Assembly: GCA_963748615.1 (NCBI GenBank)
Contig: CAVVJQ010000002.1
Location: 17,718 to 81,717 of the forward strand
Direction of reading: 5' to 3'
DNA: 64,000 nt
Origin: an uncultured Thermoplasmata archaeon
GTDB taxonomy: Archaea > Thermoplasmatota > Thermoplasmata > UBA10834
The number at the start of each line of letters is the position of its first letter. The stretch's first letter is position 1. Under the pieces are notes generated by a model that worked only from the letters and a program-made list of their open reading frames with translations, was not told where the DNA came from and searched no databases. The position numbers and the translations under genes were made by a program. Positions 1 to 64,000 of the stretch are shown in pieces.

Positions 1-93
1 AGTGACATACTCCTTCGTCACGCCTTCCAGCCTTACGAGATTATCATCGTGTCCAGCTGCGGTCGTAATCGTAGTATCCTCTCCGTCGTTCAT
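1..93 (-). CDS. partial CDS (first 31 codons, runs off the left edge); possible ABC-type ATPase N-terminus
   Basis: The reverse-strand ATG at 93..91 opens MNDGEDTTITTAAGHDDNLVRLEGVTKEYVT. The L.L.GVTK.Y pattern resembles the first strand of ABC ATPases. It is too short to be sure and is absent from the ORF track because it is truncated. Confidence 0.3.
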   Translation of the reverse strand, partial: MNDGEDTTITTAAGHDDNLVRLEGVTKEYVT

Positions 94-284
94 CCCGAAG
101 GATTGGAGACTCTAAGAATCTTAGGGATGTTCAGGGTTGTTGCCGTTCATGTGGAGTCGCATATGGGGCAGGAGGATGCCGTCATGATCGGATCCATGTT
201 CCTCACCCAACATTTATTACTCCAGAGCCTCGATGACTGTATGTTCTCAGAAGACGGGCAGTCAGTATATGGGAGAATGACAGA

Positions 285-1232
285 ATGGATTACTTCATAA
301 CGGGCGGAGCCGGGTTCATAGGTAGCGCGGTCGTGGACAAGTTCGCGCCAAGGAACAGGGTGACCGTATACGATAACCTCAGCAGCGGAAGGGAGGAGTT
401 CATAAGCCATCACAAGGGCAGGAAAGGCTTCAAGTTCGTCAAGGCGGACCTGCTGGATATCGAGATGCTGATCAAGCACATGAAGGGCCACGACACCGTC
501 TGGCACATGGCGGCGAACCCAGACATACGCAAGGGCACCGAATCCACGATGCTCGACCTCGAGCAGAACACCCTCGCCACCTTCAACGTGCTCGAGTGCG
601 CCCGAAGGGCGGATGTGAAGAGCGTCGTGTTCTCGTCGACATCCACGGTATACGGCAGGGCGAAGAAGGTCCCGACTAATGAGGACTACGGACCACTCAT
701 GCCCATCTCGCTCTACGGCGCGTCCAAGCTCGCGTGCGAGGCGCTGGTGTCAGCGTACGCCGAACTCTATGGCATCAGAGGATACATCTACAGGTTCGCG
801 AACATCATAGGACACAGGAGCACGCACGGCATACTGTTCGACCTCGTACAGAAGCTCAACCGCGACCCGACCCAGCTGGAAGTGCTCGGGGACGGCAACC
901 AAAGGAAGTCGTACCTGCTTGTGAACGAATGCGTCGACGGCATGGTCTACGGTTTCAAGAACTCGAAGGACAAGGTGAACTACTTCAACCTTGGATCACA
1001 GGACCAGATATCCGTCAAGAAGATCGTCAAGGTGCTCGTCGATGAGACCAAGCTGAAGGGCGTGAAGCTCAACTACACCGGGGGCGAGAGCGGCTGGAAA
1101 GGGGATGTGCCCAGGTTCCTGCTCGATACGAAGAAGATGTCGAAGCTGGGCTGGAAGCCGAGGCACAACAGCGAGGAGGCCATCCGCAAAGCCGCGAAGA
1201 TCGTCGTCGATGAATATCTGAAAGTATGCTAG
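285..1232 (+). CDS. NAD-dependent nucleotide-sugar epimerase/dehydratase (UDP-glucose 4-epimerase family, extended SDR)
   Basis: 315-aa ORF. Rossmann motif ITGGAGFIGS near the N-terminus, catalytic YxxxK in SLYGASKLACE, and typical SDR length. It is followed directly by wecB. Confidence 0.85.
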   Translation: MDYFITGGAGFIGSAVVDKFAPRNRVTVYDNLSSGREEFISHHKGRKGFKFVKADLLDIEMLIKHMKGHDTVWHMAANPDIRKGTESTMLDLEQNTLATFNVLECARRADVKSVVFSSTSTVYGRAKKVPTNEDYGPLMPISLYGASKLACEALVSAYAELYGIRGYIYRFANIIGHRSTHGILFDLVQKLNRDPTQLEVLGDGNQRKSYLLVNECVDGMVYGFKNSKDKVNYFNLGSQDQISVKKIVKVLVDETKLKGVKLNYTGGESGWKGDVPRFLLDTKKMSKLGWKPRHNSEEAIRKAAKIVVDEYLKVC

Positions 1233-1278
1233 CGGAACATATCAAGGAGGAAGTGCTCTGAAGCCAGTCAGGATAGTC

Positions 1279-2349
1279 GTGGGGACGAGACCTCAGGTGA
1301 TAAAGCTCGCGTCGCTCGTCAAGGCGTTCGACGCGAAACGCATCGAGTACTCCATCGTCCACACTGGACAGCATTACGACTTCGACATGGACGAGATATT
1401 CTTCAAAGAGCTCGGACTCCCGAAGCCTGATGCGCACCTTGGGATAGGCAGCGGTTCGCAGGGAGTGCAGACGGGCAACATGCTCGTCAAGTTGGATGAG
1501 GCGCTCGAGGGTGCGAAGCTCGTGATCGTCCCCGGGGATACGAACAGTGCGCTTGCGGGCGCGCTCGCGGCAGTGAAGAAGGGCATACCTGTCGGTCATG
1601 TGGAAGCTGGATTGAGGAGTTGGCTCGAGTACATGCCGGAGGAGATCAACCGGGTGCTCGTGGACCACATGTCCCATCTGCTGTTCGCGCCCACAAAAGT
1701 GGGTTACGATAATCTGATCAGAGAGGGCATCCCCAGGAAGAAGGTCTTCAGGACCGGGGATGTCATGGCGGACAACATCGCGATGCTGAAGGGCAGGATA
1801 TCGAAGACTCCGCTGCCAGTCGATGTCGGCCGGAAGGGATTCGCATATGTCACGACACATAGGGCCGAGAACGTCGACGACCCGAAGAACCTCAGGACCG
1901 TAGTCGACATACTATCACGATTCCCCAAGAAGCATGGACTCGAGATCGTCTTCCCCGTGCACCCTAGGACGGAAAAGAGGTTGGAGGACCTAGGACTCGC
2001 GGAAGGGCTTCGAAACGCCGAGGGGGTTCACATGATCAAACCTGTGAGCTATCTCACTAGCCTCCGCATGACGAAGGATGCTCGGATCGTGCTCACCGAC
2101 AGCGGCGGACTGCAGAAGGAGGCCTTCATACTGGGCACTCCGGCCGTAACCCTGAGGTCTGTTACAGAATGGGTAGAGTCCGTAAATACTGCCTGGAACA
2201 TGATAACCGGACTTGACGCCAAAAAGGTAGATAGAGCGGTCAAGAGATTCCTCACTTCTGAGCCGAAGAGGATCGACCCGATGAAGTTCTACGGAGAGGG
2301 CAAGGCATCCAAGAACATCGCGGGGATCGTCGCGGAGAATCTGGAATAA
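1279..2349 (+). CDS. wecB: UDP-N-acetylglucosamine 2-epimerase (non-hydrolysing)
   Basis: Motifs GTRPQVIKL, HVEAGLRS and LTDSGGLQKEA are classic WecB/MnaA signatures. The GTG start at 1279 is uncertain: the frame is open from 1222 and family N-termini usually include the upstream residues KPVRIVV. Confidence 0.9.
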   Translation: MGTRPQVIKLASLVKAFDAKRIEYSIVHTGQHYDFDMDEIFFKELGLPKPDAHLGIGSGSQGVQTGNMLVKLDEALEGAKLVIVPGDTNSALAGALAAVKKGIPVGHVEAGLRSWLEYMPEEINRVLVDHMSHLLFAPTKVGYDNLIREGIPRKKVFRTGDVMADNIAMLKGRISKTPLPVDVGRKGFAYVTTHRAENVDDPKNLRTVVDILSRFPKKHGLEIVFPVHPRTEKRLEDLGLAEGLRNAEGVHMIKPVSYLTSLRMTKDARIVLTDSGGLQKEAFILGTPAVTLRSVTEWVESVNTAWNMITGLDAKKVDRAVKRFLTSEPKRIDPMKFYGEGKASKNIAGIVAENLE

Positions 2350-2351
2350 TA

Positions 2352-3518
2352 TCATCGCAGCGCGGAATCGTAGACGAGCTTGATCTGCCGGGTTATCTCA
2401 GACCAATCATATCGTTTGGCGTGCTCCAGGATCAGCTCCTTGTTCCAGCTCTTCGATACCGCAGCCGAGATATTCGCAGCGAGTGCATCGACATCCATCG
2501 GCTCCGACAGAAGGCCGAGGTCTTCCGAGTCTATCACTTCCGGGATACCGCCTACGCCTGACCCCACGAACGGCTTCCCGCACGCGAGCGCTTCGAACAT
2601 CACTGTCGGGTTTCCTTCAGAGAGGCTCGCGAGAGTGAAGACATCACAAGCATTCATCCAGCAGGCGATATCGCCGTGTGGCTTGCCGCCGACCATGAGG
2701 ACCGTGTCCGATAGGCCAGAATCCTCGATCTGCTTGTGCAGGACATTATTCAATTTCCCTCCGCCGACGATGACGCATATCACTGATTTGTCCTTCTCGG
2801 CGATCTTCTTCATCGCGGCTATCAGATACTTCTGCCCCTTGACCCCGACCAGGTTGCCCACGTTCATGACGATCTTCTTATCGAGTGGAAGGTCCAGGGA
2901 TCTGCGGCATTCGGCCTGGTCCATTGGATGGAACTTGCCGCCATCGAAACCGTTCGGGATGTGATGCACCTTCTGTATCGGAACGCCCATCGATGCGAAT
3001 CGCTCTATGTCTCCACCTCTGACCCTGATGATCGCGTCCGCCATATCCCATGCGTCCTTGAAGACCGGGTCCTTCTCATCCATCGCACGTTTGATCGCGA
3101 CGGATGTGTGCTCGGTCACTATCAACGGGACCTTGTGTTTCCTCTTCAGGGCTGCGCCCACCGTTCCGGACGCCCATGTATAGTGCGCGTGTATGAGGTC
3201 GAACTTGATGCCTCGCTTACGTATGAATCGATCGACCGCACGATACTGCATGAATATCCAGACCTTGCGGCCGTAACGGTAGAAGAACGGCACGTTCAGG
3301 TACTTGAGGAAATGAACATCCACATTGCCATATGAATAATCCTTGTGGACAAATCCACGGATCGTGCCCGTGATGAACATCGAGGGGGAGATCACGGTGA
3401 CCCGATCGAAATCCTGCGCGAGGTACCTCAGCTGTTCCTTGACGAATATGCCACCGATCGAGCGGCTCCCTTCGTCAGGGAAGTTGTTGGTGATCACCAG
3501 AAGATTCCTAGGTGTCAT
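2352..3518 (-). CDS. glycosyltransferase, GT4 family (GT-B fold)
   Basis: 388-aa ORF with the C-terminal E-x7-E type motif region EGNPTVMFEALACGKPFVGSGVGGIPEVI. The N-terminal half is typical of Glyco_trans_4. Confidence 0.85.
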   Translation of the reverse strand: MTPRNLLVITNNFPDEGSRSIGGIFVKEQLRYLAQDFDRVTVISPSMFITGTIRGFVHKDYSYGNVDVHFLKYLNVPFFYRYGRKVWIFMQYRAVDRFIRKRGIKFDLIHAHYTWASGTVGAALKRKHKVPLIVTEHTSVAIKRAMDEKDPVFKDAWDMADAIIRVRGGDIERFASMGVPIQKVHHIPNGFDGGKFHPMDQAECRRSLDLPLDKKIVMNVGNLVGVKGQKYLIAAMKKIAEKDKSVICVIVGGGKLNNVLHKQIEDSGLSDTVLMVGGKPHGDIACWMNACDVFTLASLSEGNPTVMFEALACGKPFVGSGVGGIPEVIDSEDLGLLSEPMDVDALAANISAAVSKSWNKELILEHAKRYDWSEITRQIKLVYDSALR

Positions 3519-4012
3519 GGTACAATCTCACTAATGACGAACCTGCACTTGCCGGCCTTGGTCCGGTCGATGCTGGTAGTTATGTCGAAATCCACATTCC
3601 ATGCAGGGCGGGGCTTCGCGATCGATGCCCTCACATTCTCCAGTTCCCGCTTGTCAGAGTCGGGTTCTGGCACCGTCTTGATCGTCAGATGGTCCTTCGT
3701 ATCCTGTACGACCTGGGATTCCATCACATTGCGGACTTCCCGGAATATGTGCGTGAAGGATCCTCCGTGTAGCGCCATGCCCTCCGACGTGATGGGCAGC
3801 TCCTGATCTCGGCCCTTGATCTCCTTGAGCGAAGCATATCCCTTCCACTGGTCCCCCATCAACCTGCGATACTCTCGCAAGAATCCTGGATATGCGAGTT
3901 CATAGACCGCCCTGAACAATAACCGTTTCAAGCTCCGCCACCGTCCCCAGACCCCGAAGGGACTGGATTGTATCTGCAAACTATCTAAAGTACCTGCCTG
4001 TCTGGCAGTCAC
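3515..4012 (-). CDS. hypothetical protein, apparently translationally coupled to the downstream GT4 gene
   Basis: 165-aa ORF whose stop overlaps the GT4 start (ATGA overlap at 3515-3518). No motif recognised. The true start may be the internal Met (MGDQWKGY) near 3856. Confidence 0.4.
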   Translation of the reverse strand: MTARQAGTLDSLQIQSSPFGVWGRWRSLKRLLFRAVYELAYPGFLREYRRLMGDQWKGYASLKEIKGRDQELPITSEGMALHGGSFTHIFREVRNVMESQVVQDTKDHLTIKTVPEPDSDKRELENVRASIAKPRPAWNVDFDITTSIDRTKAGKCRFVISEIVP

Positions 4013-4019
4013 GATCTGA

Positions 4020-5501
4020 CTAAGCTTCCCCTTCGGCCGGGATGGTCTCCCTGTGTCTGAGGAGCAGTGTCAGGAACAAGCCCACGGCCAAGAATACCGA
4101 GCTCATCAGGAATATGATCTGATATGCGTTGTCGTCCGGGATCGAAGTCATCGTGGCTGGGTTGAACACCGAATGATTGGATATGATGACCGCTGCGACC
4201 GCTGGACCAACCACCGACCCTGCGGTCCTGATGATCATGTTCATGCCCGTCGATATGCCCGTCTCCTCCTTGGGCGTGCACACGATGATTATGTTTATGC
4301 TGCTGACCATCGCGAACGCCAACCCTGAACCCATGATCGCTATCCCGATCATCACTTCCGTCTGGGTCGAGTGCCAGTTGTACATGGCCAGGAAGCCGAT
4401 TATGCCGATGATCATCCCGAGCAGCAGAGGCCGCTTGGGACCGAGCTTCTTCACCAGGAACCCTGCGCTGGGTCCGAGCACCAACATGACACCAGACATG
4501 GGCAGATTCAGCAACCCGATCTCCATGGCGCCCAATCCGAAGTTGAAACCCGCGAGCGCGGCGATCGTCTGGGATACCGTGAACATAGCGAACCCGATGA
4601 GGAATGCGATGACGTTCGTGAGAGCGATCTCCCTCTGAGCCATCAACGACGGACGGACCAAGGGCTCCTTTGCCTTTGTCTGCCAGAATATGAACATGAA
4701 CAGCAGCATGACCGATGAAGCAAGCAGGGAGATCACGATGGGGTCTGTCCAGCCGCGGTTGCTCGTCTCCGTCATCCCCACCAGGAAGGTGACCAGAGTG
4801 GCCCCGAGAAGCGAAGCGCCGATGTAATCGACCTTGCCTTTGTACCTTACCGGCGACTCCCTTATCTTGAACGCGACCAGGATCGTGGATATGCCGATGA
4901 ACGGAACCACGGTGTGATATGTCCATGCCCATCCTAGCGCGTCTGTGACATAGCCGCCGACTACGAAACCAATCGCGGCCCCCACCCCGAACATGGCGGA
5001 TATGACTCCCTGGGCCACTGCGATCCGGTCCTTGGGGAACTCGTCCCTTATGATCGAGAAGGCCAGAGGGAACATGCACATGCCCAGTCCCTGGAACGCC
5101 CTGAAGGCGATCATGACGTATATCGAGTCTGAGAGGTCGCGCGAGAAACCCGTCAATGTCACGGCGACCGTATACAACGACATCGCGATGACGAGCATCT
5201 TCTTCTTGCCGTAGATGTCGCCCAGTTTGCCGAACACGGGGATCGATACCGCCCCGACGACGAGGTAGATCGTGATGATCCATGATGCGAGGGAATAGTC
5301 CTGAGGCGTCAGCCCGAAATCATTCATCACCATTGGCAGCGATGGGAATGCCATCGCCTCGACGTACATGACCATGATAGCTATCGATGCGAGGAGTATG
5401 AGTATGAAGGTCGGATTCGTGATGGTCCGATCGTTGCCATTGTTCAGCGGTTTCATCAGTGCACTGTCCGAAACACAATTGGTGCTGTGTTGTTCCGCCA
5501 T
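4020..5501 (-). CDS. MFS transporter, DHA2/EmrB-like (about 14 TM segments)
   Basis: Long hydrophobic ORF with MFS motif A-like FGKLGDIYGKKKMLV. The ORF track extends to 5567. I prefer the ATG at 5501 (MAEQHS), with 5456 (MKPLNNG) as an alternative. Confidence 0.8.
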   Translation of the reverse strand: MAEQHSTNCVSDSALMKPLNNGNDRTITNPTFILILLASIAIMVMYVEAMAFPSLPMVMNDFGLTPQDYSLASWIITIYLVVGAVSIPVFGKLGDIYGKKKMLVIAMSLYTVAVTLTGFSRDLSDSIYVMIAFRAFQGLGMCMFPLAFSIIRDEFPKDRIAVAQGVISAMFGVGAAIGFVVGGYVTDALGWAWTYHTVVPFIGISTILVAFKIRESPVRYKGKVDYIGASLLGATLVTFLVGMTETSNRGWTDPIVISLLASSVMLLFMFIFWQTKAKEPLVRPSLMAQREIALTNVIAFLIGFAMFTVSQTIAALAGFNFGLGAMEIGLLNLPMSGVMLVLGPSAGFLVKKLGPKRPLLLGMIIGIIGFLAMYNWHSTQTEVMIGIAIMGSGLAFAMVSSINIIIVCTPKEETGISTGMNMIIRTAGSVVGPAVAAVIISNHSVFNPATMTSIPDDNAYQIIFLMSSVFLAVGLFLTLLLRHRETIPAEGEA

Positions 5502-5686
5502 GAAAATGTCTCGGTACTTAAAACGTGAGACGTCTTCAATCGGCGAAGATGGCGCGGATCGGCGCAAGGGAGGGTCGCGTCAGGACGAATGGGTGCACCA
5601 CGCATCCAGCAGGGTTTGTTGTCTCCGCGCAGATTTCCAGAATTGCTGGCCATTGCATAGAATTGGTTACCTGCACGCGCAAACTT

Positions 5687-5693
5687 GATATAC
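5687..5693 (+). promoter_or_regulatory. TATA-like box upstream of the Fic gene
   Basis: gatatac (within cttgatatact) is centred ~29 nt upstream of ATG 5719. Confidence 0.4.
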
Positions 5694-5718
5694 TGTCGAG
5701 AGATTGTTATATCATATT

Positions 5719-6855
5719 ATGACAATCGAATATCACAATTTCAAGGGTTTCGTGCCCAAAGGGTATCCTGTGCGCCACAAACGGAAGGTTCCTTTTGACC
5801 CGGACATCAGGGTTCCCAGAGAATATGCGAAGAGAGTACATAGGATCAAGGAGCTCGATTTCGAGCTGGACCGTTTCATCCTCACGGACAAGGATTACGC
5901 TGACCTCGCCATGGATGCGTACATCTCCAATGTCCATTGGACGACCAAGGTGGAGGGGAACCCTTTGCACGAAGATGAGGTCAGGAAGATCACTCTTTCC
6001 ACCTTCGGGAAGGGGACCGACTCGATGGAGCTCCCAGCTGGACCAAAACAGGAGATCATCAACCACCTGACACGTCTCATCTCACCAGGTGAGATCGGTG
6101 ACCCATGGGACCATACATTGATCCAGACCATCCACGACTTCCTTCTGAAGGATACTGGAGCGAGATTCAGGAAGAGGTCGTACAGGAAGAACCACGCCTC
6201 TGTCTGCGATTCAACCGGCGAGGAGACCTTCATCACATGCCCTCCAGGCTCGATTGAAGAAGAGATGGAATCACTTCTCAAATGGATGAATGAATCAGCC
6301 GCTGCCTATGACTCCATCGTCTCCGCAACGGTGTTCTTCCACGAATTCGAGAGCATACATCCTTTTGCGGATGGGAACGGGCGTACGGGGCGTTGTCTGT
6401 TCCACCTGTTCCTTCAGAACGCAGGTCTGCCCAACTCGCATCTCTGCAAGATCGAGAAGCAACTGCTGTCGGATGAGGAACTATACTACCAACTCCTGGC
6501 ATACACTGACGACTCACGATCATACGAGGTTCTCATCGACTTTGTATCAGATGCCATCCTCAAGAGCTATCTGGATGCGCATAAGAACCTGTCCGAGAAG
6601 GACCTCCTCAGTTCTGACCTGGATGAGGTGTCCAAGAGGCTTCTTAAGGTAGCGAAGCGAAGGGACGAATGGTTCTCCGTCTCTGAAGCGGTGAAATGGG
6701 TCAGCAACACAGGCGCTCAGACGGTCAGGAACAAGTTGAACCATCTCGTGGAAATCGGCGCGCTCGAGAAGGTGGGTCGCACGCAATCGTGCAGGTACCA
6801 CATCAGGAACTCACTGGACGATGTCAGAAGACTCCTGAGCGAGGATGGCTTTTGA
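5719..6855 (+). CDS. Fic-domain protein (class II, with N-terminal inhibitory helix) and a C-terminal winged-helix-like region
   Basis: Canonical Fic motif HPFADGNGRTGR. An upstream (S/T)xxxE(G/N) inhibitory motif occurs in WTTKVEGNPL. The ORF track starts at TTG 5704. ATG 5719 sits about 29 nt downstream of a TATA-like box, consistent with a leaderless transcript. Confidence 0.85.
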   Translation: MTIEYHNFKGFVPKGYPVRHKRKVPFDPDIRVPREYAKRVHRIKELDFELDRFILTDKDYADLAMDAYISNVHWTTKVEGNPLHEDEVRKITLSTFGKGTDSMELPAGPKQEIINHLTRLISPGEIGDPWDHTLIQTIHDFLLKDTGARFRKRSYRKNHASVCDSTGEETFITCPPGSIEEEMESLLKWMNESAAAYDSIVSATVFFHEFESIHPFADGNGRTGRCLFHLFLQNAGLPNSHLCKIEKQLLSDEELYYQLLAYTDDSRSYEVLIDFVSDAILKSYLDAHKNLSEKDLLSSDLDEVSKRLLKVAKRRDEWFSVSEAVKWVSNTGAQTVRNKLNHLVEIGALEKVGRTQSCRYHIRNSLDDVRRLLSEDGF

Positions 6856-7089
6856 CTTGAAGACAAAGACGATGAAGATTAGGACCGCCACGCATCGTCC
6901 ACATTCCCGATTCCGGACCCAATGGCATGATCGATGGGACAATCCTTTTTGTAGGAGTTAGGCATACAGTCAGGAAACCACAAATTATCCGGCACCTCTG
7001 GCACTTCTGGACGCAACGAAAAGAGGCGGACCGCATAAACTGTGGAATAGACAATGAAGAGCTGAAAACAGAAAAGGGAGGCGAGAAAC

Positions 7090-8538
7090 ATGGAGGGTAT
7101 CAAGTGTGGACCCAAGCTGAAGGTCCTGACGGAAGGACAGGTCGATGCGATTCACGAGGCTACGCTGAAGATTCTTGAGAAGACCGGCGTTAGGTTCGAT
7201 AGCGAGAATGCTCTCAACCGCCTCATCGCTGCTGGAGCTGCCAAGCATCCGACGAGGAAGAACGTGCTCACATTCTCGAGGAGCATGGTCGAGGAATCCA
7301 TCAAGAAGATCACGCCGTATGGAACATACTTCGCAAGGGATCCAAAGAACGATGTGAAGTTCGACGGAGAGACCACTTTCGCTCATTCCCTTGGTGGCAA
7401 CCCGTTGATGAAGGACATCGATACGGGTGAACCGAAGATGGCCACCCTGAAGGACGTCGAGGACGCGACGAAGCTCATGGATGCGCTCCCCAACTGTCAC
7501 ACGATATCCAACCTGGTGGTCGCCACGGACGTCCCACCGGAGATCCTCCCCCTCAAGACGATGGAGGCCATGATCAAGAACACCAGCAAGTGCGTCTCCG
7601 GATACGCGCTCAACATACCGACGGTCGATGCGATGGTCAAGATGTGGACCGCGGTCGCCGGCGGGATTGACGAACTGATGAAGAGGCCTCTGTTCTCAGT
7701 GTACGGTTCCCCGAGCAGCCCGCTCACATGGGACGCGCACGCTGCAGACGTCATGCTGAAGGGAGCGGAATACAAATCATTCGTCGACATAGTGCCATGC
7801 CCTATCTGCGGAGGCACGGCACCAGTCACGCTCAGCGGCGGGCTCGCACAGCAGAATGCGGAGCTGCTCTCAGGAGTCATGCTCGTACAAACCGTGAGCA
7901 CGAAGATCCCGATGCAGTACTCCGGCAGATTGAGCATGCTCGACCTCCGGACGGGCAAGAACATCTGGGGAGTACCAGAGATGGCTCTGGTATCCGCTGC
8001 GACGGTCCAGATCGCTCACAAGTACAAGATGATCGCCGATGTGTACGGCGTCACAACGGACGCGAACGACTGGGGCATGCAGGTCGGACTGGAGAGGATG
8101 ATGAGCGGGATGTTGCCAGCCATGGCCGGCGCCGATAATCTGTCCGGCATCGGCGGAGCATGGGACAACGCCGCGAGCTACGAGATGCTCGTCATTGACA
8201 ACGAGATCTACGCTGATATCTTCCAGATGATGCGAGGAATTTCAGTGGACGACAACAAGCTCGCACTGGACATCATAGACAAGGTCGGTCCGATGGGCAA
8301 CTACCTCGCGCAGATGCACACGATGAAGAACATGAAGGACATCCGCATATCGTCGCTGTACGATAAGCGCCCCGCGGACAAAGCGAGGAAGGACGGCATA
8401 CGCCCATTGCACGAACTCGCGAGGGAGCAGGCCAAGAAGATCCTGAAGGAGCACCAGCCAACACAGCTGGACAAGGACCAGCTCAGGGAGCTGGAGAAGG
8501 TCGTGAAGGAGTCCGAGAAGATACTGATGAGGAAGTGA
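7090..8538 (+). CDS. MttB-superfamily methyltransferase (trimethylamine methyltransferase family) with no in-frame amber codon; non-pyrrolysine member
   Basis: 482-aa uninterrupted ORF. The N-terminus LTEGQVDAIHEATLKILEKTGVRF and the overall length are typical of the MttB family. A GGGAGG Shine-Dalgarno-like element lies upstream. No corrinoid protein gene is adjacent. Confidence 0.8.
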   Translation: MEGIKCGPKLKVLTEGQVDAIHEATLKILEKTGVRFDSENALNRLIAAGAAKHPTRKNVLTFSRSMVEESIKKITPYGTYFARDPKNDVKFDGETTFAHSLGGNPLMKDIDTGEPKMATLKDVEDATKLMDALPNCHTISNLVVATDVPPEILPLKTMEAMIKNTSKCVSGYALNIPTVDAMVKMWTAVAGGIDELMKRPLFSVYGSPSSPLTWDAHAADVMLKGAEYKSFVDIVPCPICGGTAPVTLSGGLAQQNAELLSGVMLVQTVSTKIPMQYSGRLSMLDLRTGKNIWGVPEMALVSAATVQIAHKYKMIADVYGVTTDANDWGMQVGLERMMSGMLPAMAGADNLSGIGGAWDNAASYEMLVIDNEIYADIFQMMRGISVDDNKLALDIIDKVGPMGNYLAQMHTMKNMKDIRISSLYDKRPADKARKDGIRPLHELAREQAKKILKEHQPTQLDKDQLRELEKVVKESEKILMRK

Positions 8539-8545
8539 ACCATCC

Positions 8546-8624
8546 CTCACCGGTATCCCTGCAAACCCGTTCAAAAACCCTTACTTCGTTTTCATCTTTC
8601 GAACGAACAGGTACCCCGCTGCGC
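8546..8624. repeat. direct repeat copy 1 (3' end plus 3' flank of the SBP5/Ig paralogues)
   Basis: About 79 nt, ctcaccggtatccctgcaaacccgttcaaaaacccttacttcgttttcatctttcgaacgaacaggtaccccgctgcgc. It is nearly identical (a handful of mismatches by eye) to 9984..10062. Identity is much higher than in the rest of the paralogous coding sequence. Confidence 0.8.
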
Positions 8625-9878
8625 ATATCACAGCTGCGATGGCTGCGATCAAACCAATGACCACCCAGGGACCGGCCGGGCCGTCCATCGCGAACAGGTC
8701 CGTCTCCACGGAGAAGGTCACTGTGTCCGATGCAGAGTTGCCAGCTGTATCGTATACCGTCACGGTCAACGTGTGCTCTCCATCCTCGAGTTCCTCGAGC
8801 GAAATGGTCTCCATCAAGAAGCTGCTGTTCCATTCGCCATCGTCCAGGGATGCGACCATGTGTGCAACACCGCTCGTCGCATCGGCCCAGACTACATCGA
8901 CTTCAACAGAACTCGAAGTGACTGTCGTGTCCATTTCGATCGATACGATCGGGGCTTCGGTGTCGATCTTGAGCATCGTACTCCTATTGGCCTCGACATT
9001 GTCATTGGCATCTATGGACCGATATGTTATGTTGTTGATTCCATCATAGGCCATTTCGAAAACGCCTGCGTACTCCGTCCATGCACGTGGTGGTTGGGAT
9101 TCTTGTATAAGTTCACTACTGAGCCCGAGAGATACTCGTCCAGAATATCCGGACCTGCCATGAACGGACCCGTGCCAATCATCGGTATGTCCTCATCGAA
9201 TGTACCTGTCCATGTGAATGCAACTTCGGCTGGACTCATCTCCGAGAGCTTGTGCGCAGGGAGCATGTATATCGGCAGGAAGTAGCCATACGAAACTGGG
9301 ATCGGATCGCCTGATTCGCGGTCGCTGAAGTGTATCCTTACAGAATCTGAATCGTACACTTCAGCGTAGTCCATGAAATACGAGTATGGTTGGAATGCCC
9401 ATACCGTATCGTAGTATTGCGCGTGCAGGTTCATGTTCCAAGCGACGTCTTCGGCAGTGAACGGGGTTCCATCGTGCCAGATAGCGTTCTGGGTGATATT
9501 GTACTGCCAGACCGAGCCGTATGGTTCCCCACTCAGGACCACATCTGAGTCAGTCTCCGGGACTATCCAACACTCGGTCGCGAGGTTCGGTGTGGCTTCT
9601 AGGTCATTACCTGCACCTTGCAGTGCGTCATAGACTAATCCATAGAATATGAATGATGAATCAGTAAGCCCCATCAAGGGATTCAGGCTATCGATTCGGT
9701 CGATGAACCCTATCTTGAGCACGGTCTCATCATCGGCTTGATAGGTCTTGGCGCTCATCTCATCATAGTTCTGAGGGACTATCGACAACATCAGACAAAG
9801 GCCCGCGACAAGCGCGAATGCCATTGGACATATGATCTTCATCCGAACCCACTCCAGTTTGGCGGTCTGTTCCGCCAT
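8581..9878 (-). pseudogene. decayed tandem paralogue of the 1579-aa SBP5/Ig surface protein (internal deletion plus frame break)
   Basis: ORF 9027..9878 (283 aa) has a signal/TM segment and an SBP family 5 N-terminal part, alignable to residues ~40-290 of ORF 10019..14758. ORF 8581..9054 (157 aa, different frame) matches the last Ig-like domain plus C-terminal anchor of the same protein: ITYRSIDANDNVE vs EYYSVDFSGNVE, and GPAGPWVVIG...FVRKMKTK vs GPVGPWAVIG...FVRKTKTK. The roughly 1150 residues in between are missing. Confidence 0.6.
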
Positions 9879-9983
9879 TCCCAGCTGATCGAGTATCTTG
9901 CCACTATATGAATAATGAGGTTCGATAGGCTGGTCAGTCTCCCCGTGCTCACCGTAGCTGCATCGGATAAGTGTGAGCGGTCT

Positions 9984-10062
9984 CTCACCTGTATCCCTGC
10001 AAACCCATTCAAGAACCCTTACTTCGTTTTCGTCTTTCTAACGAACAGGTATCCCGCTGCGC
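9984..10062. repeat. direct repeat copy 2 (3' end plus 3' flank of the SBP5/Ig paralogues)
   Basis: ctcacctgtatccctgcaaacccattcaagaacccttacttcgttttcgtctttctaacgaacaggtatcccgctgcgc, the counterpart of 8546..8624. Confidence 0.8.
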
Positions 10063-13000
10063 CTATCACCGCGACGATTCCCGCGATCGCGCCGATGACC
10101 GCCCAAGGGCCGACGGGGCCGTTGAGACTGAACACACTCGTCTCGATGGAGAACATGATTGTGGTGGTCTGTGAATTGTTCGCTTCGTCATACAGCGTGA
10201 TGACCAACTCGTGTTCGCCATCCGTCAGGTCCGTCAATGTGATGCCATCGATCATCGCGGTGATTGGATCGCCACTATTCAGCTGGCAAAGGATGGAGCA
10301 TGGGCCACTCATTTCGTCGGAGCAAGTCCATGTGATATCGACCATGTTCGATGTGGATATGAAGCCCGATGCTCGATCCAGGGTCACCACGGGTTTGTCC
10401 GTGTCGACCTTCACGACAATGGATCTAACGGGCTCGACATTCCCGGAGAAATCGACGGAGTAATACTCCAGGAGGTGGACGCCATCTCCAAGGATTATCT
10501 GCGAAGAGTAGGCTGACCATTCCCCGGAATCGATCCTCGTGTATGTCACGCTGACGTCGCTCGCATCATCTTCTCCTGTGAGACTGACAGTGACCGACGA
10601 GACATACCATCCATTCCCGCCATGAGTTCCGTTCATCGAGAACTCGGTGTGCGGAGCCTCTGCATCGATTCCGAAGGTGAACTCCTGTGCGACCTCTGTG
10701 TTGCCTGCGATATCGACAGAATAGAACTCGATCGTGTGGAGCCCGTCGCCTTCGACAGTGAAGGGGCCTGAGAACTCCTGCGCCGCATCGCCGTCCAAGA
10801 TGTAGAACGTGTCTGCAACGCCGCTCAATCCATCAGATGCTGAGAAGTTCACCTCCACCGGCGATCGGTACCAGTCGAAGTGTTCCCAAGTCCCTGACAG
10901 ATCGTAACTCGTCACGGGCACAGTGCCATCGATCATGACCTCCAATGATTTCGAAGCCTCATCGTTGCCATAGCAATCCACGGAGTAGTACTCGATAAGG
11001 TGAACCATGTCTCCCTGAAGTATGATAGGGAATTCATAGACATACCATTCGCCGCCGTCGACCCTGCAATATGTCATGGGATCTGGATCGGAATCGTCCA
11101 TCGAATGGAGAGTGACCTCGACAACGCCGATGTACCAGCCATCAAGGCCATCTGAACCGTTGCATGTCGCGAGAGTGAGTGGGGCCTGATTGTCATAGAC
11201 ATCCACTGTGATGGATGCACTATCCGTATTGCCTGAAGAGTCGCGGACCTCCAGACATACAGTGTGCGTTCCGATCGTGGAATACGAGTGCGTGACTATC
11301 TTGTCCGTGGACCAATCCACATCCCAAACACCATCATCCTCCCAATCCCATCGAACTTCCAATGACGATGCAGGATCGATATCATCCTTGCACCCAGTAG
11401 CATAGAACTCGAACATCGTGGACACATCTCCTGATGGCGGCATCACGATGATTTCTGCGACGGGAGGCAGGTCCAGTATCTCGGACGACATCGAGAATCT
11501 GACGAAGGGTGCGCCATATGGCATCAAGCCGACCCTGTCCCATTCATTCTCAAGATAGCTATGGGCAACCTGAGTGTTCGACCACTCCCACATATCGATC
11601 GGACCGACGAATGCCAATATGCGCGCCATTGGATCAACGAATATCTGGCCCTCGAAATCTGTCCACATGGGCTCTGAATAGACGCAGGTCATCGACTCGT
11701 ATATCTCGTTGATTGCATCAGTTCCGGCATGTTCCAGGAATAGCTGCTCCCCTGCAGGCCACTCGAAGACGAGCGATTCTCCTTCAGATAGATTGAACGC
11801 GCCAGGGACATTGTGATACGGCACATACTCGCCATATCTCTCAGATCCAGGAGTAAGGCTCAGACGCTCTTTGTCGCTGTAAGACTCATAGGCCGAGGGA
11901 TGCGTGATGCTTGTTACGTAGTCCTGACACACAGGCTCCCAGACCCAGCAAGGATCGCCATCGACGGATGATGCGAATGCATACATCGCGTAGTCCACAA
12001 CCGTATCGATATCGATGTCCGATGATTCAGGACCGATCTCCGCGTGCATCGAGAAGTCCTCGAACCAGTATTCTGAATCATCCATCCACGCGTCGTGCAG
12101 CCATCTCGTCATGAGTGCCTCGAATCCCCATGATACGATCTGCTGGTTCACGACCACAGTGTCTCCGACACGCTCAGCCGTGAGCTGGTGCGTGAACGCC
12201 TGCAACAGATACTCGTACATGCAATAGATATCGAGTCGGTCGTTCGCTTCCGATCTAATGTAGTTCCACCAGGCATTCTCGACCGATGCACTGTTCGCCG
12301 CCCACCATGTATCGAATGTCTCCCATTGGTCAGAGGGCATGCCAAGAACAGACATCGCCGCCGTCTGGTCGAGAATCATCTCACCGTCGAATATCGTGAT
12401 CCATCCGTCGTTGTTGTCCGCAGCGATTGGTGATAAGATCTCCAGTTCTGCATCGGTGCCGTATGTGAAGTACCAATCGAGTGTGACGTTTCCTCCGCTC
12501 GTGGTCCCGAGGTTCGGGACGAACAAGGGATTCTCATTCATGTTGATCTCTGGCATGTTCCTTCCAGTTATGTCCAGGCGCATGTTGGAGTATGTCCAGA
12601 CGTTGCCCTCCAGAGACCCATCGATCCAGTCATAAATGTAGGGATAACTGTCACTCCATGTGATCTCGTTGTTCCTCTTCTCGTACCATTCACCGAATGG
12701 CACGTTGAACATATCGTACCATCTATATTGCATGGACCTCTCATTGCCATAGTCTGGAAGGACAGTCACCACAAGCGAATCGGATACCGATTGATCATCT
12801 TTGTCAGTGACGGTGAGCGTCACATCGATGGTGCCATCCGAATAGAAGCATGCGACCACGGACTGTCCGAACATGTCGTACGAACCATCGGGTCCGTCGA
12901 AGGACCATGTCCAGTTCAGGGATTCGATCGAGTCATCTGGGTCAATTGCGCTCCCGCTGAATAATACCGGAACGCCTTGATTCACGGTGACATCCTCACC

Positions 13001-14758
13001 TGCATAGACATCCATAGGACCGGTGTATTCGTTGAACTCGATCGATAGGTAGAACCATGGTCCTGCAGGGGACATGTTAGGGTTCTCATGCATATCTGGA
13101 TAGTTGGTCCAGATCATACTGTTGTACGCCACCAGCGTGTACGGGTACCAGAGGACGACATATGGAGAATCGTAGTACAGGATATCCTGCATCTCGTATA
13201 CGATGTCCTGTCGGGCGGCATCATCCGTCTCGGCCAACTGCTCTTCGTACAACTGATCATAATATGAGTTCGAATAGAACGAATCGGACCAGGCGGTCCA
13301 ATCGGTGGGAGATTCCGGTATCTGATCCGTGGTCATAACGGATAGCGCAAAGCTGGGGGGAAAAGGTTCCTTATATCCGAAGTCCCAACCCCAGATGAAC
13401 AGGTCCAGACTGCAAGAGTACCAATATGTGTAGAGCATGCTCTCTGATACAGCGACCACGGGAGCAGAGATGCCTATGGATGCTAGGCAGTCCGATATCA
13501 AGTTCGCTGCGGCAATATCGGCAGTCTCATCGTTCCGGACCTTGATAGTGAATTCCAATGGCACTCCGCTCGTGACGTTCTCCCTGATGCCATCGCTATC
13601 GAAGTCGATATATCCTGCCGCGTCCAACAGTGAGGCTGCAGCATCTAGGTCGAATGGCAACTCGGATTCATCCGGGATATCTAAGTGCCAATACTTCATC
13701 GTCTCAGGGAGCAGCGTCTCCCCTACTCCGGCATGACCGTCCAAGATCGCGTCCACCATATATGTCTGGTTCACGCACATGGCAATCGCTTGTCGCACGG
13801 ATCTGTTCGTCGTCTCGAGGTTATCACTTGCCTTATAAAAATTGGCTCTGATCTCCTCCGAGGCGCAGTTCACGCCAAGCTCAATGATACTCCCAGATTT
13901 GATGGACTGGCCTCCGATCCCAGGAGTTGCGACGAGAGACTCCCAGTTCATGGCGGGAACATCATATGCGAGGTCTATCGTACCGGCCATGAGTGAATTG
14001 ATCATCCCTTCCGGGGACGAGAATATCTTGAAGAGTAATGTATTGAATTTTGCAGCTCCCAGATGATACATGGCCCAGCTATTCATAAGGACATAATCAT
14101 TGTATACGAAATCATCCAGTATGAACGGTCCTGAGCCGATGGGGCCATCAGGGAAGTATGCTGAACTCAAGACATCGACATCGTTCAGGTAGTTGGAGGG
14201 CACGTTGCTCCATAGATGCTCTGGTAGTATGGGTATCATCGAGTAAGGGAGGTCCGCCGTTGGAACGCTTGTGGTTATCTGCACGGTGTTGCTGTTCAGA
14301 GCGATGACCTCGGTCACATCGGTCAAGAGTTTGATGTACAAGGAGCACTCAGCTGGGTTGGACAGGATCAAGTTGTAAGTGAATGCGACATCATCCGCGT
14401 GAACCTGCTCACCGTCGTGCCAGTAGACATCGTCATCTATTACGAATGTCCAGACCAGCTCCGATTCATCGCAATCCCATGACGATGCAAGCATGGGTGC
14501 AGGCATCATATCCGAATCGACCGATGTCAATGATTCGTACATCAGGGATAGTATGGTGTAGGAGTTCCGCAAAACCGCCCTGAACGGATTCAGCGTATCG
14601 ACGCCACCAGTTGTTCCCACGGTGAACATCGTAGCGTCTGCGCCTTCCACATCATCCGCGGTGTAGAGCAGGTAAGCAAATGGCGAAATCACCATCGCAA
14701 CGATCAAAAGAGATACCTCTACTATTCTGAACTTTTCAGTGCTAACAGGCCACTTCAT
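10019..14758 (-). CDS. large cell-surface protein: signal/TM, SBP family 5 (peptide/nickel-binding type) domain, two PKD domains, four Ig-like repeats, C-terminal TM anchor
   Basis: 1579 aa. The N-terminal hydrophobic segment is followed by an SBP_bac_5-like region (VDTLNPF..., WHDGEQVHADDVAFTYN). PKD-like segments are WTWSFDGPDGS...TLTVTDKDDQS and VRWDWEDDGVWD...CLEVRDSSGNT. Repeats end in YSVDCYGNDE, YSVDIAGNTE and YSVDFSGNVE. The C-terminus is NGPVGPWAVIGAIAGIVAVIGAAGYLFVRKTKTK. Confidence 0.8.
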   Translation of the reverse strand: MKWPVSTEKFRIVEVSLLIVAMVISPFAYLLYTADDVEGADATMFTVGTTGGVDTLNPFRAVLRNSYTILSLMYESLTSVDSDMMPAPMLASSWDCDESELVWTFVIDDDVYWHDGEQVHADDVAFTYNLILSNPAECSLYIKLLTDVTEVIALNSNTVQITTSVPTADLPYSMIPILPEHLWSNVPSNYLNDVDVLSSAYFPDGPIGSGPFILDDFVYNDYVLMNSWAMYHLGAAKFNTLLFKIFSSPEGMINSLMAGTIDLAYDVPAMNWESLVATPGIGGQSIKSGSIIELGVNCASEEIRANFYKASDNLETTNRSVRQAIAMCVNQTYMVDAILDGHAGVGETLLPETMKYWHLDIPDESELPFDLDAAASLLDAAGYIDFDSDGIRENVTSGVPLEFTIKVRNDETADIAAANLISDCLASIGISAPVVAVSESMLYTYWYSCSLDLFIWGWDFGYKEPFPPSFALSVMTTDQIPESPTDWTAWSDSFYSNSYYDQLYEEQLAETDDAARQDIVYEMQDILYYDSPYVVLWYPYTLVAYNSMIWTNYPDMHENPNMSPAGPWFYLSIEFNEYTGPMDVYAGEDVTVNQGVPVLFSGSAIDPDDSIESLNWTWSFDGPDGSYDMFGQSVVACFYSDGTIDVTLTVTDKDDQSVSDSLVVTVLPDYGNERSMQYRWYDMFNVPFGEWYEKRNNEITWSDSYPYIYDWIDGSLEGNVWTYSNMRLDITGRNMPEINMNENPLFVPNLGTTSGGNVTLDWYFTYGTDAELEILSPIAADNNDGWITIFDGEMILDQTAAMSVLGMPSDQWETFDTWWAANSASVENAWWNYIRSEANDRLDIYCMYEYLLQAFTHQLTAERVGDTVVVNQQIVSWGFEALMTRWLHDAWMDDSEYWFEDFSMHAEIGPESSDIDIDTVVDYAMYAFASSVDGDPCWVWEPVCQDYVTSITHPSAYESYSDKERLSLTPGSERYGEYVPYHNVPGAFNLSEGESLVFEWPAGEQLFLEHAGTDAINEIYESMTCVYSEPMWTDFEGQIFVDPMARILAFVGPIDMWEWSNTQVAHSYLENEWDRVGLMPYGAPFVRFSMSSEILDLPPVAEIIVMPPSGDVSTMFEFYATGCKDDIDPASSLEVRWDWEDDGVWDVDWSTDKIVTHSYSTIGTHTVCLEVRDSSGNTDSASITVDVYDNQAPLTLATCNGSDGLDGWYIGVVEVTLHSMDDSDPDPMTYCRVDGGEWYVYEFPIILQGDMVHLIEYYSVDCYGNDEASKSLEVMIDGTVPVTSYDLSGTWEHFDWYRSPVEVNFSASDGLSGVADTFYILDGDAAQEFSGPFTVEGDGLHTIEFYSVDIAGNTEVAQEFTFGIDAEAPHTEFSMNGTHGGNGWYVSSVTVSLTGEDDASDVSVTYTRIDSGEWSAYSSQIILGDGVHLLEYYSVDFSGNVEPVRSIVVKVDTDKPVVTLDRASGFISTSNMVDITWTCSDEMSGPCSILCQLNSGDPITAMIDGITLTDLTDGEHELVITLYDEANNSQTTTIMFSIETSVFSLNGPVGPWAVIGAIAGIVAVIGAAGYLFVRKTKTK

Positions 14759-14911
14759 GCCTACTTCCTCCCGAACACCCGATCCGATGGATTCTAGATG
14801 TAGTCAGTACACATGATAAAATGCTATATTAATGTTGAGTCGGACAGCCACGGAGACTCACGCGCAAGGTCTAATGTATGCGCAATACGTTCTGTAACAA
14901 GGTGGGATTCG

Positions 14912-15904
14912 GTGCTCTGTTCGAACTGCGGGAAGGAGAATCTGGACGACTCACGGTACTGCATGACCTGTGGATCCGAGATACGCAAGGTCAAACCGTT
15001 CACAAGCAACGAGCTCGCGAAGCCGAGAGATGAGATCGGGAAGGCGATAGGCCAACGAGCCGCATCCGACACGATCATACCGCCTTGGATCGTCGTGATC
15101 CCGTTCATAGTTGCGATGATTGGTGGGATGGTGATCTTCGCCGTCATACTCAGCAGAGTGTTCGAATACTTCTCTGAGAATGGAGAGTTGACGAACGATT
15201 ATGACTTCATAGCCGGCTCCGAATGGATGATCCTGCTAGCACTTGCGATTTCCACAGTGTTCTACATAATCTACGGGATGATCACGTACAAATTGATAGA
15301 CAGAATGAACAAGCACAGCGCAAGGGAAGTAACCCTGAGATTGGCGGTCTCTTCGTTCATCGAGAATCTCGTGGGTTCGTCCACTCATGGAGGAAGGGGT
15401 GATCTGGGTTGGAGCGGACTCGGAGGCCAAAACCTCCTATCACCGGACGATGTGAAGAGAAGATCACCGGTCTTGTGGATGCTGATCATCGCCTTGCCTA
15501 TTTTCGGATCGATCCTGCAGGCTTTCGTCTACTTCGCGTATGGCTACGGTGCCTACTCAGAATACTCATCATATACATTCCTGATAGCGCTGGTCCCGGG
15601 GCTGCTCATGTTGTACATGTTCAATTTCCTCATGGAAGAAACCCGCGAGCACGACCGCAGGTGGATCGAGTTCACAAGGGATGTGAAGGTATCATTGGCA
15701 ATGGCAGGGCTCGCCGTAGGCACGCTGCCCGACCATGCAGTCCTCGAGAGAAGGTCGTTCTGGCTGTACTTCGTCCTGTCAATCATCACCTTAGGGATCT
15801 TTGTGATATTCTGGTGGTACGTATTGCTGAAGGACCCGAACGAGCACTTCAAGAAACAGTGGGAGTTCGAGGATGAGTTGCTCAGATTCATATCTCCGAG
15901 ATAG
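14912..15904 (+). CDS. membrane protein with N-terminal zinc-ribbon (CxxC...CxxC) and several TM helices
   Basis: Zinc-ribbon CSNCGKENLDDSRYCMTCG is followed by at least 4 hydrophobic helices. The ORF track starts at 14813. GTG 14912 is preceded by AAGGTGG (SD-like) and would place the zinc ribbon at the N-terminus. Confidence 0.55.
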   Translation: MLCSNCGKENLDDSRYCMTCGSEIRKVKPFTSNELAKPRDEIGKAIGQRAASDTIIPPWIVVIPFIVAMIGGMVIFAVILSRVFEYFSENGELTNDYDFIAGSEWMILLALAISTVFYIIYGMITYKLIDRMNKHSAREVTLRLAVSSFIENLVGSSTHGGRGDLGWSGLGGQNLLSPDDVKRRSPVLWMLIIALPIFGSILQAFVYFAYGYGAYSEYSSYTFLIALVPGLLMLYMFNFLMEETREHDRRWIEFTRDVKVSLAMAGLAVGTLPDHAVLERRSFWLYFVLSIITLGIFVIFWWYVLLKDPNEHFKKQWEFEDELLRFISPR

Positions 15905-15928
15905 TCACGGACGAGTCGATTGGCACAC

Positions 15929-16822
15929 CTATGGCTTCTCGGCGATTATCCTGTAGCTAGCCACCATATCGGACATATCGGCTTTGGACGATATCTGACC
16001 GTGACCACTCCTTGCGGAAGAGGATGAGAACGCAGTCTGCGCATCTGGAACGTACACACTCATCTGCTCTTGCGTGTACACGACCTTGTCCTGAACCTGT
16101 ATGTTCGTGAAGCCTGCATGCTTGATCGCGCCGAGGTACTCATCTTCAGATACGGCTCCGCTTACACAACTCGCCCAAGCGGCGAGGTTGGTCCTGAGCT
16201 CATCGGGAAGCTCGCGCAACAAGACGATATCGGATACGGCAAGCCGTCCACCGGATTTGAGTATCCTGAAAGCCTCGTTGAACACCTGCTGCTTGGATGG
16301 TGAGAGATTGATGACGCAGTTGCTTATCACGACGTCCGCGCTCGAATCCTGGAGTGGGATGTGCTCTATCTCTCCCAACCGGAATTCAACATTGTCGAAC
16401 CCGTTCTCCTTTGCAGTCCTGCGGGCTCTGAGGATCATCTCTGGAGTAGCATCGATACCAATCGCCCTTCCAGTCGGACCGACCTTCTTGGCCGACAGGA
16501 ACACATCGATACCTCCACCGCTTCCGAGGTCGACCACAGTCATGCCAGGCTTGAGATCGGCAATCGCAGTCGGGTTGCCGCATCCCGCACTCACCGCTGC
16601 CGCATCTGATGGAAGTGATGCGACATCCGAATCAGAATAGAGGGTCGAGCAGCCACACATGGTGTTCACCTTCGTGCCACAACATGATGTCCCGCGCTCG
16701 GCCAATGATCTGTACCGCTCTCGCACCGCGTCACGTATCTGCGATTCATCGACATCCATGGACTTTTCTTTCTTCTTGCGATCATCGGTCAACGGAGACA
16801 CCTCGATGGCTGCCATATACAC
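15929..16822 (-). CDS. arsM: arsenite S-adenosylmethionine methyltransferase
   Basis: SAM-binding motif VVDLGSGGGID. Conserved cysteine clusters SCCG / MCGCS / SAGCGNP precede it. ISNCVINLSP and LKSGGRLAVSDIV are typical of ArsM/AS3MT. Confidence 0.85.
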   Translation of the reverse strand: MYMAAIEVSPLTDDRKKKEKSMDVDESQIRDAVRERYRSLAERGTSCCGTKVNTMCGCSTLYSDSDVASLPSDAAAVSAGCGNPTAIADLKPGMTVVDLGSGGGIDVFLSAKKVGPTGRAIGIDATPEMILRARRTAKENGFDNVEFRLGEIEHIPLQDSSADVVISNCVINLSPSKQQVFNEAFRILKSGGRLAVSDIVLLRELPDELRTNLAAWASCVSGAVSEDEYLGAIKHAGFTNIQVQDKVVYTQEQMSVYVPDAQTAFSSSSARSGHGQISSKADMSDMVASYRIIAEKP

Positions 16823-17020
16823 TAGCTAGTTCATACGATATATTCCTTCCACATTAATGATTCTGAGATTGAACATGTCTCACCTTGTACTACGGTCGCA
16901 GTACTACACGATTCTCGCGTAGATTTCTCGTTTCTCGATAATTGAATATACTCGTAACGCTGAATAGGGGCCCGTGGGTCGGTAGAGTCTGGAATAAGCA
17001 GAGCTAGCTGTGGAGATGGC

Positions 17021-17671
17021 ATGATGGGAGTGGTATCAGACAGGATTGCTGGAATCGAAATGAAAGACCCAGTCACGATGCACCTCTTCGTGGAGGAGGG
17101 GTCGAAGGCGACGAAAGAATTGGTCGATCTGGCAGAATCGTTATCCGAATCGAACAACAAGATGAAGATCGACTTGGAATACGTGGATCGTGGCAGGAAC
17201 GGCAAACTCAGACCATATCACATCGAGCATTGGCCGTGCATGGTGCTCGAGAAGAACGGCTTCTCCAGGATCAGATACTACGGTGTGCCCTCGGGATATG
17301 AGCTTCAGGCGATGAAGGATGCGATACACGAATTATCGACATCGAGTCCTCGCCTCTCGCACCTGGCGCTCGAATCGCTGTCGAAGGTCAGGCGAAAAGC
17401 GAATGTGAAGGTGTTCGTCCTGACGACCTGTCCGTTCTGTCCGACCGTCGCGAGACACGCGTACAGGGCGGCGATAGCCTCCGAGAACGTCACCTCGGAG
17501 GTCATAGACTCGTCCATGTTCCAGGATCTCGCACTCAGACATTCGGTCATGGGCGTACCGAAAATGGTGCTGAACGACAACATCGACATCACTGGCGCAG
17601 TCGATGAAGTGGATTTCTTCGAACGATTGAGGGACGCGGACATGTCACTCTTGGACAACATGTATGGCTGA
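17021..17671 (+). CDS. glutaredoxin-like / protein disulfide oxidoreductase (PDO-type, two thioredoxin-fold units)
   Basis: 216 aa. The second unit carries the CxxC site TTCPFCPTV. Length and N-terminus resemble archaeal PDO / glutaredoxin-like domain proteins. The first unit lacks CxxC. Confidence 0.6.
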   Translation: MMGVVSDRIAGIEMKDPVTMHLFVEEGSKATKELVDLAESLSESNNKMKIDLEYVDRGRNGKLRPYHIEHWPCMVLEKNGFSRIRYYGVPSGYELQAMKDAIHELSTSSPRLSHLALESLSKVRRKANVKVFVLTTCPFCPTVARHAYRAAIASENVTSEVIDSSMFQDLALRHSVMGVPKMVLNDNIDITGAVDEVDFFERLRDADMSLLDNMYG

Positions 17672-17734
17672 TGAGAAGTCCCAAAACGGATTTAGATGGG
17701 GACAGCCATAACAGCCAAACGGTCGGAGAATTAG

Positions 17735-18589
17735 ATGGCTTCCCTCGGCTTCTTGAGAAAGGTCACTATGAAAGGATGGGTGATCGGCGGAATACTCATC
17801 GCTGCTGGCGTGCTCTCCCTCGTGTTCGCATACAATACACATATGGACATCCTGCAGATGATGCCCACGACCGACCCGGCTGAGCTGCAGGAGATATCCG
17901 ACTTGCAGGATCTCCGAGGGATATGCATCAACCTCGCTTTCGGCACGCTCTTCGTTGGCATCTTCACGATATTCGTGATGACTGAACGCGCATTGCCTTC
18001 GGACATCGCGCAGAGACAGATGCTGTCCGAGGTGAGGATGACGAACGAGCTGGTCGCCAACTTAAACCTTGAAGGCTCTGCGGCCTATGTTCCGGCGAAG
18101 TACGCACTCACCAGGGAGAAGGTGATGATACCGTCCTCGGACTCGTCGCTGTCCCTTCCGATAATGACAGACGACCTCGTCTTCTCGCTCGGAGCGGACA
18201 GGGCCACTCTAGGCATATTCCTCACGCCACCAGGACTCGACCTCCTGGATGGTTTCGAGCGCGATCTCGCAGTATCGAACAAGGAGGTCGGACTCGAGGC
18301 TTTCGAGGGCAACATGCAGGTCGTGAAGCTTGGCTTCGGCCTGGTGAAGGATTTCAAGATCAAGGAGAGGGCAGGAGAGATCATACTCAGGGTCGAGCAC
18401 TCCATGTTCAAGGAGAGTTGCGATACGATCCGAGCACTCATGCCGAACGTGTGCAGACAGGCAGGATGTCCGATCTGTTCGGCCTTCTTGACGGGGATCG
18501 CGCGTTCGACAGGAAAAGTGACCAGGATATTGAGGGTCGAGAACGATACTGACCGGATACAATTCCACATGATATTGAGCGATTGGTGA
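17735..18589 (+). CDS. module 1 gene 1: N-terminally membrane-anchored protein with a conserved C-terminal 4-Cys motif (possibly V4R-like; family uncertain)
   Basis: TM segment WVIGGILIAAGVLSLVFAY. The C-terminal pattern CDTIRALMPNVCRQAGCPICS (C-x10-C-x4-C-x2-C) and the terminal ILSDW are shared with the paralogue at 45273..46121. A GGAG lies upstream of the ATG. Confidence 0.55.
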   Translation: MASLGFLRKVTMKGWVIGGILIAAGVLSLVFAYNTHMDILQMMPTTDPAELQEISDLQDLRGICINLAFGTLFVGIFTIFVMTERALPSDIAQRQMLSEVRMTNELVANLNLEGSAAYVPAKYALTREKVMIPSSDSSLSLPIMTDDLVFSLGADRATLGIFLTPPGLDLLDGFERDLAVSNKEVGLEAFEGNMQVVKLGFGLVKDFKIKERAGEIILRVEHSMFKESCDTIRALMPNVCRQAGCPICSAFLTGIARSTGKVTRILRVENDTDRIQFHMILSDW

Positions 18590-18647
18590 TTTTTCGAAGG
18601 CAGAACCTGTGATATAATCGCCATTGAAGTGAGTTATTTATATCCGC

Positions 18648-20846
18648 GTGTGCCTGAAGCGAAGTGTGTCCGTTCCTAGGGGGGTGACGGCGTGCTTGCT
18701 AGCGGTTGTTCTCTTGATGCCCGCAACCGCAGCGGCAGTAGCGGAGACGATTCCGCACGAGCAGTTCGACCAGGCGGAGCTAGATCTAGCGGTCCTGATG
18801 CTTCTGCTAGACGAGAGCCTCGGGCTCGCGACCGAATCGATATTGTCATGCGTTGCGGACGATGCCGTCGGCGCGATCACATATTCCGATAGACTACAGG
18901 AATCGCTCGCTGCGCCGACCGAGATCATAGACGACCTCTCCCACGATGTCGAGAGCTACGAGTTCCTGATAACATTCATACCACCGTTCGAGACGATGTC
19001 GGTCGACGATTCCTCGATAACCGAGACATATTCCATATTCTTCGATGAGCTGACAACGCTGAGGTTGCTCGCGGAGGAGGCGGTCCTCCCACCTGAGGTC
19101 TACGAATCGGGCATGGAGACCCTCGCATCGGCGACCGCATACGTGAAGGAACTGATACATCAGTTGGATGTCCTTGAGAAAGATGTCGATGCGATAGATG
19201 CTCTTCCGGAGATACCTGAACAGGGTACCCTTGATGTGCAGCCGCTCCTCGATGCGATCGCCCTATTGAGAGAGAGACTCGCTCAGTTGGAGATGGAACT
19301 CGAGCTGCTGGCCGAGAAGATACTGAACCCTGTCCCGCGCCTGTTCCTGGTGCTCAACGACGATTCAATGTACCTCGGCCAGACACTCATAATCACGGGA
19401 TACCTGTTCTACATGGGACAGTTCGTGCAGGACCTTGACGTGAATGTGCGCAGGGACGGGACTGATATTTCGAATATGAGCACAGGAGCATCTGGTAGGT
19501 TCTCGATCACATACTACATACCGATCGACCCGATTGAGCTGGGCACATACATTTTCGACGCGTCAACAGTCTTCAACGAGGTGGAGTATTGGTCTGAAGA
19601 GACACAACTCATCGTGCTCAAGATACCGACAAGCACGATCATGTATCCAGAGGACAGCTATGAGATTGGTCCTACAGCGACCATCGACGGGATGCTGGGG
19701 GATTATCTTGGTTCCGGACTCGTGGACCAGATCGTGAGCGTAACGATAGACTCGACGATCTTCGATTTCACGACGGATGATTCAGGCGGCTTCGAAGCCG
19801 TTATCGTCACTGCTAGCCTCGGATTCGGCCCTCACAATATATCCGCGACATATCCTGGAAATACTACTCATCAGGGTTCATCCACACCGGTCTACGAATT
19901 CCATCTGAAATATCCAGCAGTACTCACGCTGGACGTATCAGGTGATGAGTTCGAGATGGGTGACGAGATCGTGTTCAACGGAACTTTCACAAACATGTCC
20001 TGGGAGTGCATAGGTTCCGCGACGATTCGATTCATAATCGATGACAGATACTTCACGAGCACAATCACATCAGACAATGGCACCTATAAGATGACTGAGA
20101 ACTCCGAGGATATCGGGAAAGGGACCCATGTCGCTTTCGCCGAGCACGACGGCGTCGGGACTCCGTGGTTCCATACACGATCCGAAGAGGTCACCTTCAC
20201 TATCACTGAGAAGAAATCATCGAACATATTCCCAGGGATCGAGACCAGTCCAAAGGACATATTCGATTCGATCAAGGATTTCTTCACTGGACCCTTCCTT
20301 GATTTTCTCAAGAACGCCTTCTTCGGAGAGCTCGCATGGTTGGCATGGATGATCCTGGCATTACTCATCGTCCTTGCATACTATGGCTACAAGAGATTGC
20401 AGTTCCGCATATGGGCGAACCGCCTGAGACAGATGGACTCGCAGAGAGTCTCCATCTTCGAGAACAAAGTCGTCACTGCGAAAATGAGGCCTCTCTCAAC
20501 ATTGCCTGCAGCGCAGTCCAAGAGTCTGATGAAGGCGACACTGTGGAGGTTGATCGATACGCTCTTGGGCTCGATGCCGCCAAAGGACGCGGTCGTGATC
20601 GGGTATCAGAAGTTCATACAGTTCCTCAGGACCGATAGGGACGCCACCGTCGACAATAGCCTCACGCACAGAGAGATACAGACAGAGCTGGTCTTCATGG
20701 GCTACCCGAAAGAGACCATAGGCAAGGTGACCAATATCTACGAGAAGGCGATGTTCACCGATCGTGATGTGACCATCGAGGATGCGCTCGGGTTCGCAGA
20801 CTCACTTGCCGTGTTGGAGGGGTTCGGTAGGGCGGTGCCCGAATGA
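18648..20846 (+). CDS. module 1 gene 2: large exported protein with coiled N-terminal region, three beta-sandwich (carboxypeptidase-regulatory-like) units, a TM segment and a DUF4129-like cytoplasmic tail
   Basis: Signal-like LLAVVLLMPATAAAVA and late TM LAWLAWMILALLIVLAYYGY. The tail ...THREIQTELVFMGYPKETIGKVTNIYEKAMFTDRDV resembles DUF4129. It is colinear with paralogue 46180..48312. The start could be GTG 18684 instead, because a TATA-like box at 18635-18642 is very close to 18648. Confidence 0.6.
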   Translation: MCLKRSVSVPRGVTACLLAVVLLMPATAAAVAETIPHEQFDQAELDLAVLMLLLDESLGLATESILSCVADDAVGAITYSDRLQESLAAPTEIIDDLSHDVESYEFLITFIPPFETMSVDDSSITETYSIFFDELTTLRLLAEEAVLPPEVYESGMETLASATAYVKELIHQLDVLEKDVDAIDALPEIPEQGTLDVQPLLDAIALLRERLAQLEMELELLAEKILNPVPRLFLVLNDDSMYLGQTLIITGYLFYMGQFVQDLDVNVRRDGTDISNMSTGASGRFSITYYIPIDPIELGTYIFDASTVFNEVEYWSEETQLIVLKIPTSTIMYPEDSYEIGPTATIDGMLGDYLGSGLVDQIVSVTIDSTIFDFTTDDSGGFEAVIVTASLGFGPHNISATYPGNTTHQGSSTPVYEFHLKYPAVLTLDVSGDEFEMGDEIVFNGTFTNMSWECIGSATIRFIIDDRYFTSTITSDNGTYKMTENSEDIGKGTHVAFAEHDGVGTPWFHTRSEEVTFTITEKKSSNIFPGIETSPKDIFDSIKDFFTGPFLDFLKNAFFGELAWLAWMILALLIVLAYYGYKRLQFRIWANRLRQMDSQRVSIFENKVVTAKMRPLSTLPAAQSKSLMKATLWRLIDTLLGSMPPKDAVVIGYQKFIQFLRTDRDATVDNSLTHREIQTELVFMGYPKETIGKVTNIYEKAMFTDRDVTIEDALGFADSLAVLEGFGRAVPE

Positions 20847-22003
20847 TGCCATCACGGTTGAAGAGGTTCTACGCGCTGGCGGTCACGCTCGGACTTGCGT
20901 GCATATTCCTAGCGCTGTCACTAGTGGTGCCTGTAGTAGGGACGACCACGGACTTCAGCATATACAACGCAGGCTGGAACGGGACCAGCGGCCTCGCGGT
21001 GAGGACTTACAAGACGGGGGAGTTCGTGCCGGCCCTGGAGCTCAGAGGAACGGACGCTTCTATCGAACCGGCTATAATCGCACTTGATAGAGTTGAGCTC
21101 GATCCGCTCACGAGCAGCATAATCATCATCGGGCCTAGCAGGACATTCACGAAGGCGGACGGAGATTACATGTCGGATTTCCTGCAAGGAGGAGGGACAG
21201 TACTCCTCGCAGACGATTTCGGATCCGCCAACACGTTGCTCGCATACCTGGACACGAGCAGCAGGTTCACCAAGAACCTGGTCTTGGATCTGGCCTTCGA
21301 AAAGAAGCCCGAGTTCGTGGTCGCATACAACTTCGAGGAGAGCGACCTCACGGAAGAGGTCTCCACGATCCTGCTGAACTATCCGTCTTCCCTGAAGCCC
21401 AGTGCGAGCGCCGAGGTGCTGGCGACGACGAGCCAGGCAAGCTGGGTGGACCTGAACGACAACATGTACAAGGACGACAACGAAGTGTCTGGGCCGTTTC
21501 CGCTGCTGTCGGTCGAGCAGGTCGGAAAAGGCACTCTGATATTGCTGGCGGATCCGAGCATCCTGATAAACAGCATGTACGACCAGTTGGACAACTCGGT
21601 CCTGGTGGACAACATCTTGGCATTCCTCTCGGAGGGACGCACGGACATACTCATAGACGAGAGCCATAGGAACTTCTTCGACCCGCTCTCGTTCACTTCG
21701 AATGTTCTGATGGGCATAGGCGAGGATGCGAAGTTGGCACTCATAATCATCATAGTCGTCGCGTTCTTCCTCGCGACCACCGATGTGTTGCAGATGACCT
21801 GCCGATTCATACTCAAGTCGATGAATACAGCATGGAGCAGGGTCCTCAGAAAGTTCACCAAGGAACAGGCGACAATGCCAGATGCATTCTTGAACGATGA
21901 TGAGATCCTCCGCAGGGTGATGGAGAGGCACCCCAACTGGAACAAGGGAGTGCTGTCACACCTCATGCGTCAGCTGCAAAGACATGGAGCGGTGAAGAAA
22001 TGA
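20843..22003 (+). CDS. module 1 gene 3: DUF4350-like protein (N-terminal TM, extracytoplasmic domain, C-terminal TM plus short tail)
   Basis: Motifs DFSIYNAGWNGTSGLAV, VLLADDFGSANTLL, FEKKPEF and LNYPSSL are shared with 48302..49468. It overlaps its neighbours by 4 nt at both ends (ATGA-type coupling). Confidence 0.6.
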   Translation: MMPSRLKRFYALAVTLGLACIFLALSLVVPVVGTTTDFSIYNAGWNGTSGLAVRTYKTGEFVPALELRGTDASIEPAIIALDRVELDPLTSSIIIIGPSRTFTKADGDYMSDFLQGGGTVLLADDFGSANTLLAYLDTSSRFTKNLVLDLAFEKKPEFVVAYNFEESDLTEEVSTILLNYPSSLKPSASAEVLATTSQASWVDLNDNMYKDDNEVSGPFPLLSVEQVGKGTLILLADPSILINSMYDQLDNSVLVDNILAFLSEGRTDILIDESHRNFFDPLSFTSNVLMGIGEDAKLALIIIIVVAFFLATTDVLQMTCRFILKSMNTAWSRVLRKFTKEQATMPDAFLNDDEILRRVMERHPNWNKGVLSHLMRQLQRHGAVKK

Positions 22004-23466
22004 CCGATCCCAGCGAGAAGTCATTGCAGACCTCATCCCTCGGGATGGCACTCATGGCAACCTGCGCCGCGTTCGCAATTGCAGGGTTTCTCTTCATGAG
22101 TTTGTCATGGGTCATCGCAAGCGTCGTCATAACCACCATGATGGTCTATGCACATGAGAGGTTCGCATGGGAGCTATCCAACTCACGTCTCGATGTGAAA
22201 CACGAGATACTGAGTAAGATGGCCTTCGCCCAGGAGCCGGTCAGTGTCAAAGTCGAGATCAGAAACAAGGACCATACGCCACTCAGAGCTTCGCTTGAGG
22301 ATGTGCTACCGGAAGACTGCATCCTCGGAGCAGGGACCAACATACTCGATGCCAAAGTGCCTCCGCGTTCCATCAAGTCGTTCACGTACTCGTTCATACC
22401 GACGAGACGAGGGGGGCACACGATCGGCACACTAAAGATCACACGCACGGACCAGTTCGGACTGTTCACACACGTGCGATACTTCGAGGACGCCCAGCGA
22501 CTGGGCGTGCACACACAGAAGGAAAGCTTCGATGCGGCCAGGAAGACGGCGGGTAAGGAGCACTTCGAATATTCTGGCATGTTCAAGACCCCGGCTGTCG
22601 TGCTTCGTGAATTCCAGTTCGACGGGATAAGAGAGCACATCCCTGGCGACCGCTCGAGGGACATACACTGGAAGAGCCTGTCCAAGACCGGCAAGCTCAT
22701 GACGAAGATATACAAGAAAGAGGGCACTCTGAGGACCATGATATTCATCGACTGCAGTCGAAGCATGCGACTGGAGAAGGGCGGGTCGGCCAAGCTGAAC
22801 CACGCTGTGGACCTTGGCCTCCAACTCTCGAATGTGCTCATCAGCAGCTTCCACCCCGCAGGCGTGACGACATACGACGAGATCACGGTCACGGGGGAGG
22901 TGAGACCGTCGCTGGGGAAGCAACAGTTCGAGCGCATCACGAAGGTCCTCAGAGGGGTCCCGGGCACGATCATCGTCGATGATGAGGAGCAGCCACCCAA
23001 AAACGAGACGACCACGGCAGACCATTCCCCCGTGGCGATTCATGACCGCGGAACTGGCAGCGCGTTCCTGAATGCTGTGAGCGCAGTCAGACGGACGAGC
23101 GCCAAGAGGATGACAGGACTTGGACTCGAGAGCGTTGCGAAGGATATGATAGCCCACACAAAGAACCAGAAGTTGCTGTTCATAGTCGTCTCGGACCTGG
23201 TCTCCTCCAGAGATGCCGTCCTATCGACAGCTCGGTTATGCCAGCGGACCGGCAACAGGCTGCTGGTCATACAGACCTACGATGATTGGTACTCTTCGCC
23301 GGAGAGAGTCCTCGATTTCGCTGAAGGAGAACAGCTCTATGCAAAGCTGACAGAAGGGGTCAAGGTCGAGTCGGCGCTAAGGAGAGCAGGTGCGTCATTC
23401 ATGAGGATAGGTCCTGCGGACACCACGGTGAGGATAGTCAGAAGCATCAGGAAGGGGTTGACATGA
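22000..23466 (+). CDS. module 1 gene 4: DUF58 family protein (vWA-like, usual partner of MoxR ATPases)
   Basis: Signature region FQFDGIREHIPGDRSRDIHWKSLSKTGKLMTKIYKKEGTLRTMIFIDCSRSM. Two N-terminal TM helices are present. Confidence 0.8.
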   Translation: MTDPSEKSLQTSSLGMALMATCAAFAIAGFLFMSLSWVIASVVITTMMVYAHERFAWELSNSRLDVKHEILSKMAFAQEPVSVKVEIRNKDHTPLRASLEDVLPEDCILGAGTNILDAKVPPRSIKSFTYSFIPTRRGGHTIGTLKITRTDQFGLFTHVRYFEDAQRLGVHTQKESFDAARKTAGKEHFEYSGMFKTPAVVLREFQFDGIREHIPGDRSRDIHWKSLSKTGKLMTKIYKKEGTLRTMIFIDCSRSMRLEKGGSAKLNHAVDLGLQLSNVLISSFHPAGVTTYDEITVTGEVRPSLGKQQFERITKVLRGVPGTIIVDDEEQPPKNETTTADHSPVAIHDRGTGSAFLNAVSAVRRTSAKRMTGLGLESVAKDMIAHTKNQKLLFIVVSDLVSSRDAVLSTARLCQRTGNRLLVIQTYDDWYSSPERVLDFAEGEQLYAKLTEGVKVESALRRAGASFMRIGPADTTVRIVRSIRKGLT

Positions 23467-24026
23467 CCACTGTGAATGCGCATCTGAAGATTGCGGCCAC
23501 AGTGGCCTCGGCGAGTGTGATGCTCATATTCACGGAGGTCACGCTATCCACACTGATCCCGATCCTTGTGGGAGTCTCCCTGATAATATTGAGCGTAGGG
23601 ATGAGCTACAGACCACCAGCGGTCGTAGGCATCCTGACCATACTGGCGGTTTCCGCACTGGCCACCGACATCGCGACGCTCACTGATGCACGCAACCTTT
23701 TCGCGGCGACAGTGTCACTGTACGTGCCGTCCTTGATCATGATGTGGGCAGCGTTGTCGGCCGAGCGGGACGACGACTATGAACTCAGGATGATGACGAG
23801 ACCGTTCGGACGGTTCGTCATCGCTGCAATCGTGTGCCTGCTGAGCGTTCCGGTGTTTGCCGTGGTTCTTGGCATCCTGCAGCCGAGCATGTCGATGCGC
23901 CTATCGACCATGGCAGAGATGTCACTGCTGCTGCTCGTGACCTCGACGACAGCATTCCTCCTCGCAAGGTCATCGCCCGATTCGCTCAATGCCGAAGCGG
24001 AGGCGGAACAAGAGATCTCCGAGTGA
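23463..24026 (+). CDS. module 1 gene 5: polytopic membrane protein (4-5 TM), unknown family
   Basis: 187-aa hydrophobic ORF whose start overlaps the DUF58 stop. It has the same position and architecture as 52450..52959 in module 2. Confidence 0.55.
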   Translation: MTTVNAHLKIAATVASASVMLIFTEVTLSTLIPILVGVSLIILSVGMSYRPPAVVGILTILAVSALATDIATLTDARNLFAATVSLYVPSLIMMWAALSAERDDDYELRMMTRPFGRFVIAAIVCLLSVPVFAVVLGILQPSMSMRLSTMAEMSLLLLVTSTTAFLLARSSPDSLNAEAEAEQEISE

Positions 24027-24079
24027 TACTGACCATGGACGATATCGTCGTTTTACATCCTGAAGCGCGCGCGAACAAT

Positions 24080-24089
24080 CATTATATAC
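24080..24089 (+). promoter_or_regulatory. TATA-like box upstream of the archaeosortase gene
   Basis: cattatatac lies about 25-30 nt upstream of the TTG at 24114. This fits an archaeal TATA/leaderless arrangement. Confidence 0.4.
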
Positions 24090-24113
24090 GCTAGAGAATG
24101 TGCATCGTTATCG

Positions 24114-25106
24114 TTGAGACTCAAGGGTGAATGGCTCCTGCTGTTGGGGTCTATGCTTGTTGCAGGGGCGTTGTACAATCACTACATGGGGCACTCCGCC
24201 CTTCTGGTCGAGATAATCATGGTGGCCGTGGGATGTGCCATGGCCATCTATTCGGCGATGCTGCTCAAGGTCCCTGAGGATGAGGAAGCCCATGGGATCC
24301 TGATCGATCTGATGTCACGATTCATCTCCAGGGAACGATGCAGGATGCTCATACCCATGCTGGGATTCCTCCTGCTATTCTTATGGTCGACCTGGAAGAT
24401 ACTCGTGAACGGCGAAACCAACCTGCAGATGGAGGACTTCATAGTCACCTTGCTGGGGCTTTCCCTGGTGGTATACTACTCGGGCCCGAGCGCGTTCGCA
24501 GAAGTGAAGGACTTCGTGGTCCTGTACCTGATGTTCCTCACGATAGTCTTCGTCATCATCTGGCGCACCTACTACTTGGTGACCGGGGAGTCGCACTATG
24601 AGATCACATCCTATGCGGAGCATTACTTCGTGACACTTCCCGTCGTCAATCTGCTCGGACTGCTGGGATTCCATGTCACCGCGGTCCTCGAACTCGACGG
24701 CATCGGTCTGGCGAACATCATAGAGTATGTCCACGATGGGCGGCTGCTCAGACTCGGGATAGGCGTCGGGTGCAGCGGCCTCTATTCAGCAGGCCTGTTC
24801 TTCTCGGCATTCCTCGCATTCGTGCTCGTGCGGTATCGAAAGATGAGTGCGCGCGTCGGCATCGGTTTGGGGATTGGGCTGCTTGTCACCTGGGCATCCA
24901 ACATAATCAGAATGGCCATCACGATCATGGTAGGGATAGCATACGGCCATCCCGCGCTCGCGTTCGTACATGCTTACATCGGGATACTCATATTCGTGGG
25001 ATGCATCACGGTCTTCTGGATCCTCATAGTCAGGTGGCTTGACAAGACGGAGAAGATCCATACGGGTCCAGATATTCCGACGGTCGAGACATCACCAGCG
25101 GACTGA
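24114..25106 (+). CDS. archaeosortase (exosortase/archaeosortase superfamily); PEF-CTERM-associated ArtC-type is the most likely subtype
   Basis: Polytopic 330-aa protein with the three hallmark sites in order: Cys in GVGCSGLYSAG, Arg in ASNIIRMAI, His in FVHAYIGILIF. Two PEF-CTERM-type proteins are encoded 6-7 kb away. Confidence 0.8.
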   Translation: MRLKGEWLLLLGSMLVAGALYNHYMGHSALLVEIIMVAVGCAMAIYSAMLLKVPEDEEAHGILIDLMSRFISRERCRMLIPMLGFLLLFLWSTWKILVNGETNLQMEDFIVTLLGLSLVVYYSGPSAFAEVKDFVVLYLMFLTIVFVIIWRTYYLVTGESHYEITSYAEHYFVTLPVVNLLGLLGFHVTAVLELDGIGLANIIEYVHDGRLLRLGIGVGCSGLYSAGLFFSAFLAFVLVRYRKMSARVGIGLGIGLLVTWASNIIRMAITIMVGIAYGHPALAFVHAYIGILIFVGCITVFWILIVRWLDKTEKIHTGPDIPTVETSPAD

Positions 25107-25111
25107 TCGCA

Positions 25112-25729
25112 TCAGAAGAGTGAGTCGTCATCGATCTCCTCGTTGTCCATGAGCCGCTTGAGTTTCATGGCGGAGATGATCCGGTCCTCGGGTGGGATCA
25201 GTTCCGATGATGCACCCTTATGGAGTTCGTGAACGGTGTCGCGATACACTGACCTGCTCAACACGCCCTGGATGAGTTCACGTTCTATCATCTCACCGTA
25301 ATCGATATCGTCCTCATCTGGCGCATCGGGCGTCTTGACCATGATCCGACCAGGCGCGATTGTTCCTGGCGTTCCAGCGCTGGCGGAGATGTTGGGCACC
25401 TGTCCAAGGATGGTCTGGCGACCATATGACCAGGGTCTCCCTCTGACCACCGGGGGCTTGTCGACTGCAGCTGCGTCCGTATGCGCACTCGACCTCGCAT
25501 CATATTCCTCCTTTGCTGGAAGCGCAGTCTCTCGAACAGACGATGACCGCCTTGGCCAAATGTCGCGATACGAAAACCCGGTTTCCGATCTCCCTCTGTT
25601 CATCATGAACAGGACCAGGATGAAGATCGCTGCGATGATGGATGATATCGAGATGATGCCTGCGAGCGAAGTGAACCATGATCCGCTGGATCCACCCGAT
25701 AGCGTACTCCACCTCAACAGCGGATACAT
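25112..25729 (-). CDS. TM segment plus ~160-aa acidic cytoplasmic tail; probably the detached C-terminal anchor of the upstream subtilase
   Basis: N-terminus GGSSGSWFTSLAGIISISSIIAAIFILVLFMMNRGR (N-out, C-in by the positive-inside rule). The start overlaps the subtilase stop region. The tail ends in DNEEIDDDSLF. Confidence 0.5.
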   Translation of the reverse strand: MYPLLRWSTLSGGSSGSWFTSLAGIISISSIIAAIFILVLFMMNRGRSETGFSYRDIWPRRSSSVRETALPAKEEYDARSSAHTDAAAVDKPPVVRGRPWSYGRQTILGQVPNISASAGTPGTIAPGRIMVKTPDAPDEDDIDYGEMIERELIQGVLSRSVYRDTVHELHKGASSELIPPEDRIISAMKLKRLMDNEEIDDDSLF

Positions 25730-28700
25730 GTTCGCTCTCCACGACAGTTGCCGGCCAGATCGTACACAGATACATAGACGTCCATGCCGTCCCAGAGCAC
25801 TTGCGAAGGCAATGTGGCCGTCAGCTCGGACCCGGACAGAGTCATCGGTATCGAACCGTAGCCTCCATCCTTCAGCTCGTAGTACACCACGCCTTCGGCG
25901 ATCCCGAAGTCGTCCGTGGCGGTTATCGTGAGAACGAGCGTACCACCGGTCACGAACTCAACTGGTCCAGCCAGCTGAGTCTGCGGCGGGGTCCCGTCAA
26001 TGTATATCGAGAGCTCGTTTACCGTTATACGCCCGGACATGTCAGTGGCGACCAGGACGAGTGCGTGCCATCCGAGGGTCAGCGCATCCGTTTCGATGAT
26101 CATCCCGGGATAACCTGTCACGGCATCGCCCCCGTCGAACGATAGGGTCACCGTCTTCAGGTGGCTGTCGCTCGCCTGAAGCACCATATCCTCGCCTTCC
26201 ATTATCGACTCGCCCGATGCGACTCCGACGATGCCTGTGACGGGGTCGTACAAGTCCATCGTGAAGGCGAAGGAGTCCTCGGCAGTGTTGTCTGCGAGAT
26301 CGTATGCGAAGACGTTCATCGAGAAGGAACCGTCGATGTTCACCGACGAAAGGGATACCGTGAATGTGCCGGAACTGGTCGTTTCGGATATGCCCAAAAC
26401 GCTCCAAACGGCGTAATCCATATTATCATCTGTGACCTGGAACGATACAATATCGCCAGGGGTGACATATGCGTCAATCTCGGGCCATATCAGGGATATC
26501 TCCGGTGGCGTGTCATCTATCGTGAAAGAGAACGAGAACTCCGACGATCCACCGATGTCGTCCGCAGCATTGACCGATATGTCGTAGGCACCTTCATCCC
26601 ACCCTTCGGTGGATATGATGTAGGGAGTTGGAAGGATGGACCATGGGCCTCCGTCGCTCCATGAACAGGTGATGTTGCCCGAGCTGTATATCAATATCTG
26701 CAACGGGGTACCTGAGTGGACATAGGAGCCGTCCTCCGGGCTGGCGAGCATCGCCACGAGGGTCGCGTTCACGATCTCAAAGTAGACTGATGTCGAACTC
26801 TCGTGTCCGACCGAGTCCATGGCAGTGGCCACGACCACGTGCATCCCGATGGCCCAACCAGTCATGTCGACCACGTACGGCGATGGGATGGTCACGAAGT
26901 CCGAGTCGTCGACCGAATATGCCACGGTCGATAGGTGCGAGTCAGACACGCTGATCACTATGCTGAACCCTATCGGGACCTGGCTCGCCATGATCGGCTG
27001 GATGATCTCCAGTTCGGGCGCGGATGCATCGACATCGAATGAATAGGATGCCGTCACGGTGAACCCGTCGTCGTCCATCACGGTGACTGCCAATGAGTGC
27101 ACCGCGTCGCTCCAGGAGGATGTGGATATGTCCCACGGCTCCGCCAGGGTGACATATGAGCCCCCGTCGACCGAGTACAACACTTCCACTTCGCCGTCAT
27201 CGATGACGTCCAGGTCTATGATGGCACCAGAGGCTATCAGGGAGCCGTCCTCAGGCGACACCAGCTCGATGACTGGCGCCACCGCGTCGCTCATGATGGA
27301 TGTAAGGGTGAAAGTGATGGTGACCGATTCGTATATCCCCAGATCGAAAGTGGCTGTGACCTGCACATTCTGCCCGGTGCCCGTGAACAGGCTCGTCGGG
27401 TTCAACATCCACTGGAACAGTATCTGGCCGTCGTGCGTATGAGTCGTGCCCAGGACATAGTCGTCGAGCAGCATGGCGACCTTGCGGTCGCCGGAGTACA
27501 GCTCGATCGGGACCGCTGCCGTCGGGCTGAGCGGGTTCCCGGACATGTCCGTGAGCTGACCTTCCAGCACCACCGTGACGGTCGCGTCCCTGTATTCCAC
27601 GGTGGATGTCTTCGGTGCCAGCTCGAACACGACTGGTATCTCGGGGAGCGAAGCCGAGGTGATGACTGCGGACATGTAGTTGGAGTACGAGTCCGTGACA
27701 ATGATCATGAGGTCTATGGATGTGGTGGCAGTGGTCGTCTGAATGGATGTGCTGTATGTGCTACCAGAGGACGATACTGCAAGGGACTCCCACGAATCGG
27801 TCGAGCCTGCGCGCCAGCTGATGGCAACCGAGACCGAAGACATCGTATCGATCACATCCAGTGACAGCGCGACCGCAGATCCCGGGACGAACCGCTGAGA
27901 CATCTCGAGGCCGGTCACCATGGGAGGGTCGCGGTCGACTGACGGGACCGAGAACCCTAGCTCCATCGCGACATTGCTGGAGATCTCGGATGTGGGTGAG
28001 TAGCTGATCCTCGCCTCATAGGAACCTTCGCCGAACAGGTCGAGCACGCGCTGAGCATCGGGCCTTGCCAGATACTCCGAGAGCTGGTATATCCCGACCA
28101 AACCCCCGTTACGGTACAGGTTCATGGAAGGGATGACCGTCCCGCCCACGCGTGCACCTGATTGGTCACGGAGGAGTGGATGATAGAGGACCATTGTATC
28201 TTCAGTGTTCTCTGTGAACAGTGACGGGTAGAACGGACCCGACCCGAGCCTCTGCTCCTCGAACGTCGGGTCGAGCGGTGTGACATAATTCCTGTCAGGG
28301 ATGTAGATGCCTGCCGCGACCGCTGCCTGGAGAACATAGTCGTAGTCGGCGACGAAGAACTGTCTCTCCGAGTACCCACCCATCACGTTCCTGGGGAAGT
28401 ACAGCTCGGAGAAGGTACCAGTCACGATCGTCGTCCTGGTCAGGCCTGAGAAGAACGGGTTGAGCGATGTATCAGTATCCCTCCGGATATAGAAGGTAGC
28501 GTCCCCGCCCATCGCCTTGTGGGTGCCCCAGTTGCACCAGGGGTCGGAGACCGTCCCTGGGATGTCATACTTGGTCTCGAACACGGCCGCATCGTCCTCG
28601 TCCCAAGTCAGCGTGGAAGGCATCGACGAGTCGATGCTGTCGAACTCCCATGCGAGCAAGTACTGGAGGTCCGCGCTCGCCTCGACCATGAATGCGGTCG

Positions 28701-31065
28701 ATGTGCCACTGGTCATCTCATACCAGTGTTGCCAGTTGAGGCTCATGAAATCCCACATGTCGGGAGTGTACGCGAACCCGGCGATAGATATGCCAATCTC
28801 GGCGGAGGTGTCGCTGACATAGAGAGTCATCGAATGGGGTATCGCGAACACCTCTGAGCCCACTATCGAATAATCCGAACCTGTGAGATCGAACGATATG
28901 TTCCTGGAACCCTCGTACCTGCAGTATACCCTGTAGTCCTTGACATAGATCGGCTGGCCACCATCTGTCTCGAGGTCGAGGGTCACCTCATGCGCGTCGG
29001 CCATGTAGATGTTCAGTTCGACTGTCTCGAGCATGCCGACACTGACCGTATCGGATAACACGTAGGCATCCGAGTAGGTGTACAGGAGTTGATGGCCCAT
29101 CGAATGGACCGCGTATGATCCTGACGGGAGGAAGAACGTGGCCGGCGGCACGGCGCTTATCATGCCCCGGTAGCCCATGGCAAACGACGCATCTGGGAGG
29201 TCATACACCCAAACGCCTCCGTAGGGGTCGAACACTTCCCGTCCGGACATGTCGTACACATGGACGTTCAGAGTGCTCAGGATGACGAACCCGAACGGTA
29301 TGGTCAGATGGCCAGTGCTAGCCTCCATCTCCAGTGTGCCTGCGTAGTAGCCCTCGTCGATCAAGGCCGCAGGAAGGTCTACTGTGAGCGTGACAGACCC
29401 CGAGCCTCCGGAGGGAATAGACAGTGAAACGGGAGACGAGCCTGACAGATCGGTCTGAACCGGGTCTGGCAGAGAGCCATTGGCTGTGAGCGAGAAGAAG
29501 TCGACCGAGGATATCGCGAACGATGCCGACGAGCCGGTGTTAGTGACCGACACGGTCTGCGATGAGGAGCCTGCGAGCCCATAGGAAATGAGTGGCGTGG
29601 ACGAGAACATGGTGGCCTCCGCAGCTCCAGGAGCCCACATCCCGCCAGCACCGGCAGCCCATAGCGATTCGTTGAGCAGCAAAGCACCGCTCACCACCGC
29701 CGACTTCACGTATGATGGTGTCCAATCAGGGTGCAACTGGAGCAGCAACGCGACGGCACCGCTCACATGAGGTGTAGCCATGGATGTGCCGCTCAGGCTG
29801 GCATATCCAGTCGGTGAGCTTATGACAGTGCCTGAGAAGGGCACGGTGGACACGATATCCACGCCTGGAGCCGATATCTCGGGCTTGACATTCATCTCGG
29901 GAGTGGGCCCGCGCGAGCTGAAGGGTGCGAGGTTACCATCGCCGTCCACGGCTCCGACCGTGATCGCGCTCGGCGCAAGTCCTGGTGTCGCGACGGTCCC
30001 CAGGGATGGGCCCTCGTTTCCGGCTGCGACGACGACCACCACCCCGGCATCAACGGCCCGCTCGACTGCCTGGCAGACAGGGTCGTCCGTGCCACCTGCA
30101 CCACCTAGGCTCATGCTGATGATGTCCGCGTGATCGCTCGTGGACCCGTCACCATCAGGGTCCATGGCCGCATCGATCGCTTCTATGACATCGCTCATGC
30201 TGCCAGAGCCGCTCGCCCCCAGCGCCTTGTACGCCAGAAGCTTGGCATCAGGTGCCACGCCAGGCACAGTCCCGTCAGCGGCTATCGTGCCGGCGACATG
30301 GGTGCCATGACCGTTATCGTCCATAGGGTCGGCGTCGTTGTTCACGAAATCGTATCCGCCGATGACCTTGTATGATGGGCCGAACCCACCGCCCAGGTCG
30401 GGGTGCATGTAATCGATGCCTGTGTCGATGACAGCCACCACTATACCCACGCCTGTGACCGATACGCCCAATGGATCGGTCATGACCCAGACCTCGTCCG
30501 CGCCTATCTTGCGGACGCCGTCTGTGCCAGTCGCGTTGAGTGCTAGGTCAGGATATATGCTGAGGCTCGGTTCCGACTGGATCAAGGATTCGATAGTGCC
30601 CAGGTCCAGGCGGGCGGAGAAGCCGTTCAGGCTGTGTGTGAATGTCTTCAGCGAAGAGACTGGTTCAAGCGGGTCATCGTTCTGTGCCCTAAGGGCGGAT
30701 GCAGAAGCATACTGGATTGCTTTCGCGAGAGGCGCGAAGTCATCGACATCATACGGAAGCGAGACGATCACGTCCACATAACCGTCGTCGTCCGCGAGTG
30801 CGGACCAGTCCCATGAACAGGCAGATGCGGGATATTCGTATGAGTCAGTGGCGCGTGACACATCCATGTCGGCACCACCGGCGGATGATAGGATGGACGA
30901 ACTGACGATAGCGAAGGATGAGAGTGAAAGAATGAACACGACGAGAAGTGGGAAGAGCCGCCCGGCTATCACACCCCTCTCGGGGGATGTCCTCAGGAGC
31001 AGACCCCTATTCCCGTGGGCCTCCGATAGTGACGGGTTATCTCTATACAAGAGTGACATCTCCAA
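25714..31065 (-). CDS. giant subtilisin-like serine protease (peptidase S8) with propeptide and a long array of Ig-like domains
   Basis: Catalytic triad motifs VAVIDTGIDYMHPDL (Asp), HGTHVAGTIAA (His) and SGTSMATPHVSGA (Ser), with oxyanion Asn in VVAAGNEGP. There is an N-terminal signal anchor. More than 1100 aa of beta-rich repeats follow (for example AYDLADNTAEDSFAFTMDL). Confidence 0.9.
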   Translation of the reverse strand: MEMSLLYRDNPSLSEAHGNRGLLLRTSPERGVIAGRLFPLLVVFILSLSSFAIVSSSILSSAGGADMDVSRATDSYEYPASACSWDWSALADDDGYVDVIVSLPYDVDDFAPLAKAIQYASASALRAQNDDPLEPVSSLKTFTHSLNGFSARLDLGTIESLIQSEPSLSIYPDLALNATGTDGVRKIGADEVWVMTDPLGVSVTGVGIVVAVIDTGIDYMHPDLGGGFGPSYKVIGGYDFVNNDADPMDDNGHGTHVAGTIAADGTVPGVAPDAKLLAYKALGASGSGSMSDVIEAIDAAMDPDGDGSTSDHADIISMSLGGAGGTDDPVCQAVERAVDAGVVVVVAAGNEGPSLGTVATPGLAPSAITVGAVDGDGNLAPFSSRGPTPEMNVKPEISAPGVDIVSTVPFSGTVISSPTGYASLSGTSMATPHVSGAVALLLQLHPDWTPSYVKSAVVSGALLLNESLWAAGAGGMWAPGAAEATMFSSTPLISYGLAGSSSQTVSVTNTGSSASFAISSVDFFSLTANGSLPDPVQTDLSGSSPVSLSIPSGGSGSVTLTVDLPAALIDEGYYAGTLEMEASTGHLTIPFGFVILSTLNVHVYDMSGREVFDPYGGVWVYDLPDASFAMGYRGMISAVPPATFFLPSGSYAVHSMGHQLLYTYSDAYVLSDTVSVGMLETVELNIYMADAHEVTLDLETDGGQPIYVKDYRVYCRYEGSRNISFDLTGSDYSIVGSEVFAIPHSMTLYVSDTSAEIGISIAGFAYTPDMWDFMSLNWQHWYEMTSGTSTAFMVEASADLQYLLAWEFDSIDSSMPSTLTWDEDDAAVFETKYDIPGTVSDPWCNWGTHKAMGGDATFYIRRDTDTSLNPFFSGLTRTTIVTGTFSELYFPRNVMGGYSERQFFVADYDYVLQAAVAAGIYIPDRNYVTPLDPTFEEQRLGSGPFYPSLFTENTEDTMVLYHPLLRDQSGARVGGTVIPSMNLYRNGGLVGIYQLSEYLARPDAQRVLDLFGEGSYEARISYSPTSEISSNVAMELGFSVPSVDRDPPMVTGLEMSQRFVPGSAVALSLDVIDTMSSVSVAISWRAGSTDSWESLAVSSSGSTYSTSIQTTTATTSIDLMIIVTDSYSNYMSAVITSASLPEIPVVFELAPKTSTVEYRDATVTVVLEGQLTDMSGNPLSPTAAVPIELYSGDRKVAMLLDDYVLGTTHTHDGQILFQWMLNPTSLFTGTGQNVQVTATFDLGIYESVTITFTLTSIMSDAVAPVIELVSPEDGSLIASGAIIDLDVIDDGEVEVLYSVDGGSYVTLAEPWDISTSSWSDAVHSLAVTVMDDDGFTVTASYSFDVDASAPELEIIQPIMASQVPIGFSIVISVSDSHLSTVAYSVDDSDFVTIPSPYVVDMTGWAIGMHVVVATAMDSVGHESSTSVYFEIVNATLVAMLASPEDGSYVHSGTPLQILIYSSGNITCSWSDGGPWSILPTPYIISTEGWDEGAYDISVNAADDIGGSSEFSFSFTIDDTPPEISLIWPEIDAYVTPGDIVSFQVTDDNMDYAVWSVLGISETTSSGTFTVSLSSVNIDGSFSMNVFAYDLADNTAEDSFAFTMDLYDPVTGIVGVASGESIMEGEDMVLQASDSHLKTVTLSFDGGDAVTGYPGMIIETDALTLGWHALVLVATDMSGRITVNELSIYIDGTPPQTQLAGPVEFVTGGTLVLTITATDDFGIAEGVVYYELKDGGYGSIPMTLSGSELTATLPSQVLWDGMDVYVSVYDLAGNCRGERTCIRC

Positions 31066-31260
31066 TATCCTATCCGGCTTTGAGGCTTAAGAAGGATATT
31101 ACCCTGTTATCAATCTGTATAATGATATACTGGCGCATCGCAGAAAAGACTTCCCTCTCCCGAGCTGCAATATCGCATCTAGAGATATGAGTGTTTGGGG
31201 GAAAATAGGTGCCCGATAATTAACGATTGAGAAGCGTACTGACGCGACGGTTCCGAGGGC

Positions 31261-31743
31261 CTACTTGCGTCTCCAAACGAGAAGGCCGACCGCGATCACG
31301 CCCACGCCCAAGCCCGTGACGAGGACTCCGGCATCGGACCCTAGCTCGGGTATCGCATATAAGAAGTGCACATCGACGTCGAACTGGCTCGAGTCATCGG
31401 CGATCGTGGAGTTCGACGCCTGGCCTGCGGGTCCGGTTGCGATCACCTGTATGGTGTATCCAATCTCCCATTCGGCTGAGAGGAAGAGCCTGAGGTATTC
31501 GCCGTTCGAATCCGAGGTGGCCGTCTTTGTGGTCACGATCGATGCTCCGTCCTTGATGTTGATTGTGATCGGGATATCGGGTATCAGGGTGCCTTCCGAA
31601 TCGAAGATGAAGCCGGTGACGGACATCGGATGGCTCGCTGCGGCACAGTTGCTCGGTACGGCCATGGTCAATGCGATCAGTGTGATTGAGGCTACGAACC
31701 CGATGGAGAGCATCGCGGTGAAGAGTCTTCTAAACATGTTCAT
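31261..31743 (-). CDS. small secreted protein with a PEF-CTERM-like (PEL variant) sorting signal
   Basis: Signal peptide, a single carboxypeptidase-regulatory-like beta-sandwich (VTGFIFDSEGTLIPD...SDSNGEY), and the C-terminus YAIPELGSDAGVLVTGLGVGVIAVGLLVWRRK. Confidence 0.7.
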   Translation of the reverse strand: MNMFRRLFTAMLSIGFVASITLIALTMAVPSNCAAASHPMSVTGFIFDSEGTLIPDIPITINIKDGASIVTTKTATSDSNGEYLRLFLSAEWEIGYTIQVIATGPAGQASNSTIADDSSQFDVDVHFLYAIPELGSDAGVLVTGLGVGVIAVGLLVWRRK

Positions 31744-31881
31744 ACCACCCTATATGCAGACATCCTAAAGGACTTCTAGATGCTGGGAATGGTCAAAGTG
31801 CGGACACTGTTTAAATTACTTTCCACGGAATGTGGAAAAGACAGCCAGTATCGGCAACGTCTTCCAGCCAGTGCGGATACC

Positions 31882-32376
31882 CTAGAGTGCCTTGCGCCGC
31901 TTCATCGAGATGAGTGCGACCAAACCGATCAATGTCGCAGAGACGATGATCCCAAGGGTGCTGCCGAACTCAGGTATGGCATATGCGAAATGCACGTCGA
32001 TCTGCAGGACAGGGGTCACGGTTGCCACGCCAGTCTCGCTATCCACGAGTGTGCTGTATGTCGCAGTGGTCTCGACCGTGTCGCCAGCAAGCCAAACGTC
32101 GAGTGGGAATGTCACGTCGTATCTGCCGTTTGAATCAGTCGTATCAGACAAAGTGGCTCCCGTCCTGAGGACTTCAACGAGAACGCTCGCACCTTCGATG
32201 GGCAATCCCTCGCTATCGTAGATAAAGCCATAGACCACGAGCGGAGCAATTCCCGCAGCGGCGTCATCAGCAGCGTATTGTATAACCATGAGCCCGAGAA
32301 CGATGGAGAGAGACACGACTGCGGTCATCCTCCAGCATTTCAGAGTGTTGAGAGTCATGTTGTCACTATCACCCAT
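31882..32376 (-). CDS. small secreted PEF-CTERM protein (archaeosortase substrate type)
   Basis: The C-terminus YAIPEFGSTLGIIVSATLIGLVALISMKRRKAL has the PEF motif, a TM helix and a basic tail. It is a paralogue of 31261..31743. Confidence 0.75.
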   Translation of the reverse strand: MGDSDNMTLNTLKCWRMTAVVSLSIVLGLMVIQYAADDAAAGIAPLVVYGFIYDSEGLPIEGASVLVEVLRTGATLSDTTDSNGRYDVTFPLDVWLAGDTVETTATYSTLVDSETGVATVTPVLQIDVHFAYAIPEFGSTLGIIVSATLIGLVALISMKRRKAL

Positions 32377-32451
32377 TTTATTTCGAGTGTAAATAGATTT
32401 GCAACAGGCGGCTATAAAAACCGCCGCCTGTCTGTGAAAGGTTTCCTAGTC

Positions 32452-32901
32452 TCATCCTGTGGCTTGTTCGAAGTACACTGACGCGGGCCCGTCGAGTATC
32501 ACGAAGTACGCCCTGCCCTGGGTGACGGTGAAGTCACTATCAGAGCCAGAATCGTGGAACCCGGGTATGAAGCTCTTGTACGTGCCCGACTCAGGATCGA
32601 AGTACGATATCGCATACACCCTCGCGCCATGTATCGCATCTGCAATCGAGCTCGCGGTCGTCGGGGCAAGTTCCGTGTATCCCATTATGTTGACACCGCT
32701 GCTCAACGCGCCGACTGCATTCGCAGGCAGATCGCCAATCAGCGTGAACACAACCTCGCCGCTAGTGGTCAGGAAGTATCCGACGCCCAGTTCGATCTCG
32801 AAGTCGTCTTCAACATCGCCTGGGGTGTGGAACCCAGGTATGAAGCTCTTGTAGGTTCCGTTGACTGTGTCGAACTTGCTGATCGAAAGCAGCGTCAGGT
32901 C
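32452..32901 (-). CDS. C-terminal module of the giant adhesin (two copies of an unassigned ~70-aa domain containing YKSFIPGFH), in the +1 frame relative to ORF 32810..39283
   Basis: The frame is open from 32901 (just after an in-frame TAG at 32904..32902) and reads DLTLLSISKFDTVNGTYKSFIPGFHTPGDVEDDFEIELGVGYFLTTSGEVVFTLIGDL...ISYFDPESGTYKSFIPGFHDSGSDSDFTVTQGRAYFVILDG. The ORF track lists only the last 99 aa (32452..32751). Confidence 0.55.
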   Translation of the reverse strand, partial: DLTLLSISKFDTVNGTYKSFIPGFHTPGDVEDDFEIELGVGYFLTTSGEVVFTLIGDLPANAVGALSSGVNIMGYTELAPTTASSIADAIHGARVYAISYFDPESGTYKSFIPGFHDSGSDSDFTVTQGRAYFVILDGPASVYFEQATG

Positions 32902-35900
32902 CTACCGCAGTCGCGAGGCCCGAAGCACTCAGGCCGCCCGCGATCACGAGCGGGGAAGACCACAGGTTCACACCAGCGTCGAGCACGAACTTGATCTCGG
33001 GGTCCGGCGTCGGCAACATGTTGCCGAAGTCGATCCTGATCTGGACCGGTCCCATCGGGAACGGATAGATCATGCTCATCGTGCAGATCGGTCTGGTCGC
33101 GTAGAACCCGTACTGAAGGGTCTCGTTGACCCAGTACGTGCCCGGAAGCAGCTCGTCGAACTCGTAGTATCCGATGTTGTCGTAGTTGTCCGTGTACTCG
33201 ACACGGTCCACATACACGCCCGTGGTGGTCCAGCCCTGCAGGGTTATCTCCCAGTTGCCCAGACCGTACTCGTCATCGTCGAACAGTCCGTTAGGCCAGT
33301 ACGGGTAGTAGTCGCCATAGGTGTCGAGGAACTTCCAGCCGAACACGGTCGCGTACCTCACATTGCCGATGTTGACCCAGATGTCGAAGTACACCATCGC
33401 ACCTGCGACGCTGATGTGCACGGGCATCGGGGTCGTCGGGGCCCAGTCGGGCCAGAGGATCTCGTAGACATCGTACACGCCAGGCTGCACTTCGTCGAAG
33501 ACGTACTTGCCGGTGCCGTCCGTCACGTCGGTCCTGTACACGTACACGCCCTGGTCGGTGTAACCCTCGAGCACGATGGTCCATCCGGACAGGCCAGGCT
33601 CGTCGCCGTCCATCCAACCATCCAAGTTCTTGTCGTAGAACTTGTAGCCCTCGACCACTCCGAACACCGCGTTGCCGAAGCTCACGCCGGCCGCTGTGCC
33701 GCTGAGCATGTCGACCACGACCGAGGCCGGGGTCATAGGCACCCATCCAGAGGGCGCGTACTCCAACCTCTCGGACACGACATATGTCCCCGCTGGCAGG
33801 CCCGCCACGGAATAGAATCCGTTCGAGTCCGTCAGGCGGGTGAAGTTGAGCCATCCGCCCTTGACCAGCGTGCCGTTGATCCATATGACCCAGTTGGCCA
33901 GGCCCGGCTCGTCGCCGTCCTTGAGACCGTTCATGTTCCAGTCGTAGAACTTCTGACCAGTCACCTGTCCGAGCTTGAAGTTGCCGAACATCAGCTGCCT
34001 GAACATATCTCCCGAGATGACATCGAGTGTCATCGTACCGTCCTCAGGCGTCACATGCATCCAGCCTTCCCTGTCCTCCTCGACCACCAGGTACTCGCCT
34101 GCTCCGGTCAGGACGACATAGGCCTTCCCGTCGACATCCGTGTACACGACGAGCGGTGCATCGAAGCACGGCCCTGTGACCGTGAACTCCCAATCCTCGA
34201 TCGGGCGGTCGCCTGCGTTGTACACACCGTTCCCGTCCACATCCTCGTACTTGAACAGGGTGATGTCCACATTGTGGAAGTTGCCGAACGCCGGTATCTC
34301 GATGCAATCACCGGAGTAGACTGTGACGATCGCCCAGTCCAGGGTCGTCGGGGTCCAGTCTGCCCGGGCTTCCTCGTAGATGTAGTACCAGTTGCCCGCA
34401 AGCCCGCCGAAGTAGAACATGCCTTTCGCATCGGTGTGGGTCACATGCGTGCCAGGTATCGAGTCTATCACCATGTAGATGGTCCAGCCTTCGATGGCGG
34501 GCTCGCCCTCGTCCCAGATGCCGTTGCTGTTCAGGTCCTCGAACTTGTAGCCGTAGATGCTTCCGAGCTCGAAGTTCAGGAATGTATGTATCCTGATGCT
34601 CGCGCCCGAAGTCATTACCACGGTCTCGGATGGGTCATTGGTCGCGATCCAACCAGTCTTGGCCTCCTCGGATACCACATATATCCCGGGCCCGAGGCCG
34701 CAGAAGCAGTAGTAGCCGTTCGCGTCCGTAAGGGTCATGTCCAAGAGCATGATCGCGCTCATCGCACCCTCGGGCGTCTCTATCACGCCAGTCGTTATGG
34801 ACAGGTAGATCGTCCATCCAGCCAGAGGTGTGTCGCCCTCGTCCAGGATCCCGTTGCCGTTGACATCGACATACTTGTAGCCGTCTATGCAGCCCAGCTG
34901 GAAGTTGAAGAAGTCCACGCGCGACTCGGTGTGGCCTATGATGACCACTTCGACCTCATCTGAAGAGGTCGGGATCCAGCCGCTCTGGCCGATCTCCCAG
35001 ACAAGGTACGTCCCGCTCGGCAGTCCGGAGAACTCGTAGTAGCCGTTCGCGTTGGTCACTGTCCATCCGGTGAGATACTGAGGCGAGACGCACTGGAACC
35101 ATATGGTCCAACCGCTAAGGGCAGGCTCTCCCTCGTCCCAGACGCCGTTGCCGTTCAGGTCGTTCCACTTCCAGCCGAATATCTTACCCAGCTTGAAGTT
35201 GCCGAACTCGATGACCTGCAGCTCCTGACCTCCGAGCACGGTGAAGTCCATCGCGCCGTTGGTCTGGGTGATGCAGGTCCAGCCGATCCGCTGCTCCTCC
35301 TTTATCATGTAGAAGCCCGCGTGGTCGATCTGGAAGCCAGCGTAGCCGAACTCGTCGGTGTAGTCCACCGCGACCAGCACCCACTCGTCATCCTCCAGGA
35401 CATACAGCTCGAACATCCAGCCCTCGATCGGGACATCGCCCTCTCCAGGACCGTACCATCCGTTCGCCAGGATGTCATCGTACTTGAAGACCAAGACCGT
35501 CACGATCTCGAAGTTGCCGAACATCAGGCAGACAGGCTTGTCGCCAGATATCACAGATGTATCGAGCGTTCCGGACAGCGGGTTCACATGTACCCAGCCT
35601 GCGCGGTCCTCCTCGGTGACTGTGTATGTGCCAGCCCTGTCCACGCGGAAGTAGCCGTAGCCGTCCGAATCCGTGCATACCATGGCGTTGGTCACACCAG
35701 GCCCGGATATCGTGAACACCCAGCCCTCGATCGGCAGGTCGTACATCTGGTCATAGACTCCGTCGCTGTCACGGTCGTGGTACTTGAACACCACGATCCA
35801 GACATCCTGGAAGTTGCCGAACATGAGCGTCGCCGGCTGAGAGCTCGATGGCGTCTCGACCGTCATTGCGCCGCTTGCGGGGCTGATGTGAGTCCATCCC

Positions 35901-38900
35901 TCGCGGTCCTCCTCGACCACGGTCCACAGGTCGTAGTGGCACACGTAGAAGTACACATGCCCGCTCGAGTCCGTGCAACCTGAGTCGTACAACGCACCGG
36001 ACGATGTCAGCAGCTCGAAGTACCATCCCTCGAGCGGCGTGTCGCCGTTGTCGTATACGCCGTTGGAGTTCGCATCCTCGTACTTGAACACGTCTATCGT
36101 GACGCATCTGAAGTTGCCGAACTCGAACACATCGGGCGTATCGCCTGATGAGGCGAAGTACCAGTATCCGCCGTCTCCAGGTGTGATCTGGCACCAGCCA
36201 GCCTGGAGGTACTCAGATATGTACCACAGGCCGCCCTGGGTCATCACCATGGTCGCGTAGCCGTCTGAGCCAGTCACCGCGGTGAGGTAGCCACCGTAGT
36301 CCATCGAGTACGCCTCGATGGTCCATCCGGCCAAGGGTCTGTCACCCGCATCGTATACGCCGTTGGAGTTCGCGTCCTCGTACTTGAAGACCGTGATCTC
36401 GACGTCCTCGAAGTTGCCGAACATTATCGGCTTCAACACGTATCCAGACATCAGCGAGAGCTCGGCGTGCGTGGATGTCGTAGGTGTCCAGCCGGCTTGG
36501 ACCAGCTCGTCCACCGTGTACATCCCAGCGCGGTCTACCACGACCGACGCGTAGCCATCTGGCCCGGTCACTATGACCGTGCCTGATCCGGCCCACGGAC
36601 CTGTCACGAGGAACTCCCAATCAGCGAGAGGTCGGTCCTCTTCGTCATAGTATCCATCGCCGTCCATGTCCTCGAACTTGAACACGGTTATGGTGACATC
36701 GTGGAAGTTGCCGAACATCTGCAGGGGCACCTCGGTCCCAGACTCGATGCTCACCAGGCTCATGCCGATGGCAGGGTTGATCGCTGTCCAGTCTGCGCGG
36801 TCCTCCTCTACGAGGGTGTACATCCCGGACCTGTTCACTGTCAGGACCAGCATGCCGTACTCGTCCGTGTAGCCGGAGTAGACCGTGCCGTCATCGCGTA
36901 CGAGCTCGAAGTACCAGCCCTCGAGCGGGTTGTCGCACTCGTCGTATACGCCGTTCGAGTTCACATCCTCGTACTTGAATATCGGGACATCGACATCGAG
37001 ATAGTTGGCGAACCAGACATCCATCTGCCTGTCACCCGACAGCACCTCGATCTCGTAGTATCCGCTCAACGGGAGTATGTGGGACCATCCGTCCCTGTCC
37101 TCCTCGACCACGACGTATGTGCCGGCAGCGCATACGGTCCAGTGTATGTAACCGTCCTGGTCCGTGTAGCCCGAATCGAGCAGCAGCCCGTCCGGACCGT
37201 ACAGCTCGAAGTACCAGCCCTCGATCGGCTCGTCACCGAACGATGGGTCGTACCAACCGTTGCTGCACTTGTCCCAGAACTTGAACACGACGATGTCGAC
37301 GCACTGGAAGTTGCCGAACTCGAACCAGTACACCTCATCCATCGACTCCTCCTCGAGCGCGACGCCCGAGTATACCCAGAAGGTATAGTAGCCGTCCACT
37401 GGAGATATCATGCACCAGCCGTCCTTGAGGTCCTCGGTCAGGCCCCACAGGTCGTGCTTGCAGAAGGTCACTTGAACCGTTCCGTCCGGACCGGTCACGA
37501 CCTCCCTGTAATCGCCTCCGAGGCTGCGCAGATAGAATGTCCATCCAGACAGTGGCACATCGTCGCCGTCGAAGACACCGTTGCTGTCCACGTCCTCGTA
37601 CTTGAATATGGTTATGGTGACGCACTCGAAGTTGCCGAACATGACAACCTTCTGGCTCACATAACCGGACAGGACATCGACGTACTGGATGGCGGGTGTT
37701 ATGTTGCACCAGCCAACCTGCATCAGCTCCTCCACAGTGTACAGACCAGCGGCCGTCACCTCGACGGATGCGTAGCCCGTCCCATCAGTGACCAGAGTCA
37801 CGACGCCACCAGGCACGCCGGGCCCGGAGACGACGATCTGCCAGCCAGCGAGAGCGACATCGCCCTCGTCGTATACGCCGTTGGAGTTCACGTCCTCGTA
37901 CTTGAAGACCGTGATGTCCACATTGTGGAAGTTGCCGAACGCGGGCACCTCGCGACAGTCGCCCGAGTGTATCGAAAGAAGTGCCCAGTCCTGGGTCGTC
38001 GGGGTCCAGCCTGCGCGAGCCTCCTCCCAGATGTAGTAGTACTCATCGGGCATCAGGCCGCTGAACTCCCAGTACCCGCCCTGACTAGTAGTGGTCGAGT
38101 AGGTGGTGGGGTTCTCGTCCCAGACCATGTAGATGGTCCAGCCCTCGATGCCGGGTTCGCCTTCGTCCCAGATGCTGTTGCTGTTCAGGTCCTCGAACTT
38201 GTAGCCCCAGATCCTGCTGAGCTCCACATTGAGGAACGGATCGAGGGACACATCCGAGCCTGAGGATATGGGCACAGTGTACGACGCTGTCGTCATGTGC
38301 ACCCAGCCTTCGCGGCTCTCCTCACTCACGACATATGTGCCGTATGTGAGGTCCGTGAACTCGAAGTACCCGTCGGAGTCCGTCATCGTGGTATCGGACA
38401 TAGGTCCGGACAGTGTGATCAGCCAACCTGCTATCGGCATGTCGCCCTCGTCCAGGATACCGTTGCCGTTCATGTCCTCGTACTTGTAGCCGCTTATCGT
38501 GCCCAGCTCGAAGTTGAGGAACAGGAACTTGTACTCCACCGGCTCCATGCACATCTCAGGCTCGAAGACTATCTCGTACGGGGTCGTGGCCATCCAGCCA
38601 TCGGGCATCATCTCGTAGACCAAGTAGGTCCCGGGCAGTATGTTGTAGCATGTCTCCCAGTAGCCGAACTCGTCAGTGACGAGCTCGATATACACGTGCA
38701 CGCCATCGTTCCTGACACCCTCGACGACGATGGTCCAGCCAGGTATTCCGACCTCGCCATCGTCCCAGATGCCGTTGCCGTTCATGTCCTCGACCTTGTA
38801 GCCCCAGAGGCAGGAGTATGGCACGTTCCCGAACTTGATGTCCACGATGTCGCTGCCAGAGCAGACGACCAAGGTCACATTGTCCGGAGTCGTGTGGTAC

Positions 38901-39283
38901 CAACCTTCGCGGGACTCCTCGCTCACGATGTATATGCCTGGCAACAGGTTCTCGAACGACCAGTAGCCGTTCGCATCCGTCGTGATGGTTATCGGACCGA
39001 TGTATGTGCAGCCGACGAATGACGACGGGAGCGGGAACGTCCCGTCATTGAGCCAGCCCTCGAGGGTTATCTCCCAGTTGGGTATCCCAGGCTCGTTGCC
39101 GTCCTTCGTGCCGTCCATGTCCCAGTCGAGGAACTTCCAGCCATCGATGCTACCATATTCGACATTGCCGAACTTGACACAGGTGACCTCGGAACCCTCG
39201 ATCAAGGTGACCTCCTTGCTGAGAGGCGTCACATTGTACCAACCGGGTTGGAGTATCTCCGTAATCGTGTACACGCCAGGCAT
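32810..39283 (-). CDS. giant adhesin, middle ORF: about 21 SdrD-B-like / Cna-B-type repeat units; no signal peptide of its own
   Basis: Repeats follow the pattern G(Y/W)K(F/Y)xDxNGNGxxDxGExxxxGWxIxL...TDxxGxYxFxxLxPGxYxVxE......FGN(F/V). The ORF begins in mid-domain (MPGVYTITEILQPGWYN). The last ~35 codons (AAFDQQVRHSQRNLQELHTWVPHPRRC) look out of frame. Confidence 0.8.
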   Translation of the reverse strand: MPGVYTITEILQPGWYNVTPLSKEVTLIEGSEVTCVKFGNVEYGSIDGWKFLDWDMDGTKDGNEPGIPNWEITLEGWLNDGTFPLPSSFVGCTYIGPITITTDANGYWSFENLLPGIYIVSEESREGWYHTTPDNVTLVVCSGSDIVDIKFGNVPYSCLWGYKVEDMNGNGIWDDGEVGIPGWTIVVEGVRNDGVHVYIELVTDEFGYWETCYNILPGTYLVYEMMPDGWMATTPYEIVFEPEMCMEPVEYKFLFLNFELGTISGYKYEDMNGNGILDEGDMPIAGWLITLSGPMSDTTMTDSDGYFEFTDLTYGTYVVSEESREGWVHMTTASYTVPISSGSDVSLDPFLNVELSRIWGYKFEDLNSNSIWDEGEPGIEGWTIYMVWDENPTTYSTTTSQGGYWEFSGLMPDEYYYIWEEARAGWTPTTQDWALLSIHSGDCREVPAFGNFHNVDITVFKYEDVNSNGVYDEGDVALAGWQIVVSGPGVPGGVVTLVTDGTGYASVEVTAAGLYTVEELMQVGWCNITPAIQYVDVLSGYVSQKVVMFGNFECVTITIFKYEDVDSNGVFDGDDVPLSGWTFYLRSLGGDYREVVTGPDGTVQVTFCKHDLWGLTEDLKDGWCMISPVDGYYTFWVYSGVALEEESMDEVYWFEFGNFQCVDIVVFKFWDKCSNGWYDPSFGDEPIEGWYFELYGPDGLLLDSGYTDQDGYIHWTVCAAGTYVVVEEDRDGWSHILPLSGYYEIEVLSGDRQMDVWFANYLDVDVPIFKYEDVNSNGVYDECDNPLEGWYFELVRDDGTVYSGYTDEYGMLVLTVNRSGMYTLVEEDRADWTAINPAIGMSLVSIESGTEVPLQMFGNFHDVTITVFKFEDMDGDGYYDEEDRPLADWEFLVTGPWAGSGTVIVTGPDGYASVVVDRAGMYTVDELVQAGWTPTTSTHAELSLMSGYVLKPIMFGNFEDVEITVFKYEDANSNGVYDAGDRPLAGWTIEAYSMDYGGYLTAVTGSDGYATMVMTQGGLWYISEYLQAGWCQITPGDGGYWYFASSGDTPDVFEFGNFRCVTIDVFKYEDANSNGVYDNGDTPLEGWYFELLTSSGALYDSGCTDSSGHVYFYVCHYDLWTVVEEDREGWTHISPASGAMTVETPSSSQPATLMFGNFQDVWIVVFKYHDRDSDGVYDQMYDLPIEGWVFTISGPGVTNAMVCTDSDGYGYFRVDRAGTYTVTEEDRAGWVHVNPLSGTLDTSVISGDKPVCLMFGNFEIVTVLVFKYDDILANGWYGPGEGDVPIEGWMFELYVLEDDEWVLVAVDYTDEFGYAGFQIDHAGFYMIKEEQRIGWTCITQTNGAMDFTVLGGQELQVIEFGNFKLGKIFGWKWNDLNGNGVWDEGEPALSGWTIWFQCVSPQYLTGWTVTNANGYYEFSGLPSGTYLVWEIGQSGWIPTSSDEVEVVIIGHTESRVDFFNFQLGCIDGYKYVDVNGNGILDEGDTPLAGWTIYLSITTGVIETPEGAMSAIMLLDMTLTDANGYYCFCGLGPGIYVVSEEAKTGWIATNDPSETVVMTSGASIRIHTFLNFELGSIYGYKFEDLNSNGIWDEGEPAIEGWTIYMVIDSIPGTHVTHTDAKGMFYFGGLAGNWYYIYEEARADWTPTTLDWAIVTVYSGDCIEIPAFGNFHNVDITLFKYEDVDGNGVYNAGDRPIEDWEFTVTGPCFDAPLVVYTDVDGKAYVVLTGAGEYLVVEEDREGWMHVTPEDGTMTLDVISGDMFRQLMFGNFKLGQVTGQKFYDWNMNGLKDGDEPGLANWVIWINGTLVKGGWLNFTRLTDSNGFYSVAGLPAGTYVVSERLEYAPSGWVPMTPASVVVDMLSGTAAGVSFGNAVFGVVEGYKFYDKNLDGWMDGDEPGLSGWTIVLEGYTDQGVYVYRTDVTDGTGKYVFDEVQPGVYDVYEILWPDWAPTTPMPVHISVAGAMVYFDIWVNIGNVRYATVFGWKFLDTYGDYYPYWPNGLFDDDEYGLGNWEITLQGWTTTGVYVDRVEYTDNYDNIGYYEFDELLPGTYWVNETLQYGFYATRPICTMSMIYPFPMGPVQIRIDFGNMLPTPDPEIKFVLDAGVNLWSSPLVIAGGLSASGLATAVGPDAAFDQQVRHSQRNLQELHTWVPHPRRC

Positions 39284-42200
39284 CAGGTTCTCGAACGCAT
39301 AGTAGCCGGTCTCGTCCGTGACTAGCGTACAACGGTCCTATGACGGTCCCGTTGGTCGCGACACCTTCGAGCACGATCGTCCAGCCGGGCAGGAGCGGTT
39401 CGTTGCCGTCCCTGTAGCCGTTCATGTACTCGTCCAGCCACTTGAAGCCCGTGATGCGGCCGTACTTCGCGTTGCCGAAGTTGACATCGGTCACTTCGAA
39501 CGGTGCGAGCGCGCTCACATCGACGATGACCGTGACCGGCACGGTCGCGAACCATCCGTCCTGAGTCTCCTCTGAAACGCTATATGCGCCGGGGATCAGG
39601 TCGATGAACTCATAGTAGCCGTTGGCGTCGGTCGTCGTGGTCAGATCGACATACATGCCGTTGACATCGTATCCGAACAGGTAGATGGTCCAGCCCTCGA
39701 TGCCGAGTTCGCCATCGTCCCAGATGCCATCGATGTCGACATCGTGCCACTTGTAACCGGATACCGATCCGATCGGCAAGTTGCCGAAGTCGCATGCGAA
39801 GGTCGTGCCGCTACCGACTGCGAATGGCGCAGACGATATGGGCAGGATGTTGATCCATCCCGAAAGCATGACCTCACTCACAGTGTACAATCCAGCATCG
39901 ATACTCTTGAACTCGTAATAGCCGAACGAGTCCGTGAGGCGGGTCTGGTATACGCTGTCGCCCGAGTCGGTCGTACCGCTCAGTACTATGAGCCAGATGT
40001 TCAGGCCGGGTTCGTAAGTGTCCATGTATAGGTTCTGGTTGATATCGACGAACTTATAGCCAGTCACTATGCCGTACTTGAACACAGACCACTCAGCCGA
40101 GTCATCGACCCAGATGTGCTGCTTGTCCTCGCCTTCAGCGACCACTATGTTGTCGAGCGTGCCCACACCTGCCGGGACGACATATGTGTAAGTGATGTGC
40201 TCCGTCGCGCCCACCGCGATCATCGCATATGTGCCGATGATGCCCATGAGCGAGTCGTCGACCGTCACGTTGTACAGGGGCGTGTCGCCCATGTTAGTGA
40301 CGTTCACATAATACGTTATAGTCTGACCGATGTCGGCCTTCTCAGGCCCTATCTTCGTGACCAGTATCTCAGGATGCAGTATGTCCACGGTCCACGAGTC
40401 CGTGTCCGTGACCATGTGCAGCTGGTGATCGAATCCTTCGACATACACAACGTTTGTGAACGGATCAGGCGTCGCCTCAGTCACCAGGTATGACACTTTC
40501 CAGCTGACCGAGAAACCGGGCATGACATCGAAGAACGACTCGGCCCAGCCCAGATCATAGTCATAGACTGTACCGTTCATCCAGACATCCGCTTCCTTGG
40601 GCACCGTCACGGTGATGGTGTAGATGATGGTCTCGCCCACATGAGCGCATGTCACATCGGCCGTCTTCGTGACCTCGATCATCGGGTGAACCACATCCAC
40701 GCTCCATGAAGCGCTTGCGGTGACTTCGTGCAGCTGGTGATCGTACGCCACGACTTCGACCGTGTTCTCGAACGGGTCGACGTCAGGCATAGCCAGCGCG
40801 TATGTGTAATACAATGTCTGCCCTGGCTTCAGGTTCGTGAAGTCCCAGGTCTGACCCAGCATATCGTCCGTGACGGAACCGTTGAGCCAAACATCCGCCC
40901 ATTCAGGGTTCGTCACAGTGATAGTGTATGTGACAACTTCGTCAACTGCAGCGCACTCCAGGTCCGCGGTCTTCGAAACAAAGACCTCAGGGTGCACGAC
41001 ATCGATCGACCATGAAGCCGATGCGGACACCTCGTGTCCCTGGTGGTCCGTCGCCTCCACATATGCGGTGTTGATGAACGGATCGACATCAGGCATAGCC
41101 ATCTCGACGACGTATCTGAGATATTCGCCGGGCTTGAGGTCGGAGAACTTCCAAGCCTCGCCCAGTGTCTGGTCGTAGACCGTCCCGTTGAGCCATACAT
41201 CGGCCCAATCAGGGTTCGTCACGATTATCGTGTATGTGACCACCTCTCCGACAGCAGCGCACTCCAGGTCCGCCGTCTTGGTGATCTGCACCTCGGGGTG
41301 AACCACATCTACGCTCCATGAAGCGCTTGCGGTGACCAGATGCAGCTGGTGATCGTACGCCACGACCTCGACCGTGTTCTCGAACGGGTCGATGTCAGGC
41401 ATGGCCAGCGTGTATGTGTAGTACAATGTCTGCCCTGGCTTCAGGTTCGTGAAGTCCCAGGTCTGGCCCAGCATATCGTCCGTGACGGAACCGTTCAGCC
41501 ATACATCGGCAGACTGCGGATTCGTCACATTGATCCAGTAGGTCACGACCTCATCGACAGCTGCGCACCGCTTGTCTGCCACCTTAGTCACATAGACATC
41601 AGGATGCACGACATCGATGCTCCACGAAGATGCAGCGCGCACCTCGTGGTCCTGCGGGTCCTTCGCGTAAACCGTCGCAGTGTTCGGGAGCGGATCTGGA
41701 TCGGACTCGCTGACCGTGTATGTCAGCAGAGGCATGTCGAGCACGATGGTTTCCAGCGAATCGAGGCTCCCGGTCCATATGATGCCGCCGAACATGTCAT
41801 CGGACACCTGGACGAATACCAACGGGGTGTCGTTGCTCGGGTTTGTCAGGGTTATGGTGTAAACGACTTCCTCACCGACCGCGGCGCATGACTTGTCCGC
41901 GGACTTGATGATCTCTATCGCCGGGTGGTAGATGTCGACGGTCCAGTTGTCCCATGCGAACACCTCATGACCCTGCGGATCCGAGGCATACACCAACACC
42001 TCGTTTATCAACGGGTCGGGATCGTTCTCGGTGACCGTGTGCTTGTATGAGCCCGTCCAACTGGTGCCACCGGTGATCCAACCCTCGTAGATGCAGCCGC
42101 CGAACATGTCGTCGTAGACCTCGACATACATCGGTGTGTCTGCATTCGGAGCGGTCACGGTTATCGTGTATGTGATTGTCTCGCCGATCATGGCACACGA

Positions 42201-44906
42201 CTTGTCAGCGGTCTTGTCCACTTCTATCGCCGGGTGGAATATATCGATCTCAACGGAGGCAGAGTCCTCGCGGACATGCCCCTGTGGGTCCTCGGCGACG
42301 ACAGTGGCGATGTTTATTAGGTGGTCCTTGTCCTCGACGGTAACCGTGTGGACGAGCACCATCACATGACTCGCATTCGCGACGAGCGTGCCGGTCCAGA
42401 TAACGCCACCGAACATCAAGTCTGTCACGACCGCGTCCATCGGTGTGTCCGTGCTTGGGTTGCTGACCGTGATCGTGTACTCGACATCTTCACCGATCAT
42501 GGCGCAGGTCATGTCCGAGACCTTGGTGATATCGATCATCGGGTGATAGATATCGATCGTCCACGAGGCACTGGCAGACACGAAGTGCTCCTGCACGTCC
42601 CACGCTTCGACATAGACCGTGTTGATCAACGGGTCGGGGTCGTCTGCCTGGACCTCGTACACAAAAGATCGGTTCCAGTAATCTCCCGACACGAGCTCCA
42701 GTGAAACAGATAGGTCGAGTATGCCATCGGTGACCATGACCCACATTGTCGTGTCCCAGCTCGGGTTGCTCACGTTGATCCAATAGGTCACGAGCTCGCC
42801 GACTTCTGCGCATACCTTGTCCGCGCCTTTGAGCACGCTTATCATCGGGTGATAAATCTCCACCGTGGCGCTCGCCTCGGCGCTCACTTCCAGGTTGATG
42901 ATATCCTCACCAGTGGCCGTGACCGTGTTGACAAGCGGGTCGGTGTGATCCGCTGTCACCATCAGGTCTTTCGGAGGTAGGTCGTACGTTTCGCCCCCGA
43001 GCAGTTCGCCTACGAGCCATGTGCCCAGCAGCGGGTCAGTGATCGTCACATTGTACAGGACCGTGTCATCAGACGGGTTGTACACTGATATCTCGTATGT
43101 GACGGTCTCACCGATCTTGGCACACTCTGGATCGACCACTTTGAACACCACGATCTCGGGGTGCAGGATATCGACGGACCAGCTGGCATCATCTGTCGCT
43201 GTTCTGCCGTATTCGTCCACACCTGTTACGGTGGCCGTGTTGGGCAACGGATCGTCGTCCGTGTCAAGGACTACATGAGTCGCATAGAGCGTCTCCGAGT
43301 CGCCTACTGTCAGCGTCAGGCCGGTCGCTACATCACCGATATCGGGGAGGGAGTCCGTGACGTCCACGCAGAACAGGTCGACTTCGCCCGTGTTCGTGAC
43401 TGTGTACTCGTAAGTCACAGTGTCGCCCACATGGGCGTACTCGGGTCCAGTCTTCTCGATCATGATCTCTGGCTCAGAGATGATGCAGAACATGCACCAC
43501 GCGACGACTATCGGGTAATAACCACCGTGATTGTCCTGGTAAGTCAGATTGGCCCAGTTGTAGTAACATCCAGGCTCGTTGGTGTTGACCGTCGCTGTGA
43601 AGCTCAAATGACCCTCGAGCACAGGGCCGCATCCATCGTATCCGGTTCCGGGCCAGTAGCCCAATGTCCAGTCCCATGTGTCACCAGAGACTGTCGGTGG
43701 GGTTGAGAGAGGCATTGGGGTGGTCTGGACAGATGTCCAGTAGCGGAAGGATGTAGGATCGATGTCCACGACATAGGGGAGGTCGTCGTGGAACACGAGG
43801 CAACCCGCGGCCGCCTGGCCGATGTTGCTCCATGTGATCTCGAACGTTATCTCGTCACCTTCGATGACGGTGCACGGGTCGCACTCCTTCTCCAGAGTCA
43901 TCTCTGGAGGCATCAGGACATCGCCCAGCATGATCGGCACGTCTCTGTGGCCCTCATTGGTTTCTGGGTCCGTCATGACCATGCGGACATGCAATGCGCT
44001 TCCAGGATAGTACGAGGCGCCGAGTCTGCCGGGAACTTCATCCGATACTGCCAGATGCGCGCCGAACCTGACGATCGCGACCTCATAACTCTCATTCAGG
44101 TCGATCGTGAAACCGTATACCCTGATCATCTGGTTCTCGCCTTCGTCCGAAGGCTCGTCTCGAATCCAGCCCTGCGAAGTTATGTAACCTTTCCATGATT
44201 CGGTCACTGAGAATGGCTCATCCGCAGCTGGTAGTGTGTTGTAAGGTGCCTCAGGCGGGTCAGACCAGTACTGTGTAAGGTAATCAATTCCATAAGTCGG
44301 GTTGACTGGCGAGTTCAGATCGACATAGTCGAACCCGATTTCGATCGTGATAGTGGATATGTCTCCAAGATGTCTGGAGCTCAGAACGACGCTCATCGGG
44401 ACGCTGTCGCCTTCGTTATATCCCTTGATGTCGCCCTTGGTCCATCTGTGGAATGGAGCTAGTGTGTAGCCTTCGAGGAATACTCCTGGGTCCCAGAACT
44501 GCGTCGTCGCGACGAGGTCACCGGTTATAAGCACCTGGGTTACCGTCACATTCACTGGCAGCTCATAATTCTCAACCCATTCGGCGAGATATCCATCGAA
44601 AACAAAACTCCCATCGATCTTCGGCGTTTCAGTAAAGGTTTGTATTCCAAGGTCAGGGTGTTCCAGTTCTATCTCCAAAGGAACCCACTTGACGAAACCA
44701 TCACCGAAGATGTAAACCGTCTCCCCGGGAGCGTACTCGTCACTATCGGTCCATACGACTGGATCGGATGTCGCGTTGGCCAAGATGGCCACGAACGACG
44801 TCGAAATCATGACGAGAACGACGATCACCGCTAGAATGCTCGCATACAGTCTCTTTGGCAAACTCCATTGATGCGCAGTGCTCACACTGCTACCGCTATT
44901 TACCAT
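39150..44906 (-). CDS. giant adhesin, N-terminal ORF: signal/TM, ~450-aa unassigned head domain, ~11-12 DUF11-type repeats, first three SdrD-B-like units
   Basis: N-terminal hydrophobic LYASILAVIVVLVMISTSFVAILANA. There are 102-aa repeats such as IYHPAIEIIKSADKSCAAVGEEVVYTITLTNPSNDTP...DPDPLPNTATV. The last ~50 codons (SHGRDRLLCVREPDAWRVHDYG...) are out-of-frame junk overlapping the next ORF. GGGGAGG lies ~8 nt upstream of the ATG. Confidence 0.8.
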   Translation of the reverse strand: MVNSGSSVSTAHQWSLPKRLYASILAVIVVLVMISTSFVAILANATSDPVVWTDSDEYAPGETVYIFGDGFVKWVPLEIELEHPDLGIQTFTETPKIDGSFVFDGYLAEWVENYELPVNVTVTQVLITGDLVATTQFWDPGVFLEGYTLAPFHRWTKGDIKGYNEGDSVPMSVVLSSRHLGDISTITIEIGFDYVDLNSPVNPTYGIDYLTQYWSDPPEAPYNTLPAADEPFSVTESWKGYITSQGWIRDEPSDEGENQMIRVYGFTIDLNESYEVAIVRFGAHLAVSDEVPGRLGASYYPGSALHVRMVMTDPETNEGHRDVPIMLGDVLMPPEMTLEKECDPCTVIEGDEITFEITWSNIGQAAAGCLVFHDDLPYVVDIDPTSFRYWTSVQTTPMPLSTPPTVSGDTWDWTLGYWPGTGYDGCGPVLEGHLSFTATVNTNEPGCYYNWANLTYQDNHGGYYPIVVAWCMFCIISEPEIMIEKTGPEYAHVGDTVTYEYTVTNTGEVDLFCVDVTDSLPDIGDVATGLTLTVGDSETLYATHVVLDTDDDPLPNTATVTGVDEYGRTATDDASWSVDILHPEIVVFKVVDPECAKIGETVTYEISVYNPSDDTVLYNVTITDPLLGTWLVGELLGGETYDLPPKDLMVTADHTDPLVNTVTATGEDIINLEVSAEASATVEIYHPMISVLKGADKVCAEVGELVTYWINVSNPSWDTTMWVMVTDGILDLSVSLELVSGDYWNRSFVYEVQADDPDPLINTVYVEAWDVQEHFVSASASWTIDIYHPMIDITKVSDMTCAMIGEDVEYTITVSNPSTDTPMDAVVTDLMFGGVIWTGTLVANASHVMVLVHTVTVEDKDHLINIATVVAEDPQGHVREDSASVEIDIFHPAIEVDKTADKSCAMIGETITYTITVTAPNADTPMYVEVYDDMFGGCIYEGWITGGTSWTGSYKHTVTENDPDPLINEVLVYASDPQGHEVFAWDNWTVDIYHPAIEIIKSADKSCAAVGEEVVYTITLTNPSNDTPLVFVQVSDDMFGGIIWTGSLDSLETIVLDMPLLTYTVSESDPDPLPNTATVYAKDPQDHEVRAASSWSIDVVHPDVYVTKVADKRCAAVDEVVTYWINVTNPQSADVWLNGSVTDDMLGQTWDFTNLKPGQTLYYTYTLAMPDIDPFENTVEVVAYDHQLHLVTASASWSVDVVHPEVQITKTADLECAAVGEVVTYTIIVTNPDWADVWLNGTVYDQTLGEAWKFSDLKPGEYLRYVVEMAMPDVDPFINTAYVEATDHQGHEVSASASWSIDVVHPEVFVSKTADLECAAVDEVVTYTITVTNPEWADVWLNGSVTDDMLGQTWDFTNLKPGQTLYYTYALAMPDVDPFENTVEVVAYDHQLHEVTASASWSVDVVHPMIEVTKTADVTCAHVGETIIYTITVTVPKEADVWMNGTVYDYDLGWAESFFDVMPGFSVSWKVSYLVTEATPDPFTNVVYVEGFDHQLHMVTDTDSWTVDILHPEILVTKIGPEKADIGQTITYYVNVTNMGDTPLYNVTVDDSLMGIIGTYAMIAVGATEHITYTYVVPAGVGTLDNIVVAEGEDKQHIWVDDSAEWSVFKYGIVTGYKFVDINQNLYMDTYEPGLNIWLIVLSGTTDSGDSVYQTRLTDSFGYYEFKSIDAGLYTVSEVMLSGWINILPISSAPFAVGSGTTFACDFGNLPIGSVSGYKWHDVDIDGIWDDGELGIEGWTIYLFGYDVNGMYVDLTTTTDANGYYEFIDLIPGAYSVSEETQDGWFATVPVTVIVDVSALAPFEVTDVNFGNAKYGRITGFKWLDEYMNGYRDGNEPLLPGWTIVLEGVATNGTVIGPLYASHGRDRLLCVREPDAWRVHDYGDTPTRLVQCDASQQGGHLDRGFRGHLCQVRQCRIW
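40685..41512. repeat. near-identical internal tandem duplication in the DUF11 array (period about 612 nt, i.e. two 102-aa units)
   Basis: ~40685-40900 and ~41296-41512 align with only scattered mismatches by eye (ggtgaaccacatc.acgctccatgaagcgcttgcggtgac...gtgaagtcccaggtctg.cccagcatatcgtccgtgacggaaccgtt). Protein units 7 and 9 differ at only a few residues. Confidence 0.75.
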
Positions 44907-45198
44907 ATTCTTGGCCTCCCCTCATCTCCACGCCGAGACGCGAACTTTTCCCCCCCTTCGAGGAACCACCCGCGTTGGTCAAAGCATGGAGCCGAGCCGA
45001 CGTATCTTGCTCAATGATATTAACCTTGCCGCTGAAATGTACTATACTGACTGCATCGTCCGGGAACACGGAATCAGCCCACCTTATGATTGGAAATTCC
45101 ACAGCTTTGTACATTGCCAATAGATCGGTCATGGACGCTCCGAACCGATTCAAAACGAGCAACTTCGAAGGTACAATCGATCTGTAATACTCACCCAT
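44896..45198 (-). CDS. hypothetical small protein immediately upstream of, and overlapping, the adhesin start
   Basis: 100-aa ORF (MGEYYRSIVPSKLLVLNRFGASMTDLLAMYKAVEFPIIRW...) of ordinary composition, ending 11 nt inside the adhesin ORF. No motif recognised. It could be spurious. Confidence 0.3.
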   Translation of the reverse strand: MGEYYRSIVPSKLLVLNRFGASMTDLLAMYKAVEFPIIRWADSVFPDDAVSIVHFSGKVNIIEQDTSARLHALTNAGGSSKGGKSSRLGVEMRGGQEYGK

Positions 45199-45210
45199 CC
45201 CTCACCTTCG

Positions 45211-45222
45211 GGATATATACAA
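45211..45222. promoter_or_regulatory. TATA-like box in the divergent region between the adhesin locus and module 2
   Basis: ggatatatacaa. It lies ~50-60 nt upstream of the proposed module 2 start and ~15-25 nt from the minus-strand small ORF start. Orientation is ambiguous. Confidence 0.35.
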
Positions 45223-45272
45223 ATTCCTGTTCGACGTTGACCATAATCCGAGGGAGCCTGCTGAAGGTAAAG

Positions 45273-46121
45273 TTGAGAGGAAGGGATATCGAGATAGCAG
45301 GGGCTAGCCTGGTAGGGGTCGCTCTTGCCTTGGTCGGTGTCTTCCTACTTATCTTGATGTTTCAAAACCAATCGCAGATAGATGAGATCGGTGAGACGAC
45401 CGACCCGCTCCTGCTGGAGGAGCTGGCAGATCTCCGAGACTCGAGGGACGTGTACATGGTCTCAGCGATCGGGTTCTTGTTCCTGGGCCTTTTCGGAGTG
45501 TTCATACTGTCAGAGAGGAGCGTCCCGACCAAACTCTCTGAGTCGCAGATGCATGGGGCCGCCAGGATGGCGCATGACTTCATCGCAGGTCTTTCGCTCG
45601 GCGGAAACGCATCCTACCTACCAGCCAGGAACGGCCTGACCAAGGAGCGGTTGTTCATTTCAGCGACTAAGGGAGAGAGCGTGCCCCCAGCTGCTGTCTC
45701 GGACGACCTTACAGTGTCTCCAGGAAGTGATGGTTCGACTCCGGGCATGATCGTGGAGCCGTTGGGTCTTGAAATGTTGAACAACATCCAATCGGAGAGC
45801 GGCGTGACCTTCGAAGGCATAGGACTCGAGGCTACGGAAGGTGCGTTGCAGGTGCTCAGATACGATCATGGTATCATCAAGGATTTCCACTTCAAGGAGA
45901 GAGAGGGAAAGACCATCCTACGCGTGGAGTACAAGGAGCTGCTCGAGACTTGCAGGAGAGTGAGGAAGGAGATGCCTGACACCTGCAGGCAGATGGCCTG
46001 CGCAGGCTGCGCGTGCATCCTCACGGCCGCAGCGAGGGCCACGGGCAAAGTGGTCGCGGTCGAGGAAGTCGATGTCGACAAGGACATGGTCGTCTTCACA
46101 CTGAACCTCAAGGACTGGTGA
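45273..46121 (+). CDS. module 2 gene 1: paralogue of 17735..18589 (TM anchor plus C-terminal 4/5-Cys motif)
   Basis: TM LVGVALALVGVFLLILMF. The C-terminus is CRRVRKEMPDTCRQMACAGCACILTAAARATGKV...LNLKDW. The ORF track starts at 45090, but alignment to the paralogue and the TATA position favour the TTG at 45273. The start is uncertain. Confidence 0.55.
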   Translation: MRGRDIEIAGASLVGVALALVGVFLLILMFQNQSQIDEIGETTDPLLLEELADLRDSRDVYMVSAIGFLFLGLFGVFILSERSVPTKLSESQMHGAARMAHDFIAGLSLGGNASYLPARNGLTKERLFISATKGESVPPAAVSDDLTVSPGSDGSTPGMIVEPLGLEMLNNIQSESGVTFEGIGLEATEGALQVLRYDHGIIKDFHFKEREGKTILRVEYKELLETCRRVRKEMPDTCRQMACAGCACILTAAARATGKVVAVEEVDVDKDMVVFTLNLKDW

Positions 46122-46179
46122 CCGGCTGGATGCCGCCAAGGCGTCATGTTTAATACCGCAATCGGAGGTTCGCTAAAAG

Positions 46180-48312
46180 ATGGACGTGCACCCCGAACGC
46201 TCATCATCCCCAGGACGAAGACTGTGCATGATAGCGATTATGCTCCTGGTGGTCCTTTCAGCGATCCCTATCGGGGCGAAGGCAGAGATACCGCACGAGA
46301 ACTACGACCTCGCATCCTCAGACCTCGACACCGTCATCGCACTCCTCAACTCGTCTATAAGATCGTTCGAAGGGTCGCTCAGGGCGCTCAACGAAGAGGA
46401 CACTGCAACGGCTGGAGAGTACATCGACAGGGTGAGCACGGTACTCCGGCCGGTCGAAGGCGTCCTCGAGGACATACAGGATGTCGCAGGGAGCTACGAG
46501 GACCTGAACGGACTGCTGCCTCCGTTCACTTCACTCTACGATTCGACGGATTCGTTCCTTGTGATGGAGGTCGAGCTCCTGGGAGCCAGGAGCGATATCG
46601 TCTCATCGTCGGAACTGCTCAATCTCTCAGATGAGCAACTGATAGAAGCTCTTGATAACATCGAGAGATTCAACTCCCTCGCCAACCGGATGAACTCCAC
46701 GATCGACGAGATGCTGGTCCATGCGCATGAGATCAACGCGCTGACCGTCGATGGCACGACGCCGTTCGTGCCGAACGACCTCATCGAGTTGATAGAGCAG
46801 CTGCGAGACATGATAGGCAAGATCTTCACGGACATGCAGCGTGTGATAGACGAGGACATTCCATGGGACAGCGATGTCTCGTTCATACTGATATGGATCG
46901 AGGATCAGAACCTGTACCTCGGCGAGACGATGGTCGGGGGAGGATACCTGTTCATACACGGCTCGTTCGTCGTCGGCGAGACCGTGAACATCTCCATGGA
47001 CGGCGGTCAGCTGCTTCAGGTCGTGACCGGGGCCGGGGGCAGGTACGCGTTCACTCAGTCGATACCGCTGAACGCCTCCTGGCTCGGCACGCACACGATC
47101 ATCGCGCATGCATACACGGCGAACGGCACGCTCGATTCCGACCCGGTCAATGTGATCATCTCGCTGGTCCCGACGACGATCAAGCTGACAGCGGATATGA
47201 CCGTCATGTCACGGGACGAGGCGGTCGCTCTGCAGGCCAAGCTATCGGACGTCAAGGGCAAGCCACTGTCTCACATGAACTGTTCCCTGGCGATCGATGG
47301 GGAGGAAGCCGCGTTCATAACGGATGATGCCGGCAGCGAGGAGTGGTCACGGACCGGCTCAGAGCTGGGGTACGGTACCCATGTCATGTCCGCATCATTC
47401 CCCGGTGTGTTGCCATATGCTCCGAGTACATCCAGTGATGTGACAGTGGTCGTGGACATACCGACCAACATCACGATCAACCTGTTCGCGGACCGTCTGC
47501 GGAAGGGAGGTCATGTCGTCGGAGACGGCATGCTCGTGTCGAACGGCTCGCAGCCGATGGGCATGCAGAACCTGAGCCTGTTCATCGACGGCGAATACTT
47601 CAGGGACGTCAGGACGGAGGCGGACGGAGTGTTCGCATTCTCCATCAGCACGGACAATCTGACCGTCGGCGCCCACGTGCTCAGGGCGGCATTCGTCCTG
47701 AGAGATGACATATGGAGATACTCGGAGGCAGATGCGAGTTTCGTGATAATCTCGATGAAGTATGCCGATTACCCGTTCTTCCCATGGATCCCTGGCTGGA
47801 GCATCGGCCTTGCCGAGGAGATACCGTATCTGTTCTTCGGAGAGAACGCGTACTACACATGGATGTTCATCGTGCTCGTAGTGGGCGTGGTCATCAAGGC
47901 GCTCCAGGTTAGGAAGGCCCGCAGGGCCAAGGAGCGCGAGCTCGTCCCGTCCCCCGAGGAGGACTTGGAAGAGGGCATGGAGTTCGGACCACAGGAGGAG
48001 AGATATCTGGTGCCGGAGCCTGCGCCTGAGTGGCTTTCAGGGCCGAACGAGAAGATAGTCTGGCACTACAACAAGATGATATCGTTCCTGATGAGAAGGC
48101 GCAAGATCGGGATAACGGACAACATGACTCATTGGGAGGTTGCGAGACTGCTGCGATCGCTCGGCTACTCCGCGACCACCACTACGACGGTCACCGTCCT
48201 TTTCGAGAGGGCGTACTATTCGGGTTCCACGCTTTCCATGGCGGATGAGATCCAGATGGGATCATCGACACATATGATGAAGAGGACCGGGGGTACCAAT
48301 CTTGCAGGCTAG
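46180..48312 (+). CDS. module 2 gene 2: paralogue of 18648..20846 (exported, beta-sandwich units, TM, DUF4129-like tail)
   Basis: Signal IAIMLLVVLSAIPIGAKA and the shared EIPHENYD / ETIPHEQFD start of the mature part. Late TM YYTWMFIVLVVGVVI. The tail MTHWEVARLLRSLGYSATTTTTVTVLFERAYYSGS is DUF4129-like. Confidence 0.6.
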   Translation: MDVHPERSSSPGRRLCMIAIMLLVVLSAIPIGAKAEIPHENYDLASSDLDTVIALLNSSIRSFEGSLRALNEEDTATAGEYIDRVSTVLRPVEGVLEDIQDVAGSYEDLNGLLPPFTSLYDSTDSFLVMEVELLGARSDIVSSSELLNLSDEQLIEALDNIERFNSLANRMNSTIDEMLVHAHEINALTVDGTTPFVPNDLIELIEQLRDMIGKIFTDMQRVIDEDIPWDSDVSFILIWIEDQNLYLGETMVGGGYLFIHGSFVVGETVNISMDGGQLLQVVTGAGGRYAFTQSIPLNASWLGTHTIIAHAYTANGTLDSDPVNVIISLVPTTIKLTADMTVMSRDEAVALQAKLSDVKGKPLSHMNCSLAIDGEEAAFITDDAGSEEWSRTGSELGYGTHVMSASFPGVLPYAPSTSSDVTVVVDIPTNITINLFADRLRKGGHVVGDGMLVSNGSQPMGMQNLSLFIDGEYFRDVRTEADGVFAFSISTDNLTVGAHVLRAAFVLRDDIWRYSEADASFVIISMKYADYPFFPWIPGWSIGLAEEIPYLFFGENAYYTWMFIVLVVGVVIKALQVRKARRAKERELVPSPEEDLEEGMEFGPQEERYLVPEPAPEWLSGPNEKIVWHYNKMISFLMRRRKIGITDNMTHWEVARLLRSLGYSATTTTTVTVLFERAYYSGSTLSMADEIQMGSSTHMMKRTGGTNLAG

Positions 48313-49468
48313 GGTCAAGCGAGGGTACATGATGGCCACGGTCCTCGTCGCAGCCTTGGGCCTGACCATGCTGACCATGTTCACCCCGGCGATATCCACG
48401 ACGGAGGACTTCTCGATATTCAACAGTGGTTGGAACGGCACGAGCGGGCTCGCAGTGTCCGTATACGAGACCGGCAAGTTCGTCCCGAGTTTCAGGGTGG
48501 AGACTTCGGGGACCGATGTGACCATCGCTGAACTGGGGTTCGAGGAGCTCGACCTCGATCCTGATGCGGATGCCATCGCAATCATAGGACCATCCGAGAC
48601 ATTCTCCGCCTACGATGGCGACCTCATGGGCGCCTTCGTCAGGGCTGGAGGCGCACTGCTCATCGCGGACGATTTCGGCTCTGGCAACTCGCTCCTGGAG
48701 AAGATGGGAGCGACCTCGAGGTTCTCTGGCGACCTCGTCATGGACCTATCGTTCGAGAAGAAGCCGGAGTTCCCCGTCTGCTTCGACCTGCGTGTGGACG
48801 ACCTGACTCGGAACGTGTCCGCGCTGCAACTGAACTACCCATCATCGATCATCTCTGGAACGGGCACGACCACCGTCGCATACACCAGCAGCGCCAGCTG
48901 GCGCGACACGAACGGCAACGGACTCCAGGATTACGGAGAGCCTTGGGGACCGTTCCCGATACTGGCCAGGGAGACGATCGGGGCAGGGACCGTCGTCTTG
49001 CTGTCGGACCCGAGCGTGCTCATAAACGGCATGAGCGACCTGCTCGACAACGCGAGATTGGCGGACAACGTGATCTCGCATCTGAGCTCGTCTCGCACGG
49101 CAGTGTACTTCGACGAGAGTCACAGGACCTTCTTCGACCCGGTCGCCGTGACCTCGGAGTTCACGGGCTCGATCTCGAACCCATTGAAGGGCGTCATCCT
49201 TTTCACCGCCATGGCACTCGCGCTCTGGGTCGCCACTGACTTCATCGACCGCGCGATTGCTTGGATTTCCATGAGCATCGGGAAGGTCGTATCGTTTTTC
49301 AGAAGTCTCCTGCGCAGACGAGAGGTGCAAGAGCCCGTGCCCGAAGAGAAGAGCATCGAAGACCTCACGAAGGAGATACATGCGGCTCATCCCGAGTGGC
49401 GTGAAGGACTCATAAGACACGCGCTCAACGAGCGGCGGAGGCACAGACGCGCCCAAGTGAAACCGTGA
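48302..49468 (+). CDS. module 2 gene 3: DUF4350-like protein, paralogue of 20843..22003
   Basis: Shared motifs DFSIFNSGWNGTSGLAV, LLIADDFGSGNSLL, FEKKPEF and LNYPSSI. Roughly half the residues are identical to the module 1 copy by eye. Confidence 0.6.
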   Translation: MQARVKRGYMMATVLVAALGLTMLTMFTPAISTTEDFSIFNSGWNGTSGLAVSVYETGKFVPSFRVETSGTDVTIAELGFEELDLDPDADAIAIIGPSETFSAYDGDLMGAFVRAGGALLIADDFGSGNSLLEKMGATSRFSGDLVMDLSFEKKPEFPVCFDLRVDDLTRNVSALQLNYPSSIISGTGTTTVAYTSSASWRDTNGNGLQDYGEPWGPFPILARETIGAGTVVLLSDPSVLINGMSDLLDNARLADNVISHLSSSRTAVYFDESHRTFFDPVAVTSEFTGSISNPLKGVILFTAMALALWVATDFIDRAIAWISMSIGKVVSFFRSLLRRREVQEPVPEEKSIEDLTKEIHAAHPEWREGLIRHALNERRRHRRAQVKP

Positions 49469-49477
49469 CGACCGACA

Positions 49478-49732
49478 TCAGGATAGTATGAGCCAGACCC
49501 GTCTGATCACGATGACCACGAATAGGAAGAGTCCCAAATAGATGAAGTAGTCGATCTTGTCCTTCAGATCGCGTCCGAGTATCCCGTCCGTGAGTTCCCT
49601 GGCCACAAGAAGACCGATGATCTCGAGCGTCAGCAGGACCTCGACGCCGGCGGACAATGAGATTATGATGGACGCCAGGGTCCATATCGAGATGCCAAGG
49701 AACACCTTGTGCGACAACAACATCAGGTCCAC
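49478..49732 (-). CDS. small 3-TM membrane protein, paralogue of 58357..58602
   Basis: 84 aa. Shared motifs LEIIGLLVARELTD / LILIGVLVIRELTD and the C-terminal VIVIRRVWLILS / IIVVRRVWEILS. It is inserted in opposite orientation inside module 2. Confidence 0.55.
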   Translation of the reverse strand: MDLMLLSHKVFLGISIWTLASIIISLSAGVEVLLTLEIIGLLVARELTDGILGRDLKDKIDYFIYLGLFLFVVIVIRRVWLILS

Positions 49733-49867
49733 CGAAGGTCAGGGCTTCAGATAGTACAGGCCCCGCAGACTGAAGATGAGTGCTCGGTATAAGAGATTCA
49801 CGCATGCGGCGGTGCTTGATAGTTGAGAACAGATAGTTTTCATATACAACAACACTCTTCTCATTCG

Positions 49868-50023
49868 ATTCCGTTCATCGATGAGCAGGACGCGGCCACG
49901 GATACATTCATGAGCGATGAGGAAATTGTACGGTAGGTGGTGGAGAGGCTCCCCGGGTGGAACAGGGGCATGCCATCGCACCTTCCGCGTCAGATAGAAA
50001 GGCACGGAGCTGTGAAGGAATGA
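49868..50023 (+). pseudogene. relic 3' end of a third DUF4350-like gene, with an in-frame TAG; its stop overlaps the MoxR start (ATGA)
   Basis: Translation FIDEQDAATDTFMSDEEIVR*VVERLPGWNRGMPSHLPRQIERHGAVKE aligns residue for residue with the C-terminus of 20843..22003 (FTKEQATMPDAFLNDDEILRRVMERHPNWNKGVLSHLMRQLQRHGAVKK). The TAG at 49934-49936 replaces an Arg position. Confidence 0.6.
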
Positions 50024-50994
50024 TAGATTTCAGAGTGAGGGCACCGGAAGATGTGGAGGCGGTCCTGGAAGCAGTGAACGAGCAGATAGGGAAGGTCGTG
50101 GTCGGATACCACGAACAGGTGGAGGACTTCATGATGTGCCTCATCACACAAGGGCACATACTCATGGAGGGAGTGCCTGGAGTTGCCAAGACCACATTGT
50201 CGAAGGCGTTCACGAAGGTCTGCGGGTTGTCGTATAAGAGGATACAGTTCACGCAGGACCTGCTCCCATCGGATATAACTGGGCATTACTTCTTCAACCA
50301 GAAGACTGGAGACTTCGAGATCAGGAAAGGGGCATTGTTCGCAGACTTCATCCTCGCAGATGAGATAAACAGGGCTCCGCCAAAGACGCAGTCCGCCCTG
50401 CTTGAGGCGATGCAGGAACGGCAGGTCACCATCGAGGGGACGACCTTCGAGCTGCCTACCCCGTTCATGGTCATCGCAACGCTCAACCCCATCGAGACCG
50501 AGGGCGTGTTCCCGTTGCCAGAAGCACAGCTAGACCGGTTCATGTACAAGAGCATCATGGACTACGTGTCCGAGGAGGACGAGCTGGGCATACTGGACCT
50601 CAAGAGCAAGAAGAACGGGGTCATGGAACAGGTGCTGGACAGAGACGTGCTGATGGACATCTGGAACCTATACAACAGCATGCACGTCGACGAATCGATC
50701 AAGGAGTACATCAGAGACATAGTCGTCGCATCGAGGAACATCGAAGCGTTGACATTGGGTGCGAGTCCGAGAGCGGGCGAATACCTCCTGTACTCATCGA
50801 GGGCGCATGCGCTCATAGCGGGCAAGGACTACGTCATACCCGATGATGTCAAGGCCGTCGCGCACAAGATCCTCGATCACAGACTCATACTCTCTATCGA
50901 TTCCGAGCTCGAGGGGCTGACGGTCTCCGGCGTCGTGGATGACATCCTGAACAAGGTGCCCGTGCCCAAGAGCCACGGTCCCGTCCAGGAATGA
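50020..50994 (+). CDS. moxR: MoxR-family AAA+ ATPase
   Basis: Walker A GVPGVAKTT and Walker B/sensor region ILADEINRAPPKTQSALLEAMQERQVTIEG. It is ~324 aa from ATG 50020, preceded by GTGAAGGA. The ORF-track extension to 49957 overlaps the DUF4350 relic and is rejected. Confidence 0.9.
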   Translation: MIDFRVRAPEDVEAVLEAVNEQIGKVVVGYHEQVEDFMMCLITQGHILMEGVPGVAKTTLSKAFTKVCGLSYKRIQFTQDLLPSDITGHYFFNQKTGDFEIRKGALFADFILADEINRAPPKTQSALLEAMQERQVTIEGTTFELPTPFMVIATLNPIETEGVFPLPEAQLDRFMYKSIMDYVSEEDELGILDLKSKKNGVMEQVLDRDVLMDIWNLYNSMHVDESIKEYIRDIVVASRNIEALTLGASPRAGEYLLYSSRAHALIAGKDYVIPDDVKAVAHKILDHRLILSIDSELEGLTVSGVVDDILNKVPVPKSHGPVQE

Positions 50995-51016
50995 TCTTCC
51001 CGTCCGGAGGAACTCG

Positions 51017-52438
51017 ATGAGATACACTTACCTGGGACTGTCGTTGGTCGCTCTATCCGCGATACTGTACCTAGAAGCGTTCCTATTCGAGAACCTCATC
51101 CCAGCGTTCTGCGGCCTCGGGATAATCGCATACATGATCTACGACAGGTTGTCGTTCTCAGAACAGCTCGAGAACCAACGCCTCGAAATCAAGAGGGAGG
51201 TCATGGAGAAGATGCTGTTCGCCGACAAACCGTTCACCGTGCTCACCCGGGTACGGAATCTGGGAGATCCGATCCGGATAACCTTCGAGGAGGTCGTCCC
51301 TGAGGGATTGGAGCTGAGGTCAGGAACGAACAGCATCAGCACGGACCTCAACTCGGGAGAGGTCGCGAAGATCAAGTACACTGCCCAGGCCAAGAAGAGA
51401 GGGTACTACACGATCGACAGGATCAAGATAGAATCGAAGGACAGAGCGGGCTTCTTCGAATCCGATTCGATGATGACACACGCGACCCATATGAGGGTCC
51501 ACAGCTCGAGGGAGGAGCTGAGGAAGGCACACACGGTCGCGAAGAGGGAGCACATGGAGATGCTCGGGAAATCACCCGAGAGATGGTCGAGGACGAGGGA
51601 GTTCGAGTTCGAAGGGATAAGAGAATTCGTCCCAGGGGACAGGTTCAGGGACATCGACTGGAAGAGTTTCTCGAGGGTCCAGAAACTGATGACGAAGGTA
51701 TACGAGCGCGAGACGATGGTCCCGACGACGATCCTGTTGGACTGCGGCAGGAGCATGAGGATCGCGATCGGGGAAGGCTCGAAACTCGATCACGGCATCA
51801 GATTATCCATACAGTTGACGAAGGTGCTTCTGTCAGGCTATCATCCCACTGGCGTCGTCGCCTTCGACGACATCGGAACGGTCGCGCGAGTCAAGCCCGA
51901 TGTGGTGAGAGGACAGTATGACAAGGTCCTCAGAGCGTTGCTGCACGTGCCTCAGGAGATACGGACCGACACCGTAGCTCAGCCGAGACCTGCGACAGAA
52001 GCGGTGGTCTTGCAGGATGCTGCTGGGGGCAAGTTCGTCAGCGTCGTATCGTCATTCATAGGAGGGCACAAGAGGGGCGCTGCCAAGGGTAAGGTGGGTG
52101 CTGAGGGGATCGTCCGAGAAGCGATCGCGAAGGGCGGCAAAGGCCAGATGTTCATGTTCATATCGGACCTCGAATCGAACCAGGATGCCATCGTAAAAGC
52201 TGCGTCTCTCGCAAGGGCGCATGGGCACCGGGTGATTTTGGCGAGTCCGGATTCCACATTATACGGTATATGCAGGGAGAGCCTCACCGTCGAGCGGATC
52301 GAAGAGTTGTACGACCCGCATCTATCCAAGCTCAAGACCCTCGCCAGGCTCAGAAGACTGGGCGTGATCGTACTCGAGCTCGGACCAAAGGACGAGGCTG
52401 CGACCATCGCAAGGCAGATCAGGAGGATGACCATTTGA
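51017..52438 (+). CDS. module 2 DUF58 family protein (vWA-like MoxR partner)
   Basis: FEFEGIREFVPGDRFRDIDWKSFSRVQKLMTKVYERETMVPTTILLDCGRSM. Two N-terminal TM helices. Paralogue of 22000..23466. Confidence 0.8.
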   Translation: MRYTYLGLSLVALSAILYLEAFLFENLIPAFCGLGIIAYMIYDRLSFSEQLENQRLEIKREVMEKMLFADKPFTVLTRVRNLGDPIRITFEEVVPEGLELRSGTNSISTDLNSGEVAKIKYTAQAKKRGYYTIDRIKIESKDRAGFFESDSMMTHATHMRVHSSREELRKAHTVAKREHMEMLGKSPERWSRTREFEFEGIREFVPGDRFRDIDWKSFSRVQKLMTKVYERETMVPTTILLDCGRSMRIAIGEGSKLDHGIRLSIQLTKVLLSGYHPTGVVAFDDIGTVARVKPDVVRGQYDKVLRALLHVPQEIRTDTVAQPRPATEAVVLQDAAGGKFVSVVSSFIGGHKRGAAKGKVGAEGIVREAIAKGGKGQMFMFISDLESNQDAIVKAASLARAHGHRVILASPDSTLYGICRESLTVERIEELYDPHLSKLKTLARLRRLGVIVLELGPKDEAATIARQIRRMTI

Positions 52439-52449
52439 GAGAGAGCTCC

Positions 52450-52959
52450 ATGGCGGTCGTCGCTGCGTTCGTCGCGCTGTGCACGCTATCGAGTTTCTCA
52501 GGGGACGCGGTCCTCATCTTCGGCGCGTCATGCGCCCTCATAGTGGTCGGCATATTGGTCCGCAAGGCGATCATAGGCATCGCCGGGATATTCATGCTCG
52601 GCATATCGTCCCCGTTCGCGGTTCAGTACGAGAGGGTGGCGGATGGGTTCACATTGATGGCGGTGACCGCTCTCGTCGTAATATCCATGGCCGTACTCAC
52701 TCACTTGGCTGCGACATCCGACGAGAAGCGGAGGTTCGAATGGCGAGTGGACAGGAGAGCGTTGCTCATAAGCGCGGTCGTGACATTGCTGATCGCCAAC
52801 TCCATCGTCATCGTCTCCGCGATCGGGGTCTTGGGGACATTCCTCGGGGATATCGAGACGACCGGAGCGAGAGTGATCATACTGGCATTCGCGACGGCTT
52901 TGGTCAGCGCGATCGTGTTGGTGCCGCAAGTGGACGAAGTGGAGACTGAGCACGCATGA
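52450..52959 (+). CDS. module 2 polytopic membrane protein, positional counterpart of 23463..24026
   Basis: 169 aa from ATG 52450 (MAVVAAFVALCTLSSF...), with 4-5 TM helices. The ORF-track start at 52270 overlaps DUF58 and is unlikely. Confidence 0.55.
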   Translation: MAVVAAFVALCTLSSFSGDAVLIFGASCALIVVGILVRKAIIGIAGIFMLGISSPFAVQYERVADGFTLMAVTALVVISMAVLTHLAATSDEKRRFEWRVDRRALLISAVVTLLIANSIVIVSAIGVLGTFLGDIETTGARVIILAFATALVSAIVLVPQVDEVETEHA

Positions 52960-53021
52960 AAAGTGCTCCATGCTCTAAGCCATTTAATGACTCGGCGAGC
53001 AAATGATTGAAAAAGTCGAGG

Positions 53022-54005
53022 TCAACCTTTCCTGGCACCCAGTTTGGAGGTTATGACCCAGAGCCCAACCTTGACGGGATGTCTGAGTATCAGGCTTCGA
53101 GTATTGCAGATCATCCAACATCCTTTCCTGCAGGAGCGCACGGCCTTTGCGACTCGCATCTTTTCAGATGGTGTGAACAACTCATCAAGGCACGCCACCG
53201 TAGATATATTGCCCACGGGAAGATCAAGTGCATTGCATGGATACACATCACCTTGGGGTGACATGAAGAAATAACGTCTTCCCGCTTCACATCGAGTCTC
53301 GAAATATTTCTTGATCCCCTCATCGACCATCCCGTTGGTGTGGTAAGCTCTAAGCCAATCCTTCGGATGCTTGGACTTCAGTTGACGGCGCATCAATTCT
53401 TCCGTCTCTTTGAGTAGTTCCGATCGGTCTGCATTGAGGGTCTCATCGAGCTCTCCGAAATAGATGTCAGACCCATGAGCCATCGTTATTGTGAATTCAA
53501 CCCCTAGATCTCGAGATAATTCGAATACATCGATTATCTCGGATTGGTTCTCGGTCGTCACGGTCATCGCAATCCTGAGGTCCGTGAATCCTTTTTCCTT
53601 CAAGGATCGGACAGTGGAGATGGCCCGCTCGAACATCCCCGGAACGCCTCTGATACGGTCGTGCGTCTGCTCCAGGCCGTCGATTGAAATCCCGACTCCG
53701 ACTCGTGGATGAATCGAACGAATCTTCATCATCGTCTCTACGATTCTGTCTGTCAGAAGACCATTCGAGGAGAAGACCAGTCTGGACCTGGGAACGCGAT
53801 CATGAATCACTGTGATAACTTCCAGGAGGTCACGTCTCATGAACGGCTCGCCGCCGGTGATGTTGATGGTTTTCAGAGAAGACGGGATCCTGCCATACAT
53901 GGACGGCTCGAGTTCATCGGTTAGGGGTGATTTCCATATGCTGCACATGACGCACTTTGAGTTGCATCTGTACGTGACAGCAATGGCTGCCTCCTGGAAT
54001 GTCAT
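53022..54005 (-). CDS. radical SAM enzyme with C-terminal SPASM/twitch-like Cys cluster
   Basis: CxxxCxxC in YRCNSKCVMCSIW, GGEPF motif in ITGGEPFMR. C-terminal cysteines are CEAGRRYFFMSPQGDVYPCN ... SCRKGCWMICN. Confidence 0.85.
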   Translation of the reverse strand: MTFQEAAIAVTYRCNSKCVMCSIWKSPLTDELEPSMYGRIPSSLKTINITGGEPFMRRDLLEVITVIHDRVPRSRLVFSSNGLLTDRIVETMMKIRSIHPRVGVGISIDGLEQTHDRIRGVPGMFERAISTVRSLKEKGFTDLRIAMTVTTENQSEIIDVFELSRDLGVEFTITMAHGSDIYFGELDETLNADRSELLKETEELMRRQLKSKHPKDWLRAYHTNGMVDEGIKKYFETRCEAGRRYFFMSPQGDVYPCNALDLPVGNISTVACLDELFTPSEKMRVAKAVRSCRKGCWMICNTRSLILRHPVKVGLWVITSKLGARKG

Positions 54006-54028
54006 TACGGGTTGGGAATGAACAAGGT

Positions 54029-54037
54029 CTATATATT
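54029..54037 (-). promoter_or_regulatory. TATA-like box for the radical SAM gene (leaderless geometry)
   Basis: Plus-strand ctatatatt is centred ~28 nt upstream of the minus-strand ATG at 54005. Confidence 0.4.
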
Positions 54038-54128
54038 CCCTTTTTCAATAGCCAACATGAAGTCCAGTACATTGGCCAGATTGCATTGAAAGCCACCCTG
54101 ACCGATTAAATAAGCATGAAATCATCTG

Positions 54129-55358
54129 ATGGATGGGTTTGATTTGAGAGTAATTTTGCTGACATCAGATTTCGCTCCCGTGCAAGGGGGCATCGGCAAT
54201 TATGCGACTGAGATCGCTAAACGCGTATCGGATGATGTGGAATTGCACGTTGTCGCCCCGAATCCTAAGGTCTCGAACGATGCAGCGCCTGCGAATGAAG
54301 AGACCGAGCACTTCCCAGATCATGTCACCATACACCGTCTGGGTTCAGGAAAAGGCGGGTTTCTCTCAGACCTTGATTTCCAGATCAAATGCAGGAGTTT
54401 CGTGAAATCGATTGCCAGGAAAGAGAAGATCGACCTGATCCACTCGCAGAGCACCATGCCGGACCTGTTCATCCGCGGAGATGCGATTTCCATTCCGATC
54501 GTCACGACAATACACACGACGGTCACCGGCCACGTTGCTGCCCTTAGAGAGTCCGGAATTCCATTCAATCAAATGTCTCGTTCTGAGAAGTCCACGCTGA
54601 TGATATCACCATTCTTCAGGGCCTTGGAGAGGAGATATTACTCTGGCTCTAGGCGATACATCACCGTATCCGAGTGGGGAAAGAAGACTGTCTCGAAGGA
54701 GAAGAAAATCGACCAGGCCAAGATCGAGGTGATATACATCGGAGTCGATCCGGAACGGTATTCCCCATCCAACAGGGTAGATGCCGTCAAGCATTTTGGC
54801 AGCATCCCTGAAACATCGGCACCTAAGGTGCTGTATTTCTCCAGGTTCGCCACGAGGAAGGGGGTGCATCTTCTGGCAGATGCGATTCCAAGGATCCTCG
54901 AGAAAGTCGATGCGCATTTCATATTTGCGGGATCAGGCCAAATGCCGAAGATTAACACCCCGAAAGAAAACGTCACGATTCTTGGATATGTTCCATCAGA
55001 ACTGACCCACAAACTGTACGCAATGTCAGACATCTTCATACTTCCATCGCTCTATGAAAACTTCCCTAGCTGCATCCTCGAGGCAATGGCGTCGGAATGT
55101 GCACCTATAGCGACAGATATCGCGGGAATACCTGAGATGATACGTCATGGCGAGAACGGCATTCTAATTAAGCCACACGACGTTGACGCGATAGTGCAAT
55201 CGGTCATAGATCTTGCGTCCGATGACAGCCTACGACTCAAGATGGCGAAAGAGGGACGGAAGAGCGCTATCGAGAGATTCTCATGGAATGATTCGATCTC
55301 GAAGATGGAATCCCACTATGGAGATGTTATCAATTCCTACAAGAGGAAGACCAGGTGA
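54129..55358 (+). CDS. glycosyltransferase, GT4 family
   Basis: 409 aa. N-terminus ILLTSDFAPVQGGIGNY. C-terminal motif region ENFPSCILEAMASECAPIATDIAGIPEMI. Confidence 0.85.
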   Translation: MDGFDLRVILLTSDFAPVQGGIGNYATEIAKRVSDDVELHVVAPNPKVSNDAAPANEETEHFPDHVTIHRLGSGKGGFLSDLDFQIKCRSFVKSIARKEKIDLIHSQSTMPDLFIRGDAISIPIVTTIHTTVTGHVAALRESGIPFNQMSRSEKSTLMISPFFRALERRYYSGSRRYITVSEWGKKTVSKEKKIDQAKIEVIYIGVDPERYSPSNRVDAVKHFGSIPETSAPKVLYFSRFATRKGVHLLADAIPRILEKVDAHFIFAGSGQMPKINTPKENVTILGYVPSELTHKLYAMSDIFILPSLYENFPSCILEAMASECAPIATDIAGIPEMIRHGENGILIKPHDVDAIVQSVIDLASDDSLRLKMAKEGRKSAIERFSWNDSISKMESHYGDVINSYKRKTR

Positions 55359-55409
55359 TGAGAGTGCGGTCCCGGGATCAATTTCCTACCCAATCATCGA
55401 TGCTCACGA

Positions 55410-56139
55410 GTGCGTGGGGATGAGCTGATGGAAACTCTTAGATTCGTCATGGTGACGACTCATTATCCACCCCAGCATGTGGGCGGTGACGCCATGATGG
55501 TGAAGCACATAAGCACCGAACTCACAAAACGGGGCCATGAAGTAAACATATTCTACGACCCGAGCGTTCACAATATAATCCATGGAAGTGGCCGTACAAC
55601 CATGGATTCGAATGAGCACACACCCGAGATTCATGGAACCACATAAGGGTCCACAGACGCTATTGGAGGCGTTTGCTATAAGCAAAGATAATCAAGGATT
55701 CAAGCTGAACATGATTGGAGATGGTTCGCTTCGAGTATCCATCGCGGACAGAGTAAGGGAACTGGGCCTCGAAGATAGGATCCATGTGAGAGGATATGTG
55801 CAGCGAGATGAACTGAACCGACTTCTGGCAGGGAGCGTTGCCCAGATAATTCCTTCTCAATGGTATGAGAACAATCCGTTGACCGCGATTGAAGCTTTCT
55901 CTCACGCAATCCCAGTCCTTGGATCAAGGATAGGCGGATTGCCAGAGATTGTGAATGAGGCATCGGGGTCGCGCACGTTCAGGGCAGGAGACGCCAGAGA
56001 TCTGGCGGATAAACTGGTCCAGCTGTGGAGCGAGAAGGACGCGATGGATCAAATGAGCAAACAGGCTAGAAACGCATATCTGGACAAGTTCACAGCAAAA
56101 AGACACATCGACAGATATCTGCATACCCTTGGCACCTGA
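55410..56139 (+). pseudogene. decayed GT4 glycosyltransferase (N-terminal ~45 aa fused out of frame to the C-terminal ~170 aa; middle part missing)
   Basis: ORF 55410..55646 starts like GT4 (FVMVTTHYPPQHVGGDAMMVKHISTELTKRGHEVNIF). ORF 55582..56139 (+1 frame) carries only the C-terminal Rossmann half (HKGPQTLLEAF...YENNPLTAIEAFSHAIPVLGSRIGGLPEIV). The combined length is far below a normal GT4. Confidence 0.6.
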
Positions 56140-56352
56140 CATGTCCATCTCCGCATCCTCGAGCGCAGACTCACCGCACTGTGTCTTAGACTATCGAGAC
56201 GATTCAGATTGTGATTGTCATCGATCATATCGTCCCGTGCATCTCATGTCTGCATCGGTCAGAGTAGGTCCCTACCCGAATGCGATGATGAGAATCGAGG
56301 GTACAAATGAGAGAATCGCTGAGCCCATGATAATGCAGCGCCCGTGAACAGT

Positions 56353-56362
56353 ATTCATATAT
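56353..56362 (+). promoter_or_regulatory. TATA-like box upstream of the DUF1616 gene
   Basis: attcatatat is centred ~30 nt upstream of the GTG at 56390. Confidence 0.4.
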
Positions 56363-56389
56363 CCTAAGCCACTTCACAATCCGGTCTGC

Positions 56390-57364
56390 GTGGAAGAGAA
56401 GGTTGAGGAAGAATTGACAGAGGAAGAGAAGCCGTTCAAGATCCACATCGAGGTCAGGGAGAGGCCCTACGACCTGCTCATATGCATCGTGCTCGCACTT
56501 GTGCTCGTCGCCCTGGTCCTATTCGTCCCCGACAGTCTCGCGCGTCAGATCCTCGGACTCGTCTTTGTTCTATTCCTGCCAGGATATGCGGCGACCGCCG
56601 CTCTGTTCCCGGAGAACGACCAGATAGACGGTATTGAGAGGGTCGCCCTGAGCTTCGGGCTCAGCATAGCTATCGTCCCGCTCATCGGCCTTGCACTCAA
56701 CTTCACACCGTTCGGGATCAGGTTGGACCCGATACTCGCGAGCGTCTCTGCGTTCATAATCGCCGCATCGTTGATCGGATGGTACCGGAGGGTCAGCATA
56801 CCAGAGGACGAGCGGTTCGCGATCGTCGTCGACTTCGAGATGGACTGGAAGGGCATGCCTATGGTCGACAAGTTGCTCACCATAGGCATCGCGGTCATGC
56901 TGATCGCATCGGTCGTGGTGCTCGCGTGGGCCGTCACCACGCCAAGGGAAGGAGAGACATTCACACAGTTGGCGTTGCTGGGCCCTAGCGGGATGGCCTC
57001 TGATTATCCACATAACCTGACCGTGGACGAGGACGCGAGGGTTCTGCTGAGCGTGAAATCATTCGAACATCAACCGATGAACTACACGGTCGTGATCGTG
57101 CTTACGAATGCGACCGATTACAATTTCACAGTGGATGATTACTCGATCGATTGGGGTCTGACCAACGCCATGACACCACATTCTGCCATAGCGCAGAACT
57201 TCTCGATCGATCATCTGGAGTATTACAACCAGACTTTCGATTTCAATGTCGTCGGAGAAGGCACCTGGAAACTGCAGTTCCTACTGTTCACCGAAGGTCA
57301 GGAATTCACCCAGAACGCATATCGGTCCGTGCACCTGTGGCTCAACATATCTCCGGTCGTCTGA
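56390..57364 (+). CDS. DUF1616-type archaeal membrane protein (often found in N-glycosylation or surface-polysaccharide loci)
   Basis: N-terminal part PYDLLICIVLALVLVALVLFVPDSLARQILGLVFVLFLPGYAATAALFPE...ERVALSFGLSIAIVPLIGLALNFTP matches my memory of DUF1616. A C-terminal beta-rich extracellular domain follows. Confidence 0.6.
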   Translation: MEEKVEEELTEEEKPFKIHIEVRERPYDLLICIVLALVLVALVLFVPDSLARQILGLVFVLFLPGYAATAALFPENDQIDGIERVALSFGLSIAIVPLIGLALNFTPFGIRLDPILASVSAFIIAASLIGWYRRVSIPEDERFAIVVDFEMDWKGMPMVDKLLTIGIAVMLIASVVVLAWAVTTPREGETFTQLALLGPSGMASDYPHNLTVDEDARVLLSVKSFEHQPMNYTVVIVLTNATDYNFTVDDYSIDWGLTNAMTPHSAIAQNFSIDHLEYYNQTFDFNVVGEGTWKLQFLLFTEGQEFTQNAYRSVHLWLNISPVV

Positions 57365-57404
57365 GCATCGCGCGCCGATTGATGCATACTTTTGTGCACT
57401 TGGA

Positions 57405-57414
57405 ATTATATATA
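57405..57414 (+). promoter_or_regulatory. TATA-like box upstream of proC
   Basis: attatatata. The expected TSS is ~57438-57442. GGAAGAGGA (SD-like) precedes ATG 57454. Confidence 0.45.
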
Positions 57415-57453
57415 CGACTCAATCTGGCACAATATACGGAAGAGGAACGCGAG

Positions 57454-58278
57454 ATGAACAACAAGAAGATCGCGATAATTGGCGGAGGCAACATGGGCAT
57501 CGCCCTCGCGAAGGGCATACTCCAGACCAAATGGGCAACACCGGAACATATCATGGTAGCTGAGCCTCTGAAGACTAGGTTCGAGCACATCAAGAACCTG
57601 GTGCCAGGTGTCAAAGTCTCACACTCCAATATCGAAGCGGCCCAGTTCGCGGACATAATAGTGCTATCCGTGAAGCCGCAGATACTCCTCAAAGTCGTAG
57701 ACGAGATCAAGCCTACCCTGAAGGATAGCAAGCTCCTGATCTCTGTCGCGGCCGGACTCACTACCTCCGAGATGGAGAAGAAATCCGGCGGCAAGGTTCC
57801 CGTTGTCAGGGCGATGCCGAACATCGCAGCTGTCGTCAGGGAAGCGGCTACTGCGATCTGTCCAGGCAAGTATGCGACTGAGACGGACATGGCCGCGGCT
57901 CAGCACATATTCGAATCGGTCGGCATAGTGGTCGAGGTCGAAGAGGTGCTCATGGACGCCGTCACTGGCCTGAGCGGTACCGGACCTATGTACGTCTTCC
58001 AGATACTCGAAGGGCTCTCCGACGCGGGCGTCAAGGTCGGTCTGTCCAGGGACATCGCCAACACACTTGCGGTGCAGACGCTCATCGGATCATCCAAGTT
58101 GATACAGGAGACGAAAGAACATCCCGCGAAGCTGAAGGACCTTGTGACATCACCAGGTGGCACTGCGATAAGCGCGCTCCACTCGCTCGAGAGGAACGGG
58201 CTCAAGGCCATGTTGATCGATGCGGTCGAAGTCGCTTCGCTGCGTTCTGCGGAACTCGGTCTCAAGAAGAAGGAATAG
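57454..58278 (+). CDS. proC: pyrroline-5-carboxylate reductase
   Basis: From the internal ATG: MNNKKIAIIGGGNMGIALAKG (Rossmann motif), with C-terminal signature TSPGGTAISALHSLE. The ORF-track extension to 57151 overlaps the previous gene and is rejected. Confidence 0.9.
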   Translation: MNNKKIAIIGGGNMGIALAKGILQTKWATPEHIMVAEPLKTRFEHIKNLVPGVKVSHSNIEAAQFADIIVLSVKPQILLKVVDEIKPTLKDSKLLISVAAGLTTSEMEKKSGGKVPVVRAMPNIAAVVREAATAICPGKYATETDMAAAQHIFESVGIVVEVEEVLMDAVTGLSGTGPMYVFQILEGLSDAGVKVGLSRDIANTLAVQTLIGSSKLIQETKEHPAKLKDLVTSPGGTAISALHSLERNGLKAMLIDAVEVASLRSAELGLKKKE

Positions 58279-58356
58279 AGTTCCGAGTGAGCGCACGGTT
58301 CTCACCGATGCATGATCCATTTCATGATCCAGCGGGAGCGAGATTGGACTGTTGCA

Positions 58357-58602
58357 TCACGACAAGATCTCCCAGACCCGTCTCACGACTATGATCGCGA
58401 AGACGACCAGGAACGTGTAGATGAAGAAGTCGATACGTTCCTTCAGATGAAGAGGGGTGAAAGAATCTGTCAGCTCGCGGATGACCAACACTCCAATCAA
58501 AATGAGTGTTAGGAACACTTCGAGGCCAGCACCCATCGAGAGCACTAGGGCGAAGAATACCCAGATCAGCATCGCAAGGGCTATCTTCTCAGAAAGCTGC
58601 AT
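58357..58602 (-). CDS. small 3-TM membrane protein, paralogue of 49478..49732
   Basis: 81 aa with the same helix pattern and C-terminal RRVWEILS. Confidence 0.55.
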   Translation of the reverse strand: MQLSEKIALAMLIWVFFALVLSMGAGLEVFLTLILIGVLVIRELTDSFTPLHLKERIDFFIYTFLVVFAIIVVRRVWEILS

Positions 58603-58892
58603 CCCAGAGCCTCAGGTGAGGATTGCCGAAGGTACCATTTGTCCTTTTCTATTGGGGGAGCGGACGAATCTTGACGGGGACAAACTAGATATCGGAGCGA
58701 AGACAATCACATGACTGGGATGCACTGAGACTCTCTCAGCATTTCGACATACAGGAGAGAACTCGTTTGAAATATCTAAGTCAGGGACCAGCGACTCGCG
58801 ACGAAGGATCCAATTGAATCATGTTCGGTCAGTGCTGGTGATATTCCTAGTCCTGACTCTGACTGCGAGCATGACGGCTGGTCCGTTGTCAA

Positions 58893-59756
58893 TCATCTGA
58901 GCATCCCGCGCAACCGCTCTATACCTATTCTGAACCCTTCTCCGTCATTGACATGACCATTCCATATCTCGACCAGGACGGGGACTTCCGATTCCCTCAG
59001 AATGGAGAAATCCACATCACCCTCTCCGATCTGCAGACCTTCACTGGCAGGCGCCTTCGCATCGGAAGCGTGTATGTGCACGACTTTCTGTCCGAACGCC
59101 TCGATGAATCGTCTGTTGTATTCGCCATCGCCTTCAGGACATGAGAGGTATCCGTGACAGAGGTCCAGGGTGAATCCGTCGACGAGGTCCTCGACGAGCT
59201 TCATGTCCTCGATCGAGACGCAGACGTTCGATGTCATCTGCTGCTCCTTCCTGAACCAGTAGTACCAAGGCATGTTCTCCAACAGGAGGTTTTCTGAACC
59301 GAGGTCGGTCAATGACCGCTTCAGATTCTTTAGCAGGATAGAACGGTCGACCCGCGAACTACGGATGCCTCCTGGATGCACGACGACCATCGCACAACCC
59401 AGTGATCTTGCGATTTCTCTCGTCCTGCGTACTATGTCTACGGAAGACGCCCTAACCGTTTCCGATTCGGACGACAGATCGACCATGACCTCTGACCCTT
59501 CGCACTCCATGAACTCCGAGACATGCACGAGTTCGATGCGCGGAACAGCGGAACGCATATCCGCGATCTGCTCGCCGATAACATGCAGATCCCCATTGAA
59601 CAATAACAGCTCCGAGAAATCTGCGCCAGGTATTCTCATATTAGAATAATCATTCAAGCCTACCATCGCACCAAGCCGAAGCATCGAATACAACCGAGGA
59701 CATGATGCACGACGCCATATGTAAATCACTCCGATGATCGTCGGTTTCAGAAACAA
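58893..59756 (-). CDS. sugar phosphate isomerase/epimerase (xylose isomerase-like TIM barrel)
   Basis: Pattern VVHPGG ... LLLENM ... LDLCHG ... HIHASD is typical of the AP_endonuc_2 / TIM-barrel family. The start may be the internal MLRLGAMVG. Confidence 0.6.
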   Translation of the reverse strand: MFLKPTIIGVIYIWRRASCPRLYSMLRLGAMVGLNDYSNMRIPGADFSELLLFNGDLHVIGEQIADMRSAVPRIELVHVSEFMECEGSEVMVDLSSESETVRASSVDIVRRTREIARSLGCAMVVVHPGGIRSSRVDRSILLKNLKRSLTDLGSENLLLENMPWYYWFRKEQQMTSNVCVSIEDMKLVEDLVDGFTLDLCHGYLSCPEGDGEYNRRFIEAFGQKVVHIHASDAKAPASEGLQIGEGDVDFSILRESEVPVLVEIWNGHVNDGEGFRIGIERLRGMLR

Positions 59757-59790
59757 TTATTACCTCAGGCGAGGGTAGCCAAGAGCGTAC

Positions 59791-60463
59791 ATGGCTCCAC
59801 CCGTGATAGAGATAAAGGACCTGGTCAAGACGTACAATGGAAGACAGCCGGTCCTGAGACAGCGTCTCCTTCGTCGTGGATGATCAGGACTTCGTGACCG
59901 TCTACGGCAAGTCCGGGTGCGGGAAGACCACGCTCCTGAACATCATAGGCGGACTCGACAGACCTTCATCGGGAGACATAGCGATAGACGGCACGAGCAT
60001 CGTCGGGTTGACCGAGGATGCGCTCGCCACCCTACGCCTCGAGAAGATCGGCTTCGTGTTCCAGGATTACAATCTGCTCCTCGACCTCACGGTCAGGGAG
60101 AATCTGGAACTTCCGTTGAAATTCTCAAAGAAGAAGGATGCGGGCAGGGTGGGAGAGCTGCTCGAGAAGTTCGATATTGCAGATATCGCCGGCGAGAGGG
60201 CAAACAAGATCAGCGGAGGGGAGGCCCAGAGGACAGCTATCGCGAGGGCTATGATGAACAACCCACGGATCATCCTCGCGGACGAGCCTACGGGCAACCT
60301 AGATGACGAGAATGCGGAGAATGTGATCGAAATGTTCCAATTGGCAAGGAAGGAGTTCGGTACCACGGTAGTGCTAGCTACACATGACCCGAGCCTGGCA
60401 TCTCATTCGACCAAGAGGATAAGGCTCATGGAAGGTTCCGCTGAACTTGAGAGTCAGGGATGA
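59791..60463 (+). CDS. ABC transporter ATP-binding protein (MacB/LolD-like), interrupted by a +1 frame break near 59858-59866
   Basis: ORF 59791..59883 reads MAPPVIEIKDLVKTYNGRQPVLR and then runs out of frame. ORF 59876..60463 (+1) continues (S)VSFVVDDQDFVTVYGKSGCGKTTLLN (Walker A), ISGGEAQRTAIARA (signature) and IILADEPTGNLD (Walker B). No permease gene is adjacent. Confidence 0.75.
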
Positions 60464-60549
60464 TTGTCATGATATATCCCACACGACATGAATGTATTTA
60501 TTTAGACATCGTTACCTGGAAAGTATGAAATATGCCCGGTAGATGACAG

Positions 60550-61494
60550 GTGGGTACTCAGTTGGCTGACGAGTTAGCATACATTGGAGCATTCGCAGTC
60601 GCTTTTGCGATGACATTCCTCATCATACCCTGGATGATGCCCAAGTTGAAAGCCAGAGGCATCGTCGGCAGAGACCTCAACAAGCCGGGTACCCCACAGG
60701 TAGCCGAAATGGGCGGGATCGCCGTTGTCATCGGCTTCTTTGCAGGCGTGAGCCTCCTGCTTGCTGTGGATGGCATCACCAATGTCTCGCTTCTGAATGT
60801 ATCATTGGCAGTCATCCTCGGCGCTGCTTTCATAGGCATGGTGGATGACCTCTTTGAGCTCAGACAGCGACAGAAGGCTTTCTTCCCGTTCCTGCTCGCG
60901 CTTCCCCTCGGAGCAGCCTTGGAACCGACGATCAACCTCCCATTCATAGGAGACGTTGATTTTGGACCATTGATGATCATCGCCGCGCCTTTCGCAATCA
61001 CTTGCGCGGCGAATGCAGGCAACATGCTAGAAGGATTCAACGGCCTCGGCACAGGACTTGGAATAATAATGTCTTCGACTCTCGTGATACTTGCATTCGC
61101 ACACAATAATCTGGATGGCGTCTACCTGCTCATCCCGCTCTTGGGATGTCTGGTAGCATTCCTGTGGTTCAACAAATACCCTGCCAAGATATTCCCGGGA
61201 GACACCCTCATGTTGTTCATGGGAGCAACGATAGCCGTCGCGGGCATGCTTTCGAGCCTGTACCTGCAGACCATCGTAATCTTCGTGCCTATGATCACCG
61301 AGTTCTTCCTGAAGATGAGAGGGCGGTTCAAGGCGGAGAATTATTGCTCCAATGCAAGCAATGGTCATCTCGAATACCACGGAAGAATCGAATCCATCAC
61401 GCATGTCTTCATGAAGAAGACCAGATTGACCGAATCCCGCCTTGTGAGCAGGATCTGGCTTCTAGAGGGCGCATCTGCGCAGCAGTCATTCTGA
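60550..61494 (+). CDS. aglH: UDP-GlcNAc:dolichyl/polyprenyl-phosphate GlcNAc-1-phosphate transferase (MraY/WecA family, archaeal AglH type)
   Basis: Motifs FIGMVDDLFELRQRQK, AGNMLEGFNGLGTG and IFPGDTLMLFMG, with ~10 TM segments. Confidence 0.8.
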   Translation: MGTQLADELAYIGAFAVAFAMTFLIIPWMMPKLKARGIVGRDLNKPGTPQVAEMGGIAVVIGFFAGVSLLLAVDGITNVSLLNVSLAVILGAAFIGMVDDLFELRQRQKAFFPFLLALPLGAALEPTINLPFIGDVDFGPLMIIAAPFAITCAANAGNMLEGFNGLGTGLGIIMSSTLVILAFAHNNLDGVYLLIPLLGCLVAFLWFNKYPAKIFPGDTLMLFMGATIAVAGMLSSLYLQTIVIFVPMITEFFLKMRGRFKAENYCSNASNGHLEYHGRIESITHVFMKKTRLTESRLVSRIWLLEGASAQQSF

Positions 61495-61591
61495 TCGACC
61501 TTACAATCTAGAAGCACCAGTAATCTGCGAGTGATGATAGCCAGCGAATTACGTCACCTCAGAAGATTCTCGTAGGCGGGACGGATGATCG

Positions 61592-61601
61592 TTTGTTTTT
61601 T
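61592..61601 (+). terminator. oligo-T tract, candidate archaeal terminator downstream of aglH
   Basis: tttgtttttt (T6 run at 61596-61601) lies ~100 nt after the aglH stop, in a convergent intergenic region. Confidence 0.3.
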
Positions 61602-61733
61602 CCAGAATTTGGACAATGAACGGCAGTAGCGCATAGTTCCTACTGACCATGCGACCCATCTCGAGGCAGGGACAAAAGGGTCGTCAATCTCAAGACAGGT
61701 CAGATAGAGCAGAATCCGAAGTATCGGAAGTGC

Positions 61734-63384
61734 TCAGAACAGAATCGCTGACGTCTGGAAGATGACGATATTATTTGACTCAGGACCGCCAACATAAAGG
61801 ACATTCGAGTTCTCAAGGACCGAGTTGACATAGACTGGATCCAACACGGGGTGGCCGCGAGGATAATCATTCACGCCAACCACGGTCCACTCTTCGAGAA
61901 GCATGTTCATTATGCCAAGAGCGGAAAGTTCGCCCGATACAAGTCGACTAGGCAGATATGGATCCTTTTCGAAATCGTACAGTGCTCGGGCGTTGTATGC
62001 AAGTCGTTCATCGCTTCTCACATGAGTCGAGGAGCCAGCAGAGTCATAGACCCAGCCGAGTGCATCGACCTCATACTCCTGAGAGTCGTGCCTATCCCCC
62101 AACAACGTCTCAGTCGCGTAGCCAAATGGGAAGGAGCAAAGGAGGGCGATAATGAGAACGCATACAACCACCTGCTTGTATCGAGTCTTCGCGAAGTATC
62201 CCACGGCTATACCCACTCCGAGCGCAAGAGCGATATCAGCGTAGTCGAAAGTCCTGTAGAATATCTTGTGTCCGTCTAGGTCAAACCCTGAAGTCAATGC
62301 GAACAAGAACAGTGTCAATACAGGCAAGAGAAGACCGAGAGGGACGGCGCGATATCGGGAATTCGAAAATGCCACCCGCTCGAGGCCAAACCATCCAAAC
62401 ATCACGATAATGCCATAGATCAGGCCGATCAGGAGGACGCTGGATGTGAATCCTTGCGAATAAGGGAACATCGGGTTGAAGTAGTCCATGAAGGCGGCGA
62501 AGACCACGACAGCTCCCACCGCTGGAGCAAACGACAGACCGGGCCAACGCTCCTTCCCATTGAGGGTCAGTGCTGCTATGAATAACAATGCAGAAAAGGA
62601 GAGGATCATGAAGATGACATTCGCAAACTGCACCATAGTCCGACAACCTCTGGAACGAGGTTCCGAGATAGTATGCGTATGCAAGAACAGATGCCGCTCC
62701 GATTATTGCAATATCAATCACATGCGATAATGATATGCGCCTCTTCATGACCGCGATGATCAAAGACCAACATGTCAGATATGCAAGGAACAAGTAGGCC
62801 AGGATAGTCGCGAGGTGATACGTCAGAGGGAGCGCTGCAAGGACCACCAATTCGAGAACAAGGAACCGCTTATCGGATCTGTTCATGTATGCGAGAGTCA
62901 ACAGTATAAGCAGCGCTATGCCGAGCGAGCCCTTCCAAGCGGATCCTGTCAAGTACACGAAGGTGCCCAGGAAAGCCAGAACGAAAGCGGTGGACAACGA
63001 TCCAATGAGACTCTTGGTGATCTTGAACGCTATGACGTATCCCCCAACAACCGTCAGAATGGAGAAGACAGCAATCAACACCTGGGAAATCGAATAAGTG
63101 CCCACCGAGAGAGTTGATGATGAGAAGGCGATGATCATGTTGTAGATTGGGGTGATGATGCTGTAACTGTCAATGTAGAAACTATCTCCAGGATACGAGA
63201 GGTGCCCCGAGGAAAGTATGTCATCCGCGATCCTCGCTTCCGTCATGCCGTCGTTATTGAAAGGCAGGGGCGAGAAGGAAAGGGGAAGAATTCGAGTCGA
63301 GAATGCGAGCACTGACAGTACGATCAATACCAACAGCCTCGGATTTAATGATCGGATCCGGGCCTTGATTGATGACCTGTTCAA
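61734..63384 (-). CDS. polytopic GT-C-like membrane protein with C-terminal extracytoplasmic domain, interrupted by a +1 frame break near 62627-62645
   Basis: ORF 62281..63384 is coherent to ...AYAYYLGTSFQRL and then turns to junk. ORF 61734..62684 (+1) continues MVQFANVIFMILSFSALLFIAAL... with more TM helices and a ~130-aa soluble end. The first loop NNDGMTEARIADD resembles the acidic loop of ArnT/PMT/AglB-like enzymes. Family is uncertain. Confidence 0.55.
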
Positions 63385-63786
63385 TGCGTAAACCTCAAAC
63401 CATCAAGACCAACCCTAAGATAATAGTTTGCGGTACACCGAGACGCGCATTTTGCGGCCAGATGCTCACGAAGGAAAAGGATTAGCCCTGGCGACCGAAT
63501 GTGATGGAGTATCAGAAATTCTCGATACTGGCTGTGAGTTCGAAATACGACGACTGAATCACTTGGACGAAGAAATCGTAACGCATTGTCGAATATAGCC
63601 ACGATTTGGCCAACCCTAGTGCGAATAGATAGCTACGGGCAGTCTGTATTGTCACTAATATCGGTCGCAGCAAGGGCACTGACGGCTCTCACCAGATGGT
63701 GTAATCGCGACGGAACTCAGCGAGGGATGTGCCGTCTCCATGCCGACTGACCTCCTGCCCCGGAATAGTGTCGAGGAAGTCCGTTC

Positions 63787-64000
63787 ATGAGGGTATTTGT
63801 TTGGGCAGGAGGACACACGATCGCCGAGACTCTGATTCAGAACCCTCCGGAAGGTGTAGAAGTTATTTCTAACGTACAGGCTTACACGAAGAAGACGGGA
63901 GTCTCCGGCGAACGCATGTTCGTCATGCCAAATGAAGCGAAACTGATCATAGACCGAGTGGTGTATGGTACCGGACTACCCAGGCTCCTTCCTTCCATCC
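63787..64000 (+). CDS. partial CDS running off the right edge, unknown function
   Basis: The ATG at 63787 opens MRVFVWAGGHTIAETLIQNPPEGVEVISNVQAYTKKTGVSGERMFVMPNEAKLIIDRVVYGTGLPRLLPSI with no stop before the window end. Confidence 0.3.
   Translation, partial: MRVFVWAGGHTIAETLIQNPPEGVEVISNVQAYTKKTGVSGERMFVMPNEAKLIIDRVVYGTGLPRLLPSI

Follow-up and report, generated by a model that had tools for sequence, protein, structure and literature searches.

The minus strand of the window (the whole 64-kb stretch of DNA that was analysed) encodes, at 32452..44906, a predicted cell-surface protein of 4,150 aa that is built like a fibrillar adhesin. ORFs 39150..44906 (ORF1) and 32810..39283 (ORF2) together with the frame 32452..32901 (ORF3) are consecutive parts of this single gene, and they are separated by one surplus base at each of two junctions, J1 and J2. 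These surplus bases are probably insertion errors in the consensus of what is likely a long-read assembly.

Results

All three minus-strand frames were found as the first-pass annotation had described them, and the two stops bounding the downstream frames (TAG 39340..39338 and TAG 32904..32902) lie where it had placed them. Deleting a single base at 39323/4 and another at 32896/7 yields a protein of 1861 + 2142 + 147 = 4,150 aa with zero internal stops, organized as follows:

39324..44906, minus strand: segment 1, codons 1-1861, with start codon ATG at 44906..44904
~44778..44855, minus strand: N-terminal signal/anchor helix, in segment 1
~43902..44774, minus strand: head region, without family match
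40083..43901, minus strand: 12 CLIPPER/DUF11-type domains, in segment 1
33014..40082, minus strand: 23-unit SdrD_B array, spanning segments 1 and 2
39323..39324, minus strand: J1, one surplus base, either T 39324 or A 39323
39150..39323, minus strand: out-of-frame tail of ORF1, 57 nonsense codons to a TAG
32897..39322, minus strand: segment 2, codons 1862-4003, remainder of the SdrD_B array plus linker
32897..33013, minus strand: 39-aa linker after the SdrD_B array
32896..32897, minus strand: J2, one surplus base
32810..32896, minus strand: out-of-frame tail of ORF2, 29 nonsense codons to a TGA
32452..32895, minus strand: segment 3, codons 4004-4150 plus TGA stop, conserved 147-aa C-terminal module
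32404..32431, minus strand: inverted repeat ACAGGCGGC..GCCGCCTGT, loop with TTTTTATA, directly past the adhesin stop codon

The proposal of a single giant gene, made from the sequence at the outset, is borne out by a related ortholog that runs through both junctions in one frame. This ortholog, from the related Thermoplasmata MAG L001, is 3,166 aa long (cut by the contig start) and is collinear with the repaired protein at 76% identity: its residues 1-872 correspond to frame 1, 873-3040 to frame 2 and 3021-3164 to frame 3, and zero residues are lost at J1 or J2 in the protein alignment. The DNA alignment puts one surplus base at each junction: at J1 the window reads GCTAGTC versus GCGGTC in L001 (codons TAC GCT A GTC versus TAC GCG GTC), and repair joins ...IGPLYA to VTDETGYY...; at J2 it reads CCTGACG versus CCGACG (codons GGA CCT G ACG CTG versus GGG CCG ACG CTG), and repair joins ...LATAVGP to TLLSISKFD.... 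An example of a trans-frame peptide that the full-length reading would predict is ...GPLYAVTDETGYY....

In ~30 homologs a single protein contains both the final SdrD_B unit and the C-terminal module, and at J1 the conserved Lys of one SdrD_B domain is separated from its Glu/Asn. Since L001 is collinear, the homologs are continuous and a domain is split at J1, the three ORFs are one gene. ORF1 had been thought to lose sense at ...GVATNGTVIGP, and it does so close by, three residues later (...GTVIGPLYA); it had also been credited with three SdrD_B-like units, of which it really holds two whole ones and the first half of a third, so that segment 1 ends with the first 2.5 units. Its tail at 39150..39323 is not true coding sequence in ORF1's frame. 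That the three ORFs are three independent genes is next to inconceivable, even though the public gene caller evidently splits genes of the window's contig (the fragment P0042 is an example): ORF2 begins in mid-domain, with its first ATG at 39283 and no signal peptide, ORF3 has its first start codon 49 codons inside the C-terminal module, neither has a start or export signal of its own, as had been maintained, and ORF1 and ORF2 each hold part of a single SdrD_B domain at a point where, as at J2, the ortholog and the ~30 homologs are uninterrupted.

The adhesin codons downstream of J1 (2,142 + 147 = 2,289) contain no stops, and dN/dS relative to L001 is 0.18 in segment 1, 0.24 in segment 2 and 0.33 in segment 3, at a dS of 0.65-0.8.

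Regarding the protein itself, domains were assigned as CLIPPER/DUF11-type by a match to PF01345/PF24346 above the gathering score, with 178.5 bits for DUF7507 (cut-off 27) and 156.1 bits for DUF11 (cut-off 24.6). In each of the K, D and N columns of the Lys-Asp-Asn triad, at least 75% of the 12 units keep the residue, and this triad is the CLIPPER/DUF11 isopeptide signature (PMC12617251, Table 1). SdrD_B units were assigned by tandem hits to PF17210 that exceed the gathering score (384.4 bits); ORF2 has 12 separately significant stretches and ORF1 has 2. Among the 23 aligned units the K is present in 23/23, and for both the E and the N of the F.N motif the proportion is at least 80%. A recurring three-unit block, noticed in the first reading, was recovered as residues 2127-2401 repeated at 3332-3617, at an offset of 1,205 residues; the two copies share 54.5% identity versus ~36% with other units.

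A signal-like N-terminus and a repeat-domain stalk are accompanied by two regions that matched nothing known, so that the searches recognized no adhesive domain. The head matched no Pfam family, and a sequence search gave no relative of solved structure. The C-terminal module likewise matched no Pfam family, and a fold search of the PDB returned no significant match; it is internally duplicated (GTYKSFIPGFH is present twice), consists mostly of beta-strand with a single short helix, and is also found in ~35 environmental relatives. This module may be a wall- or partner-binding domain. The inverted repeat at 32404..32431 is conserved in L001 and probably serves as a terminator and/or as the TATA box of the next gene.

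The first-pass annotation missed four further +1 breaks in three other genes of the window, bringing the total to six:

25112..31065, minus strand: neighbouring giant gene, encoding subtilase S8 and Big_13 domains followed by a TM helix and a tail
~25746 and 25700-25703, minus strand: J3 and J4, +1 breaks ~46 nt apart in this neighbouring giant gene
62626..62630, minus strand: J5, +1 break in the gene of a ~550-aa polytopic membrane protein (61737..63402)
59856..59858, plus strand: J6, +1 break in the gene of an ABC-transporter ATPase (ATG at 59791, stop at 60463)

All six breaks are a single surplus base relative to intact relatives, L001 being in frame at J1-J4 and L004 (79-89% DNA identity) at J5 and J6. 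J5 reads GGT GCA G TTT GCG versus GGC GCA TCT ACG in L004, and J6 reads GTC CTG A GAC AGC versus GTC CTA AAC CGT. The J5 membrane protein is kept as one ~550-aa product in ~50 homologs, and P0042 is its 300-aa downstream piece; used as a query against genome contigs, the J5 gene found no relatives. Given 57.6 kb of coding DNA in total, the density is ~1 break per 10 kb, and neither nonsense codons nor clear -1 breaks were seen alongside the six in the window. What looked like a missing N-terminus in the giant subtilase gene was due to an ORF call in L001 that extends too far, and the overlapping same-strand ORF pairs 4009/4020, 56390/57151, 51017/52270 and 46180/48302 are separate genes or shadow frames. 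Exact-sequence look-ups of the window's proteins gave no match, nor did searches for the junction patterns in genome and metagenome collections, which offered no independent copy of the species for comparison.

All six junctions lie outside simple repeats and long homopolymers, the longest run at any of them being 3 bases; the window as a whole has only five runs of at least 6 bases. The exact 8-mer GTACGCTA has two copies in the window, both at junctions and in the same phase (J1 and J4), which hints at a context-dependent error. GTACGCT has five more copies, 4/5 of them free of any detectable lesion, so a context effect would not be deterministic. Several other candidate signals were discarded. 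NAC GCT (J1, J4, possibly J2) is insufficient, with ~10 in-phase copies in intact genes; GGWCCTGA (J2, J6) has 20 copies with just 2 at breaks, and its codon phase differs between J2 and J6; TAGGACC (J1 and J2) has 7 copies versus 5.3 expected and just codes (I/V)-G-P, with the J1 surplus base 14-15 nt downstream of it. The zero-frame A-site codons at the breaks (AGT, GAC, TGT, ATC/GCT, GTT, AGA) mix common and rare ones, and rare zero-frame codons past the junctions are uninformative, since out-of-frame codons are expected to look rare.

Discussion

Because the breaks are window-wide, weight moves from an event specific to the adhesin to a property of the sequence record, and a consensus error is the explanation that we favor as probable. 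The breaks affect four unrelated genes on both strands, including those of an ABC ATPase and a membrane protein. The window's source contig is 455 kb long, and relatives on Flye-style 'contig_N' contigs are broken too (L002 has ~10 breaks in 9.5 kb, L004 at least 1); L001, on a megahit-style contig, has zero broken genes. Frameshifts caused by indels are the dominant nanopore assembly error (PMC8103633). A point against this reading is that insertion-only errors outside homopolymers are not known as the typical nanopore signature, which consists of homopolymer deletions.

If the surplus bases are consensus errors, the full-length protein would be made by the organism and, by analogy with its families, exported through its N-terminal signal to project from the cell on a rigid stalk held by isopeptide bonds and Ca2+. 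The isopeptide bonds of the stalk are predicted from conserved residues.

The main rival explanation, which we regard as unlikely though deserving of serious attention, is that the surplus bases are true, very recent frameshift mutations. The adhesin would then be a fresh pseudogene or truncated allele whose product is only the 1,861-aa N-terminal part with a 57-aa nonsense tail, and the same kind of damage would affect the subtilase, the membrane protein and the ABC ATPase. Giant surface-protein genes are frequent targets of inactivation, and 4/6 breaks fall in two giant genes that make up 31% of coding DNA (binomial P ~0.08); this weak enrichment counts somewhat against error, as genuine decay of surface-protein genes could also explain it. 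An SBP_bac_5 gene close by (9030..9878) seems truncated as well, all of its homologs being at least 620 aa long, and the sequence itself holds no proof of error. However, six independent insertions with zero deletions (sign test P ~0.03) run contrary to the usual deletion bias, and ~18 kb of supposedly dead sequence has acquired no nonsense mutation. Each giant gene would have been hit twice, with J3/J4 as a +1/+1 pair that is non-compensatory, and by extrapolation 8-10% of the genes would carry frameshifts in a genome that otherwise looks compact and intact. As for pseudogene status, the reading frame is disrupted and relaxed selection downstream was not seen; open downstream codons with dN/dS of 0.24-0.33 imply that any inactivation is recent, and nothing more. 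Of the causes initially suggested, mis-sequencing and fresh pseudogenization both still stand, and phase variation lacks support, with no repeat tract at the junctions.

Alternatively, a full-length protein could be produced from the sequence as written, by programmed +1 ribosomal frameshifting or by RNA-level removal of one base. All six breaks are indeed +1, selection has kept the downstream frames intact, J1 and J4 share their 8-mer in the same phase, and J1 (GCU AGU C) resembles the yeast Ty3 frameshift site, GCG AGU U. Yet 0/6 sites are conserved in the relatives that are in frame at these positions, no in-frame stop, shared hungry codon or motif is common to all six, and NAC GCT recurs in phase in intact genes. 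The zero-frame tails range without pattern from 8 to ~110 codons, and two shifts 46 nt apart in a single gene would multiply losses. As the sites are absent in close relatives and have no common phase or signal, programmed +1 frameshifting is very unlikely. We give equally little credence to a lineage-wide, general +1 recoding, ribosomal or at the RNA level, akin to the +1 frameshifting that Euplotes uses throughout its genome. Finally, bacterial surface adhesins are often phase-variable, and the adhesin gene might be imagined as a contingency locus switched on and off through slippage at its junctions, but we consider this extremely improbable, since the junctions contain neither simple repeats nor long homopolymers (runs of at most 3 bases, in a window with just five of at least 6) and none of the surplus bases duplicates a repeat unit.

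The findings serve chiefly as a caution: a single surface protein of 4,150 aa is what should be annotated here. Split fragments such as P0042 are evidently present among the public gene calls for this contig, and the genome's 'gene' or 'pseudogene' counts will therefore be inflated. The archaeal fibrillar-adhesin class gains a large putative Thermoplasmata example with 12 CLIPPER and 23 SdrD_B domains, and the protein draws attention to a conserved C-terminal module without known fold. Were the surplus bases real, the locus would show that two giant surface proteins had been lost freshly and at the same time; were they real with the protein still made, this would be a major recoding discovery, which we judge very unlikely.

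Comparison with known systems

Programmed +1 sites (bacterial prfB, yeast Ty1/Ty3, antizyme, Euplotes) share the +1 direction with our junctions, and J1 is superficially like the Ty3 heptamer; in contrast to those systems, the junctions lack ortholog conservation and any evident stimulatory element, and have no stop or rare codon and no phase in common. Gram-positive MSCRAMM stalks of SdrD_B (CnaB-like) repeats resemble the array described here in their ~100-aa units, D.N.NG..D-type loops and conserved K..E..N. The present protein differs in its archaeal host, in having no LPXTG anchor, SD-repeat region or A-domain, and in its 23 units, far above the five B-repeat units of SdrD.

Frameshifts in long-read (nanopore) metagenomes (PMC8103633) are likewise single-base indels that split otherwise intact genes, hit unrelated genes and, as here, affect related Flye-style contigs; our six differ in being insertions only, none of them in a long homopolymer. 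The CLIPPER/DUF11 family has been reported in archaeal surface proteins (PMC12617251). Compared with fibrillar adhesins built from CLIPPER (DUF11) and CLIPPER_2 (DUF7507) domains (PMC12617251), our protein carries 23 SdrD_B units and a family-less C-terminal module after the CLIPPER array, has a head without a match to a known adhesive domain, and has no archaeosortase-type C-terminal sorting signal. What it shares with them is its great length, an N-terminal signal and 12 tandem units in which the triad is conserved, with Pfam scores far over the cut-offs.

Three reading frames form a single putative adhesin gene

The adhesin gene (32452..44906, minus strand) is distributed over three frame segments.

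Frame segments of the adhesin gene (protein lengths from the ORF listing)
39150..44906, minus strand, ORF1, 1,918 aa
32810..39283, minus strand, ORF2, 2,157 aa
32901 to the stop at 32452, minus strand, ORF3, open third frame

The adhesin C-terminal piece led us to a related locus, L001, on contig JBFYNF010000050.1 from the MAG of a Thermoplasmata archaeon. In L001 all the adhesin pieces fall within one ORF (24..9524), which encodes 3,166 aa and is truncated at the start of the contig. Its protein is collinear with the window at 76% identity: residues 1-872 align to the first frame of the gene, 873-3040 to the second and 3021-3164 to the third, with zero residues missing at the frame switches. 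In the DNA alignment, the window has a single base too many at each switch. At J1 (39323/4) the window reads TAC GCT A GTC and L001 TAC GCG GTC; at J2 (32896/7) the window has GGA CCT G ACG CTG and L001 GGG CCG ACG CTG. Removal of one base at each position yields 1861+2142+147 = 4,150 aa without an internal stop, and the joined frames read ...GTVIGPLYAVTDETGYYAFENLMPGVYTITEILQPGWYNVTPLSK across J1 and FVLDAGVNLWSSPLVIAGGLSASGLATAVGPTLLSISK across J2. A TAG codon shuts each downstream frame, at 39340..39338 and at 32904..32902, exactly where the first-pass annotation had placed it.

In about 30 more homologs, mostly partial genes from short contigs, one protein contains the last SdrD_B unit (a CnaB-like stalk repeat), a junction with the conserved sequence ...AIGP(T/N)... 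and the C-terminal module. The first ATG of ORF2 (39283) falls in mid-domain, and the first start codon of ORF3 lies 49 codons inside the C-terminal module. Given the continuous L001 frame, these homologs and the misplaced starts, the earlier proposal that the three ORFs are one gene is correct, and we regard independent genes as exceedingly improbable. Directly 3' of the adhesin stop lies an inverted repeat (32404..32431, minus strand) whose loop contains TTTT(T)ATA and which is conserved in L001 at about 9537..9572; it probably serves as a terminator and/or as the TATA box of the next small gene.

Single surplus bases interrupt three further genes

The product of the adjoining giant gene (25112..31065, minus strand) combines a subtilase S8 domain with Big_13, a TM helix and a cytoplasmic tail, and the gene's L001 ortholog was called as one continuous ORF of 2,024 aa. 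Alignment to L001 placed the window gene in two frames, and inspection resolved three, running from ...VSVYDLAGN, +1 to VESEHVSAVEVEY, and +1 again to LSGGSSGSWFTSLAGIISISS...

Breaks in the subtilase gene
about 25746, minus strand, J3, +1 break
25700-25703, minus strand, J4, +1 break, 46 nt from J3

The two giant genes are flanked by paralogous gene sets at 18648..24026 and 46180..52959 (both plus strand), which share a Big_3_5-domain protein, DUF4350, DUF58 and small membrane proteins; DUF4129 is present only in the 46180 set, on its Big_3_5-domain protein, and a MoxR AAA_3 ATPase was detected there only. An exosortase/archaeosortase-like gene (24114..25106; weak EpsH match) adjoins the subtilase gene.

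A codon-usage frame scan and a survey of GC by codon position, both covering the whole window, flagged one further same-strand frame change, at 61737..63402 (minus strand). This gene encodes a conserved polytopic membrane protein of ~550 aa for which the Pfam search returned no family. Once repaired, it retrieved ~50 homologs of ~550 aa, all single proteins covering 99-100% of the query. Protein alignment and DNA comparison with the closest relative, locus L004 (79-89% DNA identity), place one surplus base, J5, near 62628. A public gene call (P0042, 300 aa, 100% identical) represents only the downstream fragment. Comparison with L004 also exposed one surplus base, J6, at about 59857 (plus strand) in an ABC-transporter ATPase gene (59791..60463), whose L004 ortholog is intact at 223 aa. 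From the ATG at 59791 the gene runs in frame 0 through CTG 59854-56 (the first 22 codons) and in frame 1 from 59858, and TGA 59855-57 shuts the downstream frame right at J6. All six breaks in the window consist of a surplus of one base, and none of the six junctions contains a simple repeat or a homopolymer longer than 3.

The other window genes appear intact with one exception, an SBP_bac_5-type gene (8584..10037, minus strand; start about 9878), the sole candidate lesion other than a simple +1 break. Its homology ends after about 265 residues, all of its homologs have at least 620 aa, and a Big_13 and TM piece (8584..9192) follows in another frame. The gene upstream (10019..14758) combines SBP_bac_5, PKD and Big_13, and a deletion between tandem paralogs may account for the lesion. 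For an ORF of 185 aa at 55582..56139 (plus strand), similarity to GT4 glycosyltransferases is restricted to their C-terminal half. The surrounding stretch has lower GC (0.495) and a weak codon-usage signal, and the ORF may be the remnant of a gene or a segment acquired recently. An MttB-superfamily methyltransferase homolog (7090..8538, plus strand) has zero in-frame TAG codons, and 8 of 35 window genes end in TAG as a normal stop, so the window gives no indication of pyrrolysine decoding.

Origin of the surplus bases

A technical origin fits the six surplus bases best, and we consider an insertion error in the consensus a fairly probable cause. The source contig measures 455 kb (per P0042), which suggests long reads. 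Nanopore assemblies have indels as their dominant error, which split coding sequences and are more frequent at low coverage (PMC8103633). Two of the related loci, L002 (ERZ25039461 contig_114053) and L004 (ERZ25039527 contig_86929), are Flye-style 'contig_N' records, and frame breaks occur in both. In L002 about 10 of them, of both signs, fall within 9.5 kb and shatter the adhesin ortholog into at least 10 called genes; L004 has a broken DUF1616 gene and, in the J5 gene, a single-base insertion of its own. The public assemblies carrying these two loci look error-prone, while the megahit-style contig of L001 is clean and without frame breaks. A caveat for a technical origin is that the classic nanopore signature differs from insertion-only errors outside homopolymers.

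The exact 8-mer GTACGCTA has two copies in the 64 kb, at J4 (25700-25707) and J1 (39323-39330), both on the minus strand. The shorter GTACGCT occurs seven times in the window, always on the minus strand; a third copy (59784-59790), in an intergenic spacer, shows a one-base surplus relative to L004, and the four others have no detectable lesion. This distribution hints at a context-dependent consensus error; the motif may mark an error-prone context or reflect chance (rough estimate, P about 0.01).

Real, fresh frameshift mutations are the strongest competing explanation, though an unlikely one. The two giant genes account for 31% of coding DNA and hold four of the six breaks (P about 0.08), an excess that could reflect real decay, or strain heterogeneity confusing the consensus. 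Against genuine mutation, there are six insertions and zero deletions (sign test, P about 0.03), nonsense codons are absent, and the 2,289 downstream adhesin codons are open, with dN/dS at 0.24-0.33 versus 0.18 upstream. Moreover, each giant gene would need two hits, a housekeeping-type ATPase is also struck, and at ~1 break for every 10 kb of coding sequence (57.6 kb in total), 8-10% of genes would be broken.

Programmed +1 frameshifting, which would restore the frame by recoding, is highly improbable. None of the six sites is present in orthologs, even at 89% DNA identity, and they share neither motif nor phase. NAC GCT occurs in phase about 10 times within intact genes, the codons following the sites are a mixture of common and rare ones, and one gene would need two shifts, J3 and J4, separated by just 46 nt. 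Phase variation of the adhesin gene, one of three causes named in the first-pass annotation, can be set aside almost entirely, since every junction lacks a repeat tract; the other two, mis-sequencing and fresh pseudogenisation, survive as the favored and the lesser reading. For the frame breaks as a whole, an ordinary origin is most likely.

Architecture of the repaired protein

An SD-like GGGGAGG precedes the adhesin ATG. At the N-terminus of the protein, MVNSG...KRLYASILAVIVVLVMISTSFVAILANA constitutes a signal or anchor helix. Residues about 45-335, the head, matched no Pfam family and, by sequence, no relative of a solved structure. Pfam matches in ORF1 were to DUF7507/DUF11 and SdrD_B, and ORF2 gave a very strong SdrD_B array. 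After the head come 12 units of the CLIPPER/DUF11 type (isopeptide stalk domains) with conserved K, D and N triad columns, followed by 23 SdrD_B units, all 23 of which have K, with E and N each conserved in 80% or more. SdrD_B unit 3 is cut by J1, which leaves its Lys in ORF1 and its Glu/Asn in ORF2. The higher-order repeat noted earlier is real: block 2127-2401 recurs at 3332-3617 with 54.5% identity, compared with about 36% to other units. Within the CLIPPER array (40083..43901, minus strand), units 8 (residues 1101-1202) and 10 (residues 1305-1406) are far more similar than other units, a likeness that points to a possible recent two-unit duplication.

The C-terminal piece found no match in Pfam. 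AlphaFold modelled its 147 aa confidently (pLDDT 88.4) as mostly beta-strand plus one short helix, and a fold search gave no significant PDB match. The module (32455..32895, minus strand) also occurs in a stand-alone 291-aa protein, P0027, composed of a signal, one SdrD_B-like unit and the module, and encoded on a 301-kb contig (locus L003) within an unrelated cluster of glycosylation genes. Because of this stand-alone occurrence, it seems to be an independent functional unit.

The repaired 4,150-aa protein is of the fibrillar-adhesin type and would be a new, large member of this known class of proteins.
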